Source of the DNA: an uncultured Clostridia bacterium
GTDB lineage: Bacteria; Bacillota; Clostridia; Christensenellales; CAG-917
Reading direction: 5' to 3'
DNA length: 64,000 nucleotides
NCBI GenBank assembly: GCA_944332815.1
Contig: CALVKQ010000002.1
Span: 1,787-65,786 of the forward strand
The position numbers were made by a program, and so were the translations under genes. The notes below the pieces were generated by a model. The model did no database searches and was not told the origin of the DNA. It worked only from the letters and a program-made list of their open reading frames with translations. Below are positions 1-64,000 of the stretch, one piece after another. Each line of letters begins with the position of its first letter. Within the stretch, counting starts at the first letter, position 1.

Positions 1-102
1 GCCAAAAGTGGAAGCTCGGCAATCACCTTTTCTATTGCGTCGACATCCACAAACCTCTTCTTTTTTGCCGCGTTATTCTCGTTGTCTTTCATAATAATCG
101 TC
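1..102 (-). CDS. hypothetical protein, N-terminal fragment (gene runs off the left window edge)
   Basis: Reverse-strand ATG at 100-102 with GGAGGA 8 nt upstream. Translates MKDNENNAAKKKRFVDVDAIEKVIAELPLLA and stays open to position 1. Too short to assign a family. Confidence 0.35.
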
Positions 103-117
103 CTCCGTCTCCCAAAT

Positions 118-150
118 AATAAAAAAAACAATGCCCCAAAAACGGGGCAC
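118..150 (-). terminator. rho-independent terminator downstream of the 433-aa nuclease gene
   Basis: Hairpin tgcccc-aaaaa-cggggca (132-149). On the minus strand it is followed by a T-run (the A-run at 118-130 on the plus strand). Confidence 0.7.
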
Positions 151-182
151 TGCATTGCTTCTCAAAAATTGAGCTGCTAATT

Positions 183-1484
183 TCACTTTATAAATTTTTC
201 TTTAAGCGGCTTAAAGAAACTATCAAAGAATAAGTCAACAGTTCTTTCCACGCATTTTTTTTCATTCTCAAATAACTTGTAAATCGCAGATTTCTCCTTT
301 TCGCCGTCATATCTGAAATTTAGTGTTGCGCCATCCACCATAACATGTTTCCAGTTCAGCCACCACCACTTCGGGTCCCCATGTTTGCCACCATTTTTCA
401 AATCGAATATTTTTATCAACTCTTCCTTGTTTTGAGGAGCCACGCTTATTTTGGACGATTCGCGTTCTTCTTTAATATACGGACAACACAATCCAATAAA
501 TAAATTTTCATCCACTTCTATCCTGATGGCTAAACCCAAGTCATCGCCAAGCACATTGCTGTATTTGGTTTGCAGATGCTCTTTCTTCACCAAGTAAGTA
601 AGTCCCGGGTAGTTTCGCCTCCTCCCGTAGTAATTATCTATCGCTTTGCTGTACCCGCCCCACAATTCGATTTCGTCTATTATGGTTTCGTCTTTTAGCC
701 TGTCTGCAATGCTCTTTTCGACTTTTGCGAAAAAATCCTTCATTTTATACGCTTTGACTTCATTTAAATGAGCGTTGATAAATACTGCGGATTCGTAATC
801 GTTTTTGTTTTTTATGATACTTTTCATAACTGCCACCTCCTTCTCGTATGCTGTAAACATTTTAATTGCGTTGCAAAACTGACTGACACAAAACTTGAAA
901 TTATTGTCGTCATTACCATCGATAAATTCATTCAACCACTTACCTATACCCTCCCAAGTGATAGGTATTATATCTCCACCATCTTGTCGTGAACAGCTTT
1001 TATCAGACGGCATTTCACCAAAAAGAGTTAAATAGCCGAGTTTCAACCCGTCAAAATAATATTTTGTTTTTGCATACTCCAGGTAATCTTTACATTGATT
1101 CGTCCTGTCCTGTGCATCTATTTTTGCCTCGATTGGTATAAACAATCCCCTATCCCAATTCACCAGCACTATATCGATCCTCTTTCCGTTGGGAATCATA
1201 TACTCTCTTAAAGATGTCCAGCTTTTTTCGTCTCCAATCGTTTCCTTGTCAAAATGCATAACATCCGTAAGAAACGATACGATCATCTGCGCGCCGTACT
1301 CCGGGTTATATTCCGCATTTAACAACCGTGATAAAAACTTGCACATTTTTGTCTCGTCGCGCACAATGTCTTCCATGATAAATATGTTCGGAAAAGAGAA
1401 TGTCGCATCGTACTTCAATTCAGATACTTTTCCCTCAACTTTATCCATCAGTTCCCCGATGTTTTTTCGCTCTTCTTCCTGCAT
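183..1484 (-). CDS. PD-(D/E)xK nuclease family protein (PDDEXK_4-like N-terminal domain plus ~240-aa uncharacterised C-terminal domain)
   Basis: 433-aa ORF with AAGGAG RBS before the ATG at 1484. The motif GKRIDIVLVN...FIPIEAKIDAQDRTNQCKDYLEY fits the D...(E/I)xK...Q..Y core of restriction-endonuclease-fold PDDEXK_4 proteins. It starts 16 nt after the WYL gene stop. Very AT-rich. Confidence 0.65.
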   Translation of the reverse strand: MQEEERKNIGELMDKVEGKVSELKYDATFSFPNIFIMEDIVRDETKMCKFLSRLLNAEYNPEYGAQMIVSFLTDVMHFDKETIGDEKSWTSLREYMIPNGKRIDIVLVNWDRGLFIPIEAKIDAQDRTNQCKDYLEYAKTKYYFDGLKLGYLTLFGEMPSDKSCSRQDGGDIIPITWEGIGKWLNEFIDGNDDNNFKFCVSQFCNAIKMFTAYEKEVAVMKSIIKNKNDYESAVFINAHLNEVKAYKMKDFFAKVEKSIADRLKDETIIDEIELWGGYSKAIDNYYGRRRNYPGLTYLVKKEHLQTKYSNVLGDDLGLAIRIEVDENLFIGLCCPYIKEERESSKISVAPQNKEELIKIFDLKNGGKHGDPKWWWLNWKHVMVDGATLNFRYDGEKEKSAIYKLFENEKKCVERTVDLFFDSFFKPLKEKFIK

Positions 1485-1499
1485 CTTCTACTCCTTGTA

Positions 1500-2477
1500 C
1501 TACATATATTTTTCCGCCGCGGAGGCGAGTTTTTCTCTTATGCTGTCACGAAGGTGCTGTGGCGACATTATTTCCGCATAATTGCAATACTGCATCGCCC
1601 AATATTCCATTGCTCTCGGGCTTGCCGTCAAGGTCACCTGGATTGTTTTATCATCGGTTGCTTTGACACCCACGTCCGTCCCGAACCAATCCACAATTTC
1701 GTCAAAAAACCATTCGGGGCAAGTGAGCGATATCGTTTCCGGCTTATCCGCGTACATATACGGACGCGAAAGAGCAAGTTCTTTGTAATTTATTCCGTGC
1801 TCATATCCTTTTACTTCACGAAGCGGAGTTCGAGAAGATTCCTGTATATGAATGTTGCTGATTTTATCCACCCTGTAAAAGGTCACATTCCCCCAATACT
1901 CTTCATACGCCATAAGAAAATAATGCTGATTGCGCAGTATCATCTGATAGGGGCTCACTTTGTGGGATTTGGACTTGTGAAGCTTTTTGTCGATGCCGTA
2001 TTTGTTGTAATCGAAGGTTATCTGTCTGTCGTTTTCTATTGCCTCGTCGATGAGATCGACATTGTAAAAAAACGCCGTATTCTGGGATTTGCTCCAGTCG
2101 CCCACCGAAAAAACATGCTTGACATGCGCCTTGAAATTGCGTCCGCCGAGTTTTATCAGTTTTTCGATCAACTCTTTGGAATGAGCCGCGTTTATGTGAC
2201 GGCTGCACAGCACGCTGTCGATGAGGATACGCAACTCCGAATTTTCGAAAGGTCTTTCGGCAAGATAACATCCTTTGCGCGTGTTCACAATGTCAACGCC
2301 CATTTCCATAAGACACGATACGTTCCTGCCTATCGCTTTTCTTTCCGCCTCTACCCCGTAATTTTTGTCCAGCAGGTCGATTATCTCGCTCTGGGTCAAC
2401 GGATGCTCGGCGTCAGAATATTCGTTAAGCACCTGATAAAGTCTTACAATAAGTGTTTTTTTCGCTTCCGAGGACAT
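1500..2477 (-). CDS. HTH-WYL domain transcriptional regulator (BrxR/CapW/PafBC-like architecture)
   Basis: 325 aa. N-terminal winged-HTH-like segment (LIVRLYQVLNEYSDAEHPLTQSEIIDLL). WYL-domain signature HYFLMAYEEYWGNVTFYRVDKI, plus a C-terminal WCX-like part. GAGGAG RBS. Colinear paralog at 43293-44264. Confidence 0.85.
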   Translation of the reverse strand: MSSEAKKTLIVRLYQVLNEYSDAEHPLTQSEIIDLLDKNYGVEAERKAIGRNVSCLMEMGVDIVNTRKGCYLAERPFENSELRILIDSVLCSRHINAAHSKELIEKLIKLGGRNFKAHVKHVFSVGDWSKSQNTAFFYNVDLIDEAIENDRQITFDYNKYGIDKKLHKSKSHKVSPYQMILRNQHYFLMAYEEYWGNVTFYRVDKISNIHIQESSRTPLREVKGYEHGINYKELALSRPYMYADKPETISLTCPEWFFDEIVDWFGTDVGVKATDDKTIQVTLTASPRAMEYWAMQYCNYAEIMSPQHLRDSIREKLASAAEKYM

Positions 2478-2495
2478 GTTCCCTCTCCTCGCTTA

Positions 2496-2524
2496 ATTCT
2501 ACCATCGAAATTTATACATTTCAA
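2496..2524 (-). promoter_or_regulatory. candidate sigma-A promoter of the WYL-nuclease pair
   Basis: On the minus strand: TTGAAA (2519-2524), a 17-nt spacer, then TAGAAT (2496-2501). This is ~20 nt upstream of the WYL start codon. Confidence 0.5.
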
Positions 2525-2663
2525 CTGCTTTTTTATATTGAATGTATATGTGTTGTCCTACTACCTTTGATTAATTGTAATATTGATAATGTACCATTTT
2601 CGGTGCATTGCTTCTTTGCCAAGTTTGCCGACGCCAATTTGCCTCCGTTATATAATCGTTTGA

Positions 2664-2714
2664 GAATGTCAAAATGATCGTACAGATGACATTACGGCAA
2701 TTTTTGAGAATGTC
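2664..2714. promoter_or_regulatory. three GAATGTC half-sites (direct/inverted/direct), candidate operator
   Basis: GAATGTC at 2664-2670 and 2708-2714 lies inside a 12-bp direct repeat TTTGAGAATGTC (2659-2670 and 2703-2714). The inverted copy TGACATT is at 2687-2693. All sit in the 344-bp AT-rich gap upstream of the WYL gene. Confidence 0.3.
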
Positions 2715-2821
2715 GGTTTTTGAAAAATTCTGTTTCAGGGCTGTTGACAATGCTTTTTCAAAATATACCGCAGACAAAACCAATGTCGGGCGAAGACTCC
2801 GACAATCGCAGAAAACTCATT

Positions 2822-3310
2822 TTATGACTTCCGATTTTTGCCGCTCAAGGTTTCGGGGATGACAACATTCTCATCGTTTCCTTTATACCAAGTAAGGCGG
2901 TATCCCTCTTGCAGACAGAAACCGTTTTCCTCGACTTCCGTGAGTTTCCGTTTTTCCTCTTCGCATTTATCGCAGGAATAATGCTCGTCGACTCGCACTT
3001 CGCAGCGTTTTCTCTCTATCCCCAACGCCTTTTTTATTCTGCGGACATCGGAGGGAGTGACGCATTTGTCCGCATACAGGACATATCTCCTTGCTCTCAC
3101 ATCGTAAAGCAGTCTGCCGCGAGGAAAAGTGACGAAATCGCCCCACACCCTTCTGCCTTTAATTTTTTTTCCTGCCGCAAGTTTTTCCCACATATCGAAA
3201 TGGGATTTGGAATAGTTTACGAAATCCTCACCCTCTCCGACCTCCCTGCTCTCGCGGTCGAAAACGATTTCTCCTCTGATTACCCAGAATATTCCCGTTT
3301 CAACTCTCAT
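2822..3310 (-). CDS. hypothetical protein (operon gene D)
   Basis: 162 aa. The start overlaps the stop of the MBL gene by 11 nt, and GGGGTGA lies upstream. Contains a CxxC (DEHYSCDKCEEE) but no family I recognise. The last ~25 aa (LTWYKGNDENVVIPETL) resemble the start of a BspA-type repeat and end abruptly at the AT-rich boundary. Confidence 0.55.
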   Translation of the reverse strand: MRVETGIFWVIRGEIVFDRESREVGEGEDFVNYSKSHFDMWEKLAAGKKIKGRRVWGDFVTFPRGRLLYDVRARRYVLYADKCVTPSDVRRIKKALGIERKRCEVRVDEHYSCDKCEEEKRKLTEVEENGFCLQEGYRLTWYKGNDENVVIPETLSGKNRKS

Positions 3311-5204
3311 AATTCACCCCGTGTACATAATGTATTTCGTCGGGCTTGACCCTTTCGACAAGCCTGCGTACCGCGTTCCCGTCCGCGTGACCGGAAGTGT
3401 GTATATATTCCTTCCGCACTCCGCCGTTTCGGAAAATGTCGAGAAAATTTTTCATCGCTCCTTTTTCCTCGTAGCCTTTCCACATTGAGTAAACCAGCGT
3501 TGCTTCTGTTCGCACTCGCAGAAGATTGCGGCAAATCTCCCCCATCGACGAACGCACAAGCATTACATACCCGCCCGCGATGTCGGCAAGCGCACTCGCG
3601 TCGCCGCCCTCCACGACAAAGCCCGTATGCGAACGCGGGTGCGGGATACTGCCGCCCGCGGCATTGAGTATTTCCGCCTGTCTGCCGTCGACGACGAGTT
3701 TCTTTCCGCATTTGCGACAGGCTTTGTAGACGGTGACTATGCGGTCGAAATTGGTGGCCGATGTCAACACATACACATCGCCGTCCGTCGCGGAAAATAC
3801 CTCTCGGAATTCCTTTTCCAGCTGTCTTTCCGATTTGTTCTCGCCCTTTCCCATAGCCGTACTGTCGCAAATGAGGACATCTACCTTTTCGGGCAGGCGC
3901 TCGAGCAAAGCGGGAAAACTCTTGCGCCCGTTCGCGCGGAAATCGCCGGTATAAAGCACGCTTTTCCCGTCCGCTTCGAAAAGCAGCATACGACTGTCAA
4001 GCGCGGAATGATCGCACACAAACGGAGTGACCGTCACACCGCCGAATTTTTTCGCGCCGTCCTGCCCTACCACATTGCGAAATTTTCGGCGACACAGCGA
4101 TTCCAGCACTCTTTTGGTGCGCGAACCGACATACACGATACATCTCATCGACATATCCATATCCGCAATGATCCCCGCATGGTCGGCATGATAATGCGTC
4201 ACGAAACACGCATTGTAATCCCCGCTTTTCACCACTCTTTCGCGCAGAGCCGTGCCTTCCGCCGTGGGATTGAGTTCCACCCCGCATTCCACGAGGATTC
4301 TGATTTGTCGGTAGGCAATTTCAATAAGGTTGGCGCCGATTTTGCCTTCGCCGTCGAGTATGCGATAAGTGAGTTCGCGCGGATACACCTCTCCGACGGC
4401 GTCGGGTAAATTTTGCTCGAACATTTCGCCGCCGCGTTCCCCGTAAAGTTTCCGCGCCGCGCGGCCCACCCTGTCCACGAAGTATCGCCTGTCCCAACTC
4501 GTGCCGTCCCGATTGCCGCAATTCCTCGCAAGATAGGTCATCGTCTGCCTGAACTTGTCGGGAGCAAACACAAGCAGACGCGCCATGTCCGTGGCAAGAC
4601 CGTATTCGATTCCGTTCAGATTCACTTTTTCGCACGGCATTGAAATTATGGTGTCGCACAGCGTCTCGCTCTCTTCCGCCGTAAGTTCTCTCTGCCAAAG
4701 GTCCGTGATTTTGAAATACATTTCACTCACCGCAAAAATTCCGTCCGCAGTTATCCCGAAGAGCTTTTTCACATCTTCGAAACTGAATTTCTCCGCGCCG
4801 AGACGAAACCTGCACGCCATCGCGTATTTTTGCACTTCCACCATATCTTGCCAGGGCTCGCCCACCGTCTTCATGCCCGAAATGGCATAGTGCCCTTTCA
4901 ACCCGCAATCGCGCAGCAACACCCGCAAATCCCGGCTTTGATCGAAACTCGCGCACCTCACACGGATTTCAGCGGCTTGCGTTCCGTCGGTTTCTTCGCT
5001 CCATGCGCCCTGCGCCTTAAGAAAATCGCGGAACTTGTACACTATGTCCTTCTCCGTTTGTCCTGAACGCTCCTCCCCGTCCGACGGAACGCGCTCTTCT
5101 CCCGCGTACTCCTCGAACATTCCCTTGAGATCTCCGTCCACGATGTCGATTGCTCTTATAAAGCGCAATTTCCCGTCCTCTTTACCCATTTCGAAAAATA
5201 CCAT
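3300..5204 (-). CDS. MBL-fold / beta-CASP (RNase J-like) metallo-nuclease with ~280-aa novel N-terminal domain (operon gene C)
   Basis: Motifs in order: HYHADH (HxHxDH), CDHS, YTGDF, VLICDST (beta-CASP motif A-like) and IHTSGHAD (RNase J/CPSF-type motif C). The ORF track starts at a TTG (5216). The ATG at 5204 has GGAGG 5 nt upstream, so I prefer it. Confidence 0.8.
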   Translation of the reverse strand: MVFFEMGKEDGKLRFIRAIDIVDGDLKGMFEEYAGEERVPSDGEERSGQTEKDIVYKFRDFLKAQGAWSEETDGTQAAEIRVRCASFDQSRDLRVLLRDCGLKGHYAISGMKTVGEPWQDMVEVQKYAMACRFRLGAEKFSFEDVKKLFGITADGIFAVSEMYFKITDLWQRELTAEESETLCDTIISMPCEKVNLNGIEYGLATDMARLLVFAPDKFRQTMTYLARNCGNRDGTSWDRRYFVDRVGRAARKLYGERGGEMFEQNLPDAVGEVYPRELTYRILDGEGKIGANLIEIAYRQIRILVECGVELNPTAEGTALRERVVKSGDYNACFVTHYHADHAGIIADMDMSMRCIVYVGSRTKRVLESLCRRKFRNVVGQDGAKKFGGVTVTPFVCDHSALDSRMLLFEADGKSVLYTGDFRANGRKSFPALLERLPEKVDVLICDSTAMGKGENKSERQLEKEFREVFSATDGDVYVLTSATNFDRIVTVYKACRKCGKKLVVDGRQAEILNAAGGSIPHPRSHTGFVVEGGDASALADIAGGYVMLVRSSMGEICRNLLRVRTEATLVYSMWKGYEEKGAMKNFLDIFRNGGVRKEYIHTSGHADGNAVRRLVERVKPDEIHYVHGVNYES

Positions 5205-5221
5205 TCCTGCCTCCAATTTAT

Positions 5222-5249
5222 ATATGATATTATTATTTCCATATCATAT
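5222..5249. promoter_or_regulatory. perfect 9-bp inverted repeat ATATGATAT-N10-ATATCATAT between operon genes B and C
   Basis: Read directly: 5222-5230 and 5241-5249. It lies immediately upstream of the gene C RBS in the 78-nt B-C gap. A small GC hairpin plus T-run (gcggc..gccgc, ~5265-5282) lies just after the gene B stop. Confidence 0.35.
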
Positions 5250-5282
5250 TGTCCAACCGAAAAGCGGCTTTGCGCCGCATTT

Positions 5283-5969
5283 TCAATATGTCTCTATTCT
5301 CGTTCCCAGCGCTTCGATCAGTTTCCCGAGAGCGGGTCTTTCGCCTATTTCCCGCCACTCTTGTGCGGCTCGGCTGTCCGATTTCACCCACACCGCCTTT
5401 TGCAGGCGTTTGGCGTCTTTTGCCCAAGGTATTTTGTCGGCGGCGGCAAGCGTCGCGAACAGTCTTTCGCGGTGTGGCGCAAGCAGCCTGAAATATGTCT
5501 CTATTTCCAGTACGCAACGAAGCAAAGTTTCCTTTGACCTGTTCGCGCCCTCCACATCGCTTCCCTTGACTTCCACGAGCGTCAGCGTCGCAGTGTTTTC
5601 GTCGTATGCGACAAGGTCGACATTGATTTTCAATCGCTTCAGGATGTTCACCTGATAGTTGACTATTCTCCCGAATTTGAAGATTTCCTCCGCGCGACGG
5701 TTGAAGCGCGCAAGGCAGAATTTTTCTTCGTTGCGCACGGATTTGTTCCTTTCGCTGCTGCCGTCGTGCCCGTCGAACGCAAAAGAGTCGCGCACCTCAC
5801 CCTCGGGCAAACGCAATTGCTCGCCGTCGAGAAGCAGACTTGCGATTACCTCGGTGTAATATTCCCCGGTGTCGGCTGTTTTGCCCGCATAATTGACCTC
5901 CGCGCGCTCGTAGGACGGCTTGATGCTCGAGCGAAACGCGCGCACTATTTCCCCGCAGGTATAGCCCAT
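5283..5969 (-). CDS. PD-(D/E)xK nuclease, NucS/DUF91-like core (operon gene B)
   Basis: INVDLVAYDENTATLTLVEVKGSD...ETLLRCVLEIETY matches the D-x(n)-E-x-K pattern of NucS/RecB-type endonuclease domains. The ATG at 5967-5969 overlaps the TGA of gene A (TGATG). GGGAGGGGG RBS. Confidence 0.6.
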   Translation of the reverse strand: MGYTCGEIVRAFRSSIKPSYERAEVNYAGKTADTGEYYTEVIASLLLDGEQLRLPEGEVRDSFAFDGHDGSSERNKSVRNEEKFCLARFNRRAEEIFKFGRIVNYQVNILKRLKINVDLVAYDENTATLTLVEVKGSDVEGANRSKETLLRCVLEIETYFRLLAPHRERLFATLAAADKIPWAKDAKRLQKAVWVKSDSRAAQEWREIGERPALGKLIEALGTRIETY

Positions 5970-6373
5970 CACTTCCCCCTCCCGACGAAATAACTCGCCG
6001 TCTTTATTCCGGTGATCTTATCCCCCACCCATACCGAACGCGCGCTGCCCTCACCGTATTCGTCGGCATATTCTCCGTACTGAAACAAATATCCGAAACA
6101 CGCCCCGAGCGCCAGCTTTTCCTTGCGTTCCAGTTCTCTTTCGAATATGTCACTCCTGCTCTTGACATAGACATATATGGGAGGCAACTGCAGAACATCG
6201 TTGCAGAATTTTATGTGGCTCATCAGTTCGTCGTCCTGTATGTCGCGAAGGAACGCGTCGAAATATTTGCTCTCCTCCGCAAACCACTTTGTACCGCGAT
6301 ATGTTTTGTTGAACTTCACGATGTCGAAATCCACAACCCCTTCCTCCTCCCGCTCGTCCGCCCGACGCGGCAA
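5969..6373 (-). CDS. hypothetical protein (operon gene A)
   Basis: The ORF is open from a TTG at 6373. A GTG at 6334 preceded by GGAGGAGGAAGGGG is a more plausible start (~121 aa). No recognisable domain. Confidence 0.5.
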   Translation of the reverse strand: MPRRADEREEEGVVDFDIVKFNKTYRGTKWFAEESKYFDAFLRDIQDDELMSHIKFCNDVLQLPPIYVYVKSRSDIFERELERKEKLALGACFGYLFQYGEYADEYGEGSARSVWVGDKITGIKTASYFVGRGK

Positions 6374-6491
6374 CGGAATACGATATTGAAAAATTCGCTA
6401 TCATATTCAATACAACACAATCAAACGATTTTGTCAACGGTTTTGTTGTGCCCGCCTCATTTTTCACTGCGCAACATTCCGCTTCGCTCAA

Positions 6492-6552
6492 TCCGCCGTT
6501 ACTGGAATCCGCAAAACTCGAAGCGTCTGTTTCCTCTCCGCCATTACTGAAT
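6492..6552. promoter_or_regulatory. two 16-17-bp direct repeats in the divergent control region
   Basis: TCCGCCGTTACTGGAAT (6492-6508) and TCCGCCATTACTGAAT (6537-6552), 45 bp apart. A TTGACA (minus strand, 6432-6437) with a weak -10 (TGTATT) lies downstream, facing gene A. Confidence 0.25.
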
Positions 6553-6688
6553 TTTTTAATCGGAATTTGACACTAAATCGCAGCGCAACCGTTGATTTTA
6601 TCACCGCAATATATTAAAATCTTTATGTAGCAGATCCATCCCCTCACACAATCAACGGCAACCGACTGTGCCCTCGACGCTGAAAAAA

Positions 6689-7141
6689 ATGACTAACCGG
6701 AATTCCAAAATTCAAGCGCCCTGCCAAGTTTGCGGTAAAAGTGTCCTTGTCGACCCGTACGGCAACGGCTTTTGCGAAAACTGCGGCTGGGTTCAAAACC
6801 GGGAGTATGACAAATACCCCGACGATGTCCGCTACCCGAATACCGTTTCTTTCAACAAAGCAAAACGGCTTTTCGCGGAAGGGCAACCTCTCTCTCCCTC
6901 TTTTGAAGATTTTATAAAAGGCTTAAAGTTCTACAAGGAAATGCAGTTCGATTACGACGGCAAAACTTACGGCGTGCTGATAAGAGAAAACGACTCCGTT
7001 CACTTCTATCTCTTCCACTCTCTCGAAACCTATCAGATATACCCTTCCGTCACCGCCTTCTACGAAAAAGCCCACATCAACGGCACCCCTCTCTCCTCAC
7101 TTTGGCCAGAAGTGCTCAATGCAGGATATATGATTTCATAA
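6689..7141 (+). CDS. zinc-ribbon (CxxC...CxxC) protein of unknown function
   Basis: CQVCGKSVLVDPYGNGFCENCGW is a CPCC-like zinc ribbon, followed by a ~100-aa uncharacterised domain. The ATG at 6689 is preferred over the GTG at 6668. The RBS is weak. Confidence 0.5.
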   Translation: MTNRNSKIQAPCQVCGKSVLVDPYGNGFCENCGWVQNREYDKYPDDVRYPNTVSFNKAKRLFAEGQPLSPSFEDFIKGLKFYKEMQFDYDGKTYGVLIRENDSVHFYLFHSLETYQIYPSVTAFYEKAHINGTPLSSLWPEVLNAGYMIS

Positions 7142-7153
7142 TAGTCACATAAT

Positions 7154-7660
7154 TCAAGCGAAATAATTTTTAATTGCAATATCTTGTAATGTCCCTATAA
7201 CCGCATCATAATCCGCCTCTTCAAACAACAATTTCTGCGTAATATCTCGGTAATCACTTTTATAGATTTTACGATCAATTATTTCTTGAAGTAAGCGGCT
7301 TATATCAACTCCAACTTCAGCTGCAGAGCTTTTTTGACTATTGCGGCGTACTTCCCGAGTCTGTGCAACCAATTCTCCGAATTCGTCATCGAATTTTATG
7401 TGCGGATAAATTTTGTAAATATCGTACAGATGCCTCGAGTGTTCCGTCACTCTCCCGTCCAAGTAGCAGTCGCAAACGGCAAACACTTTGTCGATGAATG
7501 TTCTCACAACAGATTGTACTCTGATTTCAAAGGGGGCAAATTCGTATTTAGCCACAATCGAGTCGAATCCGGCATTATGTAAAAATTCGTATAACAGACT
7601 GCTCACTTCACGTAGCTCTGTTGGAAAAGCTGGAATGCTGTAATATGTCTCCACTGTCAC
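7154..7660 (-). pseudogene. AbiEii/AbiGii-family nucleotidyltransferase toxin, C-terminal half only
   Basis: 168 aa with FEIRVQSVVRTFIDKVFAV and SRHLYDIYKIY, typical of the C-terminal part of DUF1814/AbiEii proteins. The N-terminal NTase region (~100+ aa) is absent, there is no RBS, and there is no adjacent AbiEi partner. Confidence 0.45.
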
Positions 7661-7746
7661 ATATTTTTATGGCCACTTTTTATCAAGTATTGCTACACCA
7701 CCAGATTCAATTTTTCGTTTCAAAAGGGTTTTGACGGGTACTGCGA

Positions 7747-8628
7747 TTATTTTTTAGCAGATTGCTTTATCTGCGAATGATAGAAGTAATTTATAATGAT
7801 GGGTTTGCCTGTGGGGTTGCGCAGGAAAGGTTCTTCGTCGATTACATACATGAAATCGTTTGCGCAGGCGTAGTCCGCAACCTTTTGGTCTAATATCTTC
7901 CAATAGGTCGTATCGTTCTTATTATAGATTTCGCGGTACAGCGGCAAAAGAGGGGGATACTTTTCCTCAATATAGTTCATGACGTCTGCCTTGAAATTGC
8001 CGCGCAGATTCAGATTTTCCAGCCAGATATAGTCGCAGAAGTCCTTGATTTTTTCAATAATGTCAAATACTTCGGTGATTTCAGGGAATATGGGCGATAT
8101 AAAGCAGGTTGTTCGTATGCCTTCTTCGTGGCACTTTTTCATTGCCGCAATCCTGCGCTCTATGGAAACAGCGCTGTCCATATCGTTCTTGAAATTTTCG
8201 TCGAGTGTGTTTATCGACCAACTTATAAGGGGAGACGGGAAAGTCTTTATCAAATCGAGGTCGCGCAGCACAAGATCTGACTTGGTGGTGATAATAAGGT
8301 TTATTCTGCTGCCCTGCATCTGCTCTAAAAAGGCGCGCGTGCGGCGGAACATTTCCTCCTGCGGATTATAAGCGTCCGTGACCGAGCCTACGATCATCGT
8401 CTGCCCGTCGTACCTCTGCGGGTTTTTGATCGGCTCCCAATGCTTGACGTCGAGAAAGGTTCCCCACGGCTCGTCATGCCCCGTAAAACGTTTCATGAAA
8501 CAGGCATAGCAATACTTGCAGGCGTGCGTGCAGCCTACATAGGGGTTTACCGAGTAACCGGCTATGGGCAGGTTCGATTTTGTGAGTACGGTTTTTACCC
8601 GTATATCGCGTATCTTTACTTCGTCCAT
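7747..8628 (-). CDS. radical SAM protein, SPL/DNA-photolyase-like family (COG1533)
   Basis: VNPYVGCTHACKYCYA is the CxxxCxxC cluster in its typical SplB-like context. 293 aa. Confidence 0.85.
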   Translation of the reverse strand: MDEVKIRDIRVKTVLTKSNLPIAGYSVNPYVGCTHACKYCYACFMKRFTGHDEPWGTFLDVKHWEPIKNPQRYDGQTMIVGSVTDAYNPQEEMFRRTRAFLEQMQGSRINLIITTKSDLVLRDLDLIKTFPSPLISWSINTLDENFKNDMDSAVSIERRIAAMKKCHEEGIRTTCFISPIFPEITEVFDIIEKIKDFCDYIWLENLNLRGNFKADVMNYIEEKYPPLLPLYREIYNKNDTTYWKILDQKVADYACANDFMYVIDEEPFLRNPTGKPIIINYFYHSQIKQSAKK

Positions 8629-8629
8629 A

Positions 8630-8789
8630 TCAGCCTCCCAAATTGTTGAGGATGCGTTTCAGATAGCTTTCAAATTGCTCGACCTCCTCGTCCGAAAAGC
8701 CTTTGTAATAAATATCTTCGATCTCTTTTGTCACGCCATCGTATTCATCTTTGAGTGCGGCGGTTTTTTCAGTCAGGCATACAAGTGCG
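8630..8789 (-). pseudogene. MarR-family regulator, C-terminal remnant
   Basis: LTEKTAALKDEYDGVTKEIEDIYYKGFSDEEVEQFESYLKRILNNL looks like the last helices of a MarR protein. The wHTH part is missing, and the upstream part of the ORF overlaps the glycosidase gene end. Confidence 0.4.
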
Positions 8790-10562
8790 CTACGCCTGTA
8801 CTTCGAAATAGGCGAATGAATACGGTCCCAAGGCAAATTCCGCCGTGCCATCCGTAATGGTTGCATTGAGCGGCTTTCCGTCGGCAGAGCATTCCCAAAC
8901 AGTACCCGATACGACAGTTCCGTTCGGAATATCCGCGCCGCTGATGTTTGTCACGATATTTTTACCCGTGTCGGCGCAGTTGGAAACAAGCATCCCGGTT
9001 GTTCCGTCTGATATATCGGTGACCGCGATCGCCCACAACCCATGCCCGGACGTAGTGACGCTGAGTTGCATCGGGGAAGTCATCGAATAGAGTCGATCAT
9101 ATGCGCTCATCGCATACGTACCTGACAGCGGTTGTAATGGTTCGTCTTTGTATTCTTCGAGCAGCTTGCGCATAAAAGAATTCAATGCCTCCGCGCCGCC
9201 TGCCATATACGCTTCGATCAATTCGGAAAGACTTTCGTTGCCGATATCGAAGTACGGTTTGTAGTAAAGGCCGCACCACATACCGGTCATCTGCGAATCG
9301 TAGTACAAAGCGGCGTCGACAGCCGAATTTTGGAGAGCGATCAGCGAGGCGGCAACATACGCCCCAGATTTGTTCGAAGAAATAATGCGGTAGCTGTCAG
9401 CGAGAGATCCTTCGTCCCATCCCGATACGAAATTCCATTCGTCAAGTATGAGCAACGCATTTGAATAGCCGTGTTCCGCGAGCATATTCTTAAAAACGGA
9501 ATACTGATCGGAGTTGTATTGTTCAGGATCGCTACGATAGGCATGAACGGACAGAAAATCCAGAGGATAGCCACCGACGGCTTTAAGAAAAGCCCCGATG
9601 GTTTCGGTAGTACTTGTCGCAAGCGCCGGTCCTCCGATTTTGACTTGCTCCCCGAATTCTTCCCGGATAGCCTGCGCAGTTACGCGATATAATTCGTAAT
9701 ACTGTTCGAGAGTGCCGTTCCACATTGCCGATTGATCGGGTTCGTTCCAGATCTCGTAATATCGAATGCCATACTCGTAAAAGTAGTGACGTACGACTTC
9801 CGTGCAGATATTTGCCCACTTGACAATGTCTTCCGGGACTACGGTATAACCGCCTGAGCCCGTATGGTCTATGCTTTCTCCCAAACGGTAAATGATCTCG
9901 GCATCCGGTACGGCGGTAAGTATCGATCGCACATATTCGTCCGTCTTATCGAAGTCGTAATTGGTTATGTCCTTTTCATCGGCGGAAAAGTCGGGGAAGA
10001 CGCAGTGTATGTCGACATAGCCGTCTCTTCCGAACGGATATTCCGTGTCGTGCAAACGTACGAAAGGAGTTCCCATATTCGCAAAATATTCCGAAGCGTC
10101 GATATACGGCTCATCGAATATTCCGATACCGTTTACAGGACCGTTATTGATACCGTGAACAGGCTTCATTTTATCGGCAACGACAACGGATCCGTCGATT
10201 GCGATCGATGCGGACATATAACCGTTGTCGGTTTCGGAGATAGGTATGCGTCGCGCATAGAATGCCGTGTCGCCGTCGATCAGTGCGGGGAAGGTCGTTT
10301 TTTGTCCGGTGTAGTCAGCGTCGGAGTACCAACCGTCAAATACCATGCCCGCGACCGTAGGTACATCGGGACAGCTCACGGTGCCGTTTTCGACTTTAAC
10401 GGCACGATAAAGCGTGCCGTCTACATAAAACCACGCAGTACCGTCGCTGCGCCCGGGCGAAACAACAATTACGGAAACCGCTATGGCACCTCCCAGTAAT
10501 ATGGTCAATACGATTACAGCGACAGATAATGCGGCTATGACTTTTTTAGCGGTATCTTTCAT
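8790..10562 (-). CDS. membrane-anchored clan GH-A glycoside hydrolase (GH39-like) with Listeria/Bacteroides-type repeat
   Basis: YYEIWNEPD (acid/base Glu), DFLSVHAY and LILDEWN (nucleophile region). N-terminal TM helix. GMVFDGWYSDADYTG repeat. The ATG at 10562 has a GGAGG RBS; the ORF-track start at 10607 is probably too long. Confidence 0.75.
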   Translation of the reverse strand: MKDTAKKVIAALSVAVIVLTILLGGAIAVSVIVVSPGRSDGTAWFYVDGTLYRAVKVENGTVSCPDVPTVAGMVFDGWYSDADYTGQKTTFPALIDGDTAFYARRIPISETDNGYMSASIAIDGSVVVADKMKPVHGINNGPVNGIGIFDEPYIDASEYFANMGTPFVRLHDTEYPFGRDGYVDIHCVFPDFSADEKDITNYDFDKTDEYVRSILTAVPDAEIIYRLGESIDHTGSGGYTVVPEDIVKWANICTEVVRHYFYEYGIRYYEIWNEPDQSAMWNGTLEQYYELYRVTAQAIREEFGEQVKIGGPALATSTTETIGAFLKAVGGYPLDFLSVHAYRSDPEQYNSDQYSVFKNMLAEHGYSNALLILDEWNFVSGWDEGSLADSYRIISSNKSGAYVAASLIALQNSAVDAALYYDSQMTGMWCGLYYKPYFDIGNESLSELIEAYMAGGAEALNSFMRKLLEEYKDEPLQPLSGTYAMSAYDRLYSMTSPMQLSVTTSGHGLWAIAVTDISDGTTGMLVSNCADTGKNIVTNISGADIPNGTVVSGTVWECSADGKPLNATITDGTAEFALGPYSFAYFEVQA

Positions 10563-10948
10563 TGACGCCTCCGTAAAAAGTATATCATGTGATCGCGTTA
10601 AAATCAAGATTGCTCTACTTACAATAGCTTTCAGGCAATAAAAGACCGTGAGCCGAAAAGCAGCTTCGTGAGCCCTTTACTATATCTGCGCTTGTCAGAA
10701 AAACTTTTATCCGCAATAAGCAAAAGCAGGTGGGTTCAAAAACAAAAACTCTGCCGTAATGCAAAGGTCATGATATTGCTTGGATAAGGGGTCGTTGCCG
10801 TGCTGCTATTGCCGGCAAGGATCGTCGTATGCGCATCAGTATACAATATAATTATAGCACTTTTTGAAGCAAAAAGCAAAAATCATACGTAAAAAATCTT
10901 ATGGCACTATGGCGGGTGTTTGAATAAACAAGTGCGGCTTTTAGGCAT

Positions 10949-10973
10949 TGTGGTGCGGCATTGCCGCACCACA
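10949..10973. repeat. perfect 11-bp stem / 3-nt loop hairpin in an 850-bp non-coding stretch
   Basis: tgtggtgcggc-att-gccgcaccaca, read directly. Confidence 0.6.
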
Positions 10974-11457
10974 AACCTTCGCGCTTCGCGCTCGGGCGTC
11001 GCAGCCAAGCACACGCCACGAAAAAGACAACAAAAATAAAACGAAAAACCAAACCGAAAGCGCGGCGGCGCGGAGCCGTCCCCGCTAAACCGCTTGGGAT
11101 CGGCTGCCGCTTTTCCGCCGTGCGATCCTTTCTCCTTATTGGTTTTGCCGTTCCGTTCACCTCTTGAATTTTGCCTCTTTCGGCAGGCTTAAGTTAGCAT
11201 AGTCCTCGCGCAAGTCAACGGTCGCAAAATCGTCGCTTAAAACACCCATAGAAACCATTCGAGAGTCTGGTAAGGTAAGTTCCCTTGCTCGGCTCTTTTT
11301 TCGCATATAAGCCGTTCTGCGAGCCTTTAACGCAACGATTTTGTCTTTGTTCCGTTGACTTCCGCAGACCGACAGGGAATTTGCTTTCTTTTCACCGTCC
11401 CATGCTGCCCCGCCTGTTGCCCGAAAAAGGCAAATCCAATTCAAGAGGTGAAAGAAA

Positions 11458-12084
11458 ATGGAACAAAAGAAAGTGATAAGAGATTTCAAAGTCCTTACGG
11501 AGCAAATATCTCCGGACAATGTAGCGGTAATGGCGGAACTCATAGCCATGCGCGAGACCAAAGCGCTCATAGGATATTATGGGTATTACGCGGAAAAAGC
11601 GCATAAAAACCTTTGCCGGGACATCTTCGGCAAACACGAGCCCGAATATATCTTTTCGGACAGTTACGACTTCGTCCAAAGCGTGGCGTTATTCTTATGC
11701 GGCCACTTCGGAGAGCATCCGGACGACGTCCTGTATATCTCCAAAAAAGGCAAGCCGAGGACAATAAAAATAGAATGCTATCGCATTGTCACGAGAATGC
11801 TGGCAAGAGGCCACAGAGCCTTTTGCAGATGTCAATGCTTTGAATTCACGAAAGAAGAACCTGAACTCGTATATGAATATCAAACAGACGAGGAACAGGA
11901 CTTCTCACGCGCAGACGAGATCGCGGCTTCCCTGAACCTCACTGAAAATATGAGTCTTGCACTCGATTATCGTATGTCCGGCTTGAGCTATCCCGAGATA
12001 GCGAAACAGCTTTCCAGAGCGGTAAGCACGGTATATGAGTACTTCGAGAAAATGCGCGCGAGGTATTCCGCCATATACGGATAA
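11458..12084 (+). CDS. sigma-70 region-4 / HTH protein typical of clostridial integrative elements
   Basis: 208 aa. C-terminal LALDYRMSGLSYPEIAKQLSRAVSTVYEYFEKMRARY is a LuxR/sigma-region-4-type HTH. AGAGGTG RBS. Lies upstream of the serine recombinase module. Confidence 0.6.
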   Translation: MEQKKVIRDFKVLTEQISPDNVAVMAELIAMRETKALIGYYGYYAEKAHKNLCRDIFGKHEPEYIFSDSYDFVQSVALFLCGHFGEHPDDVLYISKKGKPRTIKIECYRIVTRMLARGHRAFCRCQCFEFTKEEPELVYEYQTDEEQDFSRADEIAASLNLTENMSLALDYRMSGLSYPEIAKQLSRAVSTVYEYFEKMRARYSAIYG

Positions 12085-12490
12085 CAGCGAAAAAGCCCCA
12101 TGTTCTCTATATACATAACTTTTTCAAAAATCTTTTCAAATAGGAAAATAGCCTTCCTATTTGACGGGTACCATGTGGAAAAACAAACGAAAAACTTTTT
12201 CAAAGTGGCAAGAAACCTTGCCTCTTTGGAGTGTACCCTCTCCACGAAAGGAGAAAGCGAGGGTCAACCTGTCGGAAATTCCGACAAGTACAACCTATCC
12301 GCAAAAGGAGGAAACAGCCATGCAAAAATCGCTTAAATATCTGCCTTGCACGGGCTTCACATAGGCAAAGCGATAATCTAACAAACAACCGTAACAAAGA
12401 ATGAGAAACGAATAAGAACCGGTGCGCTCTTATTCCGACAGCAAGACTGCGTTTTTCATTCCCGACAAAGCAATTTGAAAGGAGTTAAAA

Positions 12491-12661
12491 ATGCAATCGA
12501 ACTGTTCGAGAAAAGAAAGGATAACCGTCCGTGAGGAACTCATAGGCGGCAAAAGATATATCGTTGTCAGTCATTATGCAGGCAAGAAGGATTTCAAAAA
12601 AATCATCTGCGATCACGCTTTCAGACAAACGCTTGCAGAAACGGATCACCCGACAGACTGA
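12491..12661 (+). CDS. small TnpW-like transposon protein (56 aa, below the ORF-track cutoff)
   Basis: GGAG RBS then ATG at 12491. Translates MQSNCSRKERITVREELIGGKRYIVVSHYAGKKDFKKIICDHAFRQTLAETDHPTD. The size, position just upstream of the recombinase and the G..Y.V..h...g pattern resemble TnpW of Tn4451-like elements (from memory). Confidence 0.4.
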   Translation: MQSNCSRKERITVREELIGGKRYIVVSHYAGKKDFKKIICDHAFRQTLAETDHPTD

Positions 12662-12751
12662 CCGCACGGGCGGCTTGATGTTTTGTGTGTTTTGCCGTAT
12701 AATAAAAGCACACCGAATAAAAAGCCGCTTCGATTCAGAGGAGTAAAAGAA

Positions 12752-14371
12752 ATGACATCGAAGCAAAACAACAAAGACTACATCGTCGGCATGTATGTAA
12801 GACTTTCCCGCGACGACGAACGCACGGGCGAATCGCTGTCCATCGAGAACCAGAAGGCGATCCTGAACGAATACATAGAAAAACAAGGCTTCACGCTCTA
12901 CGATATCTATGTGGACGACGGCATTTCGGGAACGACATTCGACCGTCCCGGCGTAAAACGGCTCTTGGACGACGCCAAGCAAGGCGTCATCAATACCGTG
13001 CTTGTAAAGGACATGAGCCGCTTCGGCAGGAATTACATTATGGTCGGACAGTATCTCGATTACGTGTTCCCCGCTTTCGGCATCCGGTTTATCGCCTTAT
13101 CCGACAACATCGACACCGAGAACAAAGATACCGCCGCCATGGATATGATGCCCATCACAAACGTATTCAATGAATGGTGGGCTGCCGCCACAAGCAAGAA
13201 ACTTCGTGCCGTGCGCATCCAAAACGCCAAGAAGGGCAAAAACGGAATGTCTCATGCCCCATACGGTTACATACTCGGAACGGACGAGAAACGCACCTTG
13301 CAAGTAAACGAAGAAGTCGCGCCGGTCGTAAAGCGGATATTTGAAATGCGGGCGCAAGGACTGACGCCGAGAAAGATCGCGGATGTCCTGAACGCCGAAA
13401 AGGTATTGACGCCAAACGATTACAGGCTGTCAAAGACTGGCGTTACGACCGTACCCGCTTCGCTGCACCTATGGAACACTTCCGTTCTCCGCACGCTCTT
13501 GGATAATCCGGCTTATATCGGTACTCTGGCACAGCACAGGACTACCACCGTTTCCTACAAGAATCATAAGTGGCAACGGCGGCCGAAGGAAGATTGGATC
13601 GTGATCGAAAACGCGCATGAGCCGATCATATCCAAAGAGTTATGGAACAGAGTGAAAGAGGTAGAGTCTTCCGTCAGTCACGGCAAACGTACAAAACGCG
13701 GCTATATGCATCCGCTTTCGGGTTTACTGTACTGCGCAGACTGCGGTGCAAAAATGCGTTTGGGTTGGAATATGCCGAAAGACATACCCTATTTCAACTT
13801 CAACTGCGGAACACGTTCGCGCTGCGGCTCGTCCGCCTGTTTCAGTCATTTTATAACGGTCTCGGTGTTAGAGCGGATCGTGCTGAACGACGTGAGAGAC
13901 AAAGCACAGAAAATCGTTGCCGACGAACGGGAATTCAGGCGGAAGTTTCTGGAACATACCGCAAAGCTCGCCGACAAAAACCAATCCGACGTTAAAAGAG
14001 AACTCAAGCGAACGGAACAGCGCGTTGCAGAACTCGATAAGCTCATAAGCGCGGCGTTCGAAGAAAAGGTCGCAGGTAAGATCCCCGAAAACGTGTGCTT
14101 GCAGCTGATCGACAAGTACACCGCAGAGCAAACGGAACTGAAAGAACGGATTTCTTATCTTACGCAGGGACTTGAAGAAAAGCAGCGAGCGGCAACCGAC
14201 GTGGACGAGTTTATACGGCGAATGAAAAAACACATCAATGCCCCCGAACTGACAAGAGAGCTCTGTCTGGAGCTATTCGAGAAACTTGTCATCGGCGGCA
14301 AAGAAACAGTCACGGGCAAACCGCAAGAGGTACATATCTATTACAAGATAGACATCGATAGCATTTTGTAG
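12752..14371 (+). CDS. large serine recombinase (TnpX/TndX/CcrB-like)
   Basis: The N-terminal resolvase domain YVRLSRDDERTGESLSIENQKAIL contains the catalytic Ser. It is followed by a recombinase domain, a zinc ribbon (CADCGAKM...CGTRSRCGSSAC) and a coiled-coil. GAGGAG RBS before the ATG at 12752. Confidence 0.9.
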   Translation: MTSKQNNKDYIVGMYVRLSRDDERTGESLSIENQKAILNEYIEKQGFTLYDIYVDDGISGTTFDRPGVKRLLDDAKQGVINTVLVKDMSRFGRNYIMVGQYLDYVFPAFGIRFIALSDNIDTENKDTAAMDMMPITNVFNEWWAAATSKKLRAVRIQNAKKGKNGMSHAPYGYILGTDEKRTLQVNEEVAPVVKRIFEMRAQGLTPRKIADVLNAEKVLTPNDYRLSKTGVTTVPASLHLWNTSVLRTLLDNPAYIGTLAQHRTTTVSYKNHKWQRRPKEDWIVIENAHEPIISKELWNRVKEVESSVSHGKRTKRGYMHPLSGLLYCADCGAKMRLGWNMPKDIPYFNFNCGTRSRCGSSACFSHFITVSVLERIVLNDVRDKAQKIVADEREFRRKFLEHTAKLADKNQSDVKRELKRTEQRVAELDKLISAAFEEKVAGKIPENVCLQLIDKYTAEQTELKERISYLTQGLEEKQRAATDVDEFIRRMKKHINAPELTRELCLELFEKLVIGGKETVTGKPQEVHIYYKIDIDSIL

Positions 14372-14420
14372 CCCTTACACACAACAACCCCTCCGAACAA
14401 CTTTATGTCCATTTTGTTGT

Positions 14421-15593
14421 TTGGAAGGTATGAACCAATACTACTCTGCCGAACTGTCACAAAAAATACTGCGCGGCCTTAGAGAGAGTTACCTGAAAGG
14501 GAACTACACCGGCGGAGCTATCCCTTTTGGCTATGATGTGATCAATAAAAAGTTAGTAATAAACCCTATAGAGGGTGAAGCTGTCAAAGACATGTTCCGG
14601 CTCTTTTTACAAGGTTATACCGCCGAATATATTGCCACTGAACTAAAACGACGAGGCATTCGAAACAAACGCGGGGAATATCTGAAAGTCAAAGCCATTT
14701 ATTAAATGCTGAAAAACAGCTGCTACAATGGCAAGACCGTACACCAGAATACCGTTTACGAGAATATTCATCCAAAAATAATTGACGATGATACTTGGCA
14801 ACGTGCTTGTATAATCCATGAAAGTAATAAAATCGCTCCCGGAAAGAAAAAAGATATATTTGAGTACATTCTTTCCGGAAAACTTTACTGCGCCAAATGT
14901 CATCACTCATTGAAAGGTATTAGCGGCACAAGCAGATGGGGAACCAAACACTATTACTACGTATGCAATGGCAAAAACAATAAATCGAACCGCTGTTCCC
15001 TCCCTTCTTACCGGAAGCAGGAACTAAAAGACCTTGTTATCAATAAGACTTTGGAATTGCTCTCCAATGAGGATTCGCTTCATTATTTGGCAAAAGAAAT
15101 TTGTGTCAGACTTGAAAACGCAACAAAACAAGATACCGCATTGAAAGCGCTTGAGTCAAAACGCAATGCTGCTCTGAAAGCCTCGCGCAATCTTATTGCC
15201 ACCCTTGAACAAGGCATAATTGCCGAACAAACAAAAATACGGCTGAAAGAACTGGAAACACAAATCACTCAACTGGACTTTGACATCGATATGGAAAGAC
15301 AACGCTCGCATCTTTATGTCACTCCAGACAATGTATATCGATTCATACAGAACGCTGTCACTGGCGACCCGACTACATTTGCTTTTCGAAAGGCCTTGGT
15401 CAAACATCTGATAAAAAGCATACTCATAGACGACAATAAGATAATAATCAATTATCATTTCACCACGCCCATCGATCCGCCTAAAAAAGAAAGTGACAAG
15501 TCTATCCGGAATATTATAAAGTCTGCTCAACAAATAACACCTGTAGATGAAATTCATTGTTCGTCCAAAAGAGAAACCTCTCCACCACACTAA
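14421..15593 (+). pseudogene. second large serine recombinase, 5'-truncated and interrupted by an in-frame TAA
   Basis: It starts inside the end of the catalytic domain (NQYYSAELSQKILRG), so there is no catalytic Ser region. The TAA at 14703-14705 sits inside the conserved I..IL.N..Y.G motif (KAIY*MLKNSCYNGK). Downstream are a zinc ribbon (CAKCHH...YYVCNGK) and a coiled-coil. AT-rich. Confidence 0.8.
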
Positions 15594-15727
15594 ACCTAAA
15601 ACGAACCACTTTGCGTGCAAGTCGTTTTAGGTTTTTTGTTTTGTCATAGCGAAGCGGAATAAGAAAAGTATTCCGGCGCAGGTTTTCCGCGCTTGACAGC
15701 CGCGCCGCGCAAGGCTATGCTGATAGC

Positions 15728-16633
15728 ATGGAAAATAACTTGGACGTCGCACTTGCGACACATTCCCTTTCAAAGAGTTACGGCGGCGTCAAACGCGTCG
15801 ATGATGTGAGCATGACCGTGCGCCGCGGCGAGATATACGGGCTCATCGGCAAAAACGGCGCAGGCAAGACTACTCTCATGCGTCTTATACTTGGCATTGC
15901 GTCCACCGAGAGCGGCAGCATAGAAATAGGCGGCAAAAGCGACTCCGCGTCGCTGTCCGCCGCACGGGCGAAATGCGGTTCTCTTGTCGAGCAACCGGCG
16001 TTTTATCCCGGGCTCACCGCAAAAGACAATCTTCGCGCATACGCTCTGGCGACGGGACAAACTGCCGCGATAGACGACCTGCTCTCCCTCGTGGGTCTTG
16101 CCGACTGCGATAAAAAACGCGTCCGCAATTTTTCGCTGGGAATGAAACAGCGCCTTGCCATCGCGATGGCGCTTGTCGGCGATCCCGATCTGCTCCTGTT
16201 GGACGAACCCGTAAACGGGCTGGATCCCACGGGGATATTGCAGATCCGCGAGCTTCTGCAACGCCTGAACATAGAACGGGGAACGACCATACTGGTGTCA
16301 TCACATCTTTTGGGGGAACTCGGGAGGATCGCCACCGCTTACGGCGTGATGCGCGACGGGAAACTGGTCGCGGAAATGCGCGGAGATGAACTGACTTCGC
16401 TTGCTCGTCCGCGAATACGCGCCGTGGTCGCCGATCGTGAAAAAGCCCTTGCCGCCCTGAAAGAACACTTCCGCGAAGAAGAATTTACGCTGCGCGGCAA
16501 TACGGCGGAGATCTTCCGCACGGGCGCCGATGTGGCTTCCGTTTCCGCGATATTCGCCGCGGCAGACGTGCCGATAATGCAAATAAGCATAGCGAGCGGC
16601 GACCTCGAATCGGCGTTCATCGACTTGATGTGA
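15728..16633 (+). CDS. ABC transporter ATP-binding protein (ABC-2 exporter type)
   Basis: Walker A GKNGAGKTT, signature FSLGMKQRL, Walker B LLLLDEP. Confidence 0.9.
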   Translation: MENNLDVALATHSLSKSYGGVKRVDDVSMTVRRGEIYGLIGKNGAGKTTLMRLILGIASTESGSIEIGGKSDSASLSAARAKCGSLVEQPAFYPGLTAKDNLRAYALATGQTAAIDDLLSLVGLADCDKKRVRNFSLGMKQRLAIAMALVGDPDLLLLDEPVNGLDPTGILQIRELLQRLNIERGTTILVSSHLLGELGRIATAYGVMRDGKLVAEMRGDELTSLARPRIRAVVADREKALAALKEHFREEEFTLRGNTAEIFRTGADVASVSAIFAAADVPIMQISIASGDLESAFIDLM

Positions 16634-16640
16634 GGTGAGT

Positions 16641-17495
16641 ATGGACAGGATAAAAAAGTTTTTCTCGTTGCTCGCTTCCGATTTTCTGAAGCTCTCCAAA
16701 ATGAAGAGCGTTTACATCGGCATTGCCGTGATGCTCTTTTTGACGCTCCTGTTAGCCGTTGCGGAAAGCGCGCTCACTTCCCTTCTGGATTCCGTCCCCG
16801 TCGAAGAAGGAGGCGTGTCCTCTGACGCGGTATCCGACGCCTTCACCCTCACCGTGGTGCACGGCATGTTGAACGGCGCCCCCTCCTCCACGGGCGTATT
16901 TTTCCTCATTCCCATCATTGCCGCGCTCTTCATCGGCAACGAATTTTCGACGGGCATGGCGCGCCTCTACATCGGACGCGGAGTGCATAAAACCGACCTT
17001 TACATCTCGAAATTCATCGTTATAAGTGCGCTTTCCGTCATATACGTGTGCCTGTCCTTCGCGATGTGCGCCGTCGCCGCCGAGGTGTCGGGGCTGGAAA
17101 AAAGCGCACTTGACGGGTTGCATGCCTACACCGCGGACGCCTTCGGCTCCTATCTTTTCCTCGCAGTGACGCTCTCCGCGATATACACCGCGGTATGCTT
17201 TGTCGTCCGCTCGCGCGCCGCTTCCATGGCGACCTTGATCGCCATGCTGATAGTGCTCGGCGATGTGCTCGTTGCCGTGGTGCAGGTCGCACTTGCAATG
17301 CAGCCTACGGGCGTAGACACCACCGGGAAATTCGTATATATGCTGCTCGACCCGTACTACTGCATTGACGCGCTTTCGTATGCGCATACTTTCACCGCGC
17401 GCGAAGCAGGCATCGCTTTCGGGAGCATGGCAGGTTGGACGGCACTCTTCTTCGGCGGCGGTCTGCTCCTAAACGAAAAACGCGATGTGAAGTGA
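16641..17495 (+). CDS. ABC-2 family transporter permease
   Basis: Starts directly after the ATPase gene. Multiple hydrophobic helices. ATG at 16641 after GAGGTG. Confidence 0.75.
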   Translation: MDRIKKFFSLLASDFLKLSKMKSVYIGIAVMLFLTLLLAVAESALTSLLDSVPVEEGGVSSDAVSDAFTLTVVHGMLNGAPSSTGVFFLIPIIAALFIGNEFSTGMARLYIGRGVHKTDLYISKFIVISALSVIYVCLSFAMCAVAAEVSGLEKSALDGLHAYTADAFGSYLFLAVTLSAIYTAVCFVVRSRAASMATLIAMLIVLGDVLVAVVQVALAMQPTGVDTTGKFVYMLLDPYYCIDALSYAHTFTAREAGIAFGSMAGWTALFFGGGLLLNEKRDVK

Positions 17496-17624
17496 GGGGC
17501 TCCCGGGCTTCTGCCCTCGGCAGCAACTAACAGCGCCGACTAATGCGCGTTGATATATGCGCCGACAGACAGAGGGATATCACTCCGTACATAAAATATT
17601 CACAAACAGAAATAAGAAAAGATG

Positions 17625-17659
17625 AAAAACGAAACGCCGCACTCTGCGGCGTTTCGTTT
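17625..17659 (-). terminator. rho-independent terminator of the SRP RNA (potentially bidirectional)
   Basis: 14-bp stem aaacgaaacgccgc/gcggcgtttcgttt with loop actct. A T-run follows on the minus strand. Confidence 0.7.
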
Positions 17660-17926
17660 GCTGCGCACCGACTCCGACAGTCCGTACCGAAACGGAAACC
17701 GTACAGGTAGCTCCTTCAAAGTTCCCCCGTGGCACACGGCAACGCCTGCTTAGTGCTGCTGCGGTCAAGCCCTGACACGGTTCGCAGTATGCAGTTGCAC
17801 GGGACCTTGCTATCGACACCCCTTATATGGCGCAGCCTTCCATACGAAAAGCCTCGGACGGCGTTCGACACTGCTATGGCGGATTGCAGTTCACAGGGCA
17901 CCGCCGGCTCCCCGTCTAGCGCAGCC
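17660..17926 (-). ncRNA. ffs: signal recognition particle RNA, long Bacillus/Clostridium type (scRNA with Alu domain)
   Basis: The reverse complement reads GCTAGACGGGGAGCCGGCGGTGCCCTGTGAACTGCAATCCGCCATAGCAG (Alu-domain region, close to B. subtilis scRNA as I recall it). It also reads GTCAGGGCTTGACCGCAGCAGCACTAAGCAGG (domain IV GNAR/AGCA motif). The 5' GCTGCGC pairs with the 3' GCGCAGC. Confidence 0.85.
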
Positions 17927-17931
17927 ATGAC

Positions 17932-17960
17932 AGTATATCATCTATCCTCCGCTTTTGCAA
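17932..17960 (-). promoter_or_regulatory. sigma-A promoter of SRP RNA
   Basis: Minus strand: TTGCAA (17955-17960), a 17-nt spacer, then TATACT (17932-17937). The RNA 5' stem begins ~6 nt downstream. Confidence 0.65.
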
Positions 17961-18128
17961 CACTTTTATAGCAGCCGAGATTAATGTCGCACGTAGGTCA
18001 CACAGCCAGAACACATTTGCAAAACGCACGCACGACGGGAAACTAAACCGACAATTTGCAAAAATGTGACGGTTTTCTTCCTCCGATCCGCTATTGAAAA
18101 AACCGTCTTTCGGTGCTAGACTTAATGT

Positions 18129-18953
18129 ATGGATAAAAGAATTTTGACCATTCAGGATTACTCCTCCGTCGGGCGTTGCTCTCTCACCGCCGCGCTCCCT
18201 ATATTGTGTGCTTGCGGACATGACGCAGTGGGGCTGCCCACGGCGCTTCTCTCCACGCAAACTTACGGCATAGAGGGCTTCACTTACACCGACCTTTACC
18301 AAAATATGCTGCCTTCTTATGCGCATTGGAAAAAGCTCGGCATCAAATTCGACTGCCTGTACACGGGGTTTCTCGGCTCTATGGAAACGGCGGGTGCCGC
18401 AATTGAGATCGCGCGCGACCTCAAAAAGCAAGGAGCCCTCATAGCCGTTGACCCGGCTATGGCGGAAAACGGCGAACTATATAAGATCTTCGACGACGCC
18501 TACCGCGATAAAATGTTCGAACTCTGCCGCATTGCCGACATAGTGATGCCCAACTTTACCGAAGGCAAAATGCTGGCAGGACTGGACATGAGTTTGGAGC
18601 CCAATGTCGCCAATGCGCGCATGATACTCAAAATACTCAACCACAACGGGTTCGGGCGCGTGCTGCTCTCCGGCATCATGAAAGACGGAAAACAAGGCAC
18701 TGCCACACTGTGCGCCGGGAAGATCGCGTTTGAAATGAACGAAAGTTTCAAAGAATACATACACGGAGCCGGCGACTGCCTTTCTTCCGCGTTCATAGGG
18801 AAACTGCTCGCAGGCGTACCGTTTGAAAAAGCGGCGCAGATCGCTGTCGATTTCTGCAAAGAATGCATCCGCGTTTCGGTGCAGGAAAAAGTGGATCTCC
18901 GGTTCGGATTACTTATAGAACGCGTCCTGCCCATGCTTGTCGAGAAAAATTGA
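18129..18953 (+). CDS. pyridoxal/pyridoxamine kinase (ribokinase-like PdxK/PdxY family)
   Basis: MDKRILTIQDYSSVGRCSLTAALPILCACGHDAVGLPTALLSTQT is typical of Firmicute pyridoxamine kinases. GAGD motif near the C-terminus. TTGAAA-N17-TAGACT promoter upstream. Confidence 0.8.
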   Translation: MDKRILTIQDYSSVGRCSLTAALPILCACGHDAVGLPTALLSTQTYGIEGFTYTDLYQNMLPSYAHWKKLGIKFDCLYTGFLGSMETAGAAIEIARDLKKQGALIAVDPAMAENGELYKIFDDAYRDKMFELCRIADIVMPNFTEGKMLAGLDMSLEPNVANARMILKILNHNGFGRVLLSGIMKDGKQGTATLCAGKIAFEMNESFKEYIHGAGDCLSSAFIGKLLAGVPFEKAAQIAVDFCKECIRVSVQEKVDLRFGLLIERVLPMLVEKN

Positions 18954-19085
18954 TCGTGATCTGAGCCGTTTATGCCTCATGTCGGACCGGAATGACAAGA
19001 ACCCGGTCAGGCGTTATAAGAACCGGGTCAGGCGGCGCAGAGCTCCGCTAGGGACGCGTCACTTGTCTTGCTTATCGGTCTACGT

Positions 19086-19116
19086 AAAAAGCCACCGTTC
19101 CCACGGTGGCTTTTTT
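19086..19116. terminator. bidirectional rho-independent terminator
   Basis: AAAAA-gccaccg-ttccca-cggtggc-TTTTTT, between the convergent kinase and EF-G genes. Confidence 0.75.
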
Positions 19117-19134
19117 GTTCGGGTGGTCGAGGGG

Positions 19135-21198
19135 TCACTTCTTGGACTCTTCCTCGCGTTTCTTGGCGTCTTCGACTATCTTGGCGTTGTTGCTTGCAGG
19201 CACTTCGTCGTAGCGGATGAGTTCCATGGAGAACTTACCTCTGCCCTGCGTCATGCTGCGCAGATCGGTCGCGTAACGGAACATTTCCGCCTGGGGAACT
19301 TCCGCGGTGATGATCTGCTTGCCGCCTTCCGCGATATCGGTGCCGAGGATACGACCGCGGCGCTTGTTCATATCGCCGAGGATATCGCCCAAATACTCGT
19401 CTGGGACGGTGATCTTCGCTTCCATGATGGGCTCGAGGAAGCAGGGGGACGCCTTTGCGCACGCTTCCTGATAGGAGAGCTTTGCGGCGGTTATGAACGC
19501 GATCTCTTTGCTGTCCACGGGGTGATACTTTCCGTCATAGAGAGTCGCTTTGATGTTGACCATGGGATAGCCTGCCAAAACGCCCTTCTTGATGGCTTCG
19601 CGCAGACCTTTTTCGACGGCAGGGATGAACTGTCTGGGAACGGCGCCGCCGACTATCGCGTCCACGAACTCGAACTCGCCGTCTTCTGCACCGGGCTCGA
19701 AACGGATGAACACGTCGCCGTACTGCCCTGCGCCGCCGGACTGTTTCTTATGCTTACCTTCCGCTTCCGCAGTCTTTCTTATGGTTTCGCGATAAGCGAC
19801 CCTGGGCTCCTGCCAAGTGATGTCGAGCCCCAGCTTATTCTTGACGCGCTTGCACATGATGTCGAGCTGCGCCTCGCCAAGACCGCTGATGAGAACGTCG
19901 CCCGTTTCCGCGCTCTTTTCCACCTTGAATGTGGCGTCTTCGTCCTGCATCTTGATGAGCCCCTGGATGACCTTCTCCTCGTCTTTCGCCGCGCGCACCG
20001 CATAGGAGATGACGGGCTTCGGGAAATCGATCTTCTCGAAATCCAGCTTGAAGTCGGGGGAAGAGAGGGTGTCGTTGGTGTTGGTGCACACCAGCTTGGA
20101 CAGTGCGCCGATGTCGCCTGCTTCGAGGCTGTCGACGGGCTCCTGCTTCTTGCCTTTGAGGACGTAGATGGTGCCCACTTTCTCCGTCTTTTCCGCGGTG
20201 TTGTTATACACGGTGTCGCCGCTTGTCAGCTTGCCGCTGATGACTTTGAGGATGAGCATCTTGCCCACATACGGGTCGACGACGGACTTGAACACCTGCG
20301 CAGCAAAAGGTGCGTTGCTGTCGCACGCGACTTCCACGGTGGCGCCGTCCTTGACCGCTTTATGCTTGTGCGCCTTAGCAGGAGAAGGCAGCAGATCCAC
20401 GATCTTGTCCATGAGCCCGTCCACTCTGGTGCAGGTGGTGGCGTTGCCTGCCATGAGGGGGATAAAGCTGTCGCTCGCGATGGCGGCATGCACGCCTTTC
20501 TGTATTTCTTCTGCGGTGAACGCTTCGCCGTCGAAGAACTTCATCATGAGTTCCTCGTCCGTTTCGGCGACCATTTCCATGAGCTTATCTTTATATTCGG
20601 CAGCCTTTGCCTCCAACGCGGCAGGCACTGCGACGCTCTTGCCGTCAAGAGTGAAGCCCTCGCCGGAGAAGACGTCCACGTAACCGGTCATCTTGCCGCC
20701 TTCCATGATGGGAAGCTCGATAGGGACGACCTTGGAGTACTTTGCGGTGATGGCGTCAACGGTGGACATGAAGTCAGAGTTTTCCTTGTTGACGGCGTTG
20801 ACGAATATGAACGCAGGGACTCTCTTTTCCAGGCACATTTCGAGCGCTTTCTCGGTACCGACCGTGAGAGAACCGGACGCACTGGTGACGACTATCGCGC
20901 TGTCGGCAGCGGCAAGCGCCGCGACCATCTCGCCTTCGAAGTCAAAAAAGCCGGGAACGTCGAGGATGTTGATCTTGACGTTGTTCCTGACGGCGTAGCC
21001 GAGCGCCATGCTGATGGATATCTTACGCTTGACTTCTTCGTCATCGTAGTCCATCGTGGCGGTGCCGTCGTCGACCTTGCCAAGGCGGTCTATGGTCTTC
21101 GTCATGTAAAGCATGGCTTCGGCGAGGGAAGTTTTGCCCTCACCGGAGTGCCCGACGAGTGCGACGTTGCGGATAAAATCGGTTGTGAAAGTCTTCAT
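19135..21198 (-). CDS. elongation factor G paralog (EF-G2-like translational GTPase)
   Basis: 687 aa. G1 GHSGEGKTS, DVPGF, NAVNKEN (NKxD-like), and EF-G domains II-V throughout. Confidence 0.9.
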   Translation of the reverse strand: MKTFTTDFIRNVALVGHSGEGKTSLAEAMLYMTKTIDRLGKVDDGTATMDYDDEEVKRKISISMALGYAVRNNVKINILDVPGFFDFEGEMVAALAAADSAIVVTSASGSLTVGTEKALEMCLEKRVPAFIFVNAVNKENSDFMSTVDAITAKYSKVVPIELPIMEGGKMTGYVDVFSGEGFTLDGKSVAVPAALEAKAAEYKDKLMEMVAETDEELMMKFFDGEAFTAEEIQKGVHAAIASDSFIPLMAGNATTCTRVDGLMDKIVDLLPSPAKAHKHKAVKDGATVEVACDSNAPFAAQVFKSVVDPYVGKMLILKVISGKLTSGDTVYNNTAEKTEKVGTIYVLKGKKQEPVDSLEAGDIGALSKLVCTNTNDTLSSPDFKLDFEKIDFPKPVISYAVRAAKDEEKVIQGLIKMQDEDATFKVEKSAETGDVLISGLGEAQLDIMCKRVKNKLGLDITWQEPRVAYRETIRKTAEAEGKHKKQSGGAGQYGDVFIRFEPGAEDGEFEFVDAIVGGAVPRQFIPAVEKGLREAIKKGVLAGYPMVNIKATLYDGKYHPVDSKEIAFITAAKLSYQEACAKASPCFLEPIMEAKITVPDEYLGDILGDMNKRRGRILGTDIAEGGKQIITAEVPQAEMFRYATDLRSMTQGRGKFSMELIRYDEVPASNNAKIVEDAKKREEESKK

Positions 21199-21384
21199 GG
21201 AATACCTCTAATGGATTTTTCCTAACAATGATACAATAAATCGAAGTTTTAATCAAGCGAAAAATCCTCTAAATCTCAAATAGTATCAAGGCGCGCAGGT
21301 AACGCCGCACGAAGCGCTCTCGCCGCCCTCACCTTATCGGCATATCGCGAATAATCCGCGGCAGGAAAGAATACATTTTCAAGT

Positions 21385-22149
21385 ATGGCAGTGCGGATAG
21401 GCGTGTATGACAGCGGCATAGGAGGGCTGACCACTCTCGCTCTCCTCAGGGCAAAACTCCCGGGGTGCACATGGTTTTATCTCGCCGACAACGCGCGGAT
21501 GCCCTTCGGCAGCAAAAGCCGGGCGGAACTTTTCGAAGCCGCACATGCCGCCCTAGGGATATTGCACGCGAATGCGGACGTTGCGGTGATGGGATGCAAC
21601 ACCGTGTCCGTCACGGTGCGCCCGAAAGACGCGTTCACCCTCTGCCCCGACCTCGACGGGTGCGACCCCGAACGCACTTTGGTGCTGGCGACTCCGCGCA
21701 CTTTGTCCGTGCTGGACGCCGCAAAACGCGGTTTCATGACGGCTGACACCTCCGAACTCGCGGTGCTGACCGAAATACAGATGTCCCTAAGCTATAAATC
21801 GCGCACGAAACCGAGCTGCGCTCCCTTAAAAGAATATCTGTCCGCGAGGCTGCGCTCCCTCCCTCACCCTCCCGAACGGGTGCTGCTGGGCTGCTCGCAT
21901 TACGTCTACGCCGCAAAAGAAATACGCGCCGTAACGGGCGGCGAGGGGTATTCCGACGGCAACGACGCCCTGACCGACAGAGTGGCAAACGCCCTTCCTC
22001 ACGCCCTCCGCACGGCAAACGGCGGAGGGGACGTCCGCTTCCTTTTTACGGGTGCGGACGAGAGTGCGAAATACGCATGGCTGCTCGCCGAGTTGGAAAC
22101 GCATTACGTGCCTCTTGCACTGCATAAACCGTTTTATCTTCCGAAATGA
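21385..22149 (+). CDS. murI: glutamate racemase
   Basis: IGVYDSGIGGLT near the N-terminus, GCNT and GCSHY catalytic-Cys contexts. Confidence 0.9.
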   Translation: MAVRIGVYDSGIGGLTTLALLRAKLPGCTWFYLADNARMPFGSKSRAELFEAAHAALGILHANADVAVMGCNTVSVTVRPKDAFTLCPDLDGCDPERTLVLATPRTLSVLDAAKRGFMTADTSELAVLTEIQMSLSYKSRTKPSCAPLKEYLSARLRSLPHPPERVLLGCSHYVYAAKEIRAVTGGEGYSDGNDALTDRVANALPHALRTANGGGDVRFLFTGADESAKYAWLLAELETHYVPLALHKPFYLPK

Positions 22150-22165
22150 TATGATAAACATGCCG

Positions 22166-23065
22166 TTATGTGTTTTCACCAAATAATGAATTGATTGCCC
22201 CGGCGACTATAGACGCCGCGTTGCAAACGTAAAATCCCACCTCTTTCGGAGCGACGACCAGCTGTCCCAGCCGCTTGTCCGCCATAAGTTCGCGCAGCTT
22301 GAATTCGTTCTCTTCCCCACCCGTCGCTAGGGCGTATTCGTGGGCGAAATCGCGAAGTACCGTGCGCATGGACAGCACCGTAGGCACGCCTATCGCCACG
22401 ACGGGTACGCCCAGCACGCTCTTGTCTATGCGCGGCTTATCTCCTCCCACTCCGCTGCCCGGAGCTATGCCTGCGGTGGTGAGCTGATAGGACGCTCCCA
22501 ACCTCTTTACGGAGGACGTGGCAAGGGAATCCACGGCGATGACGCAGGAGGGGCGCAGTTTTGCGCATACGCCTGCCACCGTGTCCGCACTGCGGATGCC
22601 CGTTCTCCCCTCCACCCCTGTGGTGACAGCGCACAAGCGGACTTTTTCCCTTCTGCGCTCGGAGGGCGACACCGGCGAAACGTCCAGAAGGTCCGTCACG
22701 GCGCTGCCCAGGGAATCTGCCGTGACTTCGTCGTTGCCCAGCCCCACCACCAACACCGTTGAGCGTCTGCCCATCACACCCAGCATATCCACCAGGCAGC
22801 CTGCGATGTAGTTTTGCAGCGTCTGCGCGTCGCGAGCCGCGGACAGCGCAGGCGTGGGACAGTCGAATGTGACGTACACCCCGGGGCTGCGCCCTATCTT
22901 TGCGGCAAGAGCGGCGTCGCGGAGCTTCACCGTCTTTTTCGATATGCCGCATTTCAGCGTTTTTTCCTCCGCCAGGGAAGCGAGCGACCTCCTCTCCAAC
23001 GCGTCCTGCGCCATGTCCGTGACAAAATCGGCTATATCCATGCGGATATTATGTGCGTTTTGCAA
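22166..23065 (-). CDS. gpr: GPR endopeptidase (spore germination protease)
   Basis: VLVVGLGNDEVTADSLG motif. ~300 aa. Conserved gpr-rpsT neighbourhood as in Bacilli/Clostridia. Confidence 0.8.
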   Translation of the reverse strand: MQNAHNIRMDIADFVTDMAQDALERRSLASLAEEKTLKCGISKKTVKLRDAALAAKIGRSPGVYVTFDCPTPALSAARDAQTLQNYIAGCLVDMLGVMGRRSTVLVVGLGNDEVTADSLGSAVTDLLDVSPVSPSERRREKVRLCAVTTGVEGRTGIRSADTVAGVCAKLRPSCVIAVDSLATSSVKRLGASYQLTTAGIAPGSGVGGDKPRIDKSVLGVPVVAIGVPTVLSMRTVLRDFAHEYALATGGEENEFKLRELMADKRLGQLVVAPKEVGFYVCNAASIVAGAINSLFGENT

Positions 23066-23154
23066 AAAAAGGCGTCAAACAGTTGCATGAAATAAAACGA
23101 TGTGATAATATAGCTAGGCAATTAAAATAAGATACACCTCAAGAGGAGAACGTA

Positions 23155-23424
23155 ATGCCCAACATCAAATCCGCCAAGAAAAGAGTTCTGATCTCCAAGA
23201 AGAAGAACGCGGAAAACGTCGCAAAAAAATCTCGCGTCAAGAACGCGATCAAGAAGTTCAATGCCGCGATCGACGCCGGCGATATAGCCCTTGCCGAACA
23301 GCTCCTGCCCGAAACCGTTTCCGTCATCGACAGAGCCGCTTCCGACGGAGTCTATCATGCCAACACCGCCGCTCGCAAAAAAGCGACCGTCTGCCGCGCG
23401 CTGGACAAGCTCAAAAAGGCGTAA
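23155..23424 (+). CDS. rpsT: 30S ribosomal protein S20
   Basis: MPNIKSAKKRVLISKKKNAENVAKKSRVKNAIKK is the canonical S20 N-terminus. A hairpin (ggcggc-att-gccgc) follows the stop. Confidence 0.95.
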   Translation: MPNIKSAKKRVLISKKKNAENVAKKSRVKNAIKKFNAAIDAGDIALAEQLLPETVSVIDRAASDGVYHANTAARKKATVCRALDKLKKA

Positions 23425-23755
23425 TCACGTTTGGGGCGGCATTGCCGCTCCCTTTAAGACAACAGACACCACCCTCCTTGCAGATGTGTGTAGTTTTGCG
23501 GACTACCCTCCACATCGACGCACAGGAGGTTTTTTCTGTTCTCCGACTCTTCTATTCCCATTCCCTGTCCTCGTCATCAAAACCGCGCCACACGGCTTCA
23601 AAATGCGCGTCGCAAGGTTTTGAACGGCGGCGCGCACCGACCTGAAATAAACCGTGCCGAGAACACTCTCCGATGATATCGCGCAACAGCGCACGTTAAG
23701 CAACTTCGCGCGCTTCTTAAACGAAAAATAACGGGGCGCCGTGCGCCCCGTCCGT

Positions 23756-23951
23756 ATGCCAGACAGGAATAATACGAACCAGCCTCGGAGCAATTCTTTT
23801 CGGCGCTTTTGCACAGCCGAACCTTGCCAATATGTATACTATTGCCTGCGTTCCGCCCGTGCAACATCATCCGAAAATCTCTTGCTCTGAGGTGCGAGCA
23901 GTTCCGCGCCGCCGATTTCCGCCTGAACCGCGTCATTCGCCTTGCTAATAC
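23756..23951 (+). repeat. half-copy of the TIR-bounded element found at 47347-47627 (inverted orientation)
   Basis: It begins with the same 25-mer, ATGCCAGACAGGAATAATACGAACC. It is then colinear with the reverse complement of 47473-47602 (few mismatches plus one divergent ~16-bp patch). It ends with a segment matching 47381-47423. Confidence 0.8.
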
Positions 23952-23955
23952 AGTG

Positions 23956-25170
23956 TCACTCGAACACCTTGATATCTTTTGAGGAGGAATACGTCTTCCA
24001 GCCGCCGTGGTCGGCGGTGTTGGGATCTCCCGTTCGGGCGAAAGCCGCGATGCGGTCCACCATCTCGTCGGACAGCGCGTAGTCCTCTTTGCCGAACGGG
24101 CGCGGGGAATTTCCGAGCGACCCCAGCGCGTACCAAAGGTCGCAGGAGTGGAAGGACGCGCCGTCGGGAGGGAGCGGATGCCTGAACGAGAACACGTAAC
24201 AAGGCGTTCCCTTCTTCTTTTGCTTCCTCGCAAACGCCCTCGCCATATGGTTGAGCACGGGAGGGAGCAAGTCCTTTTTCACCGTGCCTATGACGGTGGG
24301 GACGGAGGTTTCGTAACGATCGTTCTTTATCAGTTTGCCGTCCAGCACTGGCTTGGTTTGAAGCGCTTTGCCCACGAGGTGTTTGGTCTTCCACGTCGTC
24401 CAAACCTGTTCGGTGGGGAGTTTTCTGAACTCCTCGATATCCGCCGCGCCCGAGGCTTTCATCAGCTTTTTCCAGTAACGGGTATTCGGCTTGGAGAGAG
24501 GGAGCAGAAGTCCCCTTTTGCCGCTGCCCGAAAGCATGACCGCGCCTTTCACCAGACCTTTCACCTCGTCGGAGCATATGAGCGTCTGTACGCTCATCGC
24601 GCCTGCGCTCTGCCCCATGAGTGTGATGTTGTCGGGGTCGCCGCCGAACGCGGATATATTGCGCCGCAGCCAGGAGATCGCCGCGGCCTGATCGTATATC
24701 CCCAGGTTGCCCGTGGAACTTTCGCCGTCCGCAAAGAAGCCGAAGACGTTGAGGCGGTAGTTTATCGCGACAAAAATTATGCCTCTTCGCGCATACGCCG
24801 AGCCGTCGAACTGCATCTCGTTGACGCTGCCGCCCGTGAAACTGCCGCCGTGGGCGAACACGATGACGGGCGCGTCCTTGGCGTCCTTGGGCTGGTGGAT
24901 GTCCAAAATGAGGCAGTCTTCGCTGTAAGTGAAAGTCTTGCCCTTCCTGAACTCCCGATAGTAAAAACGGTGCTCCTCATTCCAAAACGCGCGCATCTGC
25001 GGACAGCACGGACCCTGACGGGTGGCGTCCTGCACGCCTGCGTAACTGACGGGCACGGGCATGCCGAAACGGGGCGCTTCTGCGTACTTGACGCCGCGGA
25101 AGACCGCGCCGTAGTCGGTGACCGCGCCCATTATATCGCCGCAAGGCGCCGCGACAAGTTTAGTCTGCAT
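23956..25170 (-). CDS. carboxylesterase/lipase type B family protein
   Basis: HGGSF oxyanion motif and GQSAGA nucleophile elbow. 404 aa. Confidence 0.85.
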   Translation of the reverse strand: MQTKLVAAPCGDIMGAVTDYGAVFRGVKYAEAPRFGMPVPVSYAGVQDATRQGPCCPQMRAFWNEEHRFYYREFRKGKTFTYSEDCLILDIHQPKDAKDAPVIVFAHGGSFTGGSVNEMQFDGSAYARRGIIFVAINYRLNVFGFFADGESSTGNLGIYDQAAAISWLRRNISAFGGDPDNITLMGQSAGAMSVQTLICSDEVKGLVKGAVMLSGSGKRGLLLPLSKPNTRYWKKLMKASGAADIEEFRKLPTEQVWTTWKTKHLVGKALQTKPVLDGKLIKNDRYETSVPTVIGTVKKDLLPPVLNHMARAFARKQKKKGTPCYVFSFRHPLPPDGASFHSCDLWYALGSLGNSPRPFGKEDYALSDEMVDRIAAFARTGDPNTADHGGWKTYSSSKDIKVFE

Positions 25171-25906
25171 TTTTCAGTTCCTCCAAAGTGCGCATGGAAT
25201 ACTCCATGGAAGCGAACGGACGCGGAGAAAAGTCCAGTTCGACGACGGCGTTGCGCACGCCGCACTCCTTTGCTTTTTTGAGTATGGCGGCGAAGTCCAG
25301 CGTCCCTTTGCCCACCGCGCGGAACAGCTTATGCTTGTAGTCTTTGAGATGGAGCGTATCCACCCTGCCTGCCAGTCTTTCGAGATAACCTTCCACGCTC
25401 GCGCCGGCATACTTCATCCAATAAGTATCGGGGATGAAGCGCACGCGCTTGTCCGTGTTCGCGATGAGATAGTCTAACATCACGTCGCCGCCCACCTTTT
25501 CGAACTCGAACCAATGATTGTGATACGCGATGGTCATATCCTCCTGCGCCAGCCTGTCCGCGGTAAGGTTCAGAAAGTCCACGAACCGGTTTAGGCCCGC
25601 CTTTTCCCCCGTGCGGAATTTGCCGGGCATCATGCCCACGCCCATTGCGCAGCACGCATATATCTTATGCTCGGCGATGAGCCCGTCCAGATCGTTTTCC
25701 AGCCTGTCGAACTTGTCGTGCGTCAGGCATACGGGCAAGGAATACGCCTCCGAAAGCCTGCTTATCACATTGGGGTCAACGGGTTTTCCGCCGGAGAGCT
25801 GGACCACTTCCGCCCCCATATCCGCGACCCGTCCGAACACCTTGCGATAGCCTGCTTCGTCTTTGAGATATTTCCTGAGCGAAAACAACTGTATGCCGTA
25901 TCTCAT
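25160..25906 (-). CDS. sugar phosphate isomerase/epimerase (xylose isomerase-like TIM barrel)
   Basis: 248 aa. Typical AP-endonuclease-2/TIM-barrel pattern (LHLKDY, VELD). Overlaps the esterase start by 11 nt. Confidence 0.8.
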   Translation of the reverse strand: MRYGIQLFSLRKYLKDEAGYRKVFGRVADMGAEVVQLSGGKPVDPNVISRLSEAYSLPVCLTHDKFDRLENDLDGLIAEHKIYACCAMGVGMMPGKFRTGEKAGLNRFVDFLNLTADRLAQEDMTIAYHNHWFEFEKVGGDVMLDYLIANTDKRVRFIPDTYWMKYAGASVEGYLERLAGRVDTLHLKDYKHKLFRAVGKGTLDFAAILKKAKECGVRNAVVELDFSPRPFASMEYSMRTLEELKNAD

Positions 25907-25918
25907 GGTTTATCCCTC

Positions 25919-27571
25919 TTATTTGTCGCTGTCAACATCGGTTTCGGGCGAGGATGCCACGTTTTCCTCTTCGGCGACTTCCTCGTTTTCGCGCGCTTCG
26001 AACTCGGACACCGAGGCAAAGACATCCGCGTCGCCGCAGCCTGCCAGGTGTTCCACACCCTCCGCATTGTCTATGCTGATGGCGTTGTTGGCGTATGCCT
26101 CGCGGAGATGCTCTTCTTTCAAAATCTGAAGCTGCGCGACCTTCTTTTTGGAGAGCGGATACCACACGAGAAGCACCACTGCCATTATGGCGAACAGCAC
26201 CGCAGGTATCACGGTCGCCATGTCGTACATCACGGAAAGGTTCTCCGCCGTCTGTATCGCGCCTTTGGTGTAATCGTAATTCATCCCGAGCAATGCGCCG
26301 TTGACCGCTATCGCCGCTATGACCTGCCCTAATTTTCTGAAAAACATGAAGAAGGAATACGCGGTGCCGTCGTCGCGGCGTCCCGTTTTGATCTCTATCT
26401 CATCGATGGCGTCCGTCGCCATGGACCACACTTGCAGGATGATGAAGGTCATGCCCATGCCGCTTATGAAGCAGAGGACGAGGAAGAGGTACGCGAGGAT
26501 GTCGGGATCGACGGAGCGCAGCGCGAACATACCGAGGTTGGCAGCCGCGGCGACGATCATGCCCACGCCGCAAAGCTCCTTCTTGCCGAACCTGCGCACC
26601 ATCTTTGGAGTGAACAGCATGAATATGACCATGGGCGCGTAGGTGCACACCGTGGAAACCAGGTTCATCCAGTTCATGACGAAGTAGTCGTCAAAGAGAT
26701 AGAGATAGAAACTCTGCGTGAACATCTGCCCTGCAAGCAGCAGCATGCTCGCCACGCTGACTGCGACGAAAGCTCTGTTGCGGAAGAGGCCCTTGATGAT
26801 GGTGAGCGTTTCACCCTTTTCCCTCTTCGCCTGCGGCTTTGCGATGACGCGCTCTTTGTTGTAGACGAACGCGAGGATGAGCATACAAAGTGCTATGGCG
26901 GCGACCACCGCGACGCCGATGATGACGGGGGTGTACTGCATCTCGGTTATTGTCCTTCCGGTTTCGGGATTCACACCCACGTCTTTATAGCAGAAAGTCG
27001 CGATGAGCACCGCAGGGACGGAACCGACGCCCGCGCCTATCGAACGGAACACAGAAAGCGTCGTGCGCTCCTTTTCGTCGGTGGTGACGACGGAAGCAAG
27101 ACCGCCGTAAGGGATCTGCAACATGGTGTAGCTCATGCCGAACATGACGTAAGTCACGGTCGCGTATATGCACGTGCCGACGTAATTTTCCGTGCCGGTG
27201 AGCCCGGGCCAGCGTATGAACATCAGCACCGTGGAGATGATGAGAGGCCCTGCCGCCCACAAAAACCACGGGCGGTATCTGCCCCATTTGGACAGCTTGA
27301 TGGTGTCCGTTATCCTCCCCATTATGGGGTCGTTGATGGCGTCCCATATCCTCGCGCCGATGAACATCAGCATGATGAACAGCGGACTGAGGCTGAATAT
27401 GTCCGTGTAGAACTTCTGCAAAAAGGAAGTCACCAATCCGAACACAAGACAGCAAGCTGTATCTCCCATCGCGTACGCGACGTAATCCTTGGTTTTCAAA
27501 CCGCTGGTACGGGAAATAAAGCTCTGCTCTTCCTTTGCCGTTTCCTGAACGGCGCTCACGTTTTCACTCAT
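25919..27571 (-). CDS. GPH-family glycoside/pentoside/hexuronide:cation symporter (MFS) with acidic C-terminal tail
   Basis: 12-TM pattern and DAINDPIMG motif. The ATG at 27571 follows GGAGAA; the ORF-track start at 27613 is probably too long. Confidence 0.85.
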   Translation of the reverse strand: MSENVSAVQETAKEEQSFISRTSGLKTKDYVAYAMGDTACCLVFGLVTSFLQKFYTDIFSLSPLFIMLMFIGARIWDAINDPIMGRITDTIKLSKWGRYRPWFLWAAGPLIISTVLMFIRWPGLTGTENYVGTCIYATVTYVMFGMSYTMLQIPYGGLASVVTTDEKERTTLSVFRSIGAGVGSVPAVLIATFCYKDVGVNPETGRTITEMQYTPVIIGVAVVAAIALCMLILAFVYNKERVIAKPQAKREKGETLTIIKGLFRNRAFVAVSVASMLLLAGQMFTQSFYLYLFDDYFVMNWMNLVSTVCTYAPMVIFMLFTPKMVRRFGKKELCGVGMIVAAAANLGMFALRSVDPDILAYLFLVLCFISGMGMTFIILQVWSMATDAIDEIEIKTGRRDDGTAYSFFMFFRKLGQVIAAIAVNGALLGMNYDYTKGAIQTAENLSVMYDMATVIPAVLFAIMAVVLLVWYPLSKKKVAQLQILKEEHLREAYANNAISIDNAEGVEHLAGCGDADVFASVSEFEARENEEVAEEENVASSPETDVDSDK

Positions 27572-27622
27572 ATTTTCTCCCTTTGCACAACGTCGCGCGC
27601 TGCGGCAGCGCATTACATTTTA

Positions 27623-28780
27623 TCACTTGCTCTGCTTCGCCTTTTCTTCCTCTTTGCGCTTTTCGAGTTCCGCGATAAATTCATTTTCGTCGAGAGGGAG
27701 CGCTACCTCCCGTCCCGTCCACGCGGAAAGATGTATGGCGTTGGAGAAAGTCAGACCGGTTATACCCTGTTCGCCGGGCGCGGTGAATTTCTCCGCCTTT
27801 CCGAGCAGCCTGTCGGTGTAATTCTTGATGATGCCTATGTGCTGGGGCGGATACTTCTTGAAACGGAGATAATGCCCTATGCCGCGATAGGTGTGTTTCT
27901 TGGTCTTGGGCTTGCCCATGAACACGGTGTTGTGCTCCGAAAAGACGGGTTCGAGTTCCGCATTCTCCGTGAAAGTGAGCTTGCCGTTTTCGATGACTAT
28001 CTTTCCGCCCTCGCCCGTTATCTCCAACCTGTTCGTGCTCGGCGCGTCGTGTGTGGAGGTGATGAACACGCCCGTGGCGCCGTTTGCAAACTTGCAATAC
28101 GCCGTCACGTCGTTTTCCACGCTGATGTCCCTGCCCACCGTGGACGCCGTGGCAGTCACGCTGACGGGCAGCCCCGCCAGCCACGTGAAGAGGTCGAGCT
28201 GATGAGGACACTGGTTGAGCAGGACGCCGCCGCCCTCTCCCCACCAAGTGCCGCGCCAGCCGCCCTGGGCATAATACGCGCGCGGACGGTACCAGTTGGT
28301 GATGATCCAAACTATCCTGGTGAGCTTCCCAAGCCTGCCGCTCTCGATGAGCTCCTTCGCCCTGATGTACAGCGGATTGGTGCGCTGGTTGAACATCATC
28401 CCGAAAAGGAGATCGGGGTGCTTCTTCGCCTCCTCGTTCATCTCGCGCACCTGCGCGGTGTACACCCCTGCCGGCTTGTCGCAAAGCACGTTAAGACCTG
28501 CGCGCATGGCGGCTATCGCGATCTCGGGATGAAAGTAATGCGGAGTTTCTATCATAACGGCGTCGATGAGCCCGGAGACGAACATCTCCTGATAGTCGGA
28601 AAACACCTTGACTCCTTTCAGGTTCTCCTCCGCGTACTTGCGCCTTTCGGGCAGTATATCGCAGACCGCGGTAAGTCTTGCCCCTTTCACAAGACCTTTG
28701 AGTTTCGTGAATATCTTGGTGTAAAACGTGCCCTGTTTGCCTATGCCGACGATGCCGTACCTGACCTCTTTGAGTTCCAT
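27623..28780 (-). CDS. Gfo/Idh/MocA family oxidoreductase
   Basis: N-terminal Rossmann segment YGIVGIGKQG and the typical C-terminal alpha/beta domain. Confidence 0.85.
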   Translation of the reverse strand: MELKEVRYGIVGIGKQGTFYTKIFTKLKGLVKGARLTAVCDILPERRKYAEENLKGVKVFSDYQEMFVSGLIDAVMIETPHYFHPEIAIAAMRAGLNVLCDKPAGVYTAQVREMNEEAKKHPDLLFGMMFNQRTNPLYIRAKELIESGRLGKLTRIVWIITNWYRPRAYYAQGGWRGTWWGEGGGVLLNQCPHQLDLFTWLAGLPVSVTATASTVGRDISVENDVTAYCKFANGATGVFITSTHDAPSTNRLEITGEGGKIVIENGKLTFTENAELEPVFSEHNTVFMGKPKTKKHTYRGIGHYLRFKKYPPQHIGIIKNYTDRLLGKAEKFTAPGEQGITGLTFSNAIHLSAWTGREVALPLDENEFIAELEKRKEEEKAKQSK

Positions 28781-28781
28781 A

Positions 28782-29696
28782 TCACTCCTCCGTCAATTTT
28801 CTCAGATTCTGATATTGCCACAAGAAAACTTTCTTGCGCGACGCGCACGCGAAATATCCCATGCCCTGCGCCTTGTCGATAAGTCTGAACGCCTTGAAGT
28901 AGTTCTTCATGACGAGCGGCATGAAGGGGATGAAGTACACTATCGGTTTCAGCAGCGCGTACTTGAAAGTGTGCGGCTCCATGGTCATGAAGCCCTCATA
29001 CCCCCTCTTTTTGAGCTCGGGAAGTATATACTCGTACCCTCCCTTGCCGACCCCGACGGGGACCTCCACCTTATACTCGGAACAATCCTTGATGTGGTAA
29101 TAGACCACATAATCTTTCAGCATATCGAACGCCGCTTTCGGGTCCGCGTCGCACTGGACGTAATTGCTTGCGTCGAAGCAGAGCACGAAGTCCTCGTCCG
29201 CTATCTCGCGGTAAAGTTTCAACACGCGTTCGGGGACGTCGCCGTATATCTTCTTCTCGTTTTCGTGCATGAGTTTGACGCCGCTTCCCTTGACGACGGC
29301 GAGCAGCTCTTTTAGGCGCGCCACCACTTTATCGTGGCAGGAAGACGGCTCCTTGTCCCCGTAAAAGAAGGAGAATATCCTGATATAGCTGCACCCCGTG
29401 AGCGCGGCTATCCTGACGAGTTCGGCAAGCTGCTTTTTTTGCTTTTCGAAACCTTCATCGTCGTCGATGCCCACTTTGCCTATCGGCGAACCTATGGAAG
29501 AAAACTTTATACCTTCCTTTTCCAGCACGGGATAAATGTCCCTTTTGAATTCCTCGAACGTGTAGTCCGCGATGTTCTTCCCGTTCAAATTCCGAGGACA
29601 CATATACTTTTCCCCAAGCTCATGCAAAACGCCGATCTGGGTGCTTAAACTGCTGCTTATCTCATCATAAAACCCCGATATCGTTATCTTACCCAT
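28782..29696 (-). CDS. sugar phosphate isomerase/epimerase family protein (TIM barrel)
   Basis: 304 aa, HIKD and MEPH-type motifs. Its stop abuts the downstream oxidoreductase start (1-nt gap). Confidence 0.8.
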   Translation of the reverse strand: MGKITISGFYDEISSSLSTQIGVLHELGEKYMCPRNLNGKNIADYTFEEFKRDIYPVLEKEGIKFSSIGSPIGKVGIDDDEGFEKQKKQLAELVRIAALTGCSYIRIFSFFYGDKEPSSCHDKVVARLKELLAVVKGSGVKLMHENEKKIYGDVPERVLKLYREIADEDFVLCFDASNYVQCDADPKAAFDMLKDYVVYYHIKDCSEYKVEVPVGVGKGGYEYILPELKKRGYEGFMTMEPHTFKYALLKPIVYFIPFMPLVMKNYFKAFRLIDKAQGMGYFACASRKKVFLWQYQNLRKLTEE

Positions 29697-29721
29697 TTTC
29701 TCCTCCTGTACGGCGCGGCGT

Positions 29722-30741
29722 TCAGCGCTGCACGCGTCCGCTGGCGTTGCCTGCCGCGAGCGACTGCACCTCCGCTGCCGTCACCATGTTGTAATCCCCT
29801 TCCACGGAGTGTTTGAGGCAGCTCGCCGCCACGGCAAATCCCACCGCGTCGCGCTGCGTGTATCCGTTCATCATGGCGTATATCAGTCCTGCCGCGAAGC
29901 TGTCGCCGCCGCCCACTCTGTCCACGATGTGCACGGCGTACTTGGGACTGAACTCCGCGCCGTCTTTCGTGTACAGCATACCTGCCCAGTTGTTGTCGCT
30001 GGCGCTCAGGCTCTCGCGCAGCGTTATCGCCACCGCCTTGAAACCGAACCTGTCCGCGAGTTGTTTTGCCACGGACACGTAACCGTCCCTGTCCAGCACT
30101 CCTTTGCCGACGTCCGAACCCTGCGCCTTTATGCCGAAGACGTCATCGGCGTCCTCTTCGTTCGCTATGCAGACGTCGACATAGCCGCATATCTCGCTCA
30201 TGGCCTCGCGCGCCGCTTCCCTGCTCCACAGTTTCTTGCGAAAATTGAGGTCGCAGGACACGGTGAGCCCCTTCGCTTTCGCCGCCTTTGCCGCCTGTAA
30301 GGTTATCTTCGCGAGCGTGGGAGAAAGCGCCGGCGTGATCCCCGTGAAATGGAACCAATCCGCCCCCGTGAATATCTTCTCCCAATCGAAATCCTCCGCC
30401 GAGGCGGTGGCTATCGAGGAGGCGCTGCGGTCGTATATAACTTTGCTGGGACGCTGGCTCGCGCCCTTTTCGCAAAAGTAGATGCCCACCCTGTCGCCGC
30501 CTCTGACGATATAAGAGGTGTCCACTCCGTAACGGCGGAGGGAGTTGAGCGCGCTCTGTCCCACCTCGTGGGTGGGGAGTTTTGTCACGAACGCCGCGTC
30601 CATGCCGAAGTTGGCAAGCGAAACGGCGACGTTGGCTTCCGCGCCGCCGAAGGTCGCTTCCAGCCTGTCGCACTGCACCAACCGAAGGTGGTCTTCGGGT
30701 TGAAGACGCAGCATTATCTCACCGAATGTCACGACTCGCAT
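29722..30741 (-). CDS. kdgK: 2-dehydro-3-deoxygluconokinase
   Basis: MRVVTFGEIMLRLQP...GGAEANVAVSLANFG, with GGGDSF near the C-terminus. The ATG at 30741 has a GGAGA RBS. The 437-aa track ORF is an upstream run-on into eda. Confidence 0.85.
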   Translation of the reverse strand: MRVVTFGEIMLRLQPEDHLRLVQCDRLEATFGGAEANVAVSLANFGMDAAFVTKLPTHEVGQSALNSLRRYGVDTSYIVRGGDRVGIYFCEKGASQRPSKVIYDRSASSIATASAEDFDWEKIFTGADWFHFTGITPALSPTLAKITLQAAKAAKAKGLTVSCDLNFRKKLWSREAAREAMSEICGYVDVCIANEEDADDVFGIKAQGSDVGKGVLDRDGYVSVAKQLADRFGFKAVAITLRESLSASDNNWAGMLYTKDGAEFSPKYAVHIVDRVGGGDSFAAGLIYAMMNGYTQRDAVGFAVAASCLKHSVEGDYNMVTAAEVQSLAAGNASGRVQR

Positions 30742-31304
30742 ATTTTCATTATCTCCTTGCAATTCGCCGTGATGTCCCCCTTCATCATGAAGGAACCGCC
30801 CACGGCGTACACTTTGTCGAAATCCAGATACTCTTTCAGGTTCGCGAGGCTGACGCCCCCCGTCGGGATGAACCTGACCTGCGGAAAGGGCGCGGACAAC
30901 GCTTTCATGGTGGCTATGCCGCCATACTCCGCCGCAGGGAAAAATTTGACGACATTGAGCCCGTGCGCGAGCGCTCTCATTATCTCCGTGGGCGTCACAC
31001 ACCCGGGATAATACGTCATGCCGCGCTCCGCACAAAACTCGGCGACATCCTCCGCAAACCCCGGAGAAACGATGAACCTCGCTCCTGCTTCCGCCGCTCT
31101 TTTAGCCTGCGCTGCGTTTATGACCGTGCCTGCGCCTATCTCCATATCGGGGAAGGCGGCGCATCCCGTCCTTATCGCTTCCTCGGCACACGCGGTGCGG
31201 AAGGTTATCTCCGCACGGTTTATCCCTCCTGCGCGGAGCGCTTCCAGCGTCTTGACGGTGTCCGTCGCATCTTTGATGACCACGACAGGGATTACCGCTT
31301 TCAT
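30729..31304 (-). CDS. eda: KDPG / 4-hydroxy-2-oxoglutarate aldolase
   Basis: GINRAEITFRT, IGAGTV and KFFPA motifs. Start taken at the MKAVIPVV ATG at 31304. Confidence 0.85.
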   Translation of the reverse strand: MKAVIPVVVIKDATDTVKTLEALRAGGINRAEITFRTACAEEAIRTGCAAFPDMEIGAGTVINAAQAKRAAEAGARFIVSPGFAEDVAEFCAERGMTYYPGCVTPTEIMRALAHGLNVVKFFPAAEYGGIATMKALSAPFPQVRFIPTGGVSLANLKEYLDFDKVYAVGGSFMMKGDITANCKEIMKICES

Positions 31305-31305
31305 G

Positions 31306-32136
31306 TCACACCCCACTGTACGCGGAAAATCCGCCGTCCACGGGGATGACCGTCCCCGTGACGAAGCCGCTCGCTGCGTCATTAGTGAGCCAGAGCAGGC
31401 AGCCGACCAGGTCGCTCACTTCGCCGAACTTGCGCATGGGCGTTGCGGCAAGTATCTTCCCCGTGCGCGGAGTGGGAGTGCCGTCCGCGTTAAAGAGGAG
31501 AGCCTTGTTCTGCTTGGTAACAAAAAACCCGGGCGCGATCGCGTTGCAGCGTATGCCGCACGGGGCAAAATGCACCGCCAGCCACTGCGTGAAGTTGGAT
31601 ATCCCTGCCTTCGCCGCGCTGTATGCCGGGATCTTCGTGAGAGGGGTGAACGCGTTCATGGAAGAGATGTTGATTATGTTGCCTCCCCTCTTCACCATAT
31701 CCGCCGCGAACACCTGCGTGACCAAAAACGCCGACGTGATGTTGAGGTCGAACACGAATTTCAATCCGCTCTCTTCGAGGGCGAAAAAGTCTTTGACGCC
31801 TGTGAGATCCGGGGTCATGTACTCGTTGTCCGTGGTAGCGCGCGGATTGTTGCCGCCTGCGCCGTTGATGAGGATGTCCGCCTCGCCGAACGCGGCGTGC
31901 ACTTTGTCGCGCGCTCTCATTATATCCGCCTTGTCCAGGCAGTTGCACCTGACCGCCAACGCGTTTTCGCCTATGCCGTCCGCGACCTGTTTTGCCGCCG
32001 CCTCGTCGATATCCAGCAAAGCGACCTTCGCGCCGCACTCAGCAAGCGCCGCCGCGAACTCGGAGCATATCACTCCGCCTGCGCCGGTTATCACCGCCAC
32101 TTTGCCCGAAAGGTCTGTAACGAAGGGAAATTTCAT
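31306..32136 (-). CDS. SDR-family oxidoreductase (UxuB/fructuronate-reductase-like by context)
   Basis: TGAGGVIC glycine motif, with the YSAAK catalytic Tyr/Lys. The ATG overlaps the uxuA stop (ATGA). AAGGAGG RBS. Confidence 0.85.
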   Translation of the reverse strand: MKFPFVTDLSGKVAVITGAGGVICSEFAAALAECGAKVALLDIDEAAAKQVADGIGENALAVRCNCLDKADIMRARDKVHAAFGEADILINGAGGNNPRATTDNEYMTPDLTGVKDFFALEESGLKFVFDLNITSAFLVTQVFAADMVKRGGNIINISSMNAFTPLTKIPAYSAAKAGISNFTQWLAVHFAPCGIRCNAIAPGFFVTKQNKALLFNADGTPTPRTGKILAATPMRKFGEVSDLVGCLLWLTNDAASGFVTGTVIPVDGGFSAYSGV

Positions 32137-33170
32137 CTTTGTTCCTCCTTTTCCACCGCTTCGAAGAGCCCCGTGAGATAGCACGCTCCCATTGCTCTGT
32201 CATAAAGCCCGTAACCGGGTTTTGCGTCCTCGCCCCACACGTTCCTGCCGTGGTCGGGACGCACGTAACCGTCAAATCCGTTGCGGACGAGCGCGCGCAC
32301 TATGCCGAACATATCCACGTCGCCGCAGGCGGTCTGATGCCCGTTCTCGTAAAAATCCTCCGCACCCTCGTATTTGAGCTGCCTCAGGTGCGCGAAATGT
32401 ATGCGCTTTGCGTACTTTGCCGCCATCGCGGTGAGGTCGTTGAACCTCCCTGCTCCCAGGCTGCCCGTGCAGAAAGTCAAACCGTTGCGCTCGCTCGGGA
32501 CTGCGGCGAACAACCTGTCCAGGTCCTCCTCGCGCGAAACCACGCGCGGCAGCCCGAACACGTCCCACGGGGGATCGTCGGGATGTATCGCCATATCCAC
32601 CCCCACTCGCTCGCAAACGGGGATGATCTCCTTCAAAAACCACACAAGGTTTTCAAACAGCTGCCCGTGGGTCATGCCTTTGTACTCGTCAAGCAGCGCG
32701 CCGAGTTGTTCGGGCGCATAACTTTCGTCCCACCCGGGCAGATGCAGATCGCCGGGATCGAGCGCAAGCAGCGCGGAATGTTCGTATCTGAGGGAGGTCG
32801 AGCCGTCGGGATGCCTGAAAGCGAGGTCCGTCCTGAGCCAATCGAACACGGGCATGAAGTTGTAGCATATGCACTTGACTCCTGCCGCGGCGCAGGTTTC
32901 GATGTTGCGCTTGTACGCTTCCGTGTAACGCACGCGCGACGGCTTACCAAGTTTCACATCCTCGTGAACGGGAACGGATTCTATGACCTCCGTTTCCAGC
33001 CCCTCTTTTGCGGCAAGTTCTTTAAGACGCATGAGATCGGCGTATTCCCACGCCTCTCCCACCGGAGTGTCGTACACCGCGGTGACCACGCCGCTCACTC
33101 CCTGTATCTGCTTGATGTAAGAGAGTGGGATGGGGTCGCTCTCACCGTACCAACGGAAAGTCATTTTCAT
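32133..33170 (-). CDS. uxuA: mannonate dehydratase
   Basis: MKMTFRWYGESDP is the canonical UxuA N-terminus. The track ORF is extended upstream. Confidence 0.9.
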   Translation of the reverse strand: MKMTFRWYGESDPIPLSYIKQIQGVSGVVTAVYDTPVGEAWEYADLMRLKELAAKEGLETEVIESVPVHEDVKLGKPSRVRYTEAYKRNIETCAAAGVKCICYNFMPVFDWLRTDLAFRHPDGSTSLRYEHSALLALDPGDLHLPGWDESYAPEQLGALLDEYKGMTHGQLFENLVWFLKEIIPVCERVGVDMAIHPDDPPWDVFGLPRVVSREEDLDRLFAAVPSERNGLTFCTGSLGAGRFNDLTAMAAKYAKRIHFAHLRQLKYEGAEDFYENGHQTACGDVDMFGIVRALVRNGFDGYVRPDHGRNVWGEDAKPGYGLYDRAMGACYLTGLFEAVEKEEQR

Positions 33171-34360
33171 AAGCCCAGCGCCTCCTTGATGTTGCGGTAT
33201 GCTATGTCGCGAGCGAGGTCGGACGCCGCCGCGGCGTCGTACTCCCCTTTCTCGCAAAGTTCACCGAGATAGGACGCGAGGATGCGCCTGTAAAAGTCGA
33301 AACGGACGTAGGAGCTGAAAGATCTGCTGTCCGTAAGCATGCCCGTATTGGTGCCCAGCGCCGCGTACTCCGCCACGGTTTCCAGCTGCCGCCTTATCCC
33401 ACACACGGTGTCGTTGAACCACCACGCAGCCCCGACCAACACGTTGGGGAAAGCGCCGGATATCGCGCAAACAGCCCTTAAATATACGTCATTGAGCGGA
33501 TAAAGTATTATTTTAGGCAAACCGCCCAGTACCGAGCACATCTTGTCCAGCAGTTTCGCGAGCGCGTCCGTGGAGATGCTGTCGCGGAATACGTCGAAGC
33601 CCGAATCCCTGCCTATCGAGAAAAACGCCTTGGAGTTGATGTTGCGGAAAGTGCCGAAATGCAACTGCAAGATCACTCCCTTTTCGTAGCACTTTCTTAT
33701 CAGCCATTCGAGGTCGGACGTGTCCGAAAAGCCGTCGAAGCCGTGGTCTGCGAGTTTGCATCCTTTGGAGATGAAGAAGTCCAGCTTATCTTCCAGAAGA
33801 GCTTTGTCCACGCCTTCCGTAAAACATCTGTCGGGACGGAATGTGGGGCGCACCTTTATGCCCCCGATATCCCCGTGCCCGTCAAGCGCGGAGAATGGGT
33901 CGTCCGTGGTGGCGACGTACTCCACCCCGAAACGGGAAAGCATATCCGCCGCACCCATGCCGGAAAGGGAGGCACTCACCCTGTCCCACACCTCTTCCGC
34001 CGTGTCCGCATTGAGTGGGATGTCCACCGAGAAGAGGCGCGAAAGTTCCATATGCGTCCAGTAATAGAGCGGATTGCCGGCAAGTTTCGGAAGCACTTCG
34101 GCGTACTTCAAAAACTTTTCCTTATAAGTGCGGCTGCCGGTGACGTACGCCTCGTCCACGCCGCAAAGGCGCATGGCGCGCCATTTGTAGTGGTCCCCCG
34201 AAAGCCACAGTTCCCCGGGATCCGCAAAATGTCTGTTTTCGGTTATCGCCCTTTCGTCCAAATGACAGTGATAATCGATGATGGGCAGGTCCTTGATGTC
34301 ATCGTAGATCCTTTTCGCCTCACCGCAGGAAAGCAGAAGGTCGTCATCAAAAAAAGCCAT
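33167..34360 (-). CDS. uxaC: glucuronate isomerase
   Basis: FFDDDLLL...LPIIDYHCHL signature. ATG at 34360 after GAGGTG. Confidence 0.85.
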   Translation of the reverse strand: MAFFDDDLLLSCGEAKRIYDDIKDLPIIDYHCHLDERAITENRHFADPGELWLSGDHYKWRAMRLCGVDEAYVTGSRTYKEKFLKYAEVLPKLAGNPLYYWTHMELSRLFSVDIPLNADTAEEVWDRVSASLSGMGAADMLSRFGVEYVATTDDPFSALDGHGDIGGIKVRPTFRPDRCFTEGVDKALLEDKLDFFISKGCKLADHGFDGFSDTSDLEWLIRKCYEKGVILQLHFGTFRNINSKAFFSIGRDSGFDVFRDSISTDALAKLLDKMCSVLGGLPKIILYPLNDVYLRAVCAISGAFPNVLVGAAWWFNDTVCGIRRQLETVAEYAALGTNTGMLTDSRSFSSYVRFDFYRRILASYLGELCEKGEYDAAAASDLARDIAYRNIKEALGL

Positions 34361-34470
34361 AACAACACCTCTCAAAACTGATTTTATTGTATCACCCAAT
34401 ATTTGCACGGTAAACCCTGATTTTTGCTGTTTTACTTGTAAATCTTGCGGCGTTGTGGTAACATCGGATC

Positions 34471-35319
34471 ATGAAAGGCGACCGATACGAAAACCAGCTG
34501 ATGTCCCGTTCCACTTACGAGGTGCATCACAAAAAGGACAAGGACTTCAAGACCGTGGAGATGCACTCCCACGACTTTTCGGAGATATACCTTTTTTTGC
34601 AGGGTTCGGCGAGCTACATCATAGAGGACTGCAAGTATTCCCTCCTCCCGGGGGACCTTCTCATCATCCCTCCCGGCAAGCTGCACCAGCTGGACATCAA
34701 GGACTCCTCCGAAACCTACGAACGCTACGTGCTGTGGATAGATCAACGTTATCTCAAACGCATATCCACTCCGCGCACCGACCTTGCGACGTGCTTTCTG
34801 CGCGCCGCGGAAGACAGCGCGTTCCTCATCCGCAACGCCGTGCTCGCGGACAAGATACAACGGCTGCTCGACGCCGCCTGCGAGGAGCCTGCGTCATTCG
34901 GCTGCGACATAGAAAACGAAGAAAGGATAAAAACTCTGCTCATCGCGCTGGGACAGCACTTCATGCAACACTCCGCGGAGTCCGCAGTGACGGGCACGAG
35001 CAACGCGGTGGTGACGGGCGCGATAGACTACATCTCCGAGCACATAACGGAGGACCTTTCCCTGGACAGGATAGCCGCCGCGCTCTTCGTCAACAAATTT
35101 TATTTCGCCCACATTTTCAAGGAGATGACCAACACTCCCCCTCACCGCTATATACTGAAAAAACGCCTCGTTCTTGCAAAACAGCTGCTGGAACAAGGCA
35201 TTTCCGTGACCGATGTTTATTCTCGCTGCGGATTTTCCGATTACACTAACTTCTTCCGCGCTTTCAAGAACGAATTCGGCATCACTCCCAAGCAATACTA
35301 TGTTTTGATGCGTCAGTGA
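34471..35319 (+). CDS. AraC-family transcriptional regulator (cupin sensor plus HTH)
   Basis: N-terminal cupin (HSHDFSEIYLFLQG) and C-terminal AraC HTH (FYFAHIFKEMTNTPPHRYILKKRL...GFSDYTNFFRAFK). Divergent from uxaC. Confidence 0.9.
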   Translation: MKGDRYENQLMSRSTYEVHHKKDKDFKTVEMHSHDFSEIYLFLQGSASYIIEDCKYSLLPGDLLIIPPGKLHQLDIKDSSETYERYVLWIDQRYLKRISTPRTDLATCFLRAAEDSAFLIRNAVLADKIQRLLDAACEEPASFGCDIENEERIKTLLIALGQHFMQHSAESAVTGTSNAVVTGAIDYISEHITEDLSLDRIAAALFVNKFYFAHIFKEMTNTPPHRYILKKRLVLAKQLLEQGISVTDVYSRCGFSDYTNFFRAFKNEFGITPKQYYVLMRQ

Positions 35320-36290
35320 ACGCTCTGTCCGGAGAGCAAGACCTCCTTCCCCGAACTCGCGTAAGCGCCGAGCGCGGCGCGCACCGAACGCGCCCCCTCC
35401 GCCCCGTCCACGGGGAACTTTCTGCCCTCCGCAAGACAGGCGTAATAGTCGGCTATCAACCTCTCGTGGCTGCTGCCGTACACCCTTTTTCCGCGCACTT
35501 TACCCTTCTCGCCCTGCTGCACGAGGACGCCGTTCACCAGCACTCTGTCCGGAAGCAGCACGACCGTATCCCCGTCCTCCGTCGCGAAGCGTATCTCCGT
35601 GGGCATATCGCACGCCGCCGTGTTTGTGGCATAAAGCCCGAAGGGCACCTTTCCTCCGAAAGAGGCGCAGACGGTGTCCTCCACTTCGATTACGTCACGT
35701 AGCGCGAGCGACGAGGTGCGCGCCGTCACGCTTCGGGGATCGCCGCACGTCAGGATGAGCAGGTCAAGGGTGTGTATCGCCTGATTGATGAGCACGCCGC
35801 CCCCTTCCGTCGCCCACTTGCCCCGCCAGTCGCCCGACGCGTAATAGGCGGCGTCGCGGTGCCAAAGCAGGCTGCCGAAAGCGTATTTTACGCGCTTTTC
35901 CGCGAGTATCTCGCGTGCGAGCAAAGTGGAGGGATTATATCTGTTTTGCAGGCATACGCCGAGCACGGCGTCCGACGCGCGTTCGGCGTTCAGGATGCGC
36001 GCTATATCCTCCTCTTTGATGCAGAGAGGCTTTTCCGCGAGCACGTTCACTCCGCGTTTCAAGGCTTTTATTATCATATCGGCGTGCAGCCAGTGAGGGG
36101 TGCAGATGTGGACGACATCCGGTCTTTCGCGCTCCAACATCTCGTCAAAATCTGCGTAGCGCGCGCAGTCGCGCCCCTCCGTCGCCGCAGGGTCGATGTC
36201 GCACACGGCGGCGAGCTCGATCCCTTGCTCTGCGAGCACTTCCGCATGCACTTTGCCTATGACTCCCAGTCCGACTATAGCTGCTCTCAC
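35313..36290 (-). CDS. Gfo/Idh/MocA family oxidoreductase
   Basis: MRAAIVGLGVIGKVH Rossmann N-terminus. GTG start at 36290 after AAGGAG. Confidence 0.85.
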   Translation of the reverse strand: MRAAIVGLGVIGKVHAEVLAEQGIELAAVCDIDPAATEGRDCARYADFDEMLERERPDVVHICTPHWLHADMIIKALKRGVNVLAEKPLCIKEEDIARILNAERASDAVLGVCLQNRYNPSTLLAREILAEKRVKYAFGSLLWHRDAAYYASGDWRGKWATEGGGVLINQAIHTLDLLILTCGDPRSVTARTSSLALRDVIEVEDTVCASFGGKVPFGLYATNTAACDMPTEIRFATEDGDTVVLLPDRVLVNGVLVQQGEKGKVRGKRVYGSSHERLIADYYACLAEGRKFPVDGAEGARSVRAALGAYASSGKEVLLSGQSVH

Positions 36291-36595
36291 TGTTCACTCC
36301 TTCTGCGCGAAGTGACTCGGCAAACCGACGCACACATATGCCGGGTCATACCGCCCTCCCGTTTTCGCGCACGTACACCTCTCTCGACTTGGCAAATACC
36401 CTCGCCGCGCTCGTCCTCCGCGACAAAAACAGGGCGTTTATCGTCACGAAGTATGCTTGTCAACTCCTCATCCGTGTATTTGCGCGCATTGCTCTTGAAA
36501 AGGTCGGGACGTCCTGCCGCATGCACTCCGCCCACTTGCAGGAGCAGTTCCGCTATGCGAGGGATATCCTTCTCTGCCGCTCGTCTTACTTTCAC
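36287..36595 (-). pseudogene. GNAT N-acetyltransferase remnant (first ~65 aa only)
   Basis: MKVRRAAEKDIPRIAELLLQVGGVHAAGRPDLFKSNARKYTDEELTSILRDDKRPVFVAEDE is GNAT-like. The remaining ~35 aa are Arg-rich non-GNAT sequence, and the ORF ends overlapping the next gene (GTGA). It is too short for an acetyl-CoA binding fold. Confidence 0.4.
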
Positions 36596-36780
36596 CGTAC
36601 ACCTCTAAACGGACGCTGAGTTACGCCGTCCGCACGAACAAGATATCACCCGAAGAGGGCTCAATGCAATCCTTTTTTCACAGTCGCCGCTTTTTCCCTG
36701 TCAGCGACCGAAAAGCGCGACCGGCTAAAATAAAATACGCCCCATGCCATAAAGCATGGGGCGAGTGATCGTACGGACTT

Positions 36781-37965
36781 TCACTTGCGCTCTTTCAGGA
36801 ACTCCTCTATCTTGTCCAGCGCGATCTTTATCGCCTCGACGGAGTACGCGTAAGAGATGCGGATGAAATCCTTGCCGCTGTCGCCGAACGCGCCGCCGGG
36901 GACGACCGCCACGTTTTTAGCTTCCAGCAGCGCATATGCGAACTGCTCCCCGTCCATGCCCGTGGACTTGACGCAGGGGAAAGCGTAAAACGCGCCTCTG
37001 GGCTCGAAGCAGGTGAGCCCCATCGCGTTGAGCCTGCCGACGAGATACTTGCGGCGCTCGTCGTACTGTTTGCGCATCTCCGCCACTTCCGCAAAACCGT
37101 CCTCGAAAGAGGCGTTCAATGCGGCGAGCGCGGCGTATTGCGCGGCGGTGGGCGCACACATTATGCCGTACTGGTGTATCTTGTACACCACGTCGATTAT
37201 CTCCTTGGGCGCGCAGATGTAGCCCAGCCTCCACCCCGTCATGGCAAACGCTTTGGAGAAACCGCTGACGACGATGGTGCGTTCTCTCATGCCGTCAAGC
37301 GAAGCCACGGAACAGAACTTCACGCCGTTGTAGACCAGTTCGCCGTATATCTCGTCGGAGAAGACGATGAGGTCGTTTTCCAGAATGACGGGCGCGAGCG
37401 CTTCGAGGTCGCTCTTTTCCATGACCGCGCCGGTGGGATTGTTGGGGAAGGCTATGAGGATGGCTTTGGTGCGAGGAGTTATCGCTTTCTTTATCTCCTC
37501 AACATTGAGCTTGAACTCGTCCTCGATGAAGCATTTGACGCTGACGGGCGTCGCTCCCGTAAGGGAAACGAGGGGCGCATAGCAAACGAAACACGGCTCG
37601 GGGATGAGCACTTCGTCCCCGGGAGCGCAGATGGCGCGGAACGCGGCGTCCAACGCTTCGGACGCGCCGACGGTGATGATTATCTCGCTTGCCGGGTCAT
37701 AATGCACGCCGATGAACCCGTCGAGATATTTCGCGATGGCTTTGCGCAGTTCCATAAGACCGGCGTTGGCGGTGTACTGCGTCTTGCCCTGCAAAATGCT
37801 GTCTATCGCCGCCTGGCTGAACGCGCGCGGAGTTATAAAGTCGGGCTCGCCGACGCCCAGGGAAATGCAGTCCTTGCGCGTCGCCGCGATCTCGAAAAAC
37901 TTCCTGATGCCGGAAGGCTTCATATCTCTTGCCACGGGATTGAGCTTCTTTTGGTAATCGATCAT
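36781..37965 (-). CDS. PLP-dependent aminotransferase class I/II (aspartate/aromatic type)
   Basis: 394 aa. SGFSKAFAMTGWRLGY is the PLP-Lys motif. A terminator hairpin (gccccatgc/gcatggggc) lies downstream. Confidence 0.9.
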   Translation of the reverse strand: MIDYQKKLNPVARDMKPSGIRKFFEIAATRKDCISLGVGEPDFITPRAFSQAAIDSILQGKTQYTANAGLMELRKAIAKYLDGFIGVHYDPASEIIITVGASEALDAAFRAICAPGDEVLIPEPCFVCYAPLVSLTGATPVSVKCFIEDEFKLNVEEIKKAITPRTKAILIAFPNNPTGAVMEKSDLEALAPVILENDLIVFSDEIYGELVYNGVKFCSVASLDGMRERTIVVSGFSKAFAMTGWRLGYICAPKEIIDVVYKIHQYGIMCAPTAAQYAALAALNASFEDGFAEVAEMRKQYDERRKYLVGRLNAMGLTCFEPRGAFYAFPCVKSTGMDGEQFAYALLEAKNVAVVPGGAFGDSGKDFIRISYAYSVEAIKIALDKIEEFLKERK

Positions 37966-38176
37966 AATTCCACCTCTTATCGGTTATGCGAAAATTTTAG
38001 CACGAAATGATTTACTTTTCAACCATTTTTTATTTTTCCGCATATTATGAATAAAGCCTGCTCCTCCCCACGGCGCGCGGCGGCGTGGGACAGAGCGCGA
38101 CCGCGAACGGGAAGAGGCGAAAATTACGTGCTTGAAGTGCGCATAACTGTGTGATAATATAACTGTGAGGTGTATC

Positions 38177-38743
38177 ATGAGAAAATTGGTATCCATAATC
38201 GGCGACAGCAAAATAGAAAAGGACGGCGCGAAGTACCGCGCCGCATTCTCAATGGGCAAAGCGCTCATCGACCACGGCTACCGCGTGGCGTCCGGCGGAC
38301 TGGGCGGCGTGATGGAAGCGGCGTTCGAGGGCGCGCGTTCCTCCAAATTTTACCGCGAAGGCGACACCGTCGCCATCCTCCCGATGTTCGACCGCTCTCT
38401 CGCAAGCGACGCCGCGGACATCGTGATAGCCACGGGGCTGGACATCTACCGCAACGTCATCGTCGCCAATTCGGACGCCGTCATCGCAGTGGGCGGAGGC
38501 GCAGGCACCCTCTCCGAAATGACCAACGCCTGGCCCCTCAAACGTCTGATGCTTGCATTCAAAAACGTGGACGGTTGGAGCGCGAAAGTCGCGGACACCA
38601 GACTGGACCACCGCATCCGCTATCCCGAAATAGAAGAGGACCGCATCTTCGGCGTGGAAAACGCGGACGAAGCCATAGCCATACTCGAAAAGTATCTCCC
38701 CCTCTACACCGCCACTCATACGGGTATAAAGCGCGGCGACTGA
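38177..38743 (+). CDS. TIGR00725 / LOG-like (Rossmann, lysine-decarboxylase-like) family protein
   Basis: VSIIGDS...GGLGGVMEAAFEGA...AVGGGAGTLSEM pattern. ATG at 38177 after GAGGTG. Confidence 0.75.
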   Translation: MRKLVSIIGDSKIEKDGAKYRAAFSMGKALIDHGYRVASGGLGGVMEAAFEGARSSKFYREGDTVAILPMFDRSLASDAADIVIATGLDIYRNVIVANSDAVIAVGGGAGTLSEMTNAWPLKRLMLAFKNVDGWSAKVADTRLDHRIRYPEIEEDRIFGVENADEAIAILEKYLPLYTATHTGIKRGD

Positions 38744-38808
38744 CCCCTCTTTCTCCCCCCCCCTTCATCCCACAAAACCGATTAAAAGCCACAACAATGA
38801 CATATCAC

Positions 38809-38837
38809 AAAAAACGACCGAAAATTCGGTCGTTTTT
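38809..38837. terminator. bidirectional rho-independent terminator
   Basis: AAAAAA-cgaccg-aaaatt-cggtcg-TTTTT. Confidence 0.7.
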
Positions 38838-38941
38838 CGTCATATCCGCAGTCCGCCGAAGGTGGTGCTGCGCAGCCGGATGCCCGTGCGCGGACTGCTC
38901 TGCTCATGCAATCAGCTCGTTGACGAGCGCTCCGTGCGTGC

Positions 38942-41050
38942 TTACTTGATCTTGTTCATGGCAACGTCGTAAGCCTCCGCGGTGGCGTGCGCTATCCTGC
39001 CCACCTTGTCCGCGTCGCCGACGACGAACAGGTTTTTCACCTTGCCTTCGAGCTCCTTGGCGAGCGCGTTCACGGGACGTGCGCCGAGCGAAAGCACCAC
39101 GACGTCCGCATCCACCCTGGACTGCTGCTTGGTCTTCACATTCTCGACCAAAGCGCCCTTTTCGTCTATCGCGACGAGTTTGGTGGACAGCATGAACTTC
39201 GCGCCGGCTTTTTCCAGCTTGGGAAGAGCGTCGTCCAGATGCTGGAACCAGGTGCCGGGGGCTATCTCGTCCGCCATCTCGACAAAGGTCAGTTTATTCC
39301 CGAACTCGGCAAGCAGTTCGCCCGTTTCCAACCCGGTCATACCCGTGCCGATGACCGCCACTCTCTTGCCCTCGGGCTTGACGGAACCGTCCAGTATCTG
39401 CGTGGTGGTGAACACATTGCTGCCGTCCGACCCTTTTATGGACTTGGGTCTTACCGCGACCGCGCCCGTGGCAACAATGACCGCGCAGGGGGAGAGCGCC
39501 ATGACGTCCGCGGCTTTCGCTTCCGTCCCGAGCCTTATCTCCGCGCCGAACTTGCGCGCGTTGGTTTCGAGGTCCTCGGCGCACCAGCCTATCTTCTCCT
39601 TTTTCGGACCTTTGTCCGCAAGGTTTATCTGACCGCCGCAGACGTTTTCCTTTTCAAACACCACGGGTCTGAAACCGCGCCTGCCCAATATCTCCGCCGC
39701 CGTGAGCCCGGCAACGCCCGCGCCGATTATCGCGACCGTCCTGCCCTTTCCGTCGGAGGGAAGCTGCTCGAAGAACCTCTTCTCTTCGCCGAGGGTGGGA
39801 TTGACCGAGCAGCATCCGTGCTCGCCGACATAGGCGTGTTCCATCATGCTCTCTATGCAGTAGAGGCAGTTTATGCAGCGCTTGATCTCGTTCGCTCTGC
39901 CCTCCTTCGCCTTGTTCGCCCAGTGAGGATCGGCGATGTGCGGTCTGCCCAGGGACACGAAGTCCTGTATTCCCTTTTCCAGCTGCTCCTCCGCCTGTTC
40001 GGGAGAACGGATGAGGTTTGCCGCAAGCACCGGGATGCTCTTGACTTCCTTTTTGACGGCTTCCGCCATATAGGCGCGCCAGCCGCAGTCGAAGGAAGTG
40101 GGTTCCAGCCAATAATTGTAGGTGTCGTATGCGGCGGAGGAAACGTCGATCGCGTCCACGCCCATCTGCTCGAACGCCTTTGCGTACTTCACGCCCGTGG
40201 CGAGATCGTAGCCTTTTCCGGGTTTGCCTATCATGGCGTAGCACTCGTCCACGGCGAGCCTGACGACGATGGGGTAATCCTTGCCGCACTTTTCGCGGAT
40301 GCCTTCGATTATCTCCTTGATGAAGCGCATCCTGTTCTCGAAACTGCCGCCGTACTCGTCCGTGCGGAGGTTTGTGTTGGGGCTGAGGAACTGTTGGAGG
40401 AGATAACCGTGCGCGGCATGAAGCTCCACGCCGTCCACTCCTGCCGCCTTGCACCTCACTGCGGCGTCAACGAACTGCCCGATGAGTTTCTTTATCTCGC
40501 GGTGAGAAAACGCTCTGACGTGACCGCCCGACACCTTGCTGGGTTCGCACTTGGAAGGACCGGGAGAGGCGAACACCAAGCCCTTGTCCACCATTTTGCG
40601 TCCCATGCCGGGAGCTATCTTGTAGACGAGTTTGGGGAAGGACTTGCACAGCTTGCTGCACATATTGGTGAGGGGCACCATGTGTATCATGATGCCGATG
40701 TTCTGCCTGCCGGGATGATGCAGCTGCACAAAAAGTTTCGCGCCGTGACGGTGTATCCTGTCGGCGAACTTGCGCATGGGCTCGATGTGATAGTCGTGGG
40801 ACATGGCAAGCTGATTGAATGCCGCCGCGCCGTGGTCGTCATTCACTCGCGTTATCTCGGTGATGATGAGCCCGGTGCCGCCCTTTGCGCGTTCTTCGTA
40901 GTAATCCATGAGCATGTCGGTAGGGGTGCCGTCGGGGACGCCGAACCCCATCATCATGGGAGGCATGACGATGCGGTTTTTGATCTCGCAGCTGCCTATC
41001 TTCATGGGCGAAAACAACATTTTGTACTCTTTCTTTTCGGTCTGCTCCAT
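38942..41050 (-). CDS. OYE-like NADH:flavin oxidoreductase fused to FAD/NAD(P)-binding domain (2,4-dienoyl-CoA / enoate reductase family)
   Basis: 702 aa. N-terminal OYE TIM barrel (ELHAAHGYLLQQFLSP), an Fe-S Cys cluster (CINCLYC...CCSVNP) and GAGVAG/GTGMTG dinucleotide motifs. Confidence 0.85.
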   Translation of the reverse strand: MEQTEKKEYKMLFSPMKIGSCEIKNRIVMPPMMMGFGVPDGTPTDMLMDYYEERAKGGTGLIITEITRVNDDHGAAAFNQLAMSHDYHIEPMRKFADRIHRHGAKLFVQLHHPGRQNIGIMIHMVPLTNMCSKLCKSFPKLVYKIAPGMGRKMVDKGLVFASPGPSKCEPSKVSGGHVRAFSHREIKKLIGQFVDAAVRCKAAGVDGVELHAAHGYLLQQFLSPNTNLRTDEYGGSFENRMRFIKEIIEGIREKCGKDYPIVVRLAVDECYAMIGKPGKGYDLATGVKYAKAFEQMGVDAIDVSSAAYDTYNYWLEPTSFDCGWRAYMAEAVKKEVKSIPVLAANLIRSPEQAEEQLEKGIQDFVSLGRPHIADPHWANKAKEGRANEIKRCINCLYCIESMMEHAYVGEHGCCSVNPTLGEEKRFFEQLPSDGKGRTVAIIGAGVAGLTAAEILGRRGFRPVVFEKENVCGGQINLADKGPKKEKIGWCAEDLETNARKFGAEIRLGTEAKAADVMALSPCAVIVATGAVAVRPKSIKGSDGSNVFTTTQILDGSVKPEGKRVAVIGTGMTGLETGELLAEFGNKLTFVEMADEIAPGTWFQHLDDALPKLEKAGAKFMLSTKLVAIDEKGALVENVKTKQQSRVDADVVVLSLGARPVNALAKELEGKVKNLFVVGDADKVGRIAHATAEAYDVAMNKIK

Positions 41051-41133
41051 ATATTTCTCCCTGATCTTTCGTCTTTCGGCGCACCGTGCGGCTCACCGAA
41101 CAGCGACTTTATCTTTCAATATCGCGCGATAAA

Positions 41134-41655
41134 CTACTTGACGCGCTTATAATTGCCCGTGAGTGCGGCAAGCTGCACTTCAAACGGCATATCCCCTTTG
41201 TGCATCCCGAAAGGCAGCACCGTTTCTATAAGTTCGATGACGGTGTCGTCCTCGCTCTTGCCCACGTAAGCGTAACGGATCTTCGCGCCTGCGCTCTCGA
41301 AAGAGGCTTGCTGCAACACTTTCAGCCCCTCTTTTTCCGCGTGTGCGACGGCGGCGTCCAGGTCTTTGACGTTGTATTCGATGTGATGTATCATCTCGCC
41401 GTGACGCTCCAAAAATGCGGTGTAGATGTTGGGGTCGCCCTGCGGATAGATGAGTTCTATGACGGTGTGCCCTTTCCCTCCGAAGTAAAGGGTGACGTTG
41501 CAATTTCTCTTCTCGCCGTGATAGGTCATGTCGAGAGGGGTGTCGTAGGTGAGCTCATACCATTTGTCTATGCCCAAAAGACGGGAATAATGCTCTTTTG
41601 CCGCCGCCAGATCCCTGACGACGATGCCGACGTGTCCGATCTTTCCGAATTTCAT
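41134..41655 (-). CDS. VOC (glyoxalase/bleomycin-resistance/dioxygenase) family protein
   Basis: 173 aa. IGHVGIVVRDL start and a paired beta-alpha-beta-beta-beta pattern, with HHIEYNV metal-ligand context. Confidence 0.75.
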   Translation of the reverse strand: MKFGKIGHVGIVVRDLAAAKEHYSRLLGIDKWYELTYDTPLDMTYHGEKRNCNVTLYFGGKGHTVIELIYPQGDPNIYTAFLERHGEMIHHIEYNVKDLDAAVAHAEKEGLKVLQQASFESAGAKIRYAYVGKSEDDTVIELIETVLPFGMHKGDMPFEVQLAALTGNYKRVK

Positions 41656-41768
41656 AATCTCTCCTTAAAAGCGCGCGCGGTGTGCTTACGTGTACGCGCG
41701 GCGCACACTTAAATAAGTTTAACACGCGAGTGCGCGCAAGTCAACACCGACGGCGATATACGGCCCAT

Positions 41769-42059
41769 TCAGAATTCGTAGTCCACCGACACGCTCGCCG
41801 ACTTCACGGCATGGACGTGCTTTTTGACCACGAAAACGTGATATTCGTTTTGCTGATAGATTTGCATGGCTTCGAAGGACGGGAATGTGACGTCCAGCAC
41901 CATGTCGTAGCTCCGCTCGCTGTGCAACTCGTCGATGCCGACGGAGATGTCGCTTATCTCCGGCACTCTGCCCTTCATGGACAAAAACACCTCTTTGGTC
42001 TTTTCCAGCGTCTGCGGAGTGGGGTCTTTGAGCTTGTAACAAACTATGTGTCTTACCAT
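41769..42059 (-). CDS. Dabb (stress-responsive A/B barrel) family protein
   Basis: MVRHIVCYKLKD...HSERSYDMVLDVTF.SFEAMQIYQQNEYHV. ATG at 42059 after GGAG. Confidence 0.75.
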   Translation of the reverse strand: MVRHIVCYKLKDPTPQTLEKTKEVFLSMKGRVPEISDISVGIDELHSERSYDMVLDVTFPSFEAMQIYQQNEYHVFVVKKHVHAVKSASVSVDYEF

Positions 42060-42197
42060 GATCCGCTCCTGTTTTTTAGTGATTATAACCCATTTTTCGC
42101 CGCCCTCCAAGCGGATAAAGGAAATTGCCTCCCCCTTTTAACGCCTTTCGTCTTGCGGCAGCCGCCGCACGGATGTATAATCGTTCGGGAGGCAGCT

Positions 42198-43238
42198 ATG
42201 CTCACTTACACATATTTCGGCAAAAACGACTTCCGGCTCACCCAAAAACCCGTGCCCGACATCACCGAAGACACCGACGCTTTGGTGCGCGTGACGCTCG
42301 CCGCCATTTGCACCAGCGACCTGCACATCAAACACGGCAGCGTCCCTCGCGCCGTCCCCGGCGTCACGGTGGGTCACGAAGCCGTGGGCGTGGTGGAGCG
42401 CGTGGGCAAAGCCGTTAAAAACGTCCGCCCAGGGGACCGCGTTTCGATAAACGTGGAAACTTTCTGCGGAAAATGTTTCTTCTGCAAACGCGGCGCAGTG
42501 AACAACTGCACCCTGCCCGACGGAGGATGGGCGATGGGCTGCCGCATAGACGGTATGCAGGCGGAGTATGTCCGCGTTCCGCACGCCGACTGCGGACTCA
42601 CTCTCATCCCGGAAGGCGTGTCCGACGCGCAGGCGCTTCTGGTGGGCGACATCCTCGCCACGGGATACTGGGCAGCAAAGATAGCCGATATAGAAAAAGA
42701 CTCGGACGTGCTGGTCATCGGAGCAGGTCCGACGGGCGTATGCTGCGCGCTTGCCGCCGCTCTTAAATCACCGAAACGCGTGTTTATCTGTGATATAAAT
42801 GAGGAAAGACTGCGTTTTGTGCAAAATAACTATCCGTTCCTGACTCCGCTGAAATACGCCGACGCGCTCGGGACTCTGCTGCGCGAATGCCCTCACGGAG
42901 GGGCTGACAGCGTCATCGAAGCGGCAGGCAGCGAGGAAAGTTTCCGCCTGGCGTGGCAGGCGGCAAGACCCAATGCCACCGTCACCGTGGTCGCCATGTA
43001 CGACAGGGCGCAGACCCTTCCCCTGCCCGATATGTACGGCAAAAATCTGACTTTCAAAACGGGAGGAGTGGACGGCTGCGACGCCGCCGAGATCCTCTCT
43101 CTGATAGCTAGCGGCAAACTTTCTGCCACCGCGCTCATAACTCACACTTATCCGCTCTCGCGCGCCGACGAAGCTTACGCGCTCTTCGAGTCGGGCGCGG
43201 ACGGGGTCATGAAGGTGGCTTTGGAACCTTCCCTTTAA
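42198..43238 (+). CDS. zinc-dependent alcohol dehydrogenase family protein
   Basis: CTSDLH and GHEAVG zinc ligands, a structural-zinc CGKCFFCKRGAVNNC, and a GAGPTG Rossmann motif. The 518-aa track ORF is an upstream run-on. Confidence 0.85.
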   Translation: MLTYTYFGKNDFRLTQKPVPDITEDTDALVRVTLAAICTSDLHIKHGSVPRAVPGVTVGHEAVGVVERVGKAVKNVRPGDRVSINVETFCGKCFFCKRGAVNNCTLPDGGWAMGCRIDGMQAEYVRVPHADCGLTLIPEGVSDAQALLVGDILATGYWAAKIADIEKDSDVLVIGAGPTGVCCALAAALKSPKRVFICDINEERLRFVQNNYPFLTPLKYADALGTLLRECPHGGADSVIEAAGSEESFRLAWQAARPNATVTVVAMYDRAQTLPLPDMYGKNLTFKTGGVDGCDAAEILSLIASGKLSATALITHTYPLSRADEAYALFESGADGVMKVALEPSL

Positions 43239-43292
43239 CGCTCGGAAAAGTCAGGACATATGATCTGCCGTGCGCGCGGCTGCGTGCGCGGT

Positions 43293-44264
43293 TCACTCGC
43301 CGTACTTCACTGCGGCACGGCGGAGATTTTCCTTTATCTTGGCGCGCAATTTTTCGGGGGATTTGACCTCAACGGCGTTGAGATATTGCATCGCCCAATA
43401 TTCCATGGCGAGCGGACTGGCTTTCACGCTGACTTTCAGTCTGCCCTCCTCCTTTTCCATCCGCGCGCCGTTCCCGAACCAGTCCACGATGTCGTCCGCC
43501 ACCCCTTCGTCGGCGTAAAAGACGACTATCTCCGGCTTATCGTTGAACATATACGGCAGCGCGGTCGCGATCTCCTTATAGTCTATCCCTTTTTCGTAGC
43601 CGGGCAGCGAGCGGAGAGGCGTCAGCTTCGCTTCGGAGAGCTCGATGTTAGTGATGCGGTCCAGCCTGTAATAACCCATGTCATGCCACTTCTCGTTGTA
43701 TGCCATAAGGTAATAATGGCGGTTTTTGAGCAGCATCTGGTAGGGGGACACTTCGTGCGATGCGGACTTATGCAACCTGCCGTCCGCGCCGTATTTGTTG
43801 TAATCGAAAGTGAGGCGCACCCCCTTCTCTATCCCTTCGTCCACCGTGGCGACGTTGTAGAACACGCTCTTGTTCTCCGTCTTGTCCCAATCCCCGACCG
43901 AATAGACGTGCTTGACATGCGAGCGGAAATTGCGCCCCGTAAGCGAGCAGAGCCTGTCGATAAGGTCGCGAGAGTACTTCACCGTAACGTGTCTTGCCGA
44001 CAACACGCCGTCGATGAGCATGCGCAGTTCGGCGTCGTCGAACAATCTGGACGCCAGCCAGCTCCCTCGCCTGTCCGACGCGATGTCATACCCTGCCTCG
44101 CGGAGCAGCGCAAGATTGCGCCCCACTGCTTTGCGCTCCACGACCATACCGTATTCGTGCTCCAGGATGTCAACTATCTCCTCCTGTTTCAGATGGTGGT
44201 CGGCGTCGGTGTAATGCTCCAGGATCTGCAACACGCGAAGCAGCGCAAGTTTTTTGGTTTCCAT
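43293..44264 (-). CDS. HTH-WYL domain transcriptional regulator (GC-rich paralog of 1500-2477)
   Basis: 323 aa, colinear with the first WYL protein over its full length; roughly half the residues are identical by eye. WYL signature HYYLMAYNEKWHDMGYYRLDRI. Confidence 0.85.
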   Translation of the reverse strand: METKKLALLRVLQILEHYTDADHHLKQEEIVDILEHEYGMVVERKAVGRNLALLREAGYDIASDRRGSWLASRLFDDAELRMLIDGVLSARHVTVKYSRDLIDRLCSLTGRNFRSHVKHVYSVGDWDKTENKSVFYNVATVDEGIEKGVRLTFDYNKYGADGRLHKSASHEVSPYQMLLKNRHYYLMAYNEKWHDMGYYRLDRITNIELSEAKLTPLRSLPGYEKGIDYKEIATALPYMFNDKPEIVVFYADEGVADDIVDWFGNGARMEKEEGRLKVSVKASPLAMEYWAMQYLNAVEVKSPEKLRAKIKENLRRAAVKYGE

Positions 44265-44495
44265 GATACCCTCCCCTCTCCGCCTCCGCTCATCGGGAGA
44301 TCGGATGATGCAAAAGCATTATATCACCTCCGCTCCTCCCCCACAAGCAATCGAAGCGCAAGTCTGCCTTCGCGTCCCTAAAACGGTACATATTCCCTGT
44401 TTCCGGACGGTGACGCTCTGCCGCGGACATCGTAAAAGCGCCGATCAAATCGGTGTAAAGCAAACATAAATGACTTCTATAATATCTGCATTCGC

Positions 44496-44520
44496 GGCGA
44501 AAGCGGAGGGATGTTCGCCC
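44496..44520 (-). repeat. degenerate copy of the tRNA-Ser 3' end (acceptor/T-arm)
   Basis: ggcgaaagcggagggatgttcgccc versus the tRNA gene ggcggaggcggagggattcgaaccc (47927-47951), same orientation. Confidence 0.5.
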
Positions 44521-44614
44521 TCGTACGAACTTTGAATTTCTCAAGAGAGAACACTTTCTATACATTTGTTATAGTGTGCACTATCTTTGCAAGAGGTGTG
44601 AACACAAACCGAAA

Positions 44615-45544
44615 TTACTGAAATAATGACTCGAATGTAATATTCCACTTCTCCGATTCCTCCCATTGAGGCGAATGAGCAGAGTTTTCAAACCATATCA
44701 GCCTTTTCTCCGGAGCGTCGAGTTGTTCAAACCATTCTTCGGCAAGTGTGTGCACGCAGTTGAAATCGTGTCTTCCGAGCGTAAGATAAACGGGAACGTC
44801 CAGTCTTTTTGCCGTGTTCATAAAATCGGGATCATCTTTTGCCATAGGTGAGGAACCGCTGTAAGATATGCCTTTAATGTATTTTACGGTGCCTGAAAGC
44901 CCGTACTCTCCCAAAACAAGAGGCGCATCGTGAAATAGCAGCTCCTGCCAATACGGTCGCCTGTTGGCATATGTTGCGCCGCCCAGCTTATGGAGCACTG
45001 CACGCTGTTTCATCTGACAGGCCCTGTTATCGCCCGCATACACTCCGTTCTCCGGATATCCTATCTCTTCAAGCGTTTTCAGTGATTTTTTGTCATGCGT
45101 TCTTTTAGCCTCTTCGAGCGTCCACGCGTAGGACATCTGTTCGTTGCGAGCATAATCAACCACCTGACCTATGCCGACATACGCACATATATCTTCGGGA
45201 ACGGTTTGTGCAAGCCATACGCCTATCGCACTGCCCCACGAATGACCGACAATTATGATTTTATCTTTGCTAAATCGCCGTTTGAGCCATCTGACGACAT
45301 TGACAGCGTCGTTTACGATCAATTCTTTCGTCAAGACGGTTCTTTCGGCTTCGCGTTTATCGTAAGCCAGTCCGCTGCCTCGCTGATCCCACGCTACCAG
45401 TATAAACTTCTCAGCCAGCGGCGACTGAAATCTAAGCATATGAGCACGGTCGGGAGAGCCGCATCCCCCATGCAGAAACAGAACCACAGGATTTTTTATA
45501 TCCTTGCCTCTAATTCTAAGATAATATTTTTTCTCCATCAACAT
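44615..45544 (-). CDS. alpha/beta hydrolase (proline iminopeptidase-like)
   Basis: VVLFLHGGCGSPD and the GHSWGS nucleophile elbow. The start is ambiguous (ATGs at 45622, 45544 and 45538, none with a strong RBS). Confidence 0.8.
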   Translation of the reverse strand: MLMEKKYYLRIRGKDIKNPVVLFLHGGCGSPDRAHMLRFQSPLAEKFILVAWDQRGSGLAYDKREAERTVLTKELIVNDAVNVVRWLKRRFSKDKIIIVGHSWGSAIGVWLAQTVPEDICAYVGIGQVVDYARNEQMSYAWTLEEAKRTHDKKSLKTLEEIGYPENGVYAGDNRACQMKQRAVLHKLGGATYANRRPYWQELLFHDAPLVLGEYGLSGTVKYIKGISYSGSSPMAKDDPDFMNTAKRLDVPVYLTLGRHDFNCVHTLAEEWFEQLDAPEKRLIWFENSAHSPQWEESEKWNITFESLFQ

Positions 45545-45644
45545 CTGCAACTTCTTTGCGATTGATCCCGTATTTGCCCATAACCTTCTCCTATTGTGTG
45601 TAGCACACGATATTGTGAACATAAATTCGTTAGAGTGCTCCGCT

Positions 45645-46874
45645 TCAGAAGCTCGAACGGTTTTTCATGAATTCGAGCAAGTTCACATGTTTGATGCCGT
45701 TGCGGTTTTGCAACAGGTAATCTGTGGTGAGGACATATTTAGGATAGTTGTCCGCAATACTTTCAAGCGGCGCATATTCTCTGTCCTCCGTGCTTTTGCT
45801 TTCGCCGATCGTATAGGCGACCTGCACATAGCAATAATCGAGCTTATTATCCCGCAAAATGAAATCGCACTCCAGTTTGCCTATTCTGCCGACGCTCACC
45901 GAATAGTCAAGACTTTTGGCATATATATACACCATGTTCTCCAATGCTGGACCGTAATTGATGCGGTTGTCGGTGTTGGTCGCAAAATAGAAAGAGATGT
46001 CCGCAAGGTAATACTTCTTTTCTCCGCTGAGAGCGCGCTTGGATTTCATATCAAAACGATCGCATTGATAAAGGATCTTGCTTTGGAGCAGTACCTCGAT
46101 ATATCTTGACAACGTCGCGTGTTTTAACTCTATCCCGTTTTTTGCCAAAGCCTCCTGCAAACTCTTGACGCTGACGGTAGCCCCGAAATTGTTGATAATG
46201 AAATTGCGCACATTGTTGAAAGTCTCGACATTGCGCACCTTCACACGCCTTTTGATGTCCTTTTCAAAGATCTCGTCGATGACGGAGCGCACATAAGTGC
46301 GCTTGTCGGCAAAGTCGTCATATTGCATCGCCTTGGGGAAACCGCCTTCCTGCAAGTAATTGTTCAGCTCTATGAGCAAATTGGCATTCACTTCTTTGCC
46401 GAGAAACGCCTTCATGTCGAGGTACTCGTCAAAACTCAACGGGAAAAGCTCGAACTCCACATACCTGCCCGTGAGCTTTGTGGCAAGCTCCCCGCTCAAA
46501 AGATAGGAATTGGAGCCTGTGATGAACACGGAATACTCGCCCGTGCCGCGGTAAGCATTGACGATTTCTTCAAAATCCTTCACGTTTTGGATCTCGTCTA
46601 TGAAAAGGTACTTGGTCCCCTCGGCTTGTCCCAAGGAATCGATAAGGTCCTCCAACCGATCTGCCGACTTGATCTTTCTGTACGCCTTGCCGTCAAGGTC
46701 GAGGAAAATGATGTTCGCAGGATCCACTCCGCCGCGGAGCAACTCATCCTTCACCATCTCCATAAGGCAGGACTTTCCCGAACGCCTGACGCCTGTGATG
46801 ACCTTTATGATCTCGGTGTCATGATAAAACCCGCGCATCTTTTTGAGATACTTTTCGCGAACATACAATTCCAT
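45645..46874 (-). CDS. AAA-family ATPase with DUF4143 (COG1373-type)
   Basis: Walker A GVRRSGKS, Walker B YLFIDEIQ, and a C-terminal ECDFIL PD-(D/E)xK-like segment. GGGAGG RBS. Confidence 0.85.
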   Translation of the reverse strand: MELYVREKYLKKMRGFYHDTEIIKVITGVRRSGKSCLMEMVKDELLRGGVDPANIIFLDLDGKAYRKIKSADRLEDLIDSLGQAEGTKYLFIDEIQNVKDFEEIVNAYRGTGEYSVFITGSNSYLLSGELATKLTGRYVEFELFPLSFDEYLDMKAFLGKEVNANLLIELNNYLQEGGFPKAMQYDDFADKRTYVRSVIDEIFEKDIKRRVKVRNVETFNNVRNFIINNFGATVSVKSLQEALAKNGIELKHATLSRYIEVLLQSKILYQCDRFDMKSKRALSGEKKYYLADISFYFATNTDNRINYGPALENMVYIYAKSLDYSVSVGRIGKLECDFILRDNKLDYCYVQVAYTIGESKSTEDREYAPLESIADNYPKYVLTTDYLLQNRNGIKHVNLLEFMKNRSSF

Positions 46875-47038
46875 ATGCGGACCTCCCTTTCAGAACATTG
46901 ATATGATAGCGCACCCCACCTCAAAAAGTCAAGTTAAAGGGTAATATTTTGCAAAATTCACAAAACATTGCCCTTTAACGGCAAAATTCGCAATATCGTT
47001 TGCGTTTTGCAACAATACCGAAGTAGTCAACTGAAAAG

Positions 47039-47073
47039 AATAATACGAACTCGTTTTCAGAGTTCGTATTATT
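47039..47073. repeat. 13-bp stem hairpin made of two inverted copies of the AATAATACGAAC motif (collapsed TIR pair)
   Basis: aataatacgaact-cgttttcag-agttcgtattatt. This is the same motif as the inner part of the 25-bp TIRs at 47347-47371 and 47603-47627. Confidence 0.7.
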
Positions 47074-47078
47074 CCCTA

Positions 47079-47349
47079 ATGGCGGAGGGATGTTCGCCCG
47101 AGCAAAACGACACGTCGCAAACTACCTCAACAATGCGTGAACGCTTTGTGTCATGTAATGGCGAAAGCGGAGGGATTCGTAAGGAGCGCAAAGCGCGACG
47201 GAACAGCGAGGATGTGAGGGGAAACGGGGCGATGTTCGGAATTTTCGCCGGCGTGCCGTAAAATCAACGGGAGATGTGCGAGGAAATAACGTTATCCCCC
47301 GAACAACTCGCGTCAGCCTCGGGTAAGAATCCCTCCGACTCATGCTATG
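47079..47349. repeat. ~270-bp repeat unit, copy 1
   Basis: Colinear with 47626-47894, with about a dozen mismatches by eye. Contains two tRNA-Ser-3'-end-like segments (47081-47100 and 47160-47179). An 11-bp long-range complement pairs cggagggattc (47168-47178) with gaatccctccg (47328-47338). Confidence 0.85.
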
Positions 47350-47627
47350 CCAGACAGGAATAATACGAACCAGGTTCCACGCCGCCGATTTCCGCCTGAA
47401 CCGCGTCAGTCGCCTTGCTAATACGGGCTGGTATTAGCTGCGCCGACTTCCTTGCTCAGCCAAAAATCGGCTGGCGCGGAACTGCTCGCACCTCAGAGCA
47501 AGAGATTTTCGGATGATGTTGCGCTGGCGAAACGCCGCCAATAGTATACATATTGGCAAGTTCCGACTGTGCAAAAGCGCCGAAAAGAATTGCTCCGAGG
47601 CTGGTTCGTATTATTCCTGTCTGGCAT
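47347..47627. repeat. 281-bp element bounded by perfect 25-bp terminal inverted repeats (MITE-like or structured RNA)
   Basis: ATGCCAGACAGGAATAATACGAACC at 47347-47371 and its exact reverse complement at 47603-47627. There is an internal imperfect palindrome centred near 47425. A partial copy lies at 23756-23951. Confidence 0.8.
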
Positions 47628-47894
47628 GGCGAAGGGATGTTCGCACGAGCAAAACGACACGTCGCAAACTACCTCAACAATGCGTGAACGCTTTGTGTCA
47701 TGTAACGGCGAAAGCGGTGGGATTCGTAAGGAGCGCAAAGCGCGACGGAACAGCGAGGATGTGAGGGGAAGCGGGGCGATGTTCGGGATTTTCGTCGGCG
47801 TGCCGTGAAATCAACGGGAGATGTGCGAGGAATTATATTGCCCCCGAACAACTCGCGTCAGCCTCGGGTAAGAATCCCTCCGACTCATGCTATG
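47626..47894. repeat. ~270-bp repeat unit, copy 2 (abuts the tRNA-Ser terminator)
   Basis: See copy 1. tRNA-end-like segments at 47628-47647 and 47707-47726. Confidence 0.85.
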
Positions 47895-47895
47895 G

Positions 47896-47923
47896 AAAAT
47901 CCCACTCTAAAGAGTGGGATTTT
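47896..47923 (-). terminator. rho-independent terminator of tRNA-Ser
   Basis: aaaatcccactc-taaa-gagtgggatttt, immediately 3' of the tRNA on the minus strand. Confidence 0.7.
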
Positions 47924-47925
47924 GC

Positions 47926-48014
47926 TGGCGGAGGCGGAGGGATTCGAACCCCCGTGGGCTTTCACCCAAACGGTTTTCAAGACCGCCTCGTTATGACCGC
48001 TTCGATACGCCTCC
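47926..48014 (-). tRNA. tRNA-Ser (anticodon UGA)
   Basis: The reverse complement is GGAGGCG...GCGGT-CTTGAAA-ACCGT, then a long variable arm TTGGGTGAAAGCCCAC, a T-arm GGGGG-TTCGAAT-CCCTC, the acceptor strand CGCCTCC, then G-CCA. 7-bp acceptor stem, encoded CCA. Confidence 0.9.
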
Positions 48015-48104
48015 GTATGCGGCAATTATAGTAGACAGACGAGATGTTTGTCAATCTCGCCGAGCGCCGTGCCGCAAAAATGTTCGACGTCGGCGCGTTA
48101 TTTT

Positions 48105-49940
48105 TCATTTTCTTTTGCGCACCAATGCCACGACCACGGCGGCGCATATCACAAACGCCACAACGCCGCCGCAGACGGCACATATGAGGATAAGTTTATC
48201 CGTTCCGCCGCCCGGGTCCTCTCCGTCCGAACGGAAGACACCTTCCGCTTTTACGACGACGTCCTCCCCTATCCGCTCGCCGTTCACAGTGACGTACAGC
48301 ACGTATTCGCCGTCGCTCTCCGGCGCAAACGCGAACTCGAACTCCCTCGAACTTTCCCTACCGTTCACATACCACACCACTTCGGTGTCGGGAGAGGCGT
48401 AAGCGAGCGTATCTATCCCCAGCACCAGCCTCTTATCGCCCGTGATGAGGAAAGTCCCGTCCTCCGACCGGCGGAGGGAATAGGTAAGTTTGGAGTTCTC
48501 CTGCGTGGGCACGAGGTATTCCGTGGCTATCCTCACTTCCCTCATGGCGATGGGGCTGCCGCTCAGGGTCTTGACGACGAGGGTGATAATGATATCTTCC
48601 TTTTCGGACACATTTATCCCGACGGTGACAGTTTCGCCTCTCGCCGTCTGATCCGTGCCGCCCGAAACGTAATGCCACTCGAACACCGCGCCCGTGAAGA
48701 GATAACCCGTCTGCGCGCTCAAAGTGACCGTTCTGCCCTCCCCCAGCGTCAGAACGTCGGGGGTGCATACCGCCTGCGCGTCGCACGCCGCGGACAGATA
48801 GATGTTGCCCTGCTCGTCACGCAGCAGGTCGCTGCCCAATATCCCGGTGAGGCTGAGCAGCGGATAGTCGGCGTATCTGTACTCCGTCTGCTCCTTAAAG
48901 GTCAGTTCAAACGCCTCGCGCGTTTCAACGGGGGTGAGTTCCTCCCCCTCGACGCGGCTTTTTAATTGCATGAGCGCAACGGCGAAAGCGACTATGGGGG
49001 AAGCCATGCTGGTGCCGCTCATCAGTTTGTATTCGCTGTTATTGTTGCCGTCCGCGGAAAGGATGCCCGTGCCGGGAGCGCACACGTCGTAAAGAGAGCC
49101 GTAATTGGATTTGGAGTGGATGAGGGCGCCCTCCTCTCTCTCTTCGTAATTCATGACGCCTATGACATGCGCGTTTGCCGCAGGATAGAACGCGTCGTAG
49201 TCTGAGTCGTGCCCGTTGTTCCCTGCCGCCGCCACGAACACGGCTTGTTCGGCATCCTCCTCCGTCACGGACTTTTCCCAGCCAGACACCTTCTCGGACG
49301 CACCCAGGGAAAGGTTGACGACGTCGGCGCCGTTTTCAAGCGCGAAATCCACCCCCTCGGTCACGTCGAAGAATTCAAAGTAATTCCCGGCGCCGCTACC
49401 GGTGGTCTTATATCTGCCTGCCTTGATGGGCATTATCTTGATATAGTCGGACAGCCCGAACGCGCGGATGAGCAGCGCGACTATCCCACCGACATGAGTG
49501 CCGTGACGGTCTACCGTCGCGCCGTCCGAAACGTCCTCATTCCCGTTTATGGTGTTGCGCGCCACGACGTTGCCGACGGCGTCGCGGAAAAGCACGTCTT
49601 CATCCGTGCCGTAACCGAATATCTCGTGCGTATAGGTCATCCCCGTGTCTATAACGGCTATGACCACGGGGTCGTCTTCCAGCGCGTCAAAAGAGTACAC
49701 AGCTTTCAGGTCGTTCACCATGGCTCGGGCAGTCTTTATATCCAGATACTCCTCCGAAAAATACCAATCCCCGTCCACTCCGACATTGTCGGTGTAGCCG
49801 TCCGGCAAGGAGGACGCGACAGCGAAAGCGCGTCCGTCCGAAACACAGAAAAACGCGGAAAACATGGCAAGCAACAGCACAGCCGCGCACACCGTCACGG
49901 CGACAGCCCCCGATAAACGTCTTCCGCGAGGCATTCTCAT
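48105..49940 (-). CDS. S8-family (subtilisin-like) serine peptidase, secreted with C-terminal membrane anchor
   Basis: Catalytic triad contexts VIAVIDTG, HGTHVGG and SGTSMASP. N-terminal signal/TM segment and a C-terminal hydrophobic helix followed by KRK. Confidence 0.9.
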   Translation of the reverse strand: MRMPRGRRLSGAVAVTVCAAVLLLAMFSAFFCVSDGRAFAVASSLPDGYTDNVGVDGDWYFSEEYLDIKTARAMVNDLKAVYSFDALEDDPVVIAVIDTGMTYTHEIFGYGTDEDVLFRDAVGNVVARNTINGNEDVSDGATVDRHGTHVGGIVALLIRAFGLSDYIKIMPIKAGRYKTTGSGAGNYFEFFDVTEGVDFALENGADVVNLSLGASEKVSGWEKSVTEEDAEQAVFVAAAGNNGHDSDYDAFYPAANAHVIGVMNYEEREEGALIHSKSNYGSLYDVCAPGTGILSADGNNNSEYKLMSGTSMASPIVAFAVALMQLKSRVEGEELTPVETREAFELTFKEQTEYRYADYPLLSLTGILGSDLLRDEQGNIYLSAACDAQAVCTPDVLTLGEGRTVTLSAQTGYLFTGAVFEWHYVSGGTDQTARGETVTVGINVSEKEDIIITLVVKTLSGSPIAMREVRIATEYLVPTQENSKLTYSLRRSEDGTFLITGDKRLVLGIDTLAYASPDTEVVWYVNGRESSREFEFAFAPESDGEYVLYVTVNGERIGEDVVVKAEGVFRSDGEDPGGGTDKLILICAVCGGVVAFVICAAVVVALVRKRK

Positions 49941-49941
49941 A

Positions 49942-50805
49942 TCATATCCACTTCACGGAACCGTCGGGCAGGATAGTGCCCCAACGGCCGTCTTTTTTGA
50001 CCTTCGCTTCACCGCCCTCGAAAGGAGTGGCGGCGTCATATATGAAGGGGATCACGACTTCGTTGTTCTTGTCGATGTAGCCGCATTTGCCCCCTTTGAC
50101 GACGCTCGCATACCCTTCCGAAAAACTCATCGCGGTTTCGTATTCAAAGGGTATTACCACGTTATTTTCTGCGTCGATATAGCCGCACTTTTCCTCCTGC
50201 TCCACCGCGGCGAGCCCGTCCTTGAAAAAGAACACTTCGTCGTACATCGCAGGGATAACGGTCTTAAAACCGTCGTAAAAACCCCATCTTCCGTTCTTTT
50301 GTATCTTTCTCCACTCCGGAACGGGAAGAGGTTCAGTGAGCTTTTTGGGCTTTTCTTCGCGCTCACGGACAGGCTTCTTTTCCTGCTGACGGTTCTTCTC
50401 TCTGCGCGGCTCGGTCTGCTTGCGTTCGCCGCCGCTTTCGGGGCGCTGCTCGGGCGCTTTCTCTTCGGTGTAAAAGCGCATCTTTTCCGCTTCCAGACCG
50501 CGCTTTAACGCAAGGAGCATCTTCTTGTTGAAGCCCTGCACCTTGAACATATCCCTTTCGGTGCGGCAGACAAGGTCCCCTGCCGTGTTTATGCCGTTGA
50601 GGGCGAGCAGCCCGACCAGATCCTCCGACACGCCCAATGCCGCGACGGGCAGAGAGAGTTTCTCCTGCGCATATTCGCGGCTCACCTTCTCCATGACCTC
50701 GGAGCGACGGGATGCGTTTTGTCTGCCTCCCCCCTGCTTCTTGCCGCCGTGACGGGGCGCGCCTTCGTTTTTCTTTTCGTTGTAATGGAATTTTCTGTTA
50801 GCCAT
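49942..50805 (-). CDS. WG-repeat (KWG-type) protein with N-terminal RpoA alpha-CTD-like helix-hairpin-helix domain
   Basis: NGINTAGDLVCRTERDMFKVQGFNKKMLLALKRGL resembles the RNAP alpha-CTD HhH. It is followed by a ~60-aa E/K/R-rich linker. C-terminal repeats G(R/K)(W/C)G(F/Y)ID...VIP..YD occur 4 times. Confidence 0.7.
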   Translation of the reverse strand: MANRKFHYNEKKNEGAPRHGGKKQGGGRQNASRRSEVMEKVSREYAQEKLSLPVAALGVSEDLVGLLALNGINTAGDLVCRTERDMFKVQGFNKKMLLALKRGLEAEKMRFYTEEKAPEQRPESGGERKQTEPRREKNRQQEKKPVREREEKPKKLTEPLPVPEWRKIQKNGRWGFYDGFKTVIPAMYDEVFFFKDGLAAVEQEEKCGYIDAENNVVIPFEYETAMSFSEGYASVVKGGKCGYIDKNNEVVIPFIYDAATPFEGGEAKVKKDGRWGTILPDGSVKWI

Positions 50806-50901
50806 CTTTTTACCTTTTAATTACTTTACCACAACTTACTTTATATTTCAACAAATCTCCATAGTCTTGACGGAACTTTTCCTTTTGGCTATAATTGTGG
50901 C

Positions 50902-53373
50902 ATGAGAACAGTGTCGAAAAATGCCGTTATATTTCCTTTGGCTATGCTGCTCATTGCCGCCGTGCTGCTCTCTTTCGTTTTCCTCTCCCCGGACAGCGCC
51001 GCCGCCCAAACCACTGACTACGAGATAGTTTATCCCGAAGAAGGCTATTTCCCCATCGAACGGGCGGAACTCGTGGCGGCAAACGCAGGCAGGCTCGCGG
51101 TGTACGACGCCGCCGCGCACGCCGTACTTGTGCTGAGCGAGGACGACGCCGCCGCAAGGATGGAGGCTCCCCTTTCCGAACAGGTCACGGGGCTTTGGCT
51201 CACCTCCTCCGCCCTGCTTCTGCGCACGACGGCGCAGGATGCCGTAAAATATTATTTCGCGGATCTTTCCGCCTCATCCGCCCTTCTTACGCCGACCACG
51301 CTCGACACGCCCGAAGCGATCGAGTATATCGTCGCAGACTCGGACTTCTTCTACGCAAAATCCAACGACGCCGTTGCGCTCTACGCTCTGTCGTCCGGCG
51401 CGCTCACGATGAGTAAGCTCATCGACGATCAGTACGTCAAAGGAAGATACATCTTTGCCGCGGACGAGGGCGTCCTTTACTTCTATGCCGTGAACTACTC
51501 GGAGCGTGAATACATCTGCTTCGACACCACGAGCGAAACCGCGGAAGCCATCATCCCCGACGTCGGGTTCCTCCCCACGGCGGTCGCATATTGCGGCAGC
51601 GCGGCGGCAGGCGGCATCCTCGCGGACGGTTTGGGCGCGACCCTGAAAGTGGTCAGTTCCGCGAACGGCAGCACCGTCCTCTTCGACACGGGCATAGCCT
51701 ACGACGAAAACACCGTGTTCGCCGCGGACGGGAACACCGTTTACGTCGTGAACGGCTCGGGAGTGGATGTCTACGGGCTGGACTTTTCCGCTAAAAATGC
51801 CACCCTCATCCGCACGCTCAGCATGAAAGGCGTGCAAGAAGGGCTGTTCGCCGCCCCCACCGACGTCGCGTTCTCGCCGGCAGGCACCGTGGTGGCAGAC
51901 CCGGGCAATTCGCGCCTGGCGGTATATTCCGACGGCGTGATCCGTTACGTTTCGCTGTCGTCCGAGGCGCAGGACGGGACTCTCCCCGTACACTCCCTTG
52001 CGGTCAGCAAAAACGGGATAGTGTTTGCCGCCTCCGACAATATGGTCTACGCCCTTGCGGCTGGCGGCTCGGCGCTTTCCTTGGAGCGCTATTGCGGCGT
52101 GCCGTCCGGCGAACGCATAACCGACATCGCGCACACCGGGACGTCCCTGGTCATCCTCACCGACAAAGCGGTGTACGTCTGCCATCCTTACACCGGCAGC
52201 CCCACCCGTGCGGCAGACGCTTCGGACGGAGTCGCCGTTGCCGCAGCGCAGAACGACGTAGTGTATCTCATGTCCGAAACAGGTGTGAGCACCTTCTCCG
52301 TTTCGGGCACCGCTCTTACGGAACTTGTTCCCTTCCGCACCTGCGATCTCGCGGGAGCGAGCGACATCGCCGTGGACTTTGCAGGCAACGTGTACGTCGC
52401 CTTCACCGAAGAGGGGAAGATAATTTCCTACAAAAACGCTTACGAAGGTTTGCAGGAACAGGCTTCCTTCGAACTTACGCATCCCCTTTATTCCGCTCAT
52501 CCCGTTTCCGTAACGCTGAACGGCAGCGAGGCGTACTTTGCATCTTCCGACTGCTTTGTCGGCAAAGCGGATGTCGGAGCGATAGACGAAGAGAACTATC
52601 ACCCCCTGCCCCATCCCGATACGGACGCTGCGGAAGGATACTCTTTCGCTGCGGTCACGCAGGACTCCTTCCTCTTTGACGAGCCCGACCGCTTCGACAC
52701 CATGTCCGCCATCGCAAAGGGCACCGTCGTCCTCTGCTATGACGGCATATCAGCTTGGGAAGGACACACGTATGTCTACTCGGACGGCAAAGCCGGTTAT
52801 GTGGAAAACTCCGTGCTCCAAAGCAGATCGCCCGACGAAGTGAACAGCCGCTACACCCTGGCGGCAGGTTCCGTGCTGCTCGCGCATCCACTCTCCGACA
52901 GGTCGGTGACCGTAACGGACAGCACCGTGCTCACCGTCACGGACAACGCCGCAGGGTTGGACGGCGGCGCTTGGCTGCGCGTGAGTTACGAGGGAGATAT
53001 CTACTTCGCCCCTGCCTCCGCGCTCTCCCCGTACGTCGAACCCGTCCCTGAGGTCAAACGCGTTTTCGGGCGCGCCTCCGCAGACCGCCCCGGCGGACTC
53101 ATCAACGTCTACACCCTGCCCAACACCGCATCGGCGGTCGTCACGCAGGCGGCGGACGGCACCAGAATGGAGATCGTCGGCGAATCCGGGGACTTTTGGC
53201 TGGTCGCCTTTGACGGGAAAACAGGTTATGCCCTGAAAGCCGAGGTGGAGATGGAGGGGCTGACCACCGTGCAAATCGTGTCCATCGTGCTTTGTTGCGC
53301 CGTCGCCGTCACCGGGCTCGTCGTCTTTGTCGTCGTATGGCAGGCTCGCAAAAAAGAAAAAGAAAAAGAATAG
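50902..53373 (+). CDS. large secreted NHL/beta-propeller-repeat protein with SH3b-like domains and C-terminal membrane anchor
   Basis: Signal peptide, NHL-like PTDVAFSPAGTVVADPGNSRLAVY, SH3b-like GKAGYVENSVL and GKTGYALKAEVE, and a terminal TM helix plus KKEKEKE. Confidence 0.65.
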   Translation: MRTVSKNAVIFPLAMLLIAAVLLSFVFLSPDSAAAQTTDYEIVYPEEGYFPIERAELVAANAGRLAVYDAAAHAVLVLSEDDAAARMEAPLSEQVTGLWLTSSALLLRTTAQDAVKYYFADLSASSALLTPTTLDTPEAIEYIVADSDFFYAKSNDAVALYALSSGALTMSKLIDDQYVKGRYIFAADEGVLYFYAVNYSEREYICFDTTSETAEAIIPDVGFLPTAVAYCGSAAAGGILADGLGATLKVVSSANGSTVLFDTGIAYDENTVFAADGNTVYVVNGSGVDVYGLDFSAKNATLIRTLSMKGVQEGLFAAPTDVAFSPAGTVVADPGNSRLAVYSDGVIRYVSLSSEAQDGTLPVHSLAVSKNGIVFAASDNMVYALAAGGSALSLERYCGVPSGERITDIAHTGTSLVILTDKAVYVCHPYTGSPTRAADASDGVAVAAAQNDVVYLMSETGVSTFSVSGTALTELVPFRTCDLAGASDIAVDFAGNVYVAFTEEGKIISYKNAYEGLQEQASFELTHPLYSAHPVSVTLNGSEAYFASSDCFVGKADVGAIDEENYHPLPHPDTDAAEGYSFAAVTQDSFLFDEPDRFDTMSAIAKGTVVLCYDGISAWEGHTYVYSDGKAGYVENSVLQSRSPDEVNSRYTLAAGSVLLAHPLSDRSVTVTDSTVLTVTDNAAGLDGGAWLRVSYEGDIYFAPASALSPYVEPVPEVKRVFGRASADRPGGLINVYTLPNTASAVVTQAADGTRMEIVGESGDFWLVAFDGKTGYALKAEVEMEGLTTVQIVSIVLCCAVAVTGLVVFVVVWQARKKEKEKE

Positions 53374-53382
53374 CGCAATTTG

Positions 53383-53411
53383 TTGCATAATTTCGCCGAC
53401 TGTTATATAAT
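53383..53411 (+). promoter_or_regulatory. sigma-A promoter of tRNA-Pro
   Basis: TTGCAT (53383-53388), a 17-nt spacer, then TATAAT (53406-53411). The 7-bp inverted repeat gccgact/agtcggc brackets the -10 element. Confidence 0.65.
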
Positions 53412-53433
53412 GAGTCGGCAATCAAGAAAATAC

Positions 53434-53510
53434 CTGGGTGTGGCGCAGCTTGGTAGCGCGCTTGAATGGGGTTCAAGAGGCCGGAAGTTCAAATCTTCTC
53501 ACCCAGACCA
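53434..53510 (+). tRNA. tRNA-Pro (anticodon GGG)
   Basis: Acceptor CTGGGTG/CACCCAG (C1:G72, typical of bacterial tRNA-Pro). Anticodon arm CTTGA-ATGGGGT-TCAAG. T-arm GGAAG-TTCAAAT-CTTCT. Encoded CCA. Confidence 0.9.
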
Positions 53511-53514
53511 CGCA

Positions 53515-53540
53515 AGAGCACAGCGGAAACGCTGTGCTCT
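53515..53540 (+). terminator. hairpin terminator after tRNA-Pro
   Basis: agagcacagcg-gaaa-cgctgtgctct (11-bp stem). Confidence 0.6.
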
Positions 53541-53541
53541 A

Positions 53542-53622
53542 CGCTTTGTCGGGGGTGAGAAGAGGATGCCCATACGTTACGCTCCCGTGCTCGCGCCCCT
53601 ACCTATCACCTGTCCGCTCCGC
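53542..53622 (+). repeat. 81-bp direct repeat, copy 1
   Basis: cgctttgtcgggggtgagaagaggatgcccatacgttacgctcccgtgctcgcgcccctacctatcacctgtccgctccgc. It differs at 2 positions from 53896-53976. Confidence 0.85.
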
Positions 53623-53721
53623 ACGTTATCTCCTCCGCGTAGCTTCGTGGCATGTCACTCCTCTCGCCTCACGCCTTATCCCGTTACTCGCACTCTCGCT
53701 ATTCCGTCGCTTCGCTCCTTA

Positions 53722-53742
53722 CAAATCTTCTCACCCAGACCA
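53722..53742 (+). repeat. 21-bp exact duplicate of the tRNA-Pro 3' end (att-like direct repeat)
   Basis: caaatcttctcacccagacca at 53722-53742 is identical to 53490-53510. It is followed by a 14-bp-stem hairpin (53742-53776). Confidence 0.85.
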
Positions 53743-53895
53743 AAGCGTCGCGGACTTAACTCGTCCGCGACGCTTTCATAAAGAAAGCATCGCTTACTCG
53801 TTCCGTCGCTCCGCTTCAAAACTATCGCGGCGTGCGCTCATTTTTGCTCGCGGTAATATGGGACATTCTAAAATCACCGACATTGCTACGTTCCT

Positions 53896-53976
53896 CGCTT
53901 TGTCGGGGGTGAGAAGAGGATGTCCACACGTTACGCTCCCGTGCTCGCGCCCCTACCTATCACCTGTCCGCTCCGC
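53896..53976 (+). repeat. 81-bp direct repeat, copy 2
   Basis: See 53542-53622. A third, partial and degenerate copy of its 5' flank plus start lies at ~53991-54030. Confidence 0.85.
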
Positions 53977-54095
53977 GATTTTGGAACATCGGATCACTGA
54001 CATCGCCATGTTATACGCTTTGTAGGGTGATGGCAGACAATAAAAAACGTCGGAGGATTTCCGACGTTCGATGCTCAGATGAAGTCTTTCGCGGT

Positions 54096-54473
54096 TCAGA
54101 TGAGCGTAGAGTGGATGACGTAATCCGCCGTCGCTTTGTTGGTGGCGATCGGAATGTCATAGACGACTGCTATGCGCAGCAGCGCTTTGACATCTGGGTC
54201 ATGCGGCTGGGACTGGAGAGGGTCCCAAAAGAATATCACAAGATCGATCTGCCCTTCCGCTATCTTCGCGCCTATCTGCTGATCCCCTCCGAGAGGGCCG
54301 GAAAGATATCTTTCCACATCCAGCCCCGTGGCTTCGGCGACGAGTTTGGACGTAGTGCCCGTGCCGCACAATTCGAAACGCGCGAGGGTGTCGCGGTTCT
54401 TCATTGCCCAGCTTACCATTTCCGCTTTTTTGTTATCGTGCGCGATGAGCGCGATCTTTTTCACCTGTTTCAT
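54096..54473 (-). CDS. mgsA: methylglyoxal synthase
   Basis: [16 protein letters not shown]...CGTGTT...[11 protein letters not shown]...DPL..QPHDPDV. ATG at 54473; the track ORF is extended. Confidence 0.9.
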
Positions 54474-54596
54474 ATCACACATCCTTTTTGATATTATACC
54501 ACACTCTCCGCTCGGTTTCAACCCCGTTGACGGACAAACCGTCATAGCGACGAAACACGGGCATCAAGATGAAAAAATGAGCATATAAACGCGCGT

Positions 54597-55073
54597 TTAT
54601 GCCATATCGTAGGGTTTGCAGACGTCCGTCCAACCTCTCGCCCGTGAGAAACGTTCCAGCTCTTCGAGGTCGAGTTCTATCGCGCTGGACGAGCTGCCGC
54701 ACGCCGGATATACCTTGTCAAATCGGCGAAGGGACTCGTCCAACCAGACCTCAACGCCATCGTTCACGGCAAAGGGACAGACTCCTCCCACGGCGTGCCC
54801 CGTCAGGCGCTCCGCGTCCTCTCTCGCCAGCATCTTTGCCTTGCCGCCGAAAAAGTCCTTATACTTGCGGTTGTCCACTTTTACGTCGCCTGCCGCCACG
54901 ACGAGTATTATGCGCTCCCCCAACATGAAGGACAGCGTTTTTGCTATACGCGCCTCTTGAGTGCCGAGTGCTTTTGCGGCGAGCTCCACCGTGGCGCTGG
55001 ACACATCGAACTCTCTCACGCGATCGGCTGCTCCGTAAGCCGACAGATATTCTTTGACTTTTGCGACGGACAT
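54597..55073 (-). CDS. YbaK/EbsC-family aminoacyl-tRNA deacylase
   Basis: 158 aa. KTLSFM, HAVGGVCPF and the YPACGSS ending are typical of the YbaK/ProX editing domain. Confidence 0.8.
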   Translation of the reverse strand: MSVAKVKEYLSAYGAADRVREFDVSSATVELAAKALGTQEARIAKTLSFMLGERIILVVAAGDVKVDNRKYKDFFGGKAKMLAREDAERLTGHAVGGVCPFAVNDGVEVWLDESLRRFDKVYPACGSSSSAIELDLEELERFSRARGWTDVCKPYDMA

Positions 55074-55223
55074 CGCGCACCTCCGCTTTTTTCGTGATTA
55101 TAGCATATTATCGCCCTTCGGGCACGCGCAAAACGCATTAATTTGACACTATTTTGCCAAAAAAATTGACATAGAGGTGCATTTAATTCAAAATGTTAAT
55201 ATAACCGCTTACGGGGGAGGAGT

Positions 55224-56027
55224 ATGACGGACATCGAAAAGTTGAATGCCGAAGAGGCAGAAGAAGCAGCAAAAGACATTACTGCCGCAGAGGAAGAGGT
55301 TTCGGAGGTCGAAAACGCTTCGGACGAGGAAAATGCGGCATCCGACGCGGAAAAGACAAAATTGGCCGTGGCTTTCGATAAGGGCAAAGATTTCATGACC
55401 CGACACGGCAACATCTGGCAGATCGTCAAATTCACGCTCATCAGCCTCATCGCTTTCCTTGCCGAATTCGCCTCCATGTATGCCCTGCAATACGGGCTGG
55501 AAGACGTGCTCGGAAATCAGGAATTCCACTGGTTCGTGTTCCACTACGCTCCCGGCAGGAATGGCGCGTTCGGCACGGCAGGTTTCATCGCCATGCTGGT
55601 GTCAAAGTGTATAGCGGAGGTCATCTCCTTCACCATCAACCGCAAAAAGACCTTCAACGCCAACAACAACGTGGTGTTCAGTGCGATCATGTACGTGCTG
55701 ACGGTAATAGCGCTCATCCTCTTCACCACCTGGCTCGCAGGCGTGCTCGGCGACGCCATCGGACCCGCCATCGGCGCTGACTTCGGCAACACCATAAGCA
55801 AAATGCTCGGCTCGCTCATCAGCTGGGTGGTCATCTTCCTGATGGACAAGTTCGTCATCATGCGCAAGGTGGACAAGGGTGAAGACGCGGACGAAAACGC
55901 CGACGCCGAAACTGACGGTGCGGAAAATGCGGAAGGCGCGGAAGCGGAAGCAGCCGCCGCGGCGGACGTCGCCGTCGACGACCTCACCGCAACGGAGAGC
56001 GCTTCCGACGACACGTCGTCAGACTGA
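55224..56027 (+). CDS. GtrA-family membrane protein with acidic N- and C-terminal extensions
   Basis: The core (QIVKFTLISLIAFLAEFASMYAL plus four TM segments) is GtrA-like. ~45-aa E/A-rich N-terminal and ~50-aa D/E/A-rich C-terminal tails. Confidence 0.75.
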   Translation: MTDIEKLNAEEAEEAAKDITAAEEEVSEVENASDEENAASDAEKTKLAVAFDKGKDFMTRHGNIWQIVKFTLISLIAFLAEFASMYALQYGLEDVLGNQEFHWFVFHYAPGRNGAFGTAGFIAMLVSKCIAEVISFTINRKKTFNANNNVVFSAIMYVLTVIALILFTTWLAGVLGDAIGPAIGADFGNTISKMLGSLISWVVIFLMDKFVIMRKVDKGEDADENADAETDGAENAEGAEAEAAAAADVAVDDLTATESASDDTSSD

Positions 56028-56082
56028 CGCGCTGCGCACATAGGAGGACGGGAGCCTCATCCCGTGTGACAAGACACAAAAA

Positions 56083-56117
56083 CGGCGGAACCTGAGTTCC
56101 GCCGCTTTCTTTTGTTT
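56083..56117 (+). terminator. rho-independent terminator after gtrA-like gene
   Basis: cggcggaac-ctga-gttccgccg followed by ctttcttttgttt. Confidence 0.7.
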
Positions 56118-56239
56118 GCGTATGTCGGACACCGGCGCATCATCCCGGTCCGGCATATCGGAGTTTCCGTTCGGTCGAGGACGGTGTTGCCGTCCGAACG
56201 CTGCCCTCTTCGGGATTTGCTTTTATGTCCTCCGCAGCC

Positions 56240-57094
56240 TCAATTTATGCCGTGCTGCAAGCGGTAAGCGGTGACGGTGTTCTGCAAAAGCATGGTGACC
56301 GTCATGGGGCCCACGCCGCCGGGGACGGGGGTGATGAAGGAGCACTTGGGCGCGACTTCGGCGTAATCCACGTCGCCGCAGAGTTTGCCGTTCTCGTCAC
56401 GGTCCATGCCGACGTCGATGACCACCGCGCCCTCCTTGACCATATCCGCTTTCAGGAACTTGGCTTTGCCTATCGCCACGCACACTATATCCGCGCGCGA
56501 AGTGACTTCGCCGAGGTCACGGGTGCGGCTGTGGCAGATGGTGACGGTGGCGTTGCGGTCGAGCAGCAGCTGCGCGAGGGGTTTGCCCACGAGATTGGAG
56601 CGTCCCACCACCACCGCGCTTTTCCCCTCGATGGGGATGGAGTAGTGATCCAACAGCTTGATGACCCCGTAAGGCGTGCAAGGGATGAGCTCGGGCTCTC
56701 CCGTCCAAAGTTTTCCCTTCTGCACATAATGGCAGCCGTCCACGTCCTTGGCAGGGTCGATGAGGTGGAGGAGTTCCGCCTCGCTGAGGTGCTTGGGCAC
56801 GGGCAGTTGGAGGAGTATGCCGCTGACCTCGGGATCCGCGTTGAGCGCCTTTATCTTGTCCGCGACTTCCTCAAACGAAGCGTCGGCAGGCATGGTCACG
56901 AGAGTGGACGCGATGCCCACCTCCGCGCAGCCGTTGATCTTGTTGCGCACATACACCTTGCTTGCCGGGTCGTCGCCCACCAATATGACGGCGAGCCCTA
57001 TCTTGCCGAGTTTGTCCTGCGGCAGTTCGCCGACCTGTCTTGCGATATCCTCCCGAGTGAGTTTTGCAACGAGTTTTCCGTCTATTATCTGCAT
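56240..57094 (-). CDS. folD: bifunctional methylenetetrahydrofolate dehydrogenase / methenyl-THF cyclohydrolase
   Basis: MQIIDGK..., LQLPVPKHL, VVVGRSNLVGKP, PVPGGVGPMT. Confidence 0.92.
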   Translation of the reverse strand: MQIIDGKLVAKLTREDIARQVGELPQDKLGKIGLAVILVGDDPASKVYVRNKINGCAEVGIASTLVTMPADASFEEVADKIKALNADPEVSGILLQLPVPKHLSEAELLHLIDPAKDVDGCHYVQKGKLWTGEPELIPCTPYGVIKLLDHYSIPIEGKSAVVVGRSNLVGKPLAQLLLDRNATVTICHSRTRDLGEVTSRADIVCVAIGKAKFLKADMVKEGAVVIDVGMDRDENGKLCGDVDYAEVAPKCSFITPVPGGVGPMTVTMLLQNTVTAYRLQHGIN

Positions 57095-57103
57095 AAGCGC
57101 TCC

Positions 57104-58612
57104 TTATCTGTTGCCGGTGTAGCCGGTATTCTTCTGGATGACGTCGTGCGCGCCGCCTTCCGTGATGCTGGTGGCGGACACCACCGTCATTTTTGCGGTC
57201 TGCTGCAGCTGTTTTATGGTGATGGCGCCGCAGTTGCACATGGTGGAACGCACCTTGTAAAGGCTCTTCTCCACATTATCTTTCAGGCTGCCGGCGTAAG
57301 GCACATAGCTGTCCACGCCCTCTTCGAAGGAGAGCCCGGACTTTCCGCCGAGGTCGTAACGCTGCCAGTTGCGCGCGCGGTTGCTGCCCTCTCCCCAGTA
57401 CTCCTTGACGTAATTGCCGTTGATGTTGAGCTTGTCGGTGGGGCTTTCGTCAAAGCGCGCGAAGTATCTGCCCAGCATGAGGAAGTCCGCTCCCATCGCG
57501 AGCGCGAGAGTCATATGATAGTCGTGCACTATACCGCCGTCCGAACAGATGGGGATGTAGATGCCCGTCTTTTCGTAATATTCGTTCCTGGCTTCCGTCA
57601 CTTCGATGAGTGCGCTCGCCTGTCCGCGCCCTATGCCCTTCTGCTCACGCGTGATGCAGATGGAACCGCCGCCTATGCCAACTTTGACGAAATCCGCGCC
57701 GCATTCGGCAAGGAAGAGGAAGCCGTCGCGGTCCACGACGTTGCCTGCGCCCACTTTGACGGAATCACCGTAGTTTTTGCGGATATATTCCAGCGTGCGC
57801 TTCTGCCATACGCTGTAACCTTCCGAGGAGTCTATGCAAAGCACGTCGACGCCGGCGTCTATGAGCGCAGGCACCCTCTTTTCGTAGTCCAGGGTGTTGA
57901 TGCCCGCGCCGACCATATAACGCTTGTGAGAGTCCAAAAGTTCCAGCGGATTTTCCTTGTGCTGGGCGTAGTCTTTGCGGAACACCATATACATCAGGTT
58001 CCCCTCATCGGAAAGGATGGGGATGGAATTGAGCTTATGCTCCCATATGATGTCGTTTGCCTCCGCAAGCCCAGTGGACGCCGGCGCGGTGACCAGCTTT
58101 TCGAGAGGGGTCATGAACTCCGAAACCTTGGTTTCGAGAGGCATACGGCTGACGCGGTAATCGCGGCTGGTGACTATGCCGAGCAGTTTGCCGAAGCTGC
58201 TGCCGTCGTGAGTGACCGCTATGGTGTTGTGCCCTTTTCTCCTCACGAGTTCCAGCACGTCCGCAAGAGTGTTGTCGGGGGTGAGGTTGGAGTCGGACAC
58301 CACGAACCCTGCCTTATAGTTTTTGACGCGTCTGACCATGGCAGCCTCGTCCTCCACGCTCTGCGAGCCGTAGATGAAGGAGATGCCGCCCTCTCTCGCC
58401 AACGCGATGGCAAGCGTATCGTTGCTGACCGACTGCATGATGGCGGACACGAGGGGTATGTTAAGGGAAATGGCAGGCTCCTCCCCCCTTGCGAACTTGA
58501 CCAGCGGCGTGCGCAGGCTGACGTTTGCCGGGATGCAGTTCTCGTCCGTGTATCCCGGGATGAGGAGGTACTCGCTGAATGTTCTTGACGGTTCTTCAAA
58601 ATACTTTGCCAT
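57104..58612 (-). CDS. guaB: IMP dehydrogenase
   Basis: 502 aa. Catalytic loop [12 protein letters not shown], a CBS-pair insert and GGIVHDYH. Lies between purL and folD. Confidence 0.88.
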
Positions 58613-58664
58613 GATACTTTTCTCCGTTATTTATTCTCGGTGACGCGTCCTTTTCCGCGCCGTG

Positions 58665-61600
58665 TTATGCGAAATAGTTCACCGCCGACTCGAAGAGGCG
58701 GATGTCGTAGTTGCCGGGGACGTTGAGGTAAAGCCCTTCGCCCACGCGCTCGCTGTGCCCCATTTTGCCGAGCACTCTGCCGTCCGGGGAGGTGATGCCC
58801 TCCACCGCCATGTCGCTGCCGTTGGGGTTGAAATGCACGTCGTAGGTGGGTTCGCCGGCAAGATCGACGTACTGGGTGGCTATCTGACCATTCTTTTGCA
58901 GCCTGTCCAGCCACTCGCCCGTTGCCATGAACCTGCCCTCGCCGTGGGATATGGGGACGTTCACCACGTCGCCGACCTTCATCAGCGAAAGCCAGGGAGA
59001 GAGGTCGGAACACACCCTCGTGCGCACTATCCTGGACTGGTGGCGCGCAATGGTGTTGTAAGTCAGCGTGGGATAGTCCTCCTCCGCGTCCACGATGTCG
59101 CCGTGAGTGACCAGCCCGAGTTTTATGAGCGCCTGGAACCCGTTGCAGATGCCTGCCATGAGCCCGTCGCGCTTGCGGAGCAGTTCACGCACCGCGTCCG
59201 TGACCTTCGCGTTACGGAAGAAAGAGGTGATGAACTTGCCGCTGCCGTCCGGTTCGTCGCCGCCGGAAAATCCGCCCGGGATGAACACTATCTGCGCCTC
59301 GGCAATACGCTTTGCGAACTCCTCCACCGACTCCGCGACCGCAGAAGGCGTGAGATTGTTGATCACGAATATCTCGGGGCGCGCGCCGGCGCGCTTCGCC
59401 GCCTTTGCGGTGTCGTACTCGCAGTTAGTGCCGGGGAACACCGGGATGAGGATGCGCGGCGCGGCAAAGTGCGAACGGCACTTGGCGTGAGCCGCCGCCG
59501 TATAGCTCACCTTGGGGATGTCCCCACCGCCCTGCGCGATATTGCAAGCGTAAACGCTTTCCAGCTTGTTTTCGTAAGCGGTGAGAAGTTCCTCTTCCGT
59601 CACCGCCTCGCCTGCCGCGCGGAACACCTTTTCTTCCAGCACGACACCGAGTTCTCTGCCTACGTCCACGCCTTCCGCGCACTCCAAAACGAACGCGCCG
59701 TACTTGTAGCCGAAGATGTCCTCCGCGGTCAGTCCGTCTGCGAACGCGAAGCCGAAGCCGTTGCCGATGGCACACTTGAACACCGCTTCCGCCACGCCGC
59801 CGTAACCGGGGGTGTATGCGGAAATGACCTTGCCATCGCGCATGAGCTCGTTGACTTTTGCGGCGCACGCAAGAAAACTTTCCGCAACGGGCAGACCGTC
59901 CTTTCCGTAGTCGCATTCGAGCAGTCTGACCGTGCTGCCTGCGCGCTTGAATTCCGCAGACACGGCGTCCGAGCACTTCTCCGTCGTCACCGCGAAAGAC
60001 ACGAGGGTGGGAGGTACGTCAATATGTTCGAAGGTGCCGCTCATACTGTCCTTGCCGCCTATCGCGCCCATGCCCAGATCGCGTTGAGCGCGATATGCGC
60101 CGAGCAGCGCGGCAAGCGGTTTGCCCCAGCGCTCGGGCTTGCCCATGGGTTTCTCGAAATACTCCTGGAAAGTGAGGTAGACCTTGTCAGAGGAGGCGCC
60201 TGCGCACACCAGTTTGGCGACGCTTTCCACCACCGCGAGATACGCCCCGTGGAAGGGACTCTTTTCGCTGATATAAGGGTTAAAGCCCCAGGACATGAGC
60301 GAACAAGTGTCCGTTTCGTCATTTTCCACCGAAACCTTGTTGACCATGCACTGTATGGGCGTGAGCTGATTTTTGCCGCCGAAAGGCATCATCACGGTGC
60401 CTGCGCCTATGGTGCTGTCAAAGCGTTCGGACAGTCCGCGCTTGGAGCAGACGTTGAGGTCGGAAACAAGTTCCTTCATGCCGCAGGCGAACCCCGACGG
60501 CAAAGCCTTTTTGAGGCTGCCTCCCTTTTTCTGTATTGCCGTGGCGTGCTTTTCCGCTCCGTTGGAATTCAAAAATTCGCGCGAGATGTCCACGATGGTC
60601 TTGCCGTTCCAACGCATTCTGAGGCGAGGCTCCGCCGTCACGACGGCGACCACGGTGGCTTCCAGATTTTCGGCGTCCGCAAGCGCGCGGAACTTGTCCG
60701 CGTCCTCGGGCGCGACCACCACCGCCATCCTCTCCTGCGATTCGCTTATGGCAAGTTCGGTGCCGTCCAGTCCCTCGTACTTTTTGGGCACGGCGTTGAG
60801 GTCGATGTTCAGCCCGTCGGCAAGCTCCCCTATCGCGACGGACACGCCGCCGGCGCCGAAATCATTGCACCTCTTGATGAGCAAGGAAGCCTCGGGGTTC
60901 CTGAAAAGACGTTGCAGCTTGCGCTCTTCGGGAGCGTTGCCCTTCTGGACTTCCGCGCCGCAGGTGGAAAGGGACTGCGCGCTGTGCGCCTTGGAAGAGC
61001 CCGTCGCTCCGCCGCAGCCGTCGCGTCCCGTCCTGCCGCCCAGCAGTATGACCACATCCCCTGGCGCAGGCGTTTCACGCACTACGTTGCGCGCCGGGAC
61101 AGCCCCCGTCACCGCGCCTATCTCCAACCTCTTTGCGACGTAACCGCTGTGGTATATCTCGTCCACGATGCCCGTCGCCAGCCCTATCTGGTTGCCGTAA
61201 GAGCTGTAACCTGCCGCCGCAGTGGTGACTATCTTCTTCTGCGGCAGTTTGCCGGGAAGGGTGTCCTCGATGGGAGTGAGAGGATCCCCTGCGCCGGTGA
61301 CCCGCATCGCGGAGTAAACGTACGCTCTGCCGGAGAGGGGGTCACGGATTGCGCCGCCTATACACGTCGCCGCGCCGCCGAAAGGCTCTATCTCCGTAGG
61401 ATGGTTGTGCGTTTCGTTCTTGAACAGCAGCAGCCAGTCCTCCTCCTTGCCTGCGACGTTGACCTTGATCTTCACCGTGCAGGCGTTTATCTCCTCCGAC
61501 TCGTCGAGATCGGGCAGCCTGCCCTCCTTCCTCAGCAATTTCGCGGCTATCGTGGCGATGTCCATAAGGTTGACGGGTTTATGCGTCCTGCCCAGCTTTT

Positions 61601-62360
61601 CGCGCGCGGCGAGATAATCCTTCCACGCCGCCTCGACCTCTTCGTCCTCGAACTCCGCCTTGTCTATGGTGGTGAGGAAGGTGGTGTGACGGCAGTGATC
61701 CGACCAATAAGTGTCGATCATCCTGACTTCCGTGAGGGTGGGATCGCGCTTCTCGGACGCAAAGTAGTCGCGGCAGAACCTGACGTCGTCCGCATCCATC
61801 GCCAGCCCGTATTTGGTTACGAATGCGGCGAGTTCGTCCTCTCCCATTTCGATAAAACCGTGCAAAACTTCCACGTCGCCGGGAGCCGGATAATCCGTTT
61901 TCAGAGTGTCGGGGAGGGCGAGATCCGCCTCGCGGCACTCCACCGGGTTGATGACGAACCTCTTAATTTTGTTCACGTCGCTCTCTGTGAGCTCGCCGTA
62001 CAAAGCGCACATCTTCGCCGTGCGCACGGTGGGTTTCTCCCCTTGCGATACCAGCTGGATGCACTGTGCGGCGGAATCCGCGCGCTGGTCGAACTGACCG
62101 GGCAGCGGCTCCACGCCGAACACGGCTGCCGCGCCTTCGAAGTCGAGTTCGGCGCTCACGTTGTCGAGCTGCGGCTCCGAAAAGATGTTGCGCTCGGCGT
62201 ATTCCAGCAATTTGCCGTCCAAGCCCTCCACGTCATAGCGGTTCACCACTCTGACCCTCGCGAGTCCGCCGACCCCGAGCATACCGGTGGCTTCCGCAAA
62301 AAGCGCACGCGCCTCGGCGTCCAGCCCTTTCTTCTTCTCAACAAAAAGTCTGTTGACCAT
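58665..62360 (-). CDS. purL: phosphoribosylformylglycinamidine synthase, single-chain (large PurL with fused PurS- and PurQ-like domains)
   Basis: ~1230 aa. C-terminal glutaminase GICNGFQAL...HGEGRF. The ATG at 62360 follows GGAGGG; the track start at 62378 is probably 6 codons too long. Confidence 0.9.
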   Translation of the reverse strand: MVNRLFVEKKKGLDAEARALFAEATGMLGVGGLARVRVVNRYDVEGLDGKLLEYAERNIFSEPQLDNVSAELDFEGAAAVFGVEPLPGQFDQRADSAAQCIQLVSQGEKPTVRTAKMCALYGELTESDVNKIKRFVINPVECREADLALPDTLKTDYPAPGDVEVLHGFIEMGEDELAAFVTKYGLAMDADDVRFCRDYFASEKRDPTLTEVRMIDTYWSDHCRHTTFLTTIDKAEFEDEEVEAAWKDYLAAREKLGRTHKPVNLMDIATIAAKLLRKEGRLPDLDESEEINACTVKIKVNVAGKEEDWLLLFKNETHNHPTEIEPFGGAATCIGGAIRDPLSGRAYVYSAMRVTGAGDPLTPIEDTLPGKLPQKKIVTTAAAGYSSYGNQIGLATGIVDEIYHSGYVAKRLEIGAVTGAVPARNVVRETPAPGDVVILLGGRTGRDGCGGATGSSKAHSAQSLSTCGAEVQKGNAPEERKLQRLFRNPEASLLIKRCNDFGAGGVSVAIGELADGLNIDLNAVPKKYEGLDGTELAISESQERMAVVVAPEDADKFRALADAENLEATVVAVVTAEPRLRMRWNGKTIVDISREFLNSNGAEKHATAIQKKGGSLKKALPSGFACGMKELVSDLNVCSKRGLSERFDSTIGAGTVMMPFGGKNQLTPIQCMVNKVSVENDETDTCSLMSWGFNPYISEKSPFHGAYLAVVESVAKLVCAGASSDKVYLTFQEYFEKPMGKPERWGKPLAALLGAYRAQRDLGMGAIGGKDSMSGTFEHIDVPPTLVSFAVTTEKCSDAVSAEFKRAGSTVRLLECDYGKDGLPVAESFLACAAKVNELMRDGKVISAYTPGYGGVAEAVFKCAIGNGFGFAFADGLTAEDIFGYKYGAFVLECAEGVDVGRELGVVLEEKVFRAAGEAVTEEELLTAYENKLESVYACNIAQGGGDIPKVSYTAAAHAKCRSHFAAPRILIPVFPGTNCEYDTAKAAKRAGARPEIFVINNLTPSAVAESVEEFAKRIAEAQIVFIPGGFSGGDEPDGSGKFITSFFRNAKVTDAVRELLRKRDGLMAGICNGFQALIKLGLVTHGDIVDAEEDYPTLTYNTIARHQSRIVRTRVCSDLSPWLSLMKVGDVVNVPISHGEGRFMATGEWLDRLQKNGQIATQYVDLAGEPTYDVHFNPNGSDMAVEGITSPDGRVLGKMGHSERVGEGLYLNVPGNYDIRLFESAVNYFA

Positions 62361-62412
62361 AATCCCTCCGTTTTCCACCGAAAACGATGTTTATCGCTTG
62401 TTTATATGTGCA

Positions 62413-63684
62413 TCAACCACGCTTTGCGGCAAGTGCACGCGCTCCTATGTCATGGCGGAAGAACTGGTTCGCGAAGCGGACTTTCTCCCCTTCGCGGTAC
62501 GCTTTCTCAACCGCCTCGGCGAGCGTGTCCGCGACCGCCGTGACTCCGAGCACCCTGCCCCCTGCGGTGAGCAGCCTATCGCCGTCGAGCTTTGCTCCTG
62601 CGATGTAAAGTTCGGCGTCGAGCTCCCCGTCCACGGTTATCTCGTAGCCGCTCTCGTACTTTTCGGGATAGCCTTCGGAGGCTTTCACCAGACAGCATGA
62701 CGCCTTGTCCGAAAAGCGCACGTCCGCGTCTTTCAGCCGCCCTTGCGTGCATGCGAGCATGACTTCCAGCAGACCGGACTGCATGAGAGGGAGCACCGCT
62801 TGCGTTTCGGGGTCGCCGAAACGGCAGTTATACTCTATCACTTTGGGTCCGTCCGGGGTGAGCATTAGCCCGAAGTACAGACAGCCTTTGAAGGTCCTGC
62901 CCTCCGCTTTCATGGCGCGGACGGTGGGGAGGAATATCTTTTCCATGCACTCCGCCGCTATCTCCTCCGTGTAATAGGGGTTGGGAGCCACCACGCCCAT
63001 TCCGCCCGTATTCAGACCGGTGTCGCCGTCATGAGCGCGTTTGTGGTCCATGCTCGAAACCATGGGCACCACCGTTTCGCCGTCCGTGAATGACAGCACG
63101 GAAACCTCCGGACCGGTGAGGAACTCCTCTATGACGACCTTGCGGCCGCTCGCGCCGAACTTCCCGTCCAGCATCATGGCGCGCACCGCGTCCTTCGCCT
63201 GCTCGCGGTTTTCGGCGATGATGACGCCTTTGCCGAGCGCGAGCCCGTCCGCCTTGACGACGATATTCCCGTCGGGAAGCCCGTCGATGTAACTCTCCGC
63301 CGCCTTTTCGTCCGAAAAGGTTTCGTAACGGGCGGTGGGGATGCCGTACTTCTTCATAAGTTCCTTTGAAAAAGCTTTGCTCCCCTCTATTATCGCCGCG
63401 TCGGCGCGCGGACCGAAACACGGCACGCCCGCCTCTTCGAGCGCGTCCACCGCTCCCAGCACGAGCGGATCGTCGGGCGCGACCACGGCGTAATCCACCT
63501 GTTTATCCTTTGCGAACGCGACTATGCCCGGGATATCCTTCGCCCCCACGGGAACGATGACGGCGTCGGCGGCTATCCCACCGTTGCCGGGCAACGCGTA
63601 TATGACCTCTGCACGAGGATCCTTTTTGAGGGCTTTTATGATGGCGTGTTCCCTTCCGCCCGAACCGACGACGAGTAGCTTCAT
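62413..63684 (-). CDS. purD: phosphoribosylamine-glycine ligase
   Basis: MKLLVVGSGGREHAI... with an ATP-grasp core. 423 aa. Confidence 0.92.
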   Translation of the reverse strand: MKLLVVGSGGREHAIIKALKKDPRAEVIYALPGNGGIAADAVIVPVGAKDIPGIVAFAKDKQVDYAVVAPDDPLVLGAVDALEEAGVPCFGPRADAAIIEGSKAFSKELMKKYGIPTARYETFSDEKAAESYIDGLPDGNIVVKADGLALGKGVIIAENREQAKDAVRAMMLDGKFGASGRKVVIEEFLTGPEVSVLSFTDGETVVPMVSSMDHKRAHDGDTGLNTGGMGVVAPNPYYTEEIAAECMEKIFLPTVRAMKAEGRTFKGCLYFGLMLTPDGPKVIEYNCRFGDPETQAVLPLMQSGLLEVMLACTQGRLKDADVRFSDKASCCLVKASEGYPEKYESGYEITVDGELDAELYIAGAKLDGDRLLTAGGRVLGVTAVADTLAEAVEKAYREGEKVRFANQFFRHDIGARALAAKRG

Positions 63685-63693
63685 CCTCTCACC

Positions 63694-64000
63694 TCAATGA
63701 TGGAATAATCTCATCCCCGTGAACGCCATCGCGATGCCCAGCTTGTTGCAGGTGTCGATGACGATGTCGTCCCTGACCGAACCGCCGGGTTCCGCCACAT
63801 AGGACACGCCGCTCTTGCGCGCGCGGATGATGTTGTCGTCGAAGGGGAAGAACGCGTCGGAGCCGAGGGACACTCCCGTGAGGGTGTCGAGATACGCTCT
63901 CTTTTCCTCTCTCGTGAACTCCTCGGGACGGACGGCGAAGTACTTGCGCCACACGTCCTCGCCTATGACGTCCTCGCATTCGTCGGAGAGGTAAATGTCG
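63694..64000 (-). CDS. purH: bifunctional AICAR transformylase / IMP cyclohydrolase, C-terminal part (gene continues beyond the right edge)
   Basis: The frame is open to position 64000. It ends ...GSDAFFPFDDNI...GVSYVAEPGGSVRDD..I..CN..GIAMAFTGMRLFHH, the canonical PurH C-terminus. Confidence 0.88.
   Translation of the reverse strand, partial: DIYLSDECEDVIGEDVWRKYFAVRPEEFTREEKRAYLDTLTGVSLGSDAFFPFDDNIIRARKSGVSYVAEPGGSVRDDIVIDTCNKLGIAMAFTGMRLFHH

What the first reader, a model, noticed from the sequence alone, without database searches (positions are those of the whole stretch)
2822..6373. Four-gene operon pairing a NucS-like PD-(D/E)xK nuclease with a beta-CASP/MBL nuclease and two unknown proteins: candidate undescribed defence-type system
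**Seen in sequence**
- Four co-directional minus-strand genes sit at tight, coupling-type junctions.
- Gene A (121-134 aa, no recognisable domain) ends in a TGATG overlap with gene B.
- Gene B (228 aa) has VDLV...LVEVK, a D...ExK restriction-endonuclease-fold core resembling NucS/DUF91.
- A 78-nt gap follows, containing a 9-bp perfect palindrome.
- Gene C (634 aa) carries HYHADH, DHS, TGD, CDST and HTSGHA, a complete RNase J/CPSF-type beta-CASP motif set, behind a ~280-aa N-terminal region with no motif I can place.
- Gene D (162 aa, one CxxC, unknown) overlaps gene C by 11 nt.

**Context**
- The operon lies in an accessory mosaic next to a WYL regulator, an AbiEii remnant and serine recombinases.
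- This is the kind of neighbourhood in which anti-phage systems cluster (established knowledge).

**Inference**
- Two different nuclease folds plus two small orphan proteins, with no methyltransferase, helicase or ATPase, does not match any named defence system I can recall.
- That is a memory-based statement, not a database result.
Basis: partly seen in the sequence, partly recalled or inferred. Interest (0 to 1): 0.8.

Follow-up and report, generated by a model that had tools for sequence, protein, structure and literature searches.

The report
Unnamed four-gene nuclease cassette, likely defence
The four genes are a real, conserved cassette built around an RNase J-like nuclease and a restriction-type nuclease plus two small proteins of unknown fold; it sits in anti-phage defence islands in many bacteria and matches no named system, but its function is untested.

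Summary
Four co-directional minus-strand genes lie at the stated coordinates, with the stated junctions and motifs.

- **Selection:** all four are under strong purifying selection (dN/dS 0.07-0.13 against a 77-85% identical relative).
- **Synteny:** A-B-C-D, or A-B-D-C, recurs in 23 of 26 loci that carry gene A.
- **Gene C:** an RNase J/CPSF73-type beta-CASP metallo-beta-lactamase nuclease. Its "unplaceable" N-terminus is a DEDD exonuclease-like domain that has lost its catalytic residues.
- **Gene B:** a PD-(D/E)xK nuclease by motif (E81, D118, E133-x-K135 invariant). It is not demonstrably NucS.
- **Genes A and D:** both give confident AlphaFold models (pLDDT 96.6 and 88.5) with no PDB match.
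- **Domain fusions:** the D domain is fused elsewhere to the MBL nuclease, to B, or to an FtsK-like ATPase. The B domain is fused elsewhere to SIR2.
- **Regulator:** orthologues of the neighbouring WYL regulator (1500-2477) flank the same module in six other loci.
- **Context:** the wider MBL family sits beside Azaca, McrBC, AbiH, type IIG RM, TIR and KAP-NTPase genes.
- **Databases:** PADLOC 2.0, Pfam, NCBIfam and literature searches name no system.

Best reading (about 0.5): an undescribed WYL-regulated multi-nuclease defence cassette. Rivals are mobile-element DNA processing, damage repair and an addiction module. No phenotype data exist.

The parts
5969..6334 (-). Gene A. It is 121 aa from GTG at 6334 (the longest ORF runs from TTG at 6373, 134 aa). 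It is an acidic (pI 5.5), mostly helical small protein with a C-terminal beta-hairpin. Invariant motifs are Y-x-G, F-x-ND, PP, K-x-x-LGACFG and W...T-x-x-K-x-AS-x-F. It always lies directly upstream of the PD-(D/E)xK gene.
   Evidence: ORF and ribosome-binding site. 76 homologues with no Pfam domain. Alignment. AF2 pLDDT 96.6, with no PDB or BFVD fold match. dN/dS 0.07. Present with the MBL gene in 23 of 26 loci.
5283..5969 (-). Gene B, 228 aa, a predicted PD-(D/E)xK endonuclease. Its start shares one base with the stop of A.
   Evidence: Invariant E81, D118, E133, K135, E147, R151, E155 and Y159 in 10 diverse homologues. Weak Pfam hit to HSDR_N_2, E 0.048. 409 clusters at 50% identity. The domain is fused to SIR2 (P0302) and to REase-ARP/PDDEXK_13 (P0329). 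dN/dS 0.11.
5256..5287 (-). Terminator-like hairpin straddling the stop codon of B (5283-5285) and running on just downstream of it. The core is GCGGC-GCAAA-GCCGC, the stem extends to 13 bp, and a U-rich tail follows.
   Evidence: Equivalent hairpins of different sequence occur at the same place in L001, L003, L015 and L109, including a compensatory C-G to T-A change in L109.
5222..5255 (-). Promoter-like element: TGGACA, 17 nt, TAATAT. A 9-bp interrupted inverted repeat lies across it (ATATGATAT 5249-5241 and ATATCATAT 5230-5222). This is a candidate internal promoter and operator for C-D.
   Evidence: The 9-mer AATATGATA occurs only here (5242-5250) and at 6399-6407 upstream of A in the 64-kb window (expected 0.29). 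Its function is not tested.
4734..5180 (-). Gene C residues 9-157: a DEDD (RNase T/DnaQ-like) exonuclease-like domain with the catalytic D-x-E lost (FFEMG here, FDLES in relatives). A helical linker follows, to about residue 280.
   Evidence: hhalign against the stand-alone DEDD genes that neighbour short MBL relatives: probability 95.2%, E 2.9e-8. Alignment.
3300..4352 (-). Gene C residues 285-634: metallo-beta-lactamase plus beta-CASP nuclease domain. Motif 2 is H337-x-H-x-D-H342, motif 3 is H399, motif 4 is D421, motif A is D447, motif B is H606, and motif C is H628.
   Evidence: Pfam Lactamase_B_2 (1.3e-8) and RMMBL (7e-5, above its cut-off). NCBIfam RNase J profiles, 4e-16 and 1e-14, far below their cut-offs. 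PDB sequence hits to EF2904 (2AZ4), CPSF73, RNase J1 and Cas14. Invariant residues. dN/dS 0.13.
2963..3310 (-). Gene D conserved domain, residues 1-116, basic (pI 9.4). Invariant motifs are GIFW, HF-x-x-W, DF-x-TFPRGR, D-x-C and DEHY-x-CD-x-C, a probable His/Cys metal site. Its start overlaps the end of C by 11 nt.
   Evidence: AF2 pLDDT 88.5, with no PDB match (best E 0.2). The domain is fused to the MBL (L016, L018, L090), to B (L011) and to FtsK (L015). A cysteine-less member lies next to the MBL gene on a Rhizobium plasmid. dN/dS 0.13.
2822..2962 (-). C-terminal 46 codons of D. They are not conserved in the family and are a remnant of another gene fused on by rearrangement. By eye, the extended tail of relative P0122 looks like a BspA/LRR_5-type repeat; no profile was run on it.
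   Evidence: D homologues end at about 117-126 aa. P0122 extends the same tail. The tail has dN/dS 0.27.
1500..2477 (-). WYL/WCX transcription regulator, 325 aa, 344 nt downstream of D, with its own promoter-like site (TTGAAA, 17 nt, TAGAAT, 2524-2496). It is a probable regulator of the cassette.
   Evidence: Pfam WYL and WCX. PADLOC WYL, 2e-25. Full-length orthologues at 34-44% identity flank MBL modules in L009, L048, L073, L074, L084 and L100, four of them directly upstream of B or the MBL gene. Promoter.

Best explanation
The locus is one member of a previously unnamed family of accessory nuclease cassettes. Most likely it acts as an innate defence or conflict system against phages or other invading DNA.

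**Shown**
- The constant element of the family, and the marker used to collect these loci, is an RNase J/CPSF73-like beta-CASP metallo-beta-lactamase nuclease (C).
- Its most common partner, present in most loci, is a fast-evolving PD-(D/E)xK nuclease (B).
- Both keep intact catalytic residues.
- Two small proteins without a known fold accompany them in fixed positions. A always lies directly in front of the PD-(D/E)xK gene, and in the window and its close relatives their reading frames abut or overlap.
- D is always next to, or fused with, the MBL nuclease, the PD-(D/E)xK nuclease or an FtsK-like ATPase.
- A DEDD exonuclease is a frequent third nuclease. In this window it is fused to C and inactivated.
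- A WYL or HTH_11 transcription factor is a frequent neighbour.

**Inferred mechanism**
1. The WYL repressor keeps the cassette low until a nucleic-acid or damage cue appears.
2. The A-B pair is the gated sensor and endonuclease that makes the first cuts.
3. D is a metal-binding adaptor that docks C onto B or onto the substrate.
4. C, as a 5'-end-dependent exo/endonuclease, then degrades the exposed nucleic acid. The substrate could be RNA, because motif C is His as in RNase J and CPSF73, or it could be DNA.
5. The result is destruction of the invader or abortion of the infection.
For: **Real genes under constraint**
- dN/dS is 0.07-0.13 for all four genes.

**Conserved synteny across diverged relatives**
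- A-B-C-D at 40-69% identity.
- A-B-D-C.
- A-B'-Sel1-D-C.
- 23 of 26 loci with A carry this MBL gene.

**Domain fusions tie the parts together**
- D-MBL, D-B and D-FtsK fusions.

**Catalytic residues are invariant**
-.

**Defence-type signatures**
- The B domain is fused to SIR2 and to a restriction-endonuclease domain in other proteins.
- WYL orthologues recur next to the module.
- In my own tally from the call outputs, 8 of 13 non-redundant contexts have recognised defence genes within about 8 kb. These include Azaca ZacB/ZacC directly upstream (E 1e-149 and 1e-274), McrBC, a Mokosh-like helicase, a KAP NTPase and AbiH, type IIG RM, McrC, TIR proteins, PDC-S01 and PDC-S26.

**Behaves like dispensable cargo**
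- The same cassette sits in four different flanks.
- It has decayed in some genomes.
- It lies next to serine recombinases.
Against: - There is no phenotype, and no hit to any PADLOC 2.0 model for A-D.
- Defence-island association is guilt by association, from a small hand-counted sample without a matched control.
- In five close relatives D is coupled or fused to an FtsK/SpoIIIE ATPase. L001 and L002 also carry a Rep gene and a recombinase, so the element's own DNA handling is a possible role.
- Seven short-MBL loci lie beside polC, dnaE or PolC-like genes.
- The roles of A and D are guesses, because neither has a fold match.
- The PD-(D/E)xK assignment of B rests on a motif and weak profile hits.
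- The window copy has a rearranged 3' end of D and may be impaired.
Confidence: 0.5

Rival explanations
1. The cassette is a DNA-processing module of an integrative mobilisable element. The nucleases and the FtsK-like translocase would process or move the element's own DNA for transfer, replication or establishment. The window would hold a relic that has lost the ATPase.
For: - In L001-L004, D overlaps a 397-aa FtsK_SpoIIIE gene. In L015, D is fused to it.
- L001 and L002 also carry a rolling-circle Rep gene and a serine recombinase upstream.
- The window shares the recombinase (56% identity) and a sigma-like gene with L001.
Against: - FtsK is absent from L010, L012, L014, L106/L108, the P0161 and P0192 loci, and the window.
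- The cassette also occurs in chromosomal islands without any mobility gene (L090, L101, L104).
- No relaxase or mating-pair genes are linked to it.
- B-SIR2 fusions and the Azaca, McrBC and RM neighbours fit defence better.
- No homologue of A is found in 72,556 plasmids or 50,697 phage records.
Confidence: 0.17
2. The cassette is a damage-inducible DNA repair or end-processing unit. A beta-CASP nuclease acting like SNM1/Artemis would work with a PD-(D/E)xK nuclease and a DEDD exonuclease, under a WYL regulator that senses single-stranded DNA.
For: - WYL regulators such as PafBC and DriD answer to DNA damage (established knowledge).
- WYL or HTH_11 genes flank the module.
- Short-MBL cassettes lie next to polC, dnaE or truncated PolC-like polymerases in L035, L040, L044, L045, L047, L048 and L050.
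- One lies near a Y-family polymerase with ImmA/HTH genes in L005.
Against: - Distribution is patchy, and the cassette is decayed or lost in close relatives.
- Its insertion sites vary.
- Motif C is His, the RNA-type residue, not the Val of SNM1/Artemis.
- B diverges much faster than the rest, and domains are shuffled, which is typical of conflict systems.
- No ligase, Ku or helicase partner is present.
Confidence: 0.12
3. The cassette is an addiction (toxin-antitoxin-like) module that stabilises the island. A would neutralise nuclease B, D would neutralise or regulate nuclease C, and there would be no dedicated anti-phage role.
For: - Small-protein and nuclease genes are tightly coupled: the A/B reading frames share a base and C/D overlap by 11 nt.
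- A and D are more conserved than their nuclease partners.
- The cassette is located on integrative elements.
Against: - D is fused in cis to the MBL nuclease, to B and to FtsK, which an antitoxin would not normally be.
- Many family members lack A and D altogether.
- This reading overlaps with abortive-infection defence rather than excluding it.
Confidence: 0.1
4. C is a housekeeping RNA-processing paralogue of RNase J with chance neighbours.
For: NCBIfam RNase J profiles and the Pfam RMMBL domain hit C. Some sources label relatives 'ribonuclease J'.
Against: - Scores are far below the family cut-offs (58.8 bits against 820).
- The neighbours are conserved, not chance.
- The genes sit in an island of lower GC next to recombinases.
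- The cassette is absent or decayed in close relatives.
Confidence: 0.03

Closest known systems
RNase J / CPSF73 / Integrator-11 beta-CASP nucleases (closest solved relatives: E. faecalis EF2904, PDB 2AZ4; B. subtilis RNase J1, 3ZQ4)
   Same: C shares the MBL fold motifs 2-4 and beta-CASP motifs A, B and C (His), aligned over residues 283-627 to RNase J1 residues 14-391. It also has the RMMBL domain.
   Different: - Similarity is only about 20-25% and far below the RNase J family cut-offs.
- C has no RNase J C-terminal domain.
- It carries a dead DEDD domain at its N-terminus.
- It is encoded on accessory islands with dedicated partners, not as a housekeeping gene.
Cas14 of type VII CRISPR-Cas (beta-CASP RNase recruited by a Cas7/Cas5 complex; PMC10910872, PMC13069675)
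   Same: In the papers found by these literature searches, Cas14 is the only beta-CASP nuclease described as an immune effector. It is recruited by partner proteins rather than acting alone. Sequence hits to C are weak (PDB 8YHD E 9.5e-9 over the MBL N-terminal part; NCBIfam cas14, 18.5 bits).
   Different: This locus has no CRISPR array and no Cas7 or Cas5 genes. The score is far below the Cas14 cut-off of 800. The partners here are a PD-(D/E)xK nuclease and two novel small proteins.
Protease-gated MBL nucleases of Hachiman (HamM), AVAST, Lamassu, DRT and canu systems (PMC12799240; PMC13069673)
   Same: An MBL-fold nuclease serves as a defence effector, is encoded as a separate gene, and is controlled by a partner protein.
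   Different: - Those nucleases are ComEC-like MBL DNases without a beta-CASP insert, and a fused trypsin-like protease or caspase activates them.
- No protease is present here.
- The PADLOC RTasMBL and LmuA models give only E 0.018-0.03 against relatives.
WYL-regulated defence operons (BrxR-BREX, CapW-CBASS type; established knowledge)
   Same: A WYL/WCX transcription factor lies adjacent to the effector genes, and orthologous regulators recur with the same module.
   Different: The regulated genes are different. Regulation itself is untested here, and in the window the WYL gene lies downstream, next to a PDC-S26-like gene that it may control instead.
HerA/FtsK-nuclease pairs (archaeal HerA-NurA end resection; SIR2-HerA and DUF4297-HerA defence systems; established knowledge)
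   Same: In five close relatives an FtsK/HerA-superfamily ATPase is translationally coupled or fused to the D domain of the nuclease cassette.
   Different: The ATPase is optional and absent from the window. The nucleases are unrelated to NurA, SIR2 or DUF4297.

Membership tests
Metallo-beta-lactamase superfamily, beta-CASP branch | MBL motif 2 (HxHxDH), motif 3 (His) and motif 4 (Asp) | tested here: met
   H337-Y-H-A-D-H342, H399 and D421 are invariant in 10 homologues. Pfam Lactamase_B_2 scores 35.1 bits against a cut-off of 27.
Metallo-beta-lactamase superfamily, beta-CASP branch | A beta-CASP insert with motif A (Asp/Glu), motif B (His) and motif C (His or Val) | tested here: met
   - An insert of about 180 aa lies between D421 and H602.
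- LICDST aligns to RNase J1 LLSDST (D447; Glu in relatives).
- HTSGH aligns to HTSGH, and the final VHG aligns to IHG.
- Pfam RMMBL scores 23.2 bits against a cut-off of 21.6.
RNase J (orthologue) | Score above the NCBIfam/TIGRFAM trusted cut-off, and the RNase J C-terminal domain | tested here: not met
   NF047419 scores 58.8 bits against 820, and TIGR00649 scores 53.5 against 400. The protein ends right after motif C.
DEDD (DnaQ/RNase T) 3'-5' exonucleases (N-terminus of C) | Homology to the fold | tested here: met
   hhalign probability 95.2%, E 2.9e-8, against the stand-alone RNase_T-family neighbours of short MBL genes.
DEDD (DnaQ/RNase T) 3'-5' exonucleases (N-terminus of C) | The four catalytic acidic residues (ExoI DxE, ExoII D, ExoIII D) | tested here: not met
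   The window has FFEMG where relatives have FDLES. No acidic residue of this domain is invariant across the family, and no ExoII motif was recognisable by eye.
PD-(D/E)xK nuclease superfamily (gene B) | Core E...D...(D/E)xK catalytic motif in the expected order | tested here: met
   E81, D118 and E133-V-K135 are invariant in 10 sequences of 18-32% identity.
PD-(D/E)xK nuclease superfamily (gene B) | Significant profile or structural match to a known member | tested here: inconclusive
   - Pfam HSDR_N_2, E 0.048.
- NERD 'faint' on a relative.
- PDB profile search: best nuclease hit is UPF0102, E 1.8.
NucS / DUF91 | Match to the NucS family profile, and the two-domain NucS architecture | tested here: not met
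   No NucS or DUF91 hit at E up to 0.1 in Pfam or NCBIfam. No NucS structure appears among the PDB hits at E up to 10.
Any system in PADLOC-DB 2.0 (including Shedu, Lamassu, Hachiman, AVAST, DRT and the PDC candidates) | HMM hit of A, B, C or D to a system component | tested here: not met
   There are no families for B, C or D, and only a 0.029 chance-level hit for A. Four short-MBL relatives and five putative nuclease-partner representatives are also negative.
Type VII CRISPR-Cas | Cas14 together with Cas7, Cas5 and a CRISPR array | tested here: not met
   The cas14 model scores 18.5 bits against 800. No array or repeat is found in 1-16000, and no Cas hits among the neighbours.
Protease-activated MBL nuclease modules (HamM, Avs and canu type) | An adjacent trypsin-like protease or caspase, and a ComEC-like MBL | tested here: not met
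   There is no protease domain in A-D or the neighbours. The MBL is of the beta-CASP type.
Anti-phage defence system (functional class) | Protection against phage or foreign DNA when expressed | not testable with these tools
   Only context evidence is available: defence neighbours in 8 of 13 contexts, SIR2 fusion and WYL partners.

The most novel reading that the evidence does not exclude
This is a new class of innate immune system. A small metal-binding adaptor domain of novel fold (D) would plug an RNase J-like beta-CASP nuclease into interchangeable sensor or motor partners: a PD-(D/E)xK nuclease guarded by the novel protein A, an FtsK-like ATPase, or a KAP NTPase. The whole would be under WYL control. 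It would be the first beta-CASP effector in immunity outside type VII CRISPR.
Probability: 0.35. Interest if true: 0.75.

Novelty: new variant of a known kind. Interest (0 to 1): 0.62.

Why it matters
- If the cassette is a defence system, it adds a widespread effector class to bacterial immunity: beta-CASP/RNase J-like nucleases working with a restriction-fold nuclease. So far this class is known only from the rare type VII CRISPR systems.
- It also adds two small protein families with confident predicted structures but no known fold.
- The repeated fusion of the D domain to three different enzymes gives a concrete, testable model of how modular immune nucleases are wired together.
- The family is common in uncultured gut Clostridia, where few defence systems have been tested. 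It extends to Proteobacterial plasmids and other phyla.
- Even if the function is element maintenance or repair, the conserved A-B and D-C pairings define new regulators of two major nuclease superfamilies.

Tried and rejected
- **Profile libraries:** PADLOC, Pfam, NCBIfam and PHROGs scans of A, B and D gave nothing significant. The NCBIfam SSB hit for D (E 0.0035) was not borne out: the AF2 model has no OB-fold match.
- **Fold searches:** Foldseek of D against the PDB, and of A against the PDB and BFVD, gave no match below E 0.2.
- **B against solved structures:** the profile search of B against PDB sequences returned only chance hits.
- **First iterative D search:** it was contaminated by D-MBL fusion proteins. 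I rebuilt the profile from clean homologues.
- **'DEDD' neighbour cluster:** single linkage had merged true RNase_T genes with PolC and DnaE through PolC's exonuclease insert. I separated them by size before the hhalign test.
- **FtsK or Rep remnants in the window:** none found.
- **Phage and plasmid collections:** no A homologues. C has only 22-32% identity hits limited to the MBL part.
- **RNA families and repeats:** the Rfam and tandem-repeat scans of 1-16000 found no RNA family or CRISPR array.
- **Literature:** seven searches found no description of this gene set.
- **Bulk neighbour scan:** I prepared a PADLOC scan of about 120 neighbour ORFs but dropped it for lack of a proper control.
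- **Shared 9-mer:** AATATGATA may be an operator or merely similar -10 regions. In L109 one copy has a 1-nt insertion, so I give it little weight.

Full report
**1. The observation**

- A is 5969-6373. The better start is the GTG at 6334, behind a GGAGGAGGAAGGGG ribosome-binding site, which gives 121 aa.
- B is 5283-5969 (228 aa). C is 3300-5204 (634 aa). D is 2822-3310 (162 aa).
- The A stop and B start share one base (TGATG). The B-C gap is 78 nt. C and D overlap by 11 nt.
- All quoted motifs are present. The catalytic His and Asp residues of C's motifs are invariant among ten full-length homologues; the motif A aspartate (D447) is glutamate in most relatives.

These are real genes. Against a 77-85% identical relative (L109), dN/dS is 0.07, 0.11, 0.13 and 0.13 for A-D, with dS 0.6-1.2.

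One detail needs correcting. The '9-bp palindrome' is an interrupted inverted repeat (5249-5241 and 5230-5222). It lies inside a promoter-like TGGACA-17-TAATAT element and follows a terminator-like hairpin straddling the B stop codon. The same layout of a hairpin followed by an AT-rich repeat, with different sequence, is kept in L001, L003, L015 and L109. A-B and C-D may therefore be separately controlled.

**2. What the proteins are**

*Gene C.* Residues 285-634 are a metallo-beta-lactamase nuclease with a beta-CASP insert.
- Pfam Lactamase_B_2 and RMMBL both pass their cut-offs.
- RNase J profiles hit at 1e-14 to 4e-16, but far below the family thresholds.
- The nearest solved sequences are EF2904 (2AZ4), CPSF73, RNase J1 and Cas14.
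- The alignment to RNase J1 places motifs A (D447), B (H606) and C (H628).
- So C is a beta-CASP nuclease but not an RNase J orthologue.

The catalytic D-x-E is lost here (FFEMG against FDLES).

*Gene B.* It has an invariant E81...D118...E133-x-K135 signature across homologues of 18-32% identity.
- Profile support is only weak (HSDR_N_2 E 0.048; nothing in the PDB).
- It is a PD-(D/E)xK nuclease by motif. 'NucS-like' is not demonstrated.

*Genes A and D.*
- A has 76 homologues and D has 19. Neither has a Pfam domain.
- Both give confident AlphaFold models (pLDDT 96.6 and 88.5).
- Neither has a significant match in the PDB, and A has none in BFVD.
- D has a striking invariant set (GIFW, HF..W, DFxTFPRGR, DxC, DEHYxCDxC) that suggests a His/Cys metal site.
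- Only residues 1-116 of D are conserved. The last 46 codons are a remnant of a neighbouring gene fused on by rearrangement. By eye the tail resembles an LRR_5-type repeat protein; no profile was run on it.

**3. Synteny and fusions**

Full-length C homologues (37-42% identity) keep the order A-B-C-D (L001-L004, L010-L012, L015, L017, L106, L108).

More distant versions show other arrangements:
- A-B-D-C with a 375-aa MBL (L101-L104).
- A-B'-Sel1-D-C (L090-L093).
- A-B'-Sel1-ClpN-D-C-DEDD (L009).
- A-B'-[D-MBL fusion] (L016) and B-[D-MBL fusion] (L018).

Of 26 loci with A, 23 carry this MBL family. The exceptions are a contig end and two decayed copies.

The D domain is found fused to three different partners:
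- the MBL nuclease (L016, L018, L090);
- the PD-(D/E)xK nuclease (L011);
- an FtsK-like ATPase (L015).

In L001-L004 the D gene overlaps the FtsK gene. A cysteine-less D homologue overlaps the MBL gene on a Rhizobium plasmid (hhalign 96.7%). These fusions are the strongest evidence that the four products work together, and that D is a connector.

**4. The wider family**

A scan of 185,579 species genomes returned 80 loci with this MBL clade from many phyla. Most are about 380-400 aa and lack the DEDD domain.

Neighbour clustering shows these recurrent partners on the same strand:
- 240-340-aa proteins with a D...ExK motif. These are B itself in 18 loci. Four further clusters occur in 5-16 loci each and are related to B only weakly (hhalign E 2e-4 to 8e-3 against 0.3-0.6 for controls).
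- DEDD exonucleases.
- HTH_11 regulators.
- WYL regulators.

The window's own WYL gene (1500-2477) has full-length orthologues at 34-44% identity beside the module in six other loci, four of them directly upstream of B or the MBL gene. I therefore count it as a probable fifth component.

**5. Context**

No PADLOC model hits A-D or their relatives, but the neighbours are often defence genes:
- Azaca ZacB/ZacC immediately upstream in L094 (E 1e-149 and 1e-274).
- In L096, McrBC, a Mokosh-like helicase, a KAP NTPase (QatA/PifA-like) that overlaps the MBL gene, and AbiH.
- A type IIG RM enzyme on the Rhizobium plasmid.
- McrC on the Butyrivibrio plasmid.
- TIR proteins and PDC-S01 next to the P0161 cassettes.
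- PDC-S26-like PDDEXK_4 genes both in the window (183-1484) and in L090.

By my own count from the call outputs, 8 of 13 non-redundant contexts contain a recognised defence gene within about 8 kb. This is a small sample without a control.

Other observations point the same way:
- The B domain is fused to SIR2 and to a restriction-endonuclease domain in other proteins.
- The same cassette, with an identical A protein, sits in four different flanks, and it is decayed in some genomes.
- Serine recombinases are frequent neighbours.
- In the window the cassette lies in a low-GC mosaic of about 16 kb, together with an AbiEii remnant, a radical-SAM mobile-pair gene and two serine recombinase genes.

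**6. Mechanism**

*Shown:*
- Two nucleases with intact active sites.
- A dead third nuclease domain.
- Two small partners in fixed positions.
- Domain fusions that link the parts.
- A recurrent WYL regulator.

*Inferred:*
1. The WYL protein represses the cassette until a nucleic-acid or damage cue appears.
2. A gates or targets B, which makes the first cuts.
3. D docks C onto B or onto the substrate.
4. C then degrades from the new ends. Motif C is His, as in the RNA-acting RNase J, CPSF73 and Cas14, so RNA is a serious candidate substrate alongside DNA.

I give this defence reading about 0.5.

**7. Rivals**

- *Mobile-element DNA processing (0.17).* The FtsK coupling in five relatives and the Rep and recombinase genes in L001 and L002 support it. 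However, FtsK is optional and many cassettes lie in islands without mobility genes.
- *Damage repair (0.12).* Seven short-MBL loci lie beside polC, dnaE or truncated PolC-like polymerases, one lies near a Y-family polymerase, and WYL proteins can be damage sensors.
- *Addiction module (0.10).* The small-protein and nuclease pairing suggests it. This reading overlaps with abortive-infection defence.
- *Housekeeping RNase J paralogue (0.03).* This is disfavoured.

**8. Comparison with what is known**

The closest enzymes are RNase J and CPSF73. The closest immune analogue is Cas14 of type VII CRISPR (PMC10910872, PMC13069675). The window has no array and no Cas genes, and the Cas14 model scores 18.5 bits against a cut-off of 800.

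The known MBL defence nucleases are HamM and the AVAST, Lamassu, DRT and canu types (PMC12799240, PMC13069673). They are ComEC-like and activated by a protease. Neither feature is present here.

Seven literature searches found no description of this gene set.

**9. Verdict**

- The interpretation as a candidate undescribed defence-type system is supported by synteny, fusions and context. It is corrected in several details and remains unproven functionally.
- I rate it a new variant of a known kind (a defence-island nuclease operon), with two novel-fold components.
- Interest is 0.62.

Noticed in passing
window 183-1484 (-): A 433-aa PDDEXK_4 protein matches the PADLOC candidate PDC-S26 (E 9.5e-36). 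It starts 15 nt after the WYL gene ends, so the two may form their own regulator-effector pair. A PDC-S26-like PDDEXK_4 gene also follows the MBL gene in L090-L093.
   Followed up: partly
window 7154-7660 (-): A 168-aa ORF matches only the C-terminal part of AbiEii (PADLOC profile positions 125-275 of 283, Pfam 113-234 of 238). It is a truncated toxin remnant, and no AbiEi partner was seen.
   Followed up: no
window 7747-8628 (-) and 8630-8866 (-): Radical SAM 'mobile pair' protein B (TIGR04470, 471 bits, above its cut-off) is preceded by only a 78-aa ORF where its partner would be expected (from memory, protein B normally pairs with a protein A). That ORF had no Pfam hit and the partner's profile was not checked, so the pair may be incomplete.
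   Followed up: no
window 6668-7141 (+): A cysteine-rich CPCC-family protein (157 aa) is divergently oriented from gene A. It hits two PHROG families of unknown function.
   Followed up: no
window 12683-14371 (+), 14706-15593 (+); GC step near 16000: A full-length large serine recombinase with DUF4368 is followed by a truncated second copy. The first is 56% identical to the recombinase next to the A-D-FtsK cassette in L001. GC rises from about 0.45 to 0.57 at about 16 kb, which suggests the island's edge.
   Followed up: partly
L040:8332-10830, L048:12186-14456; also L035, L044, L045, L047, L050: Truncated PolC-like polymerases (832 and 756 aa; by eye they have the PHP and polymerase core but no exonuclease insert) lie directly downstream of HTH-MBL-PD-(D/E)xK cassettes. 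In five other loci full-length polC or dnaE is the next or next-but-one gene. This is unexplained. It could mark a repair or replication branch of the family.
   Followed up: partly
L096:5235-8149: A 589-aa KAP NTPase (QatA/PifA/PDC-S20-like) overlaps a 382-aa MBL of this family by 4 nt, inside a McrBC/helicase/AbiH island. This looks like a different sensor partner for the same effector. KAP NTPase fusions were recently shown to defend in Enterococcus (PMC13552941).
   Followed up: partly
window 5242-5250 (-) and 6399-6407 (-): The 9-mer AATATGATA occurs only twice in 64 kb (0.29 expected). Both copies lie on the coding strand in the putative promoter regions of C-D and of A-B. It could be a shared operator or a -10-like element. 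A hand-read TTGACA-17-TGTATT promoter with an upstream TG lies at 6437-6409.
   Followed up: partly
L105:8363-8956, L107:993-1586: These are decayed copies of the cassette. A is intact, B is cut to 197 aa, and an unrelated adh_short fragment and a Lactamase_B_3 gene follow. Sister contigs (L106, L108) keep A-B-C-D.
   Followed up: no
window 8790-10607 (-): A 605-aa glycoside hydrolase family 39 protein with a Listeria-Bacteroides repeat (Flg_new) domain lies inside the same mosaic island. It has no evident link to the cassette.
   Followed up: no
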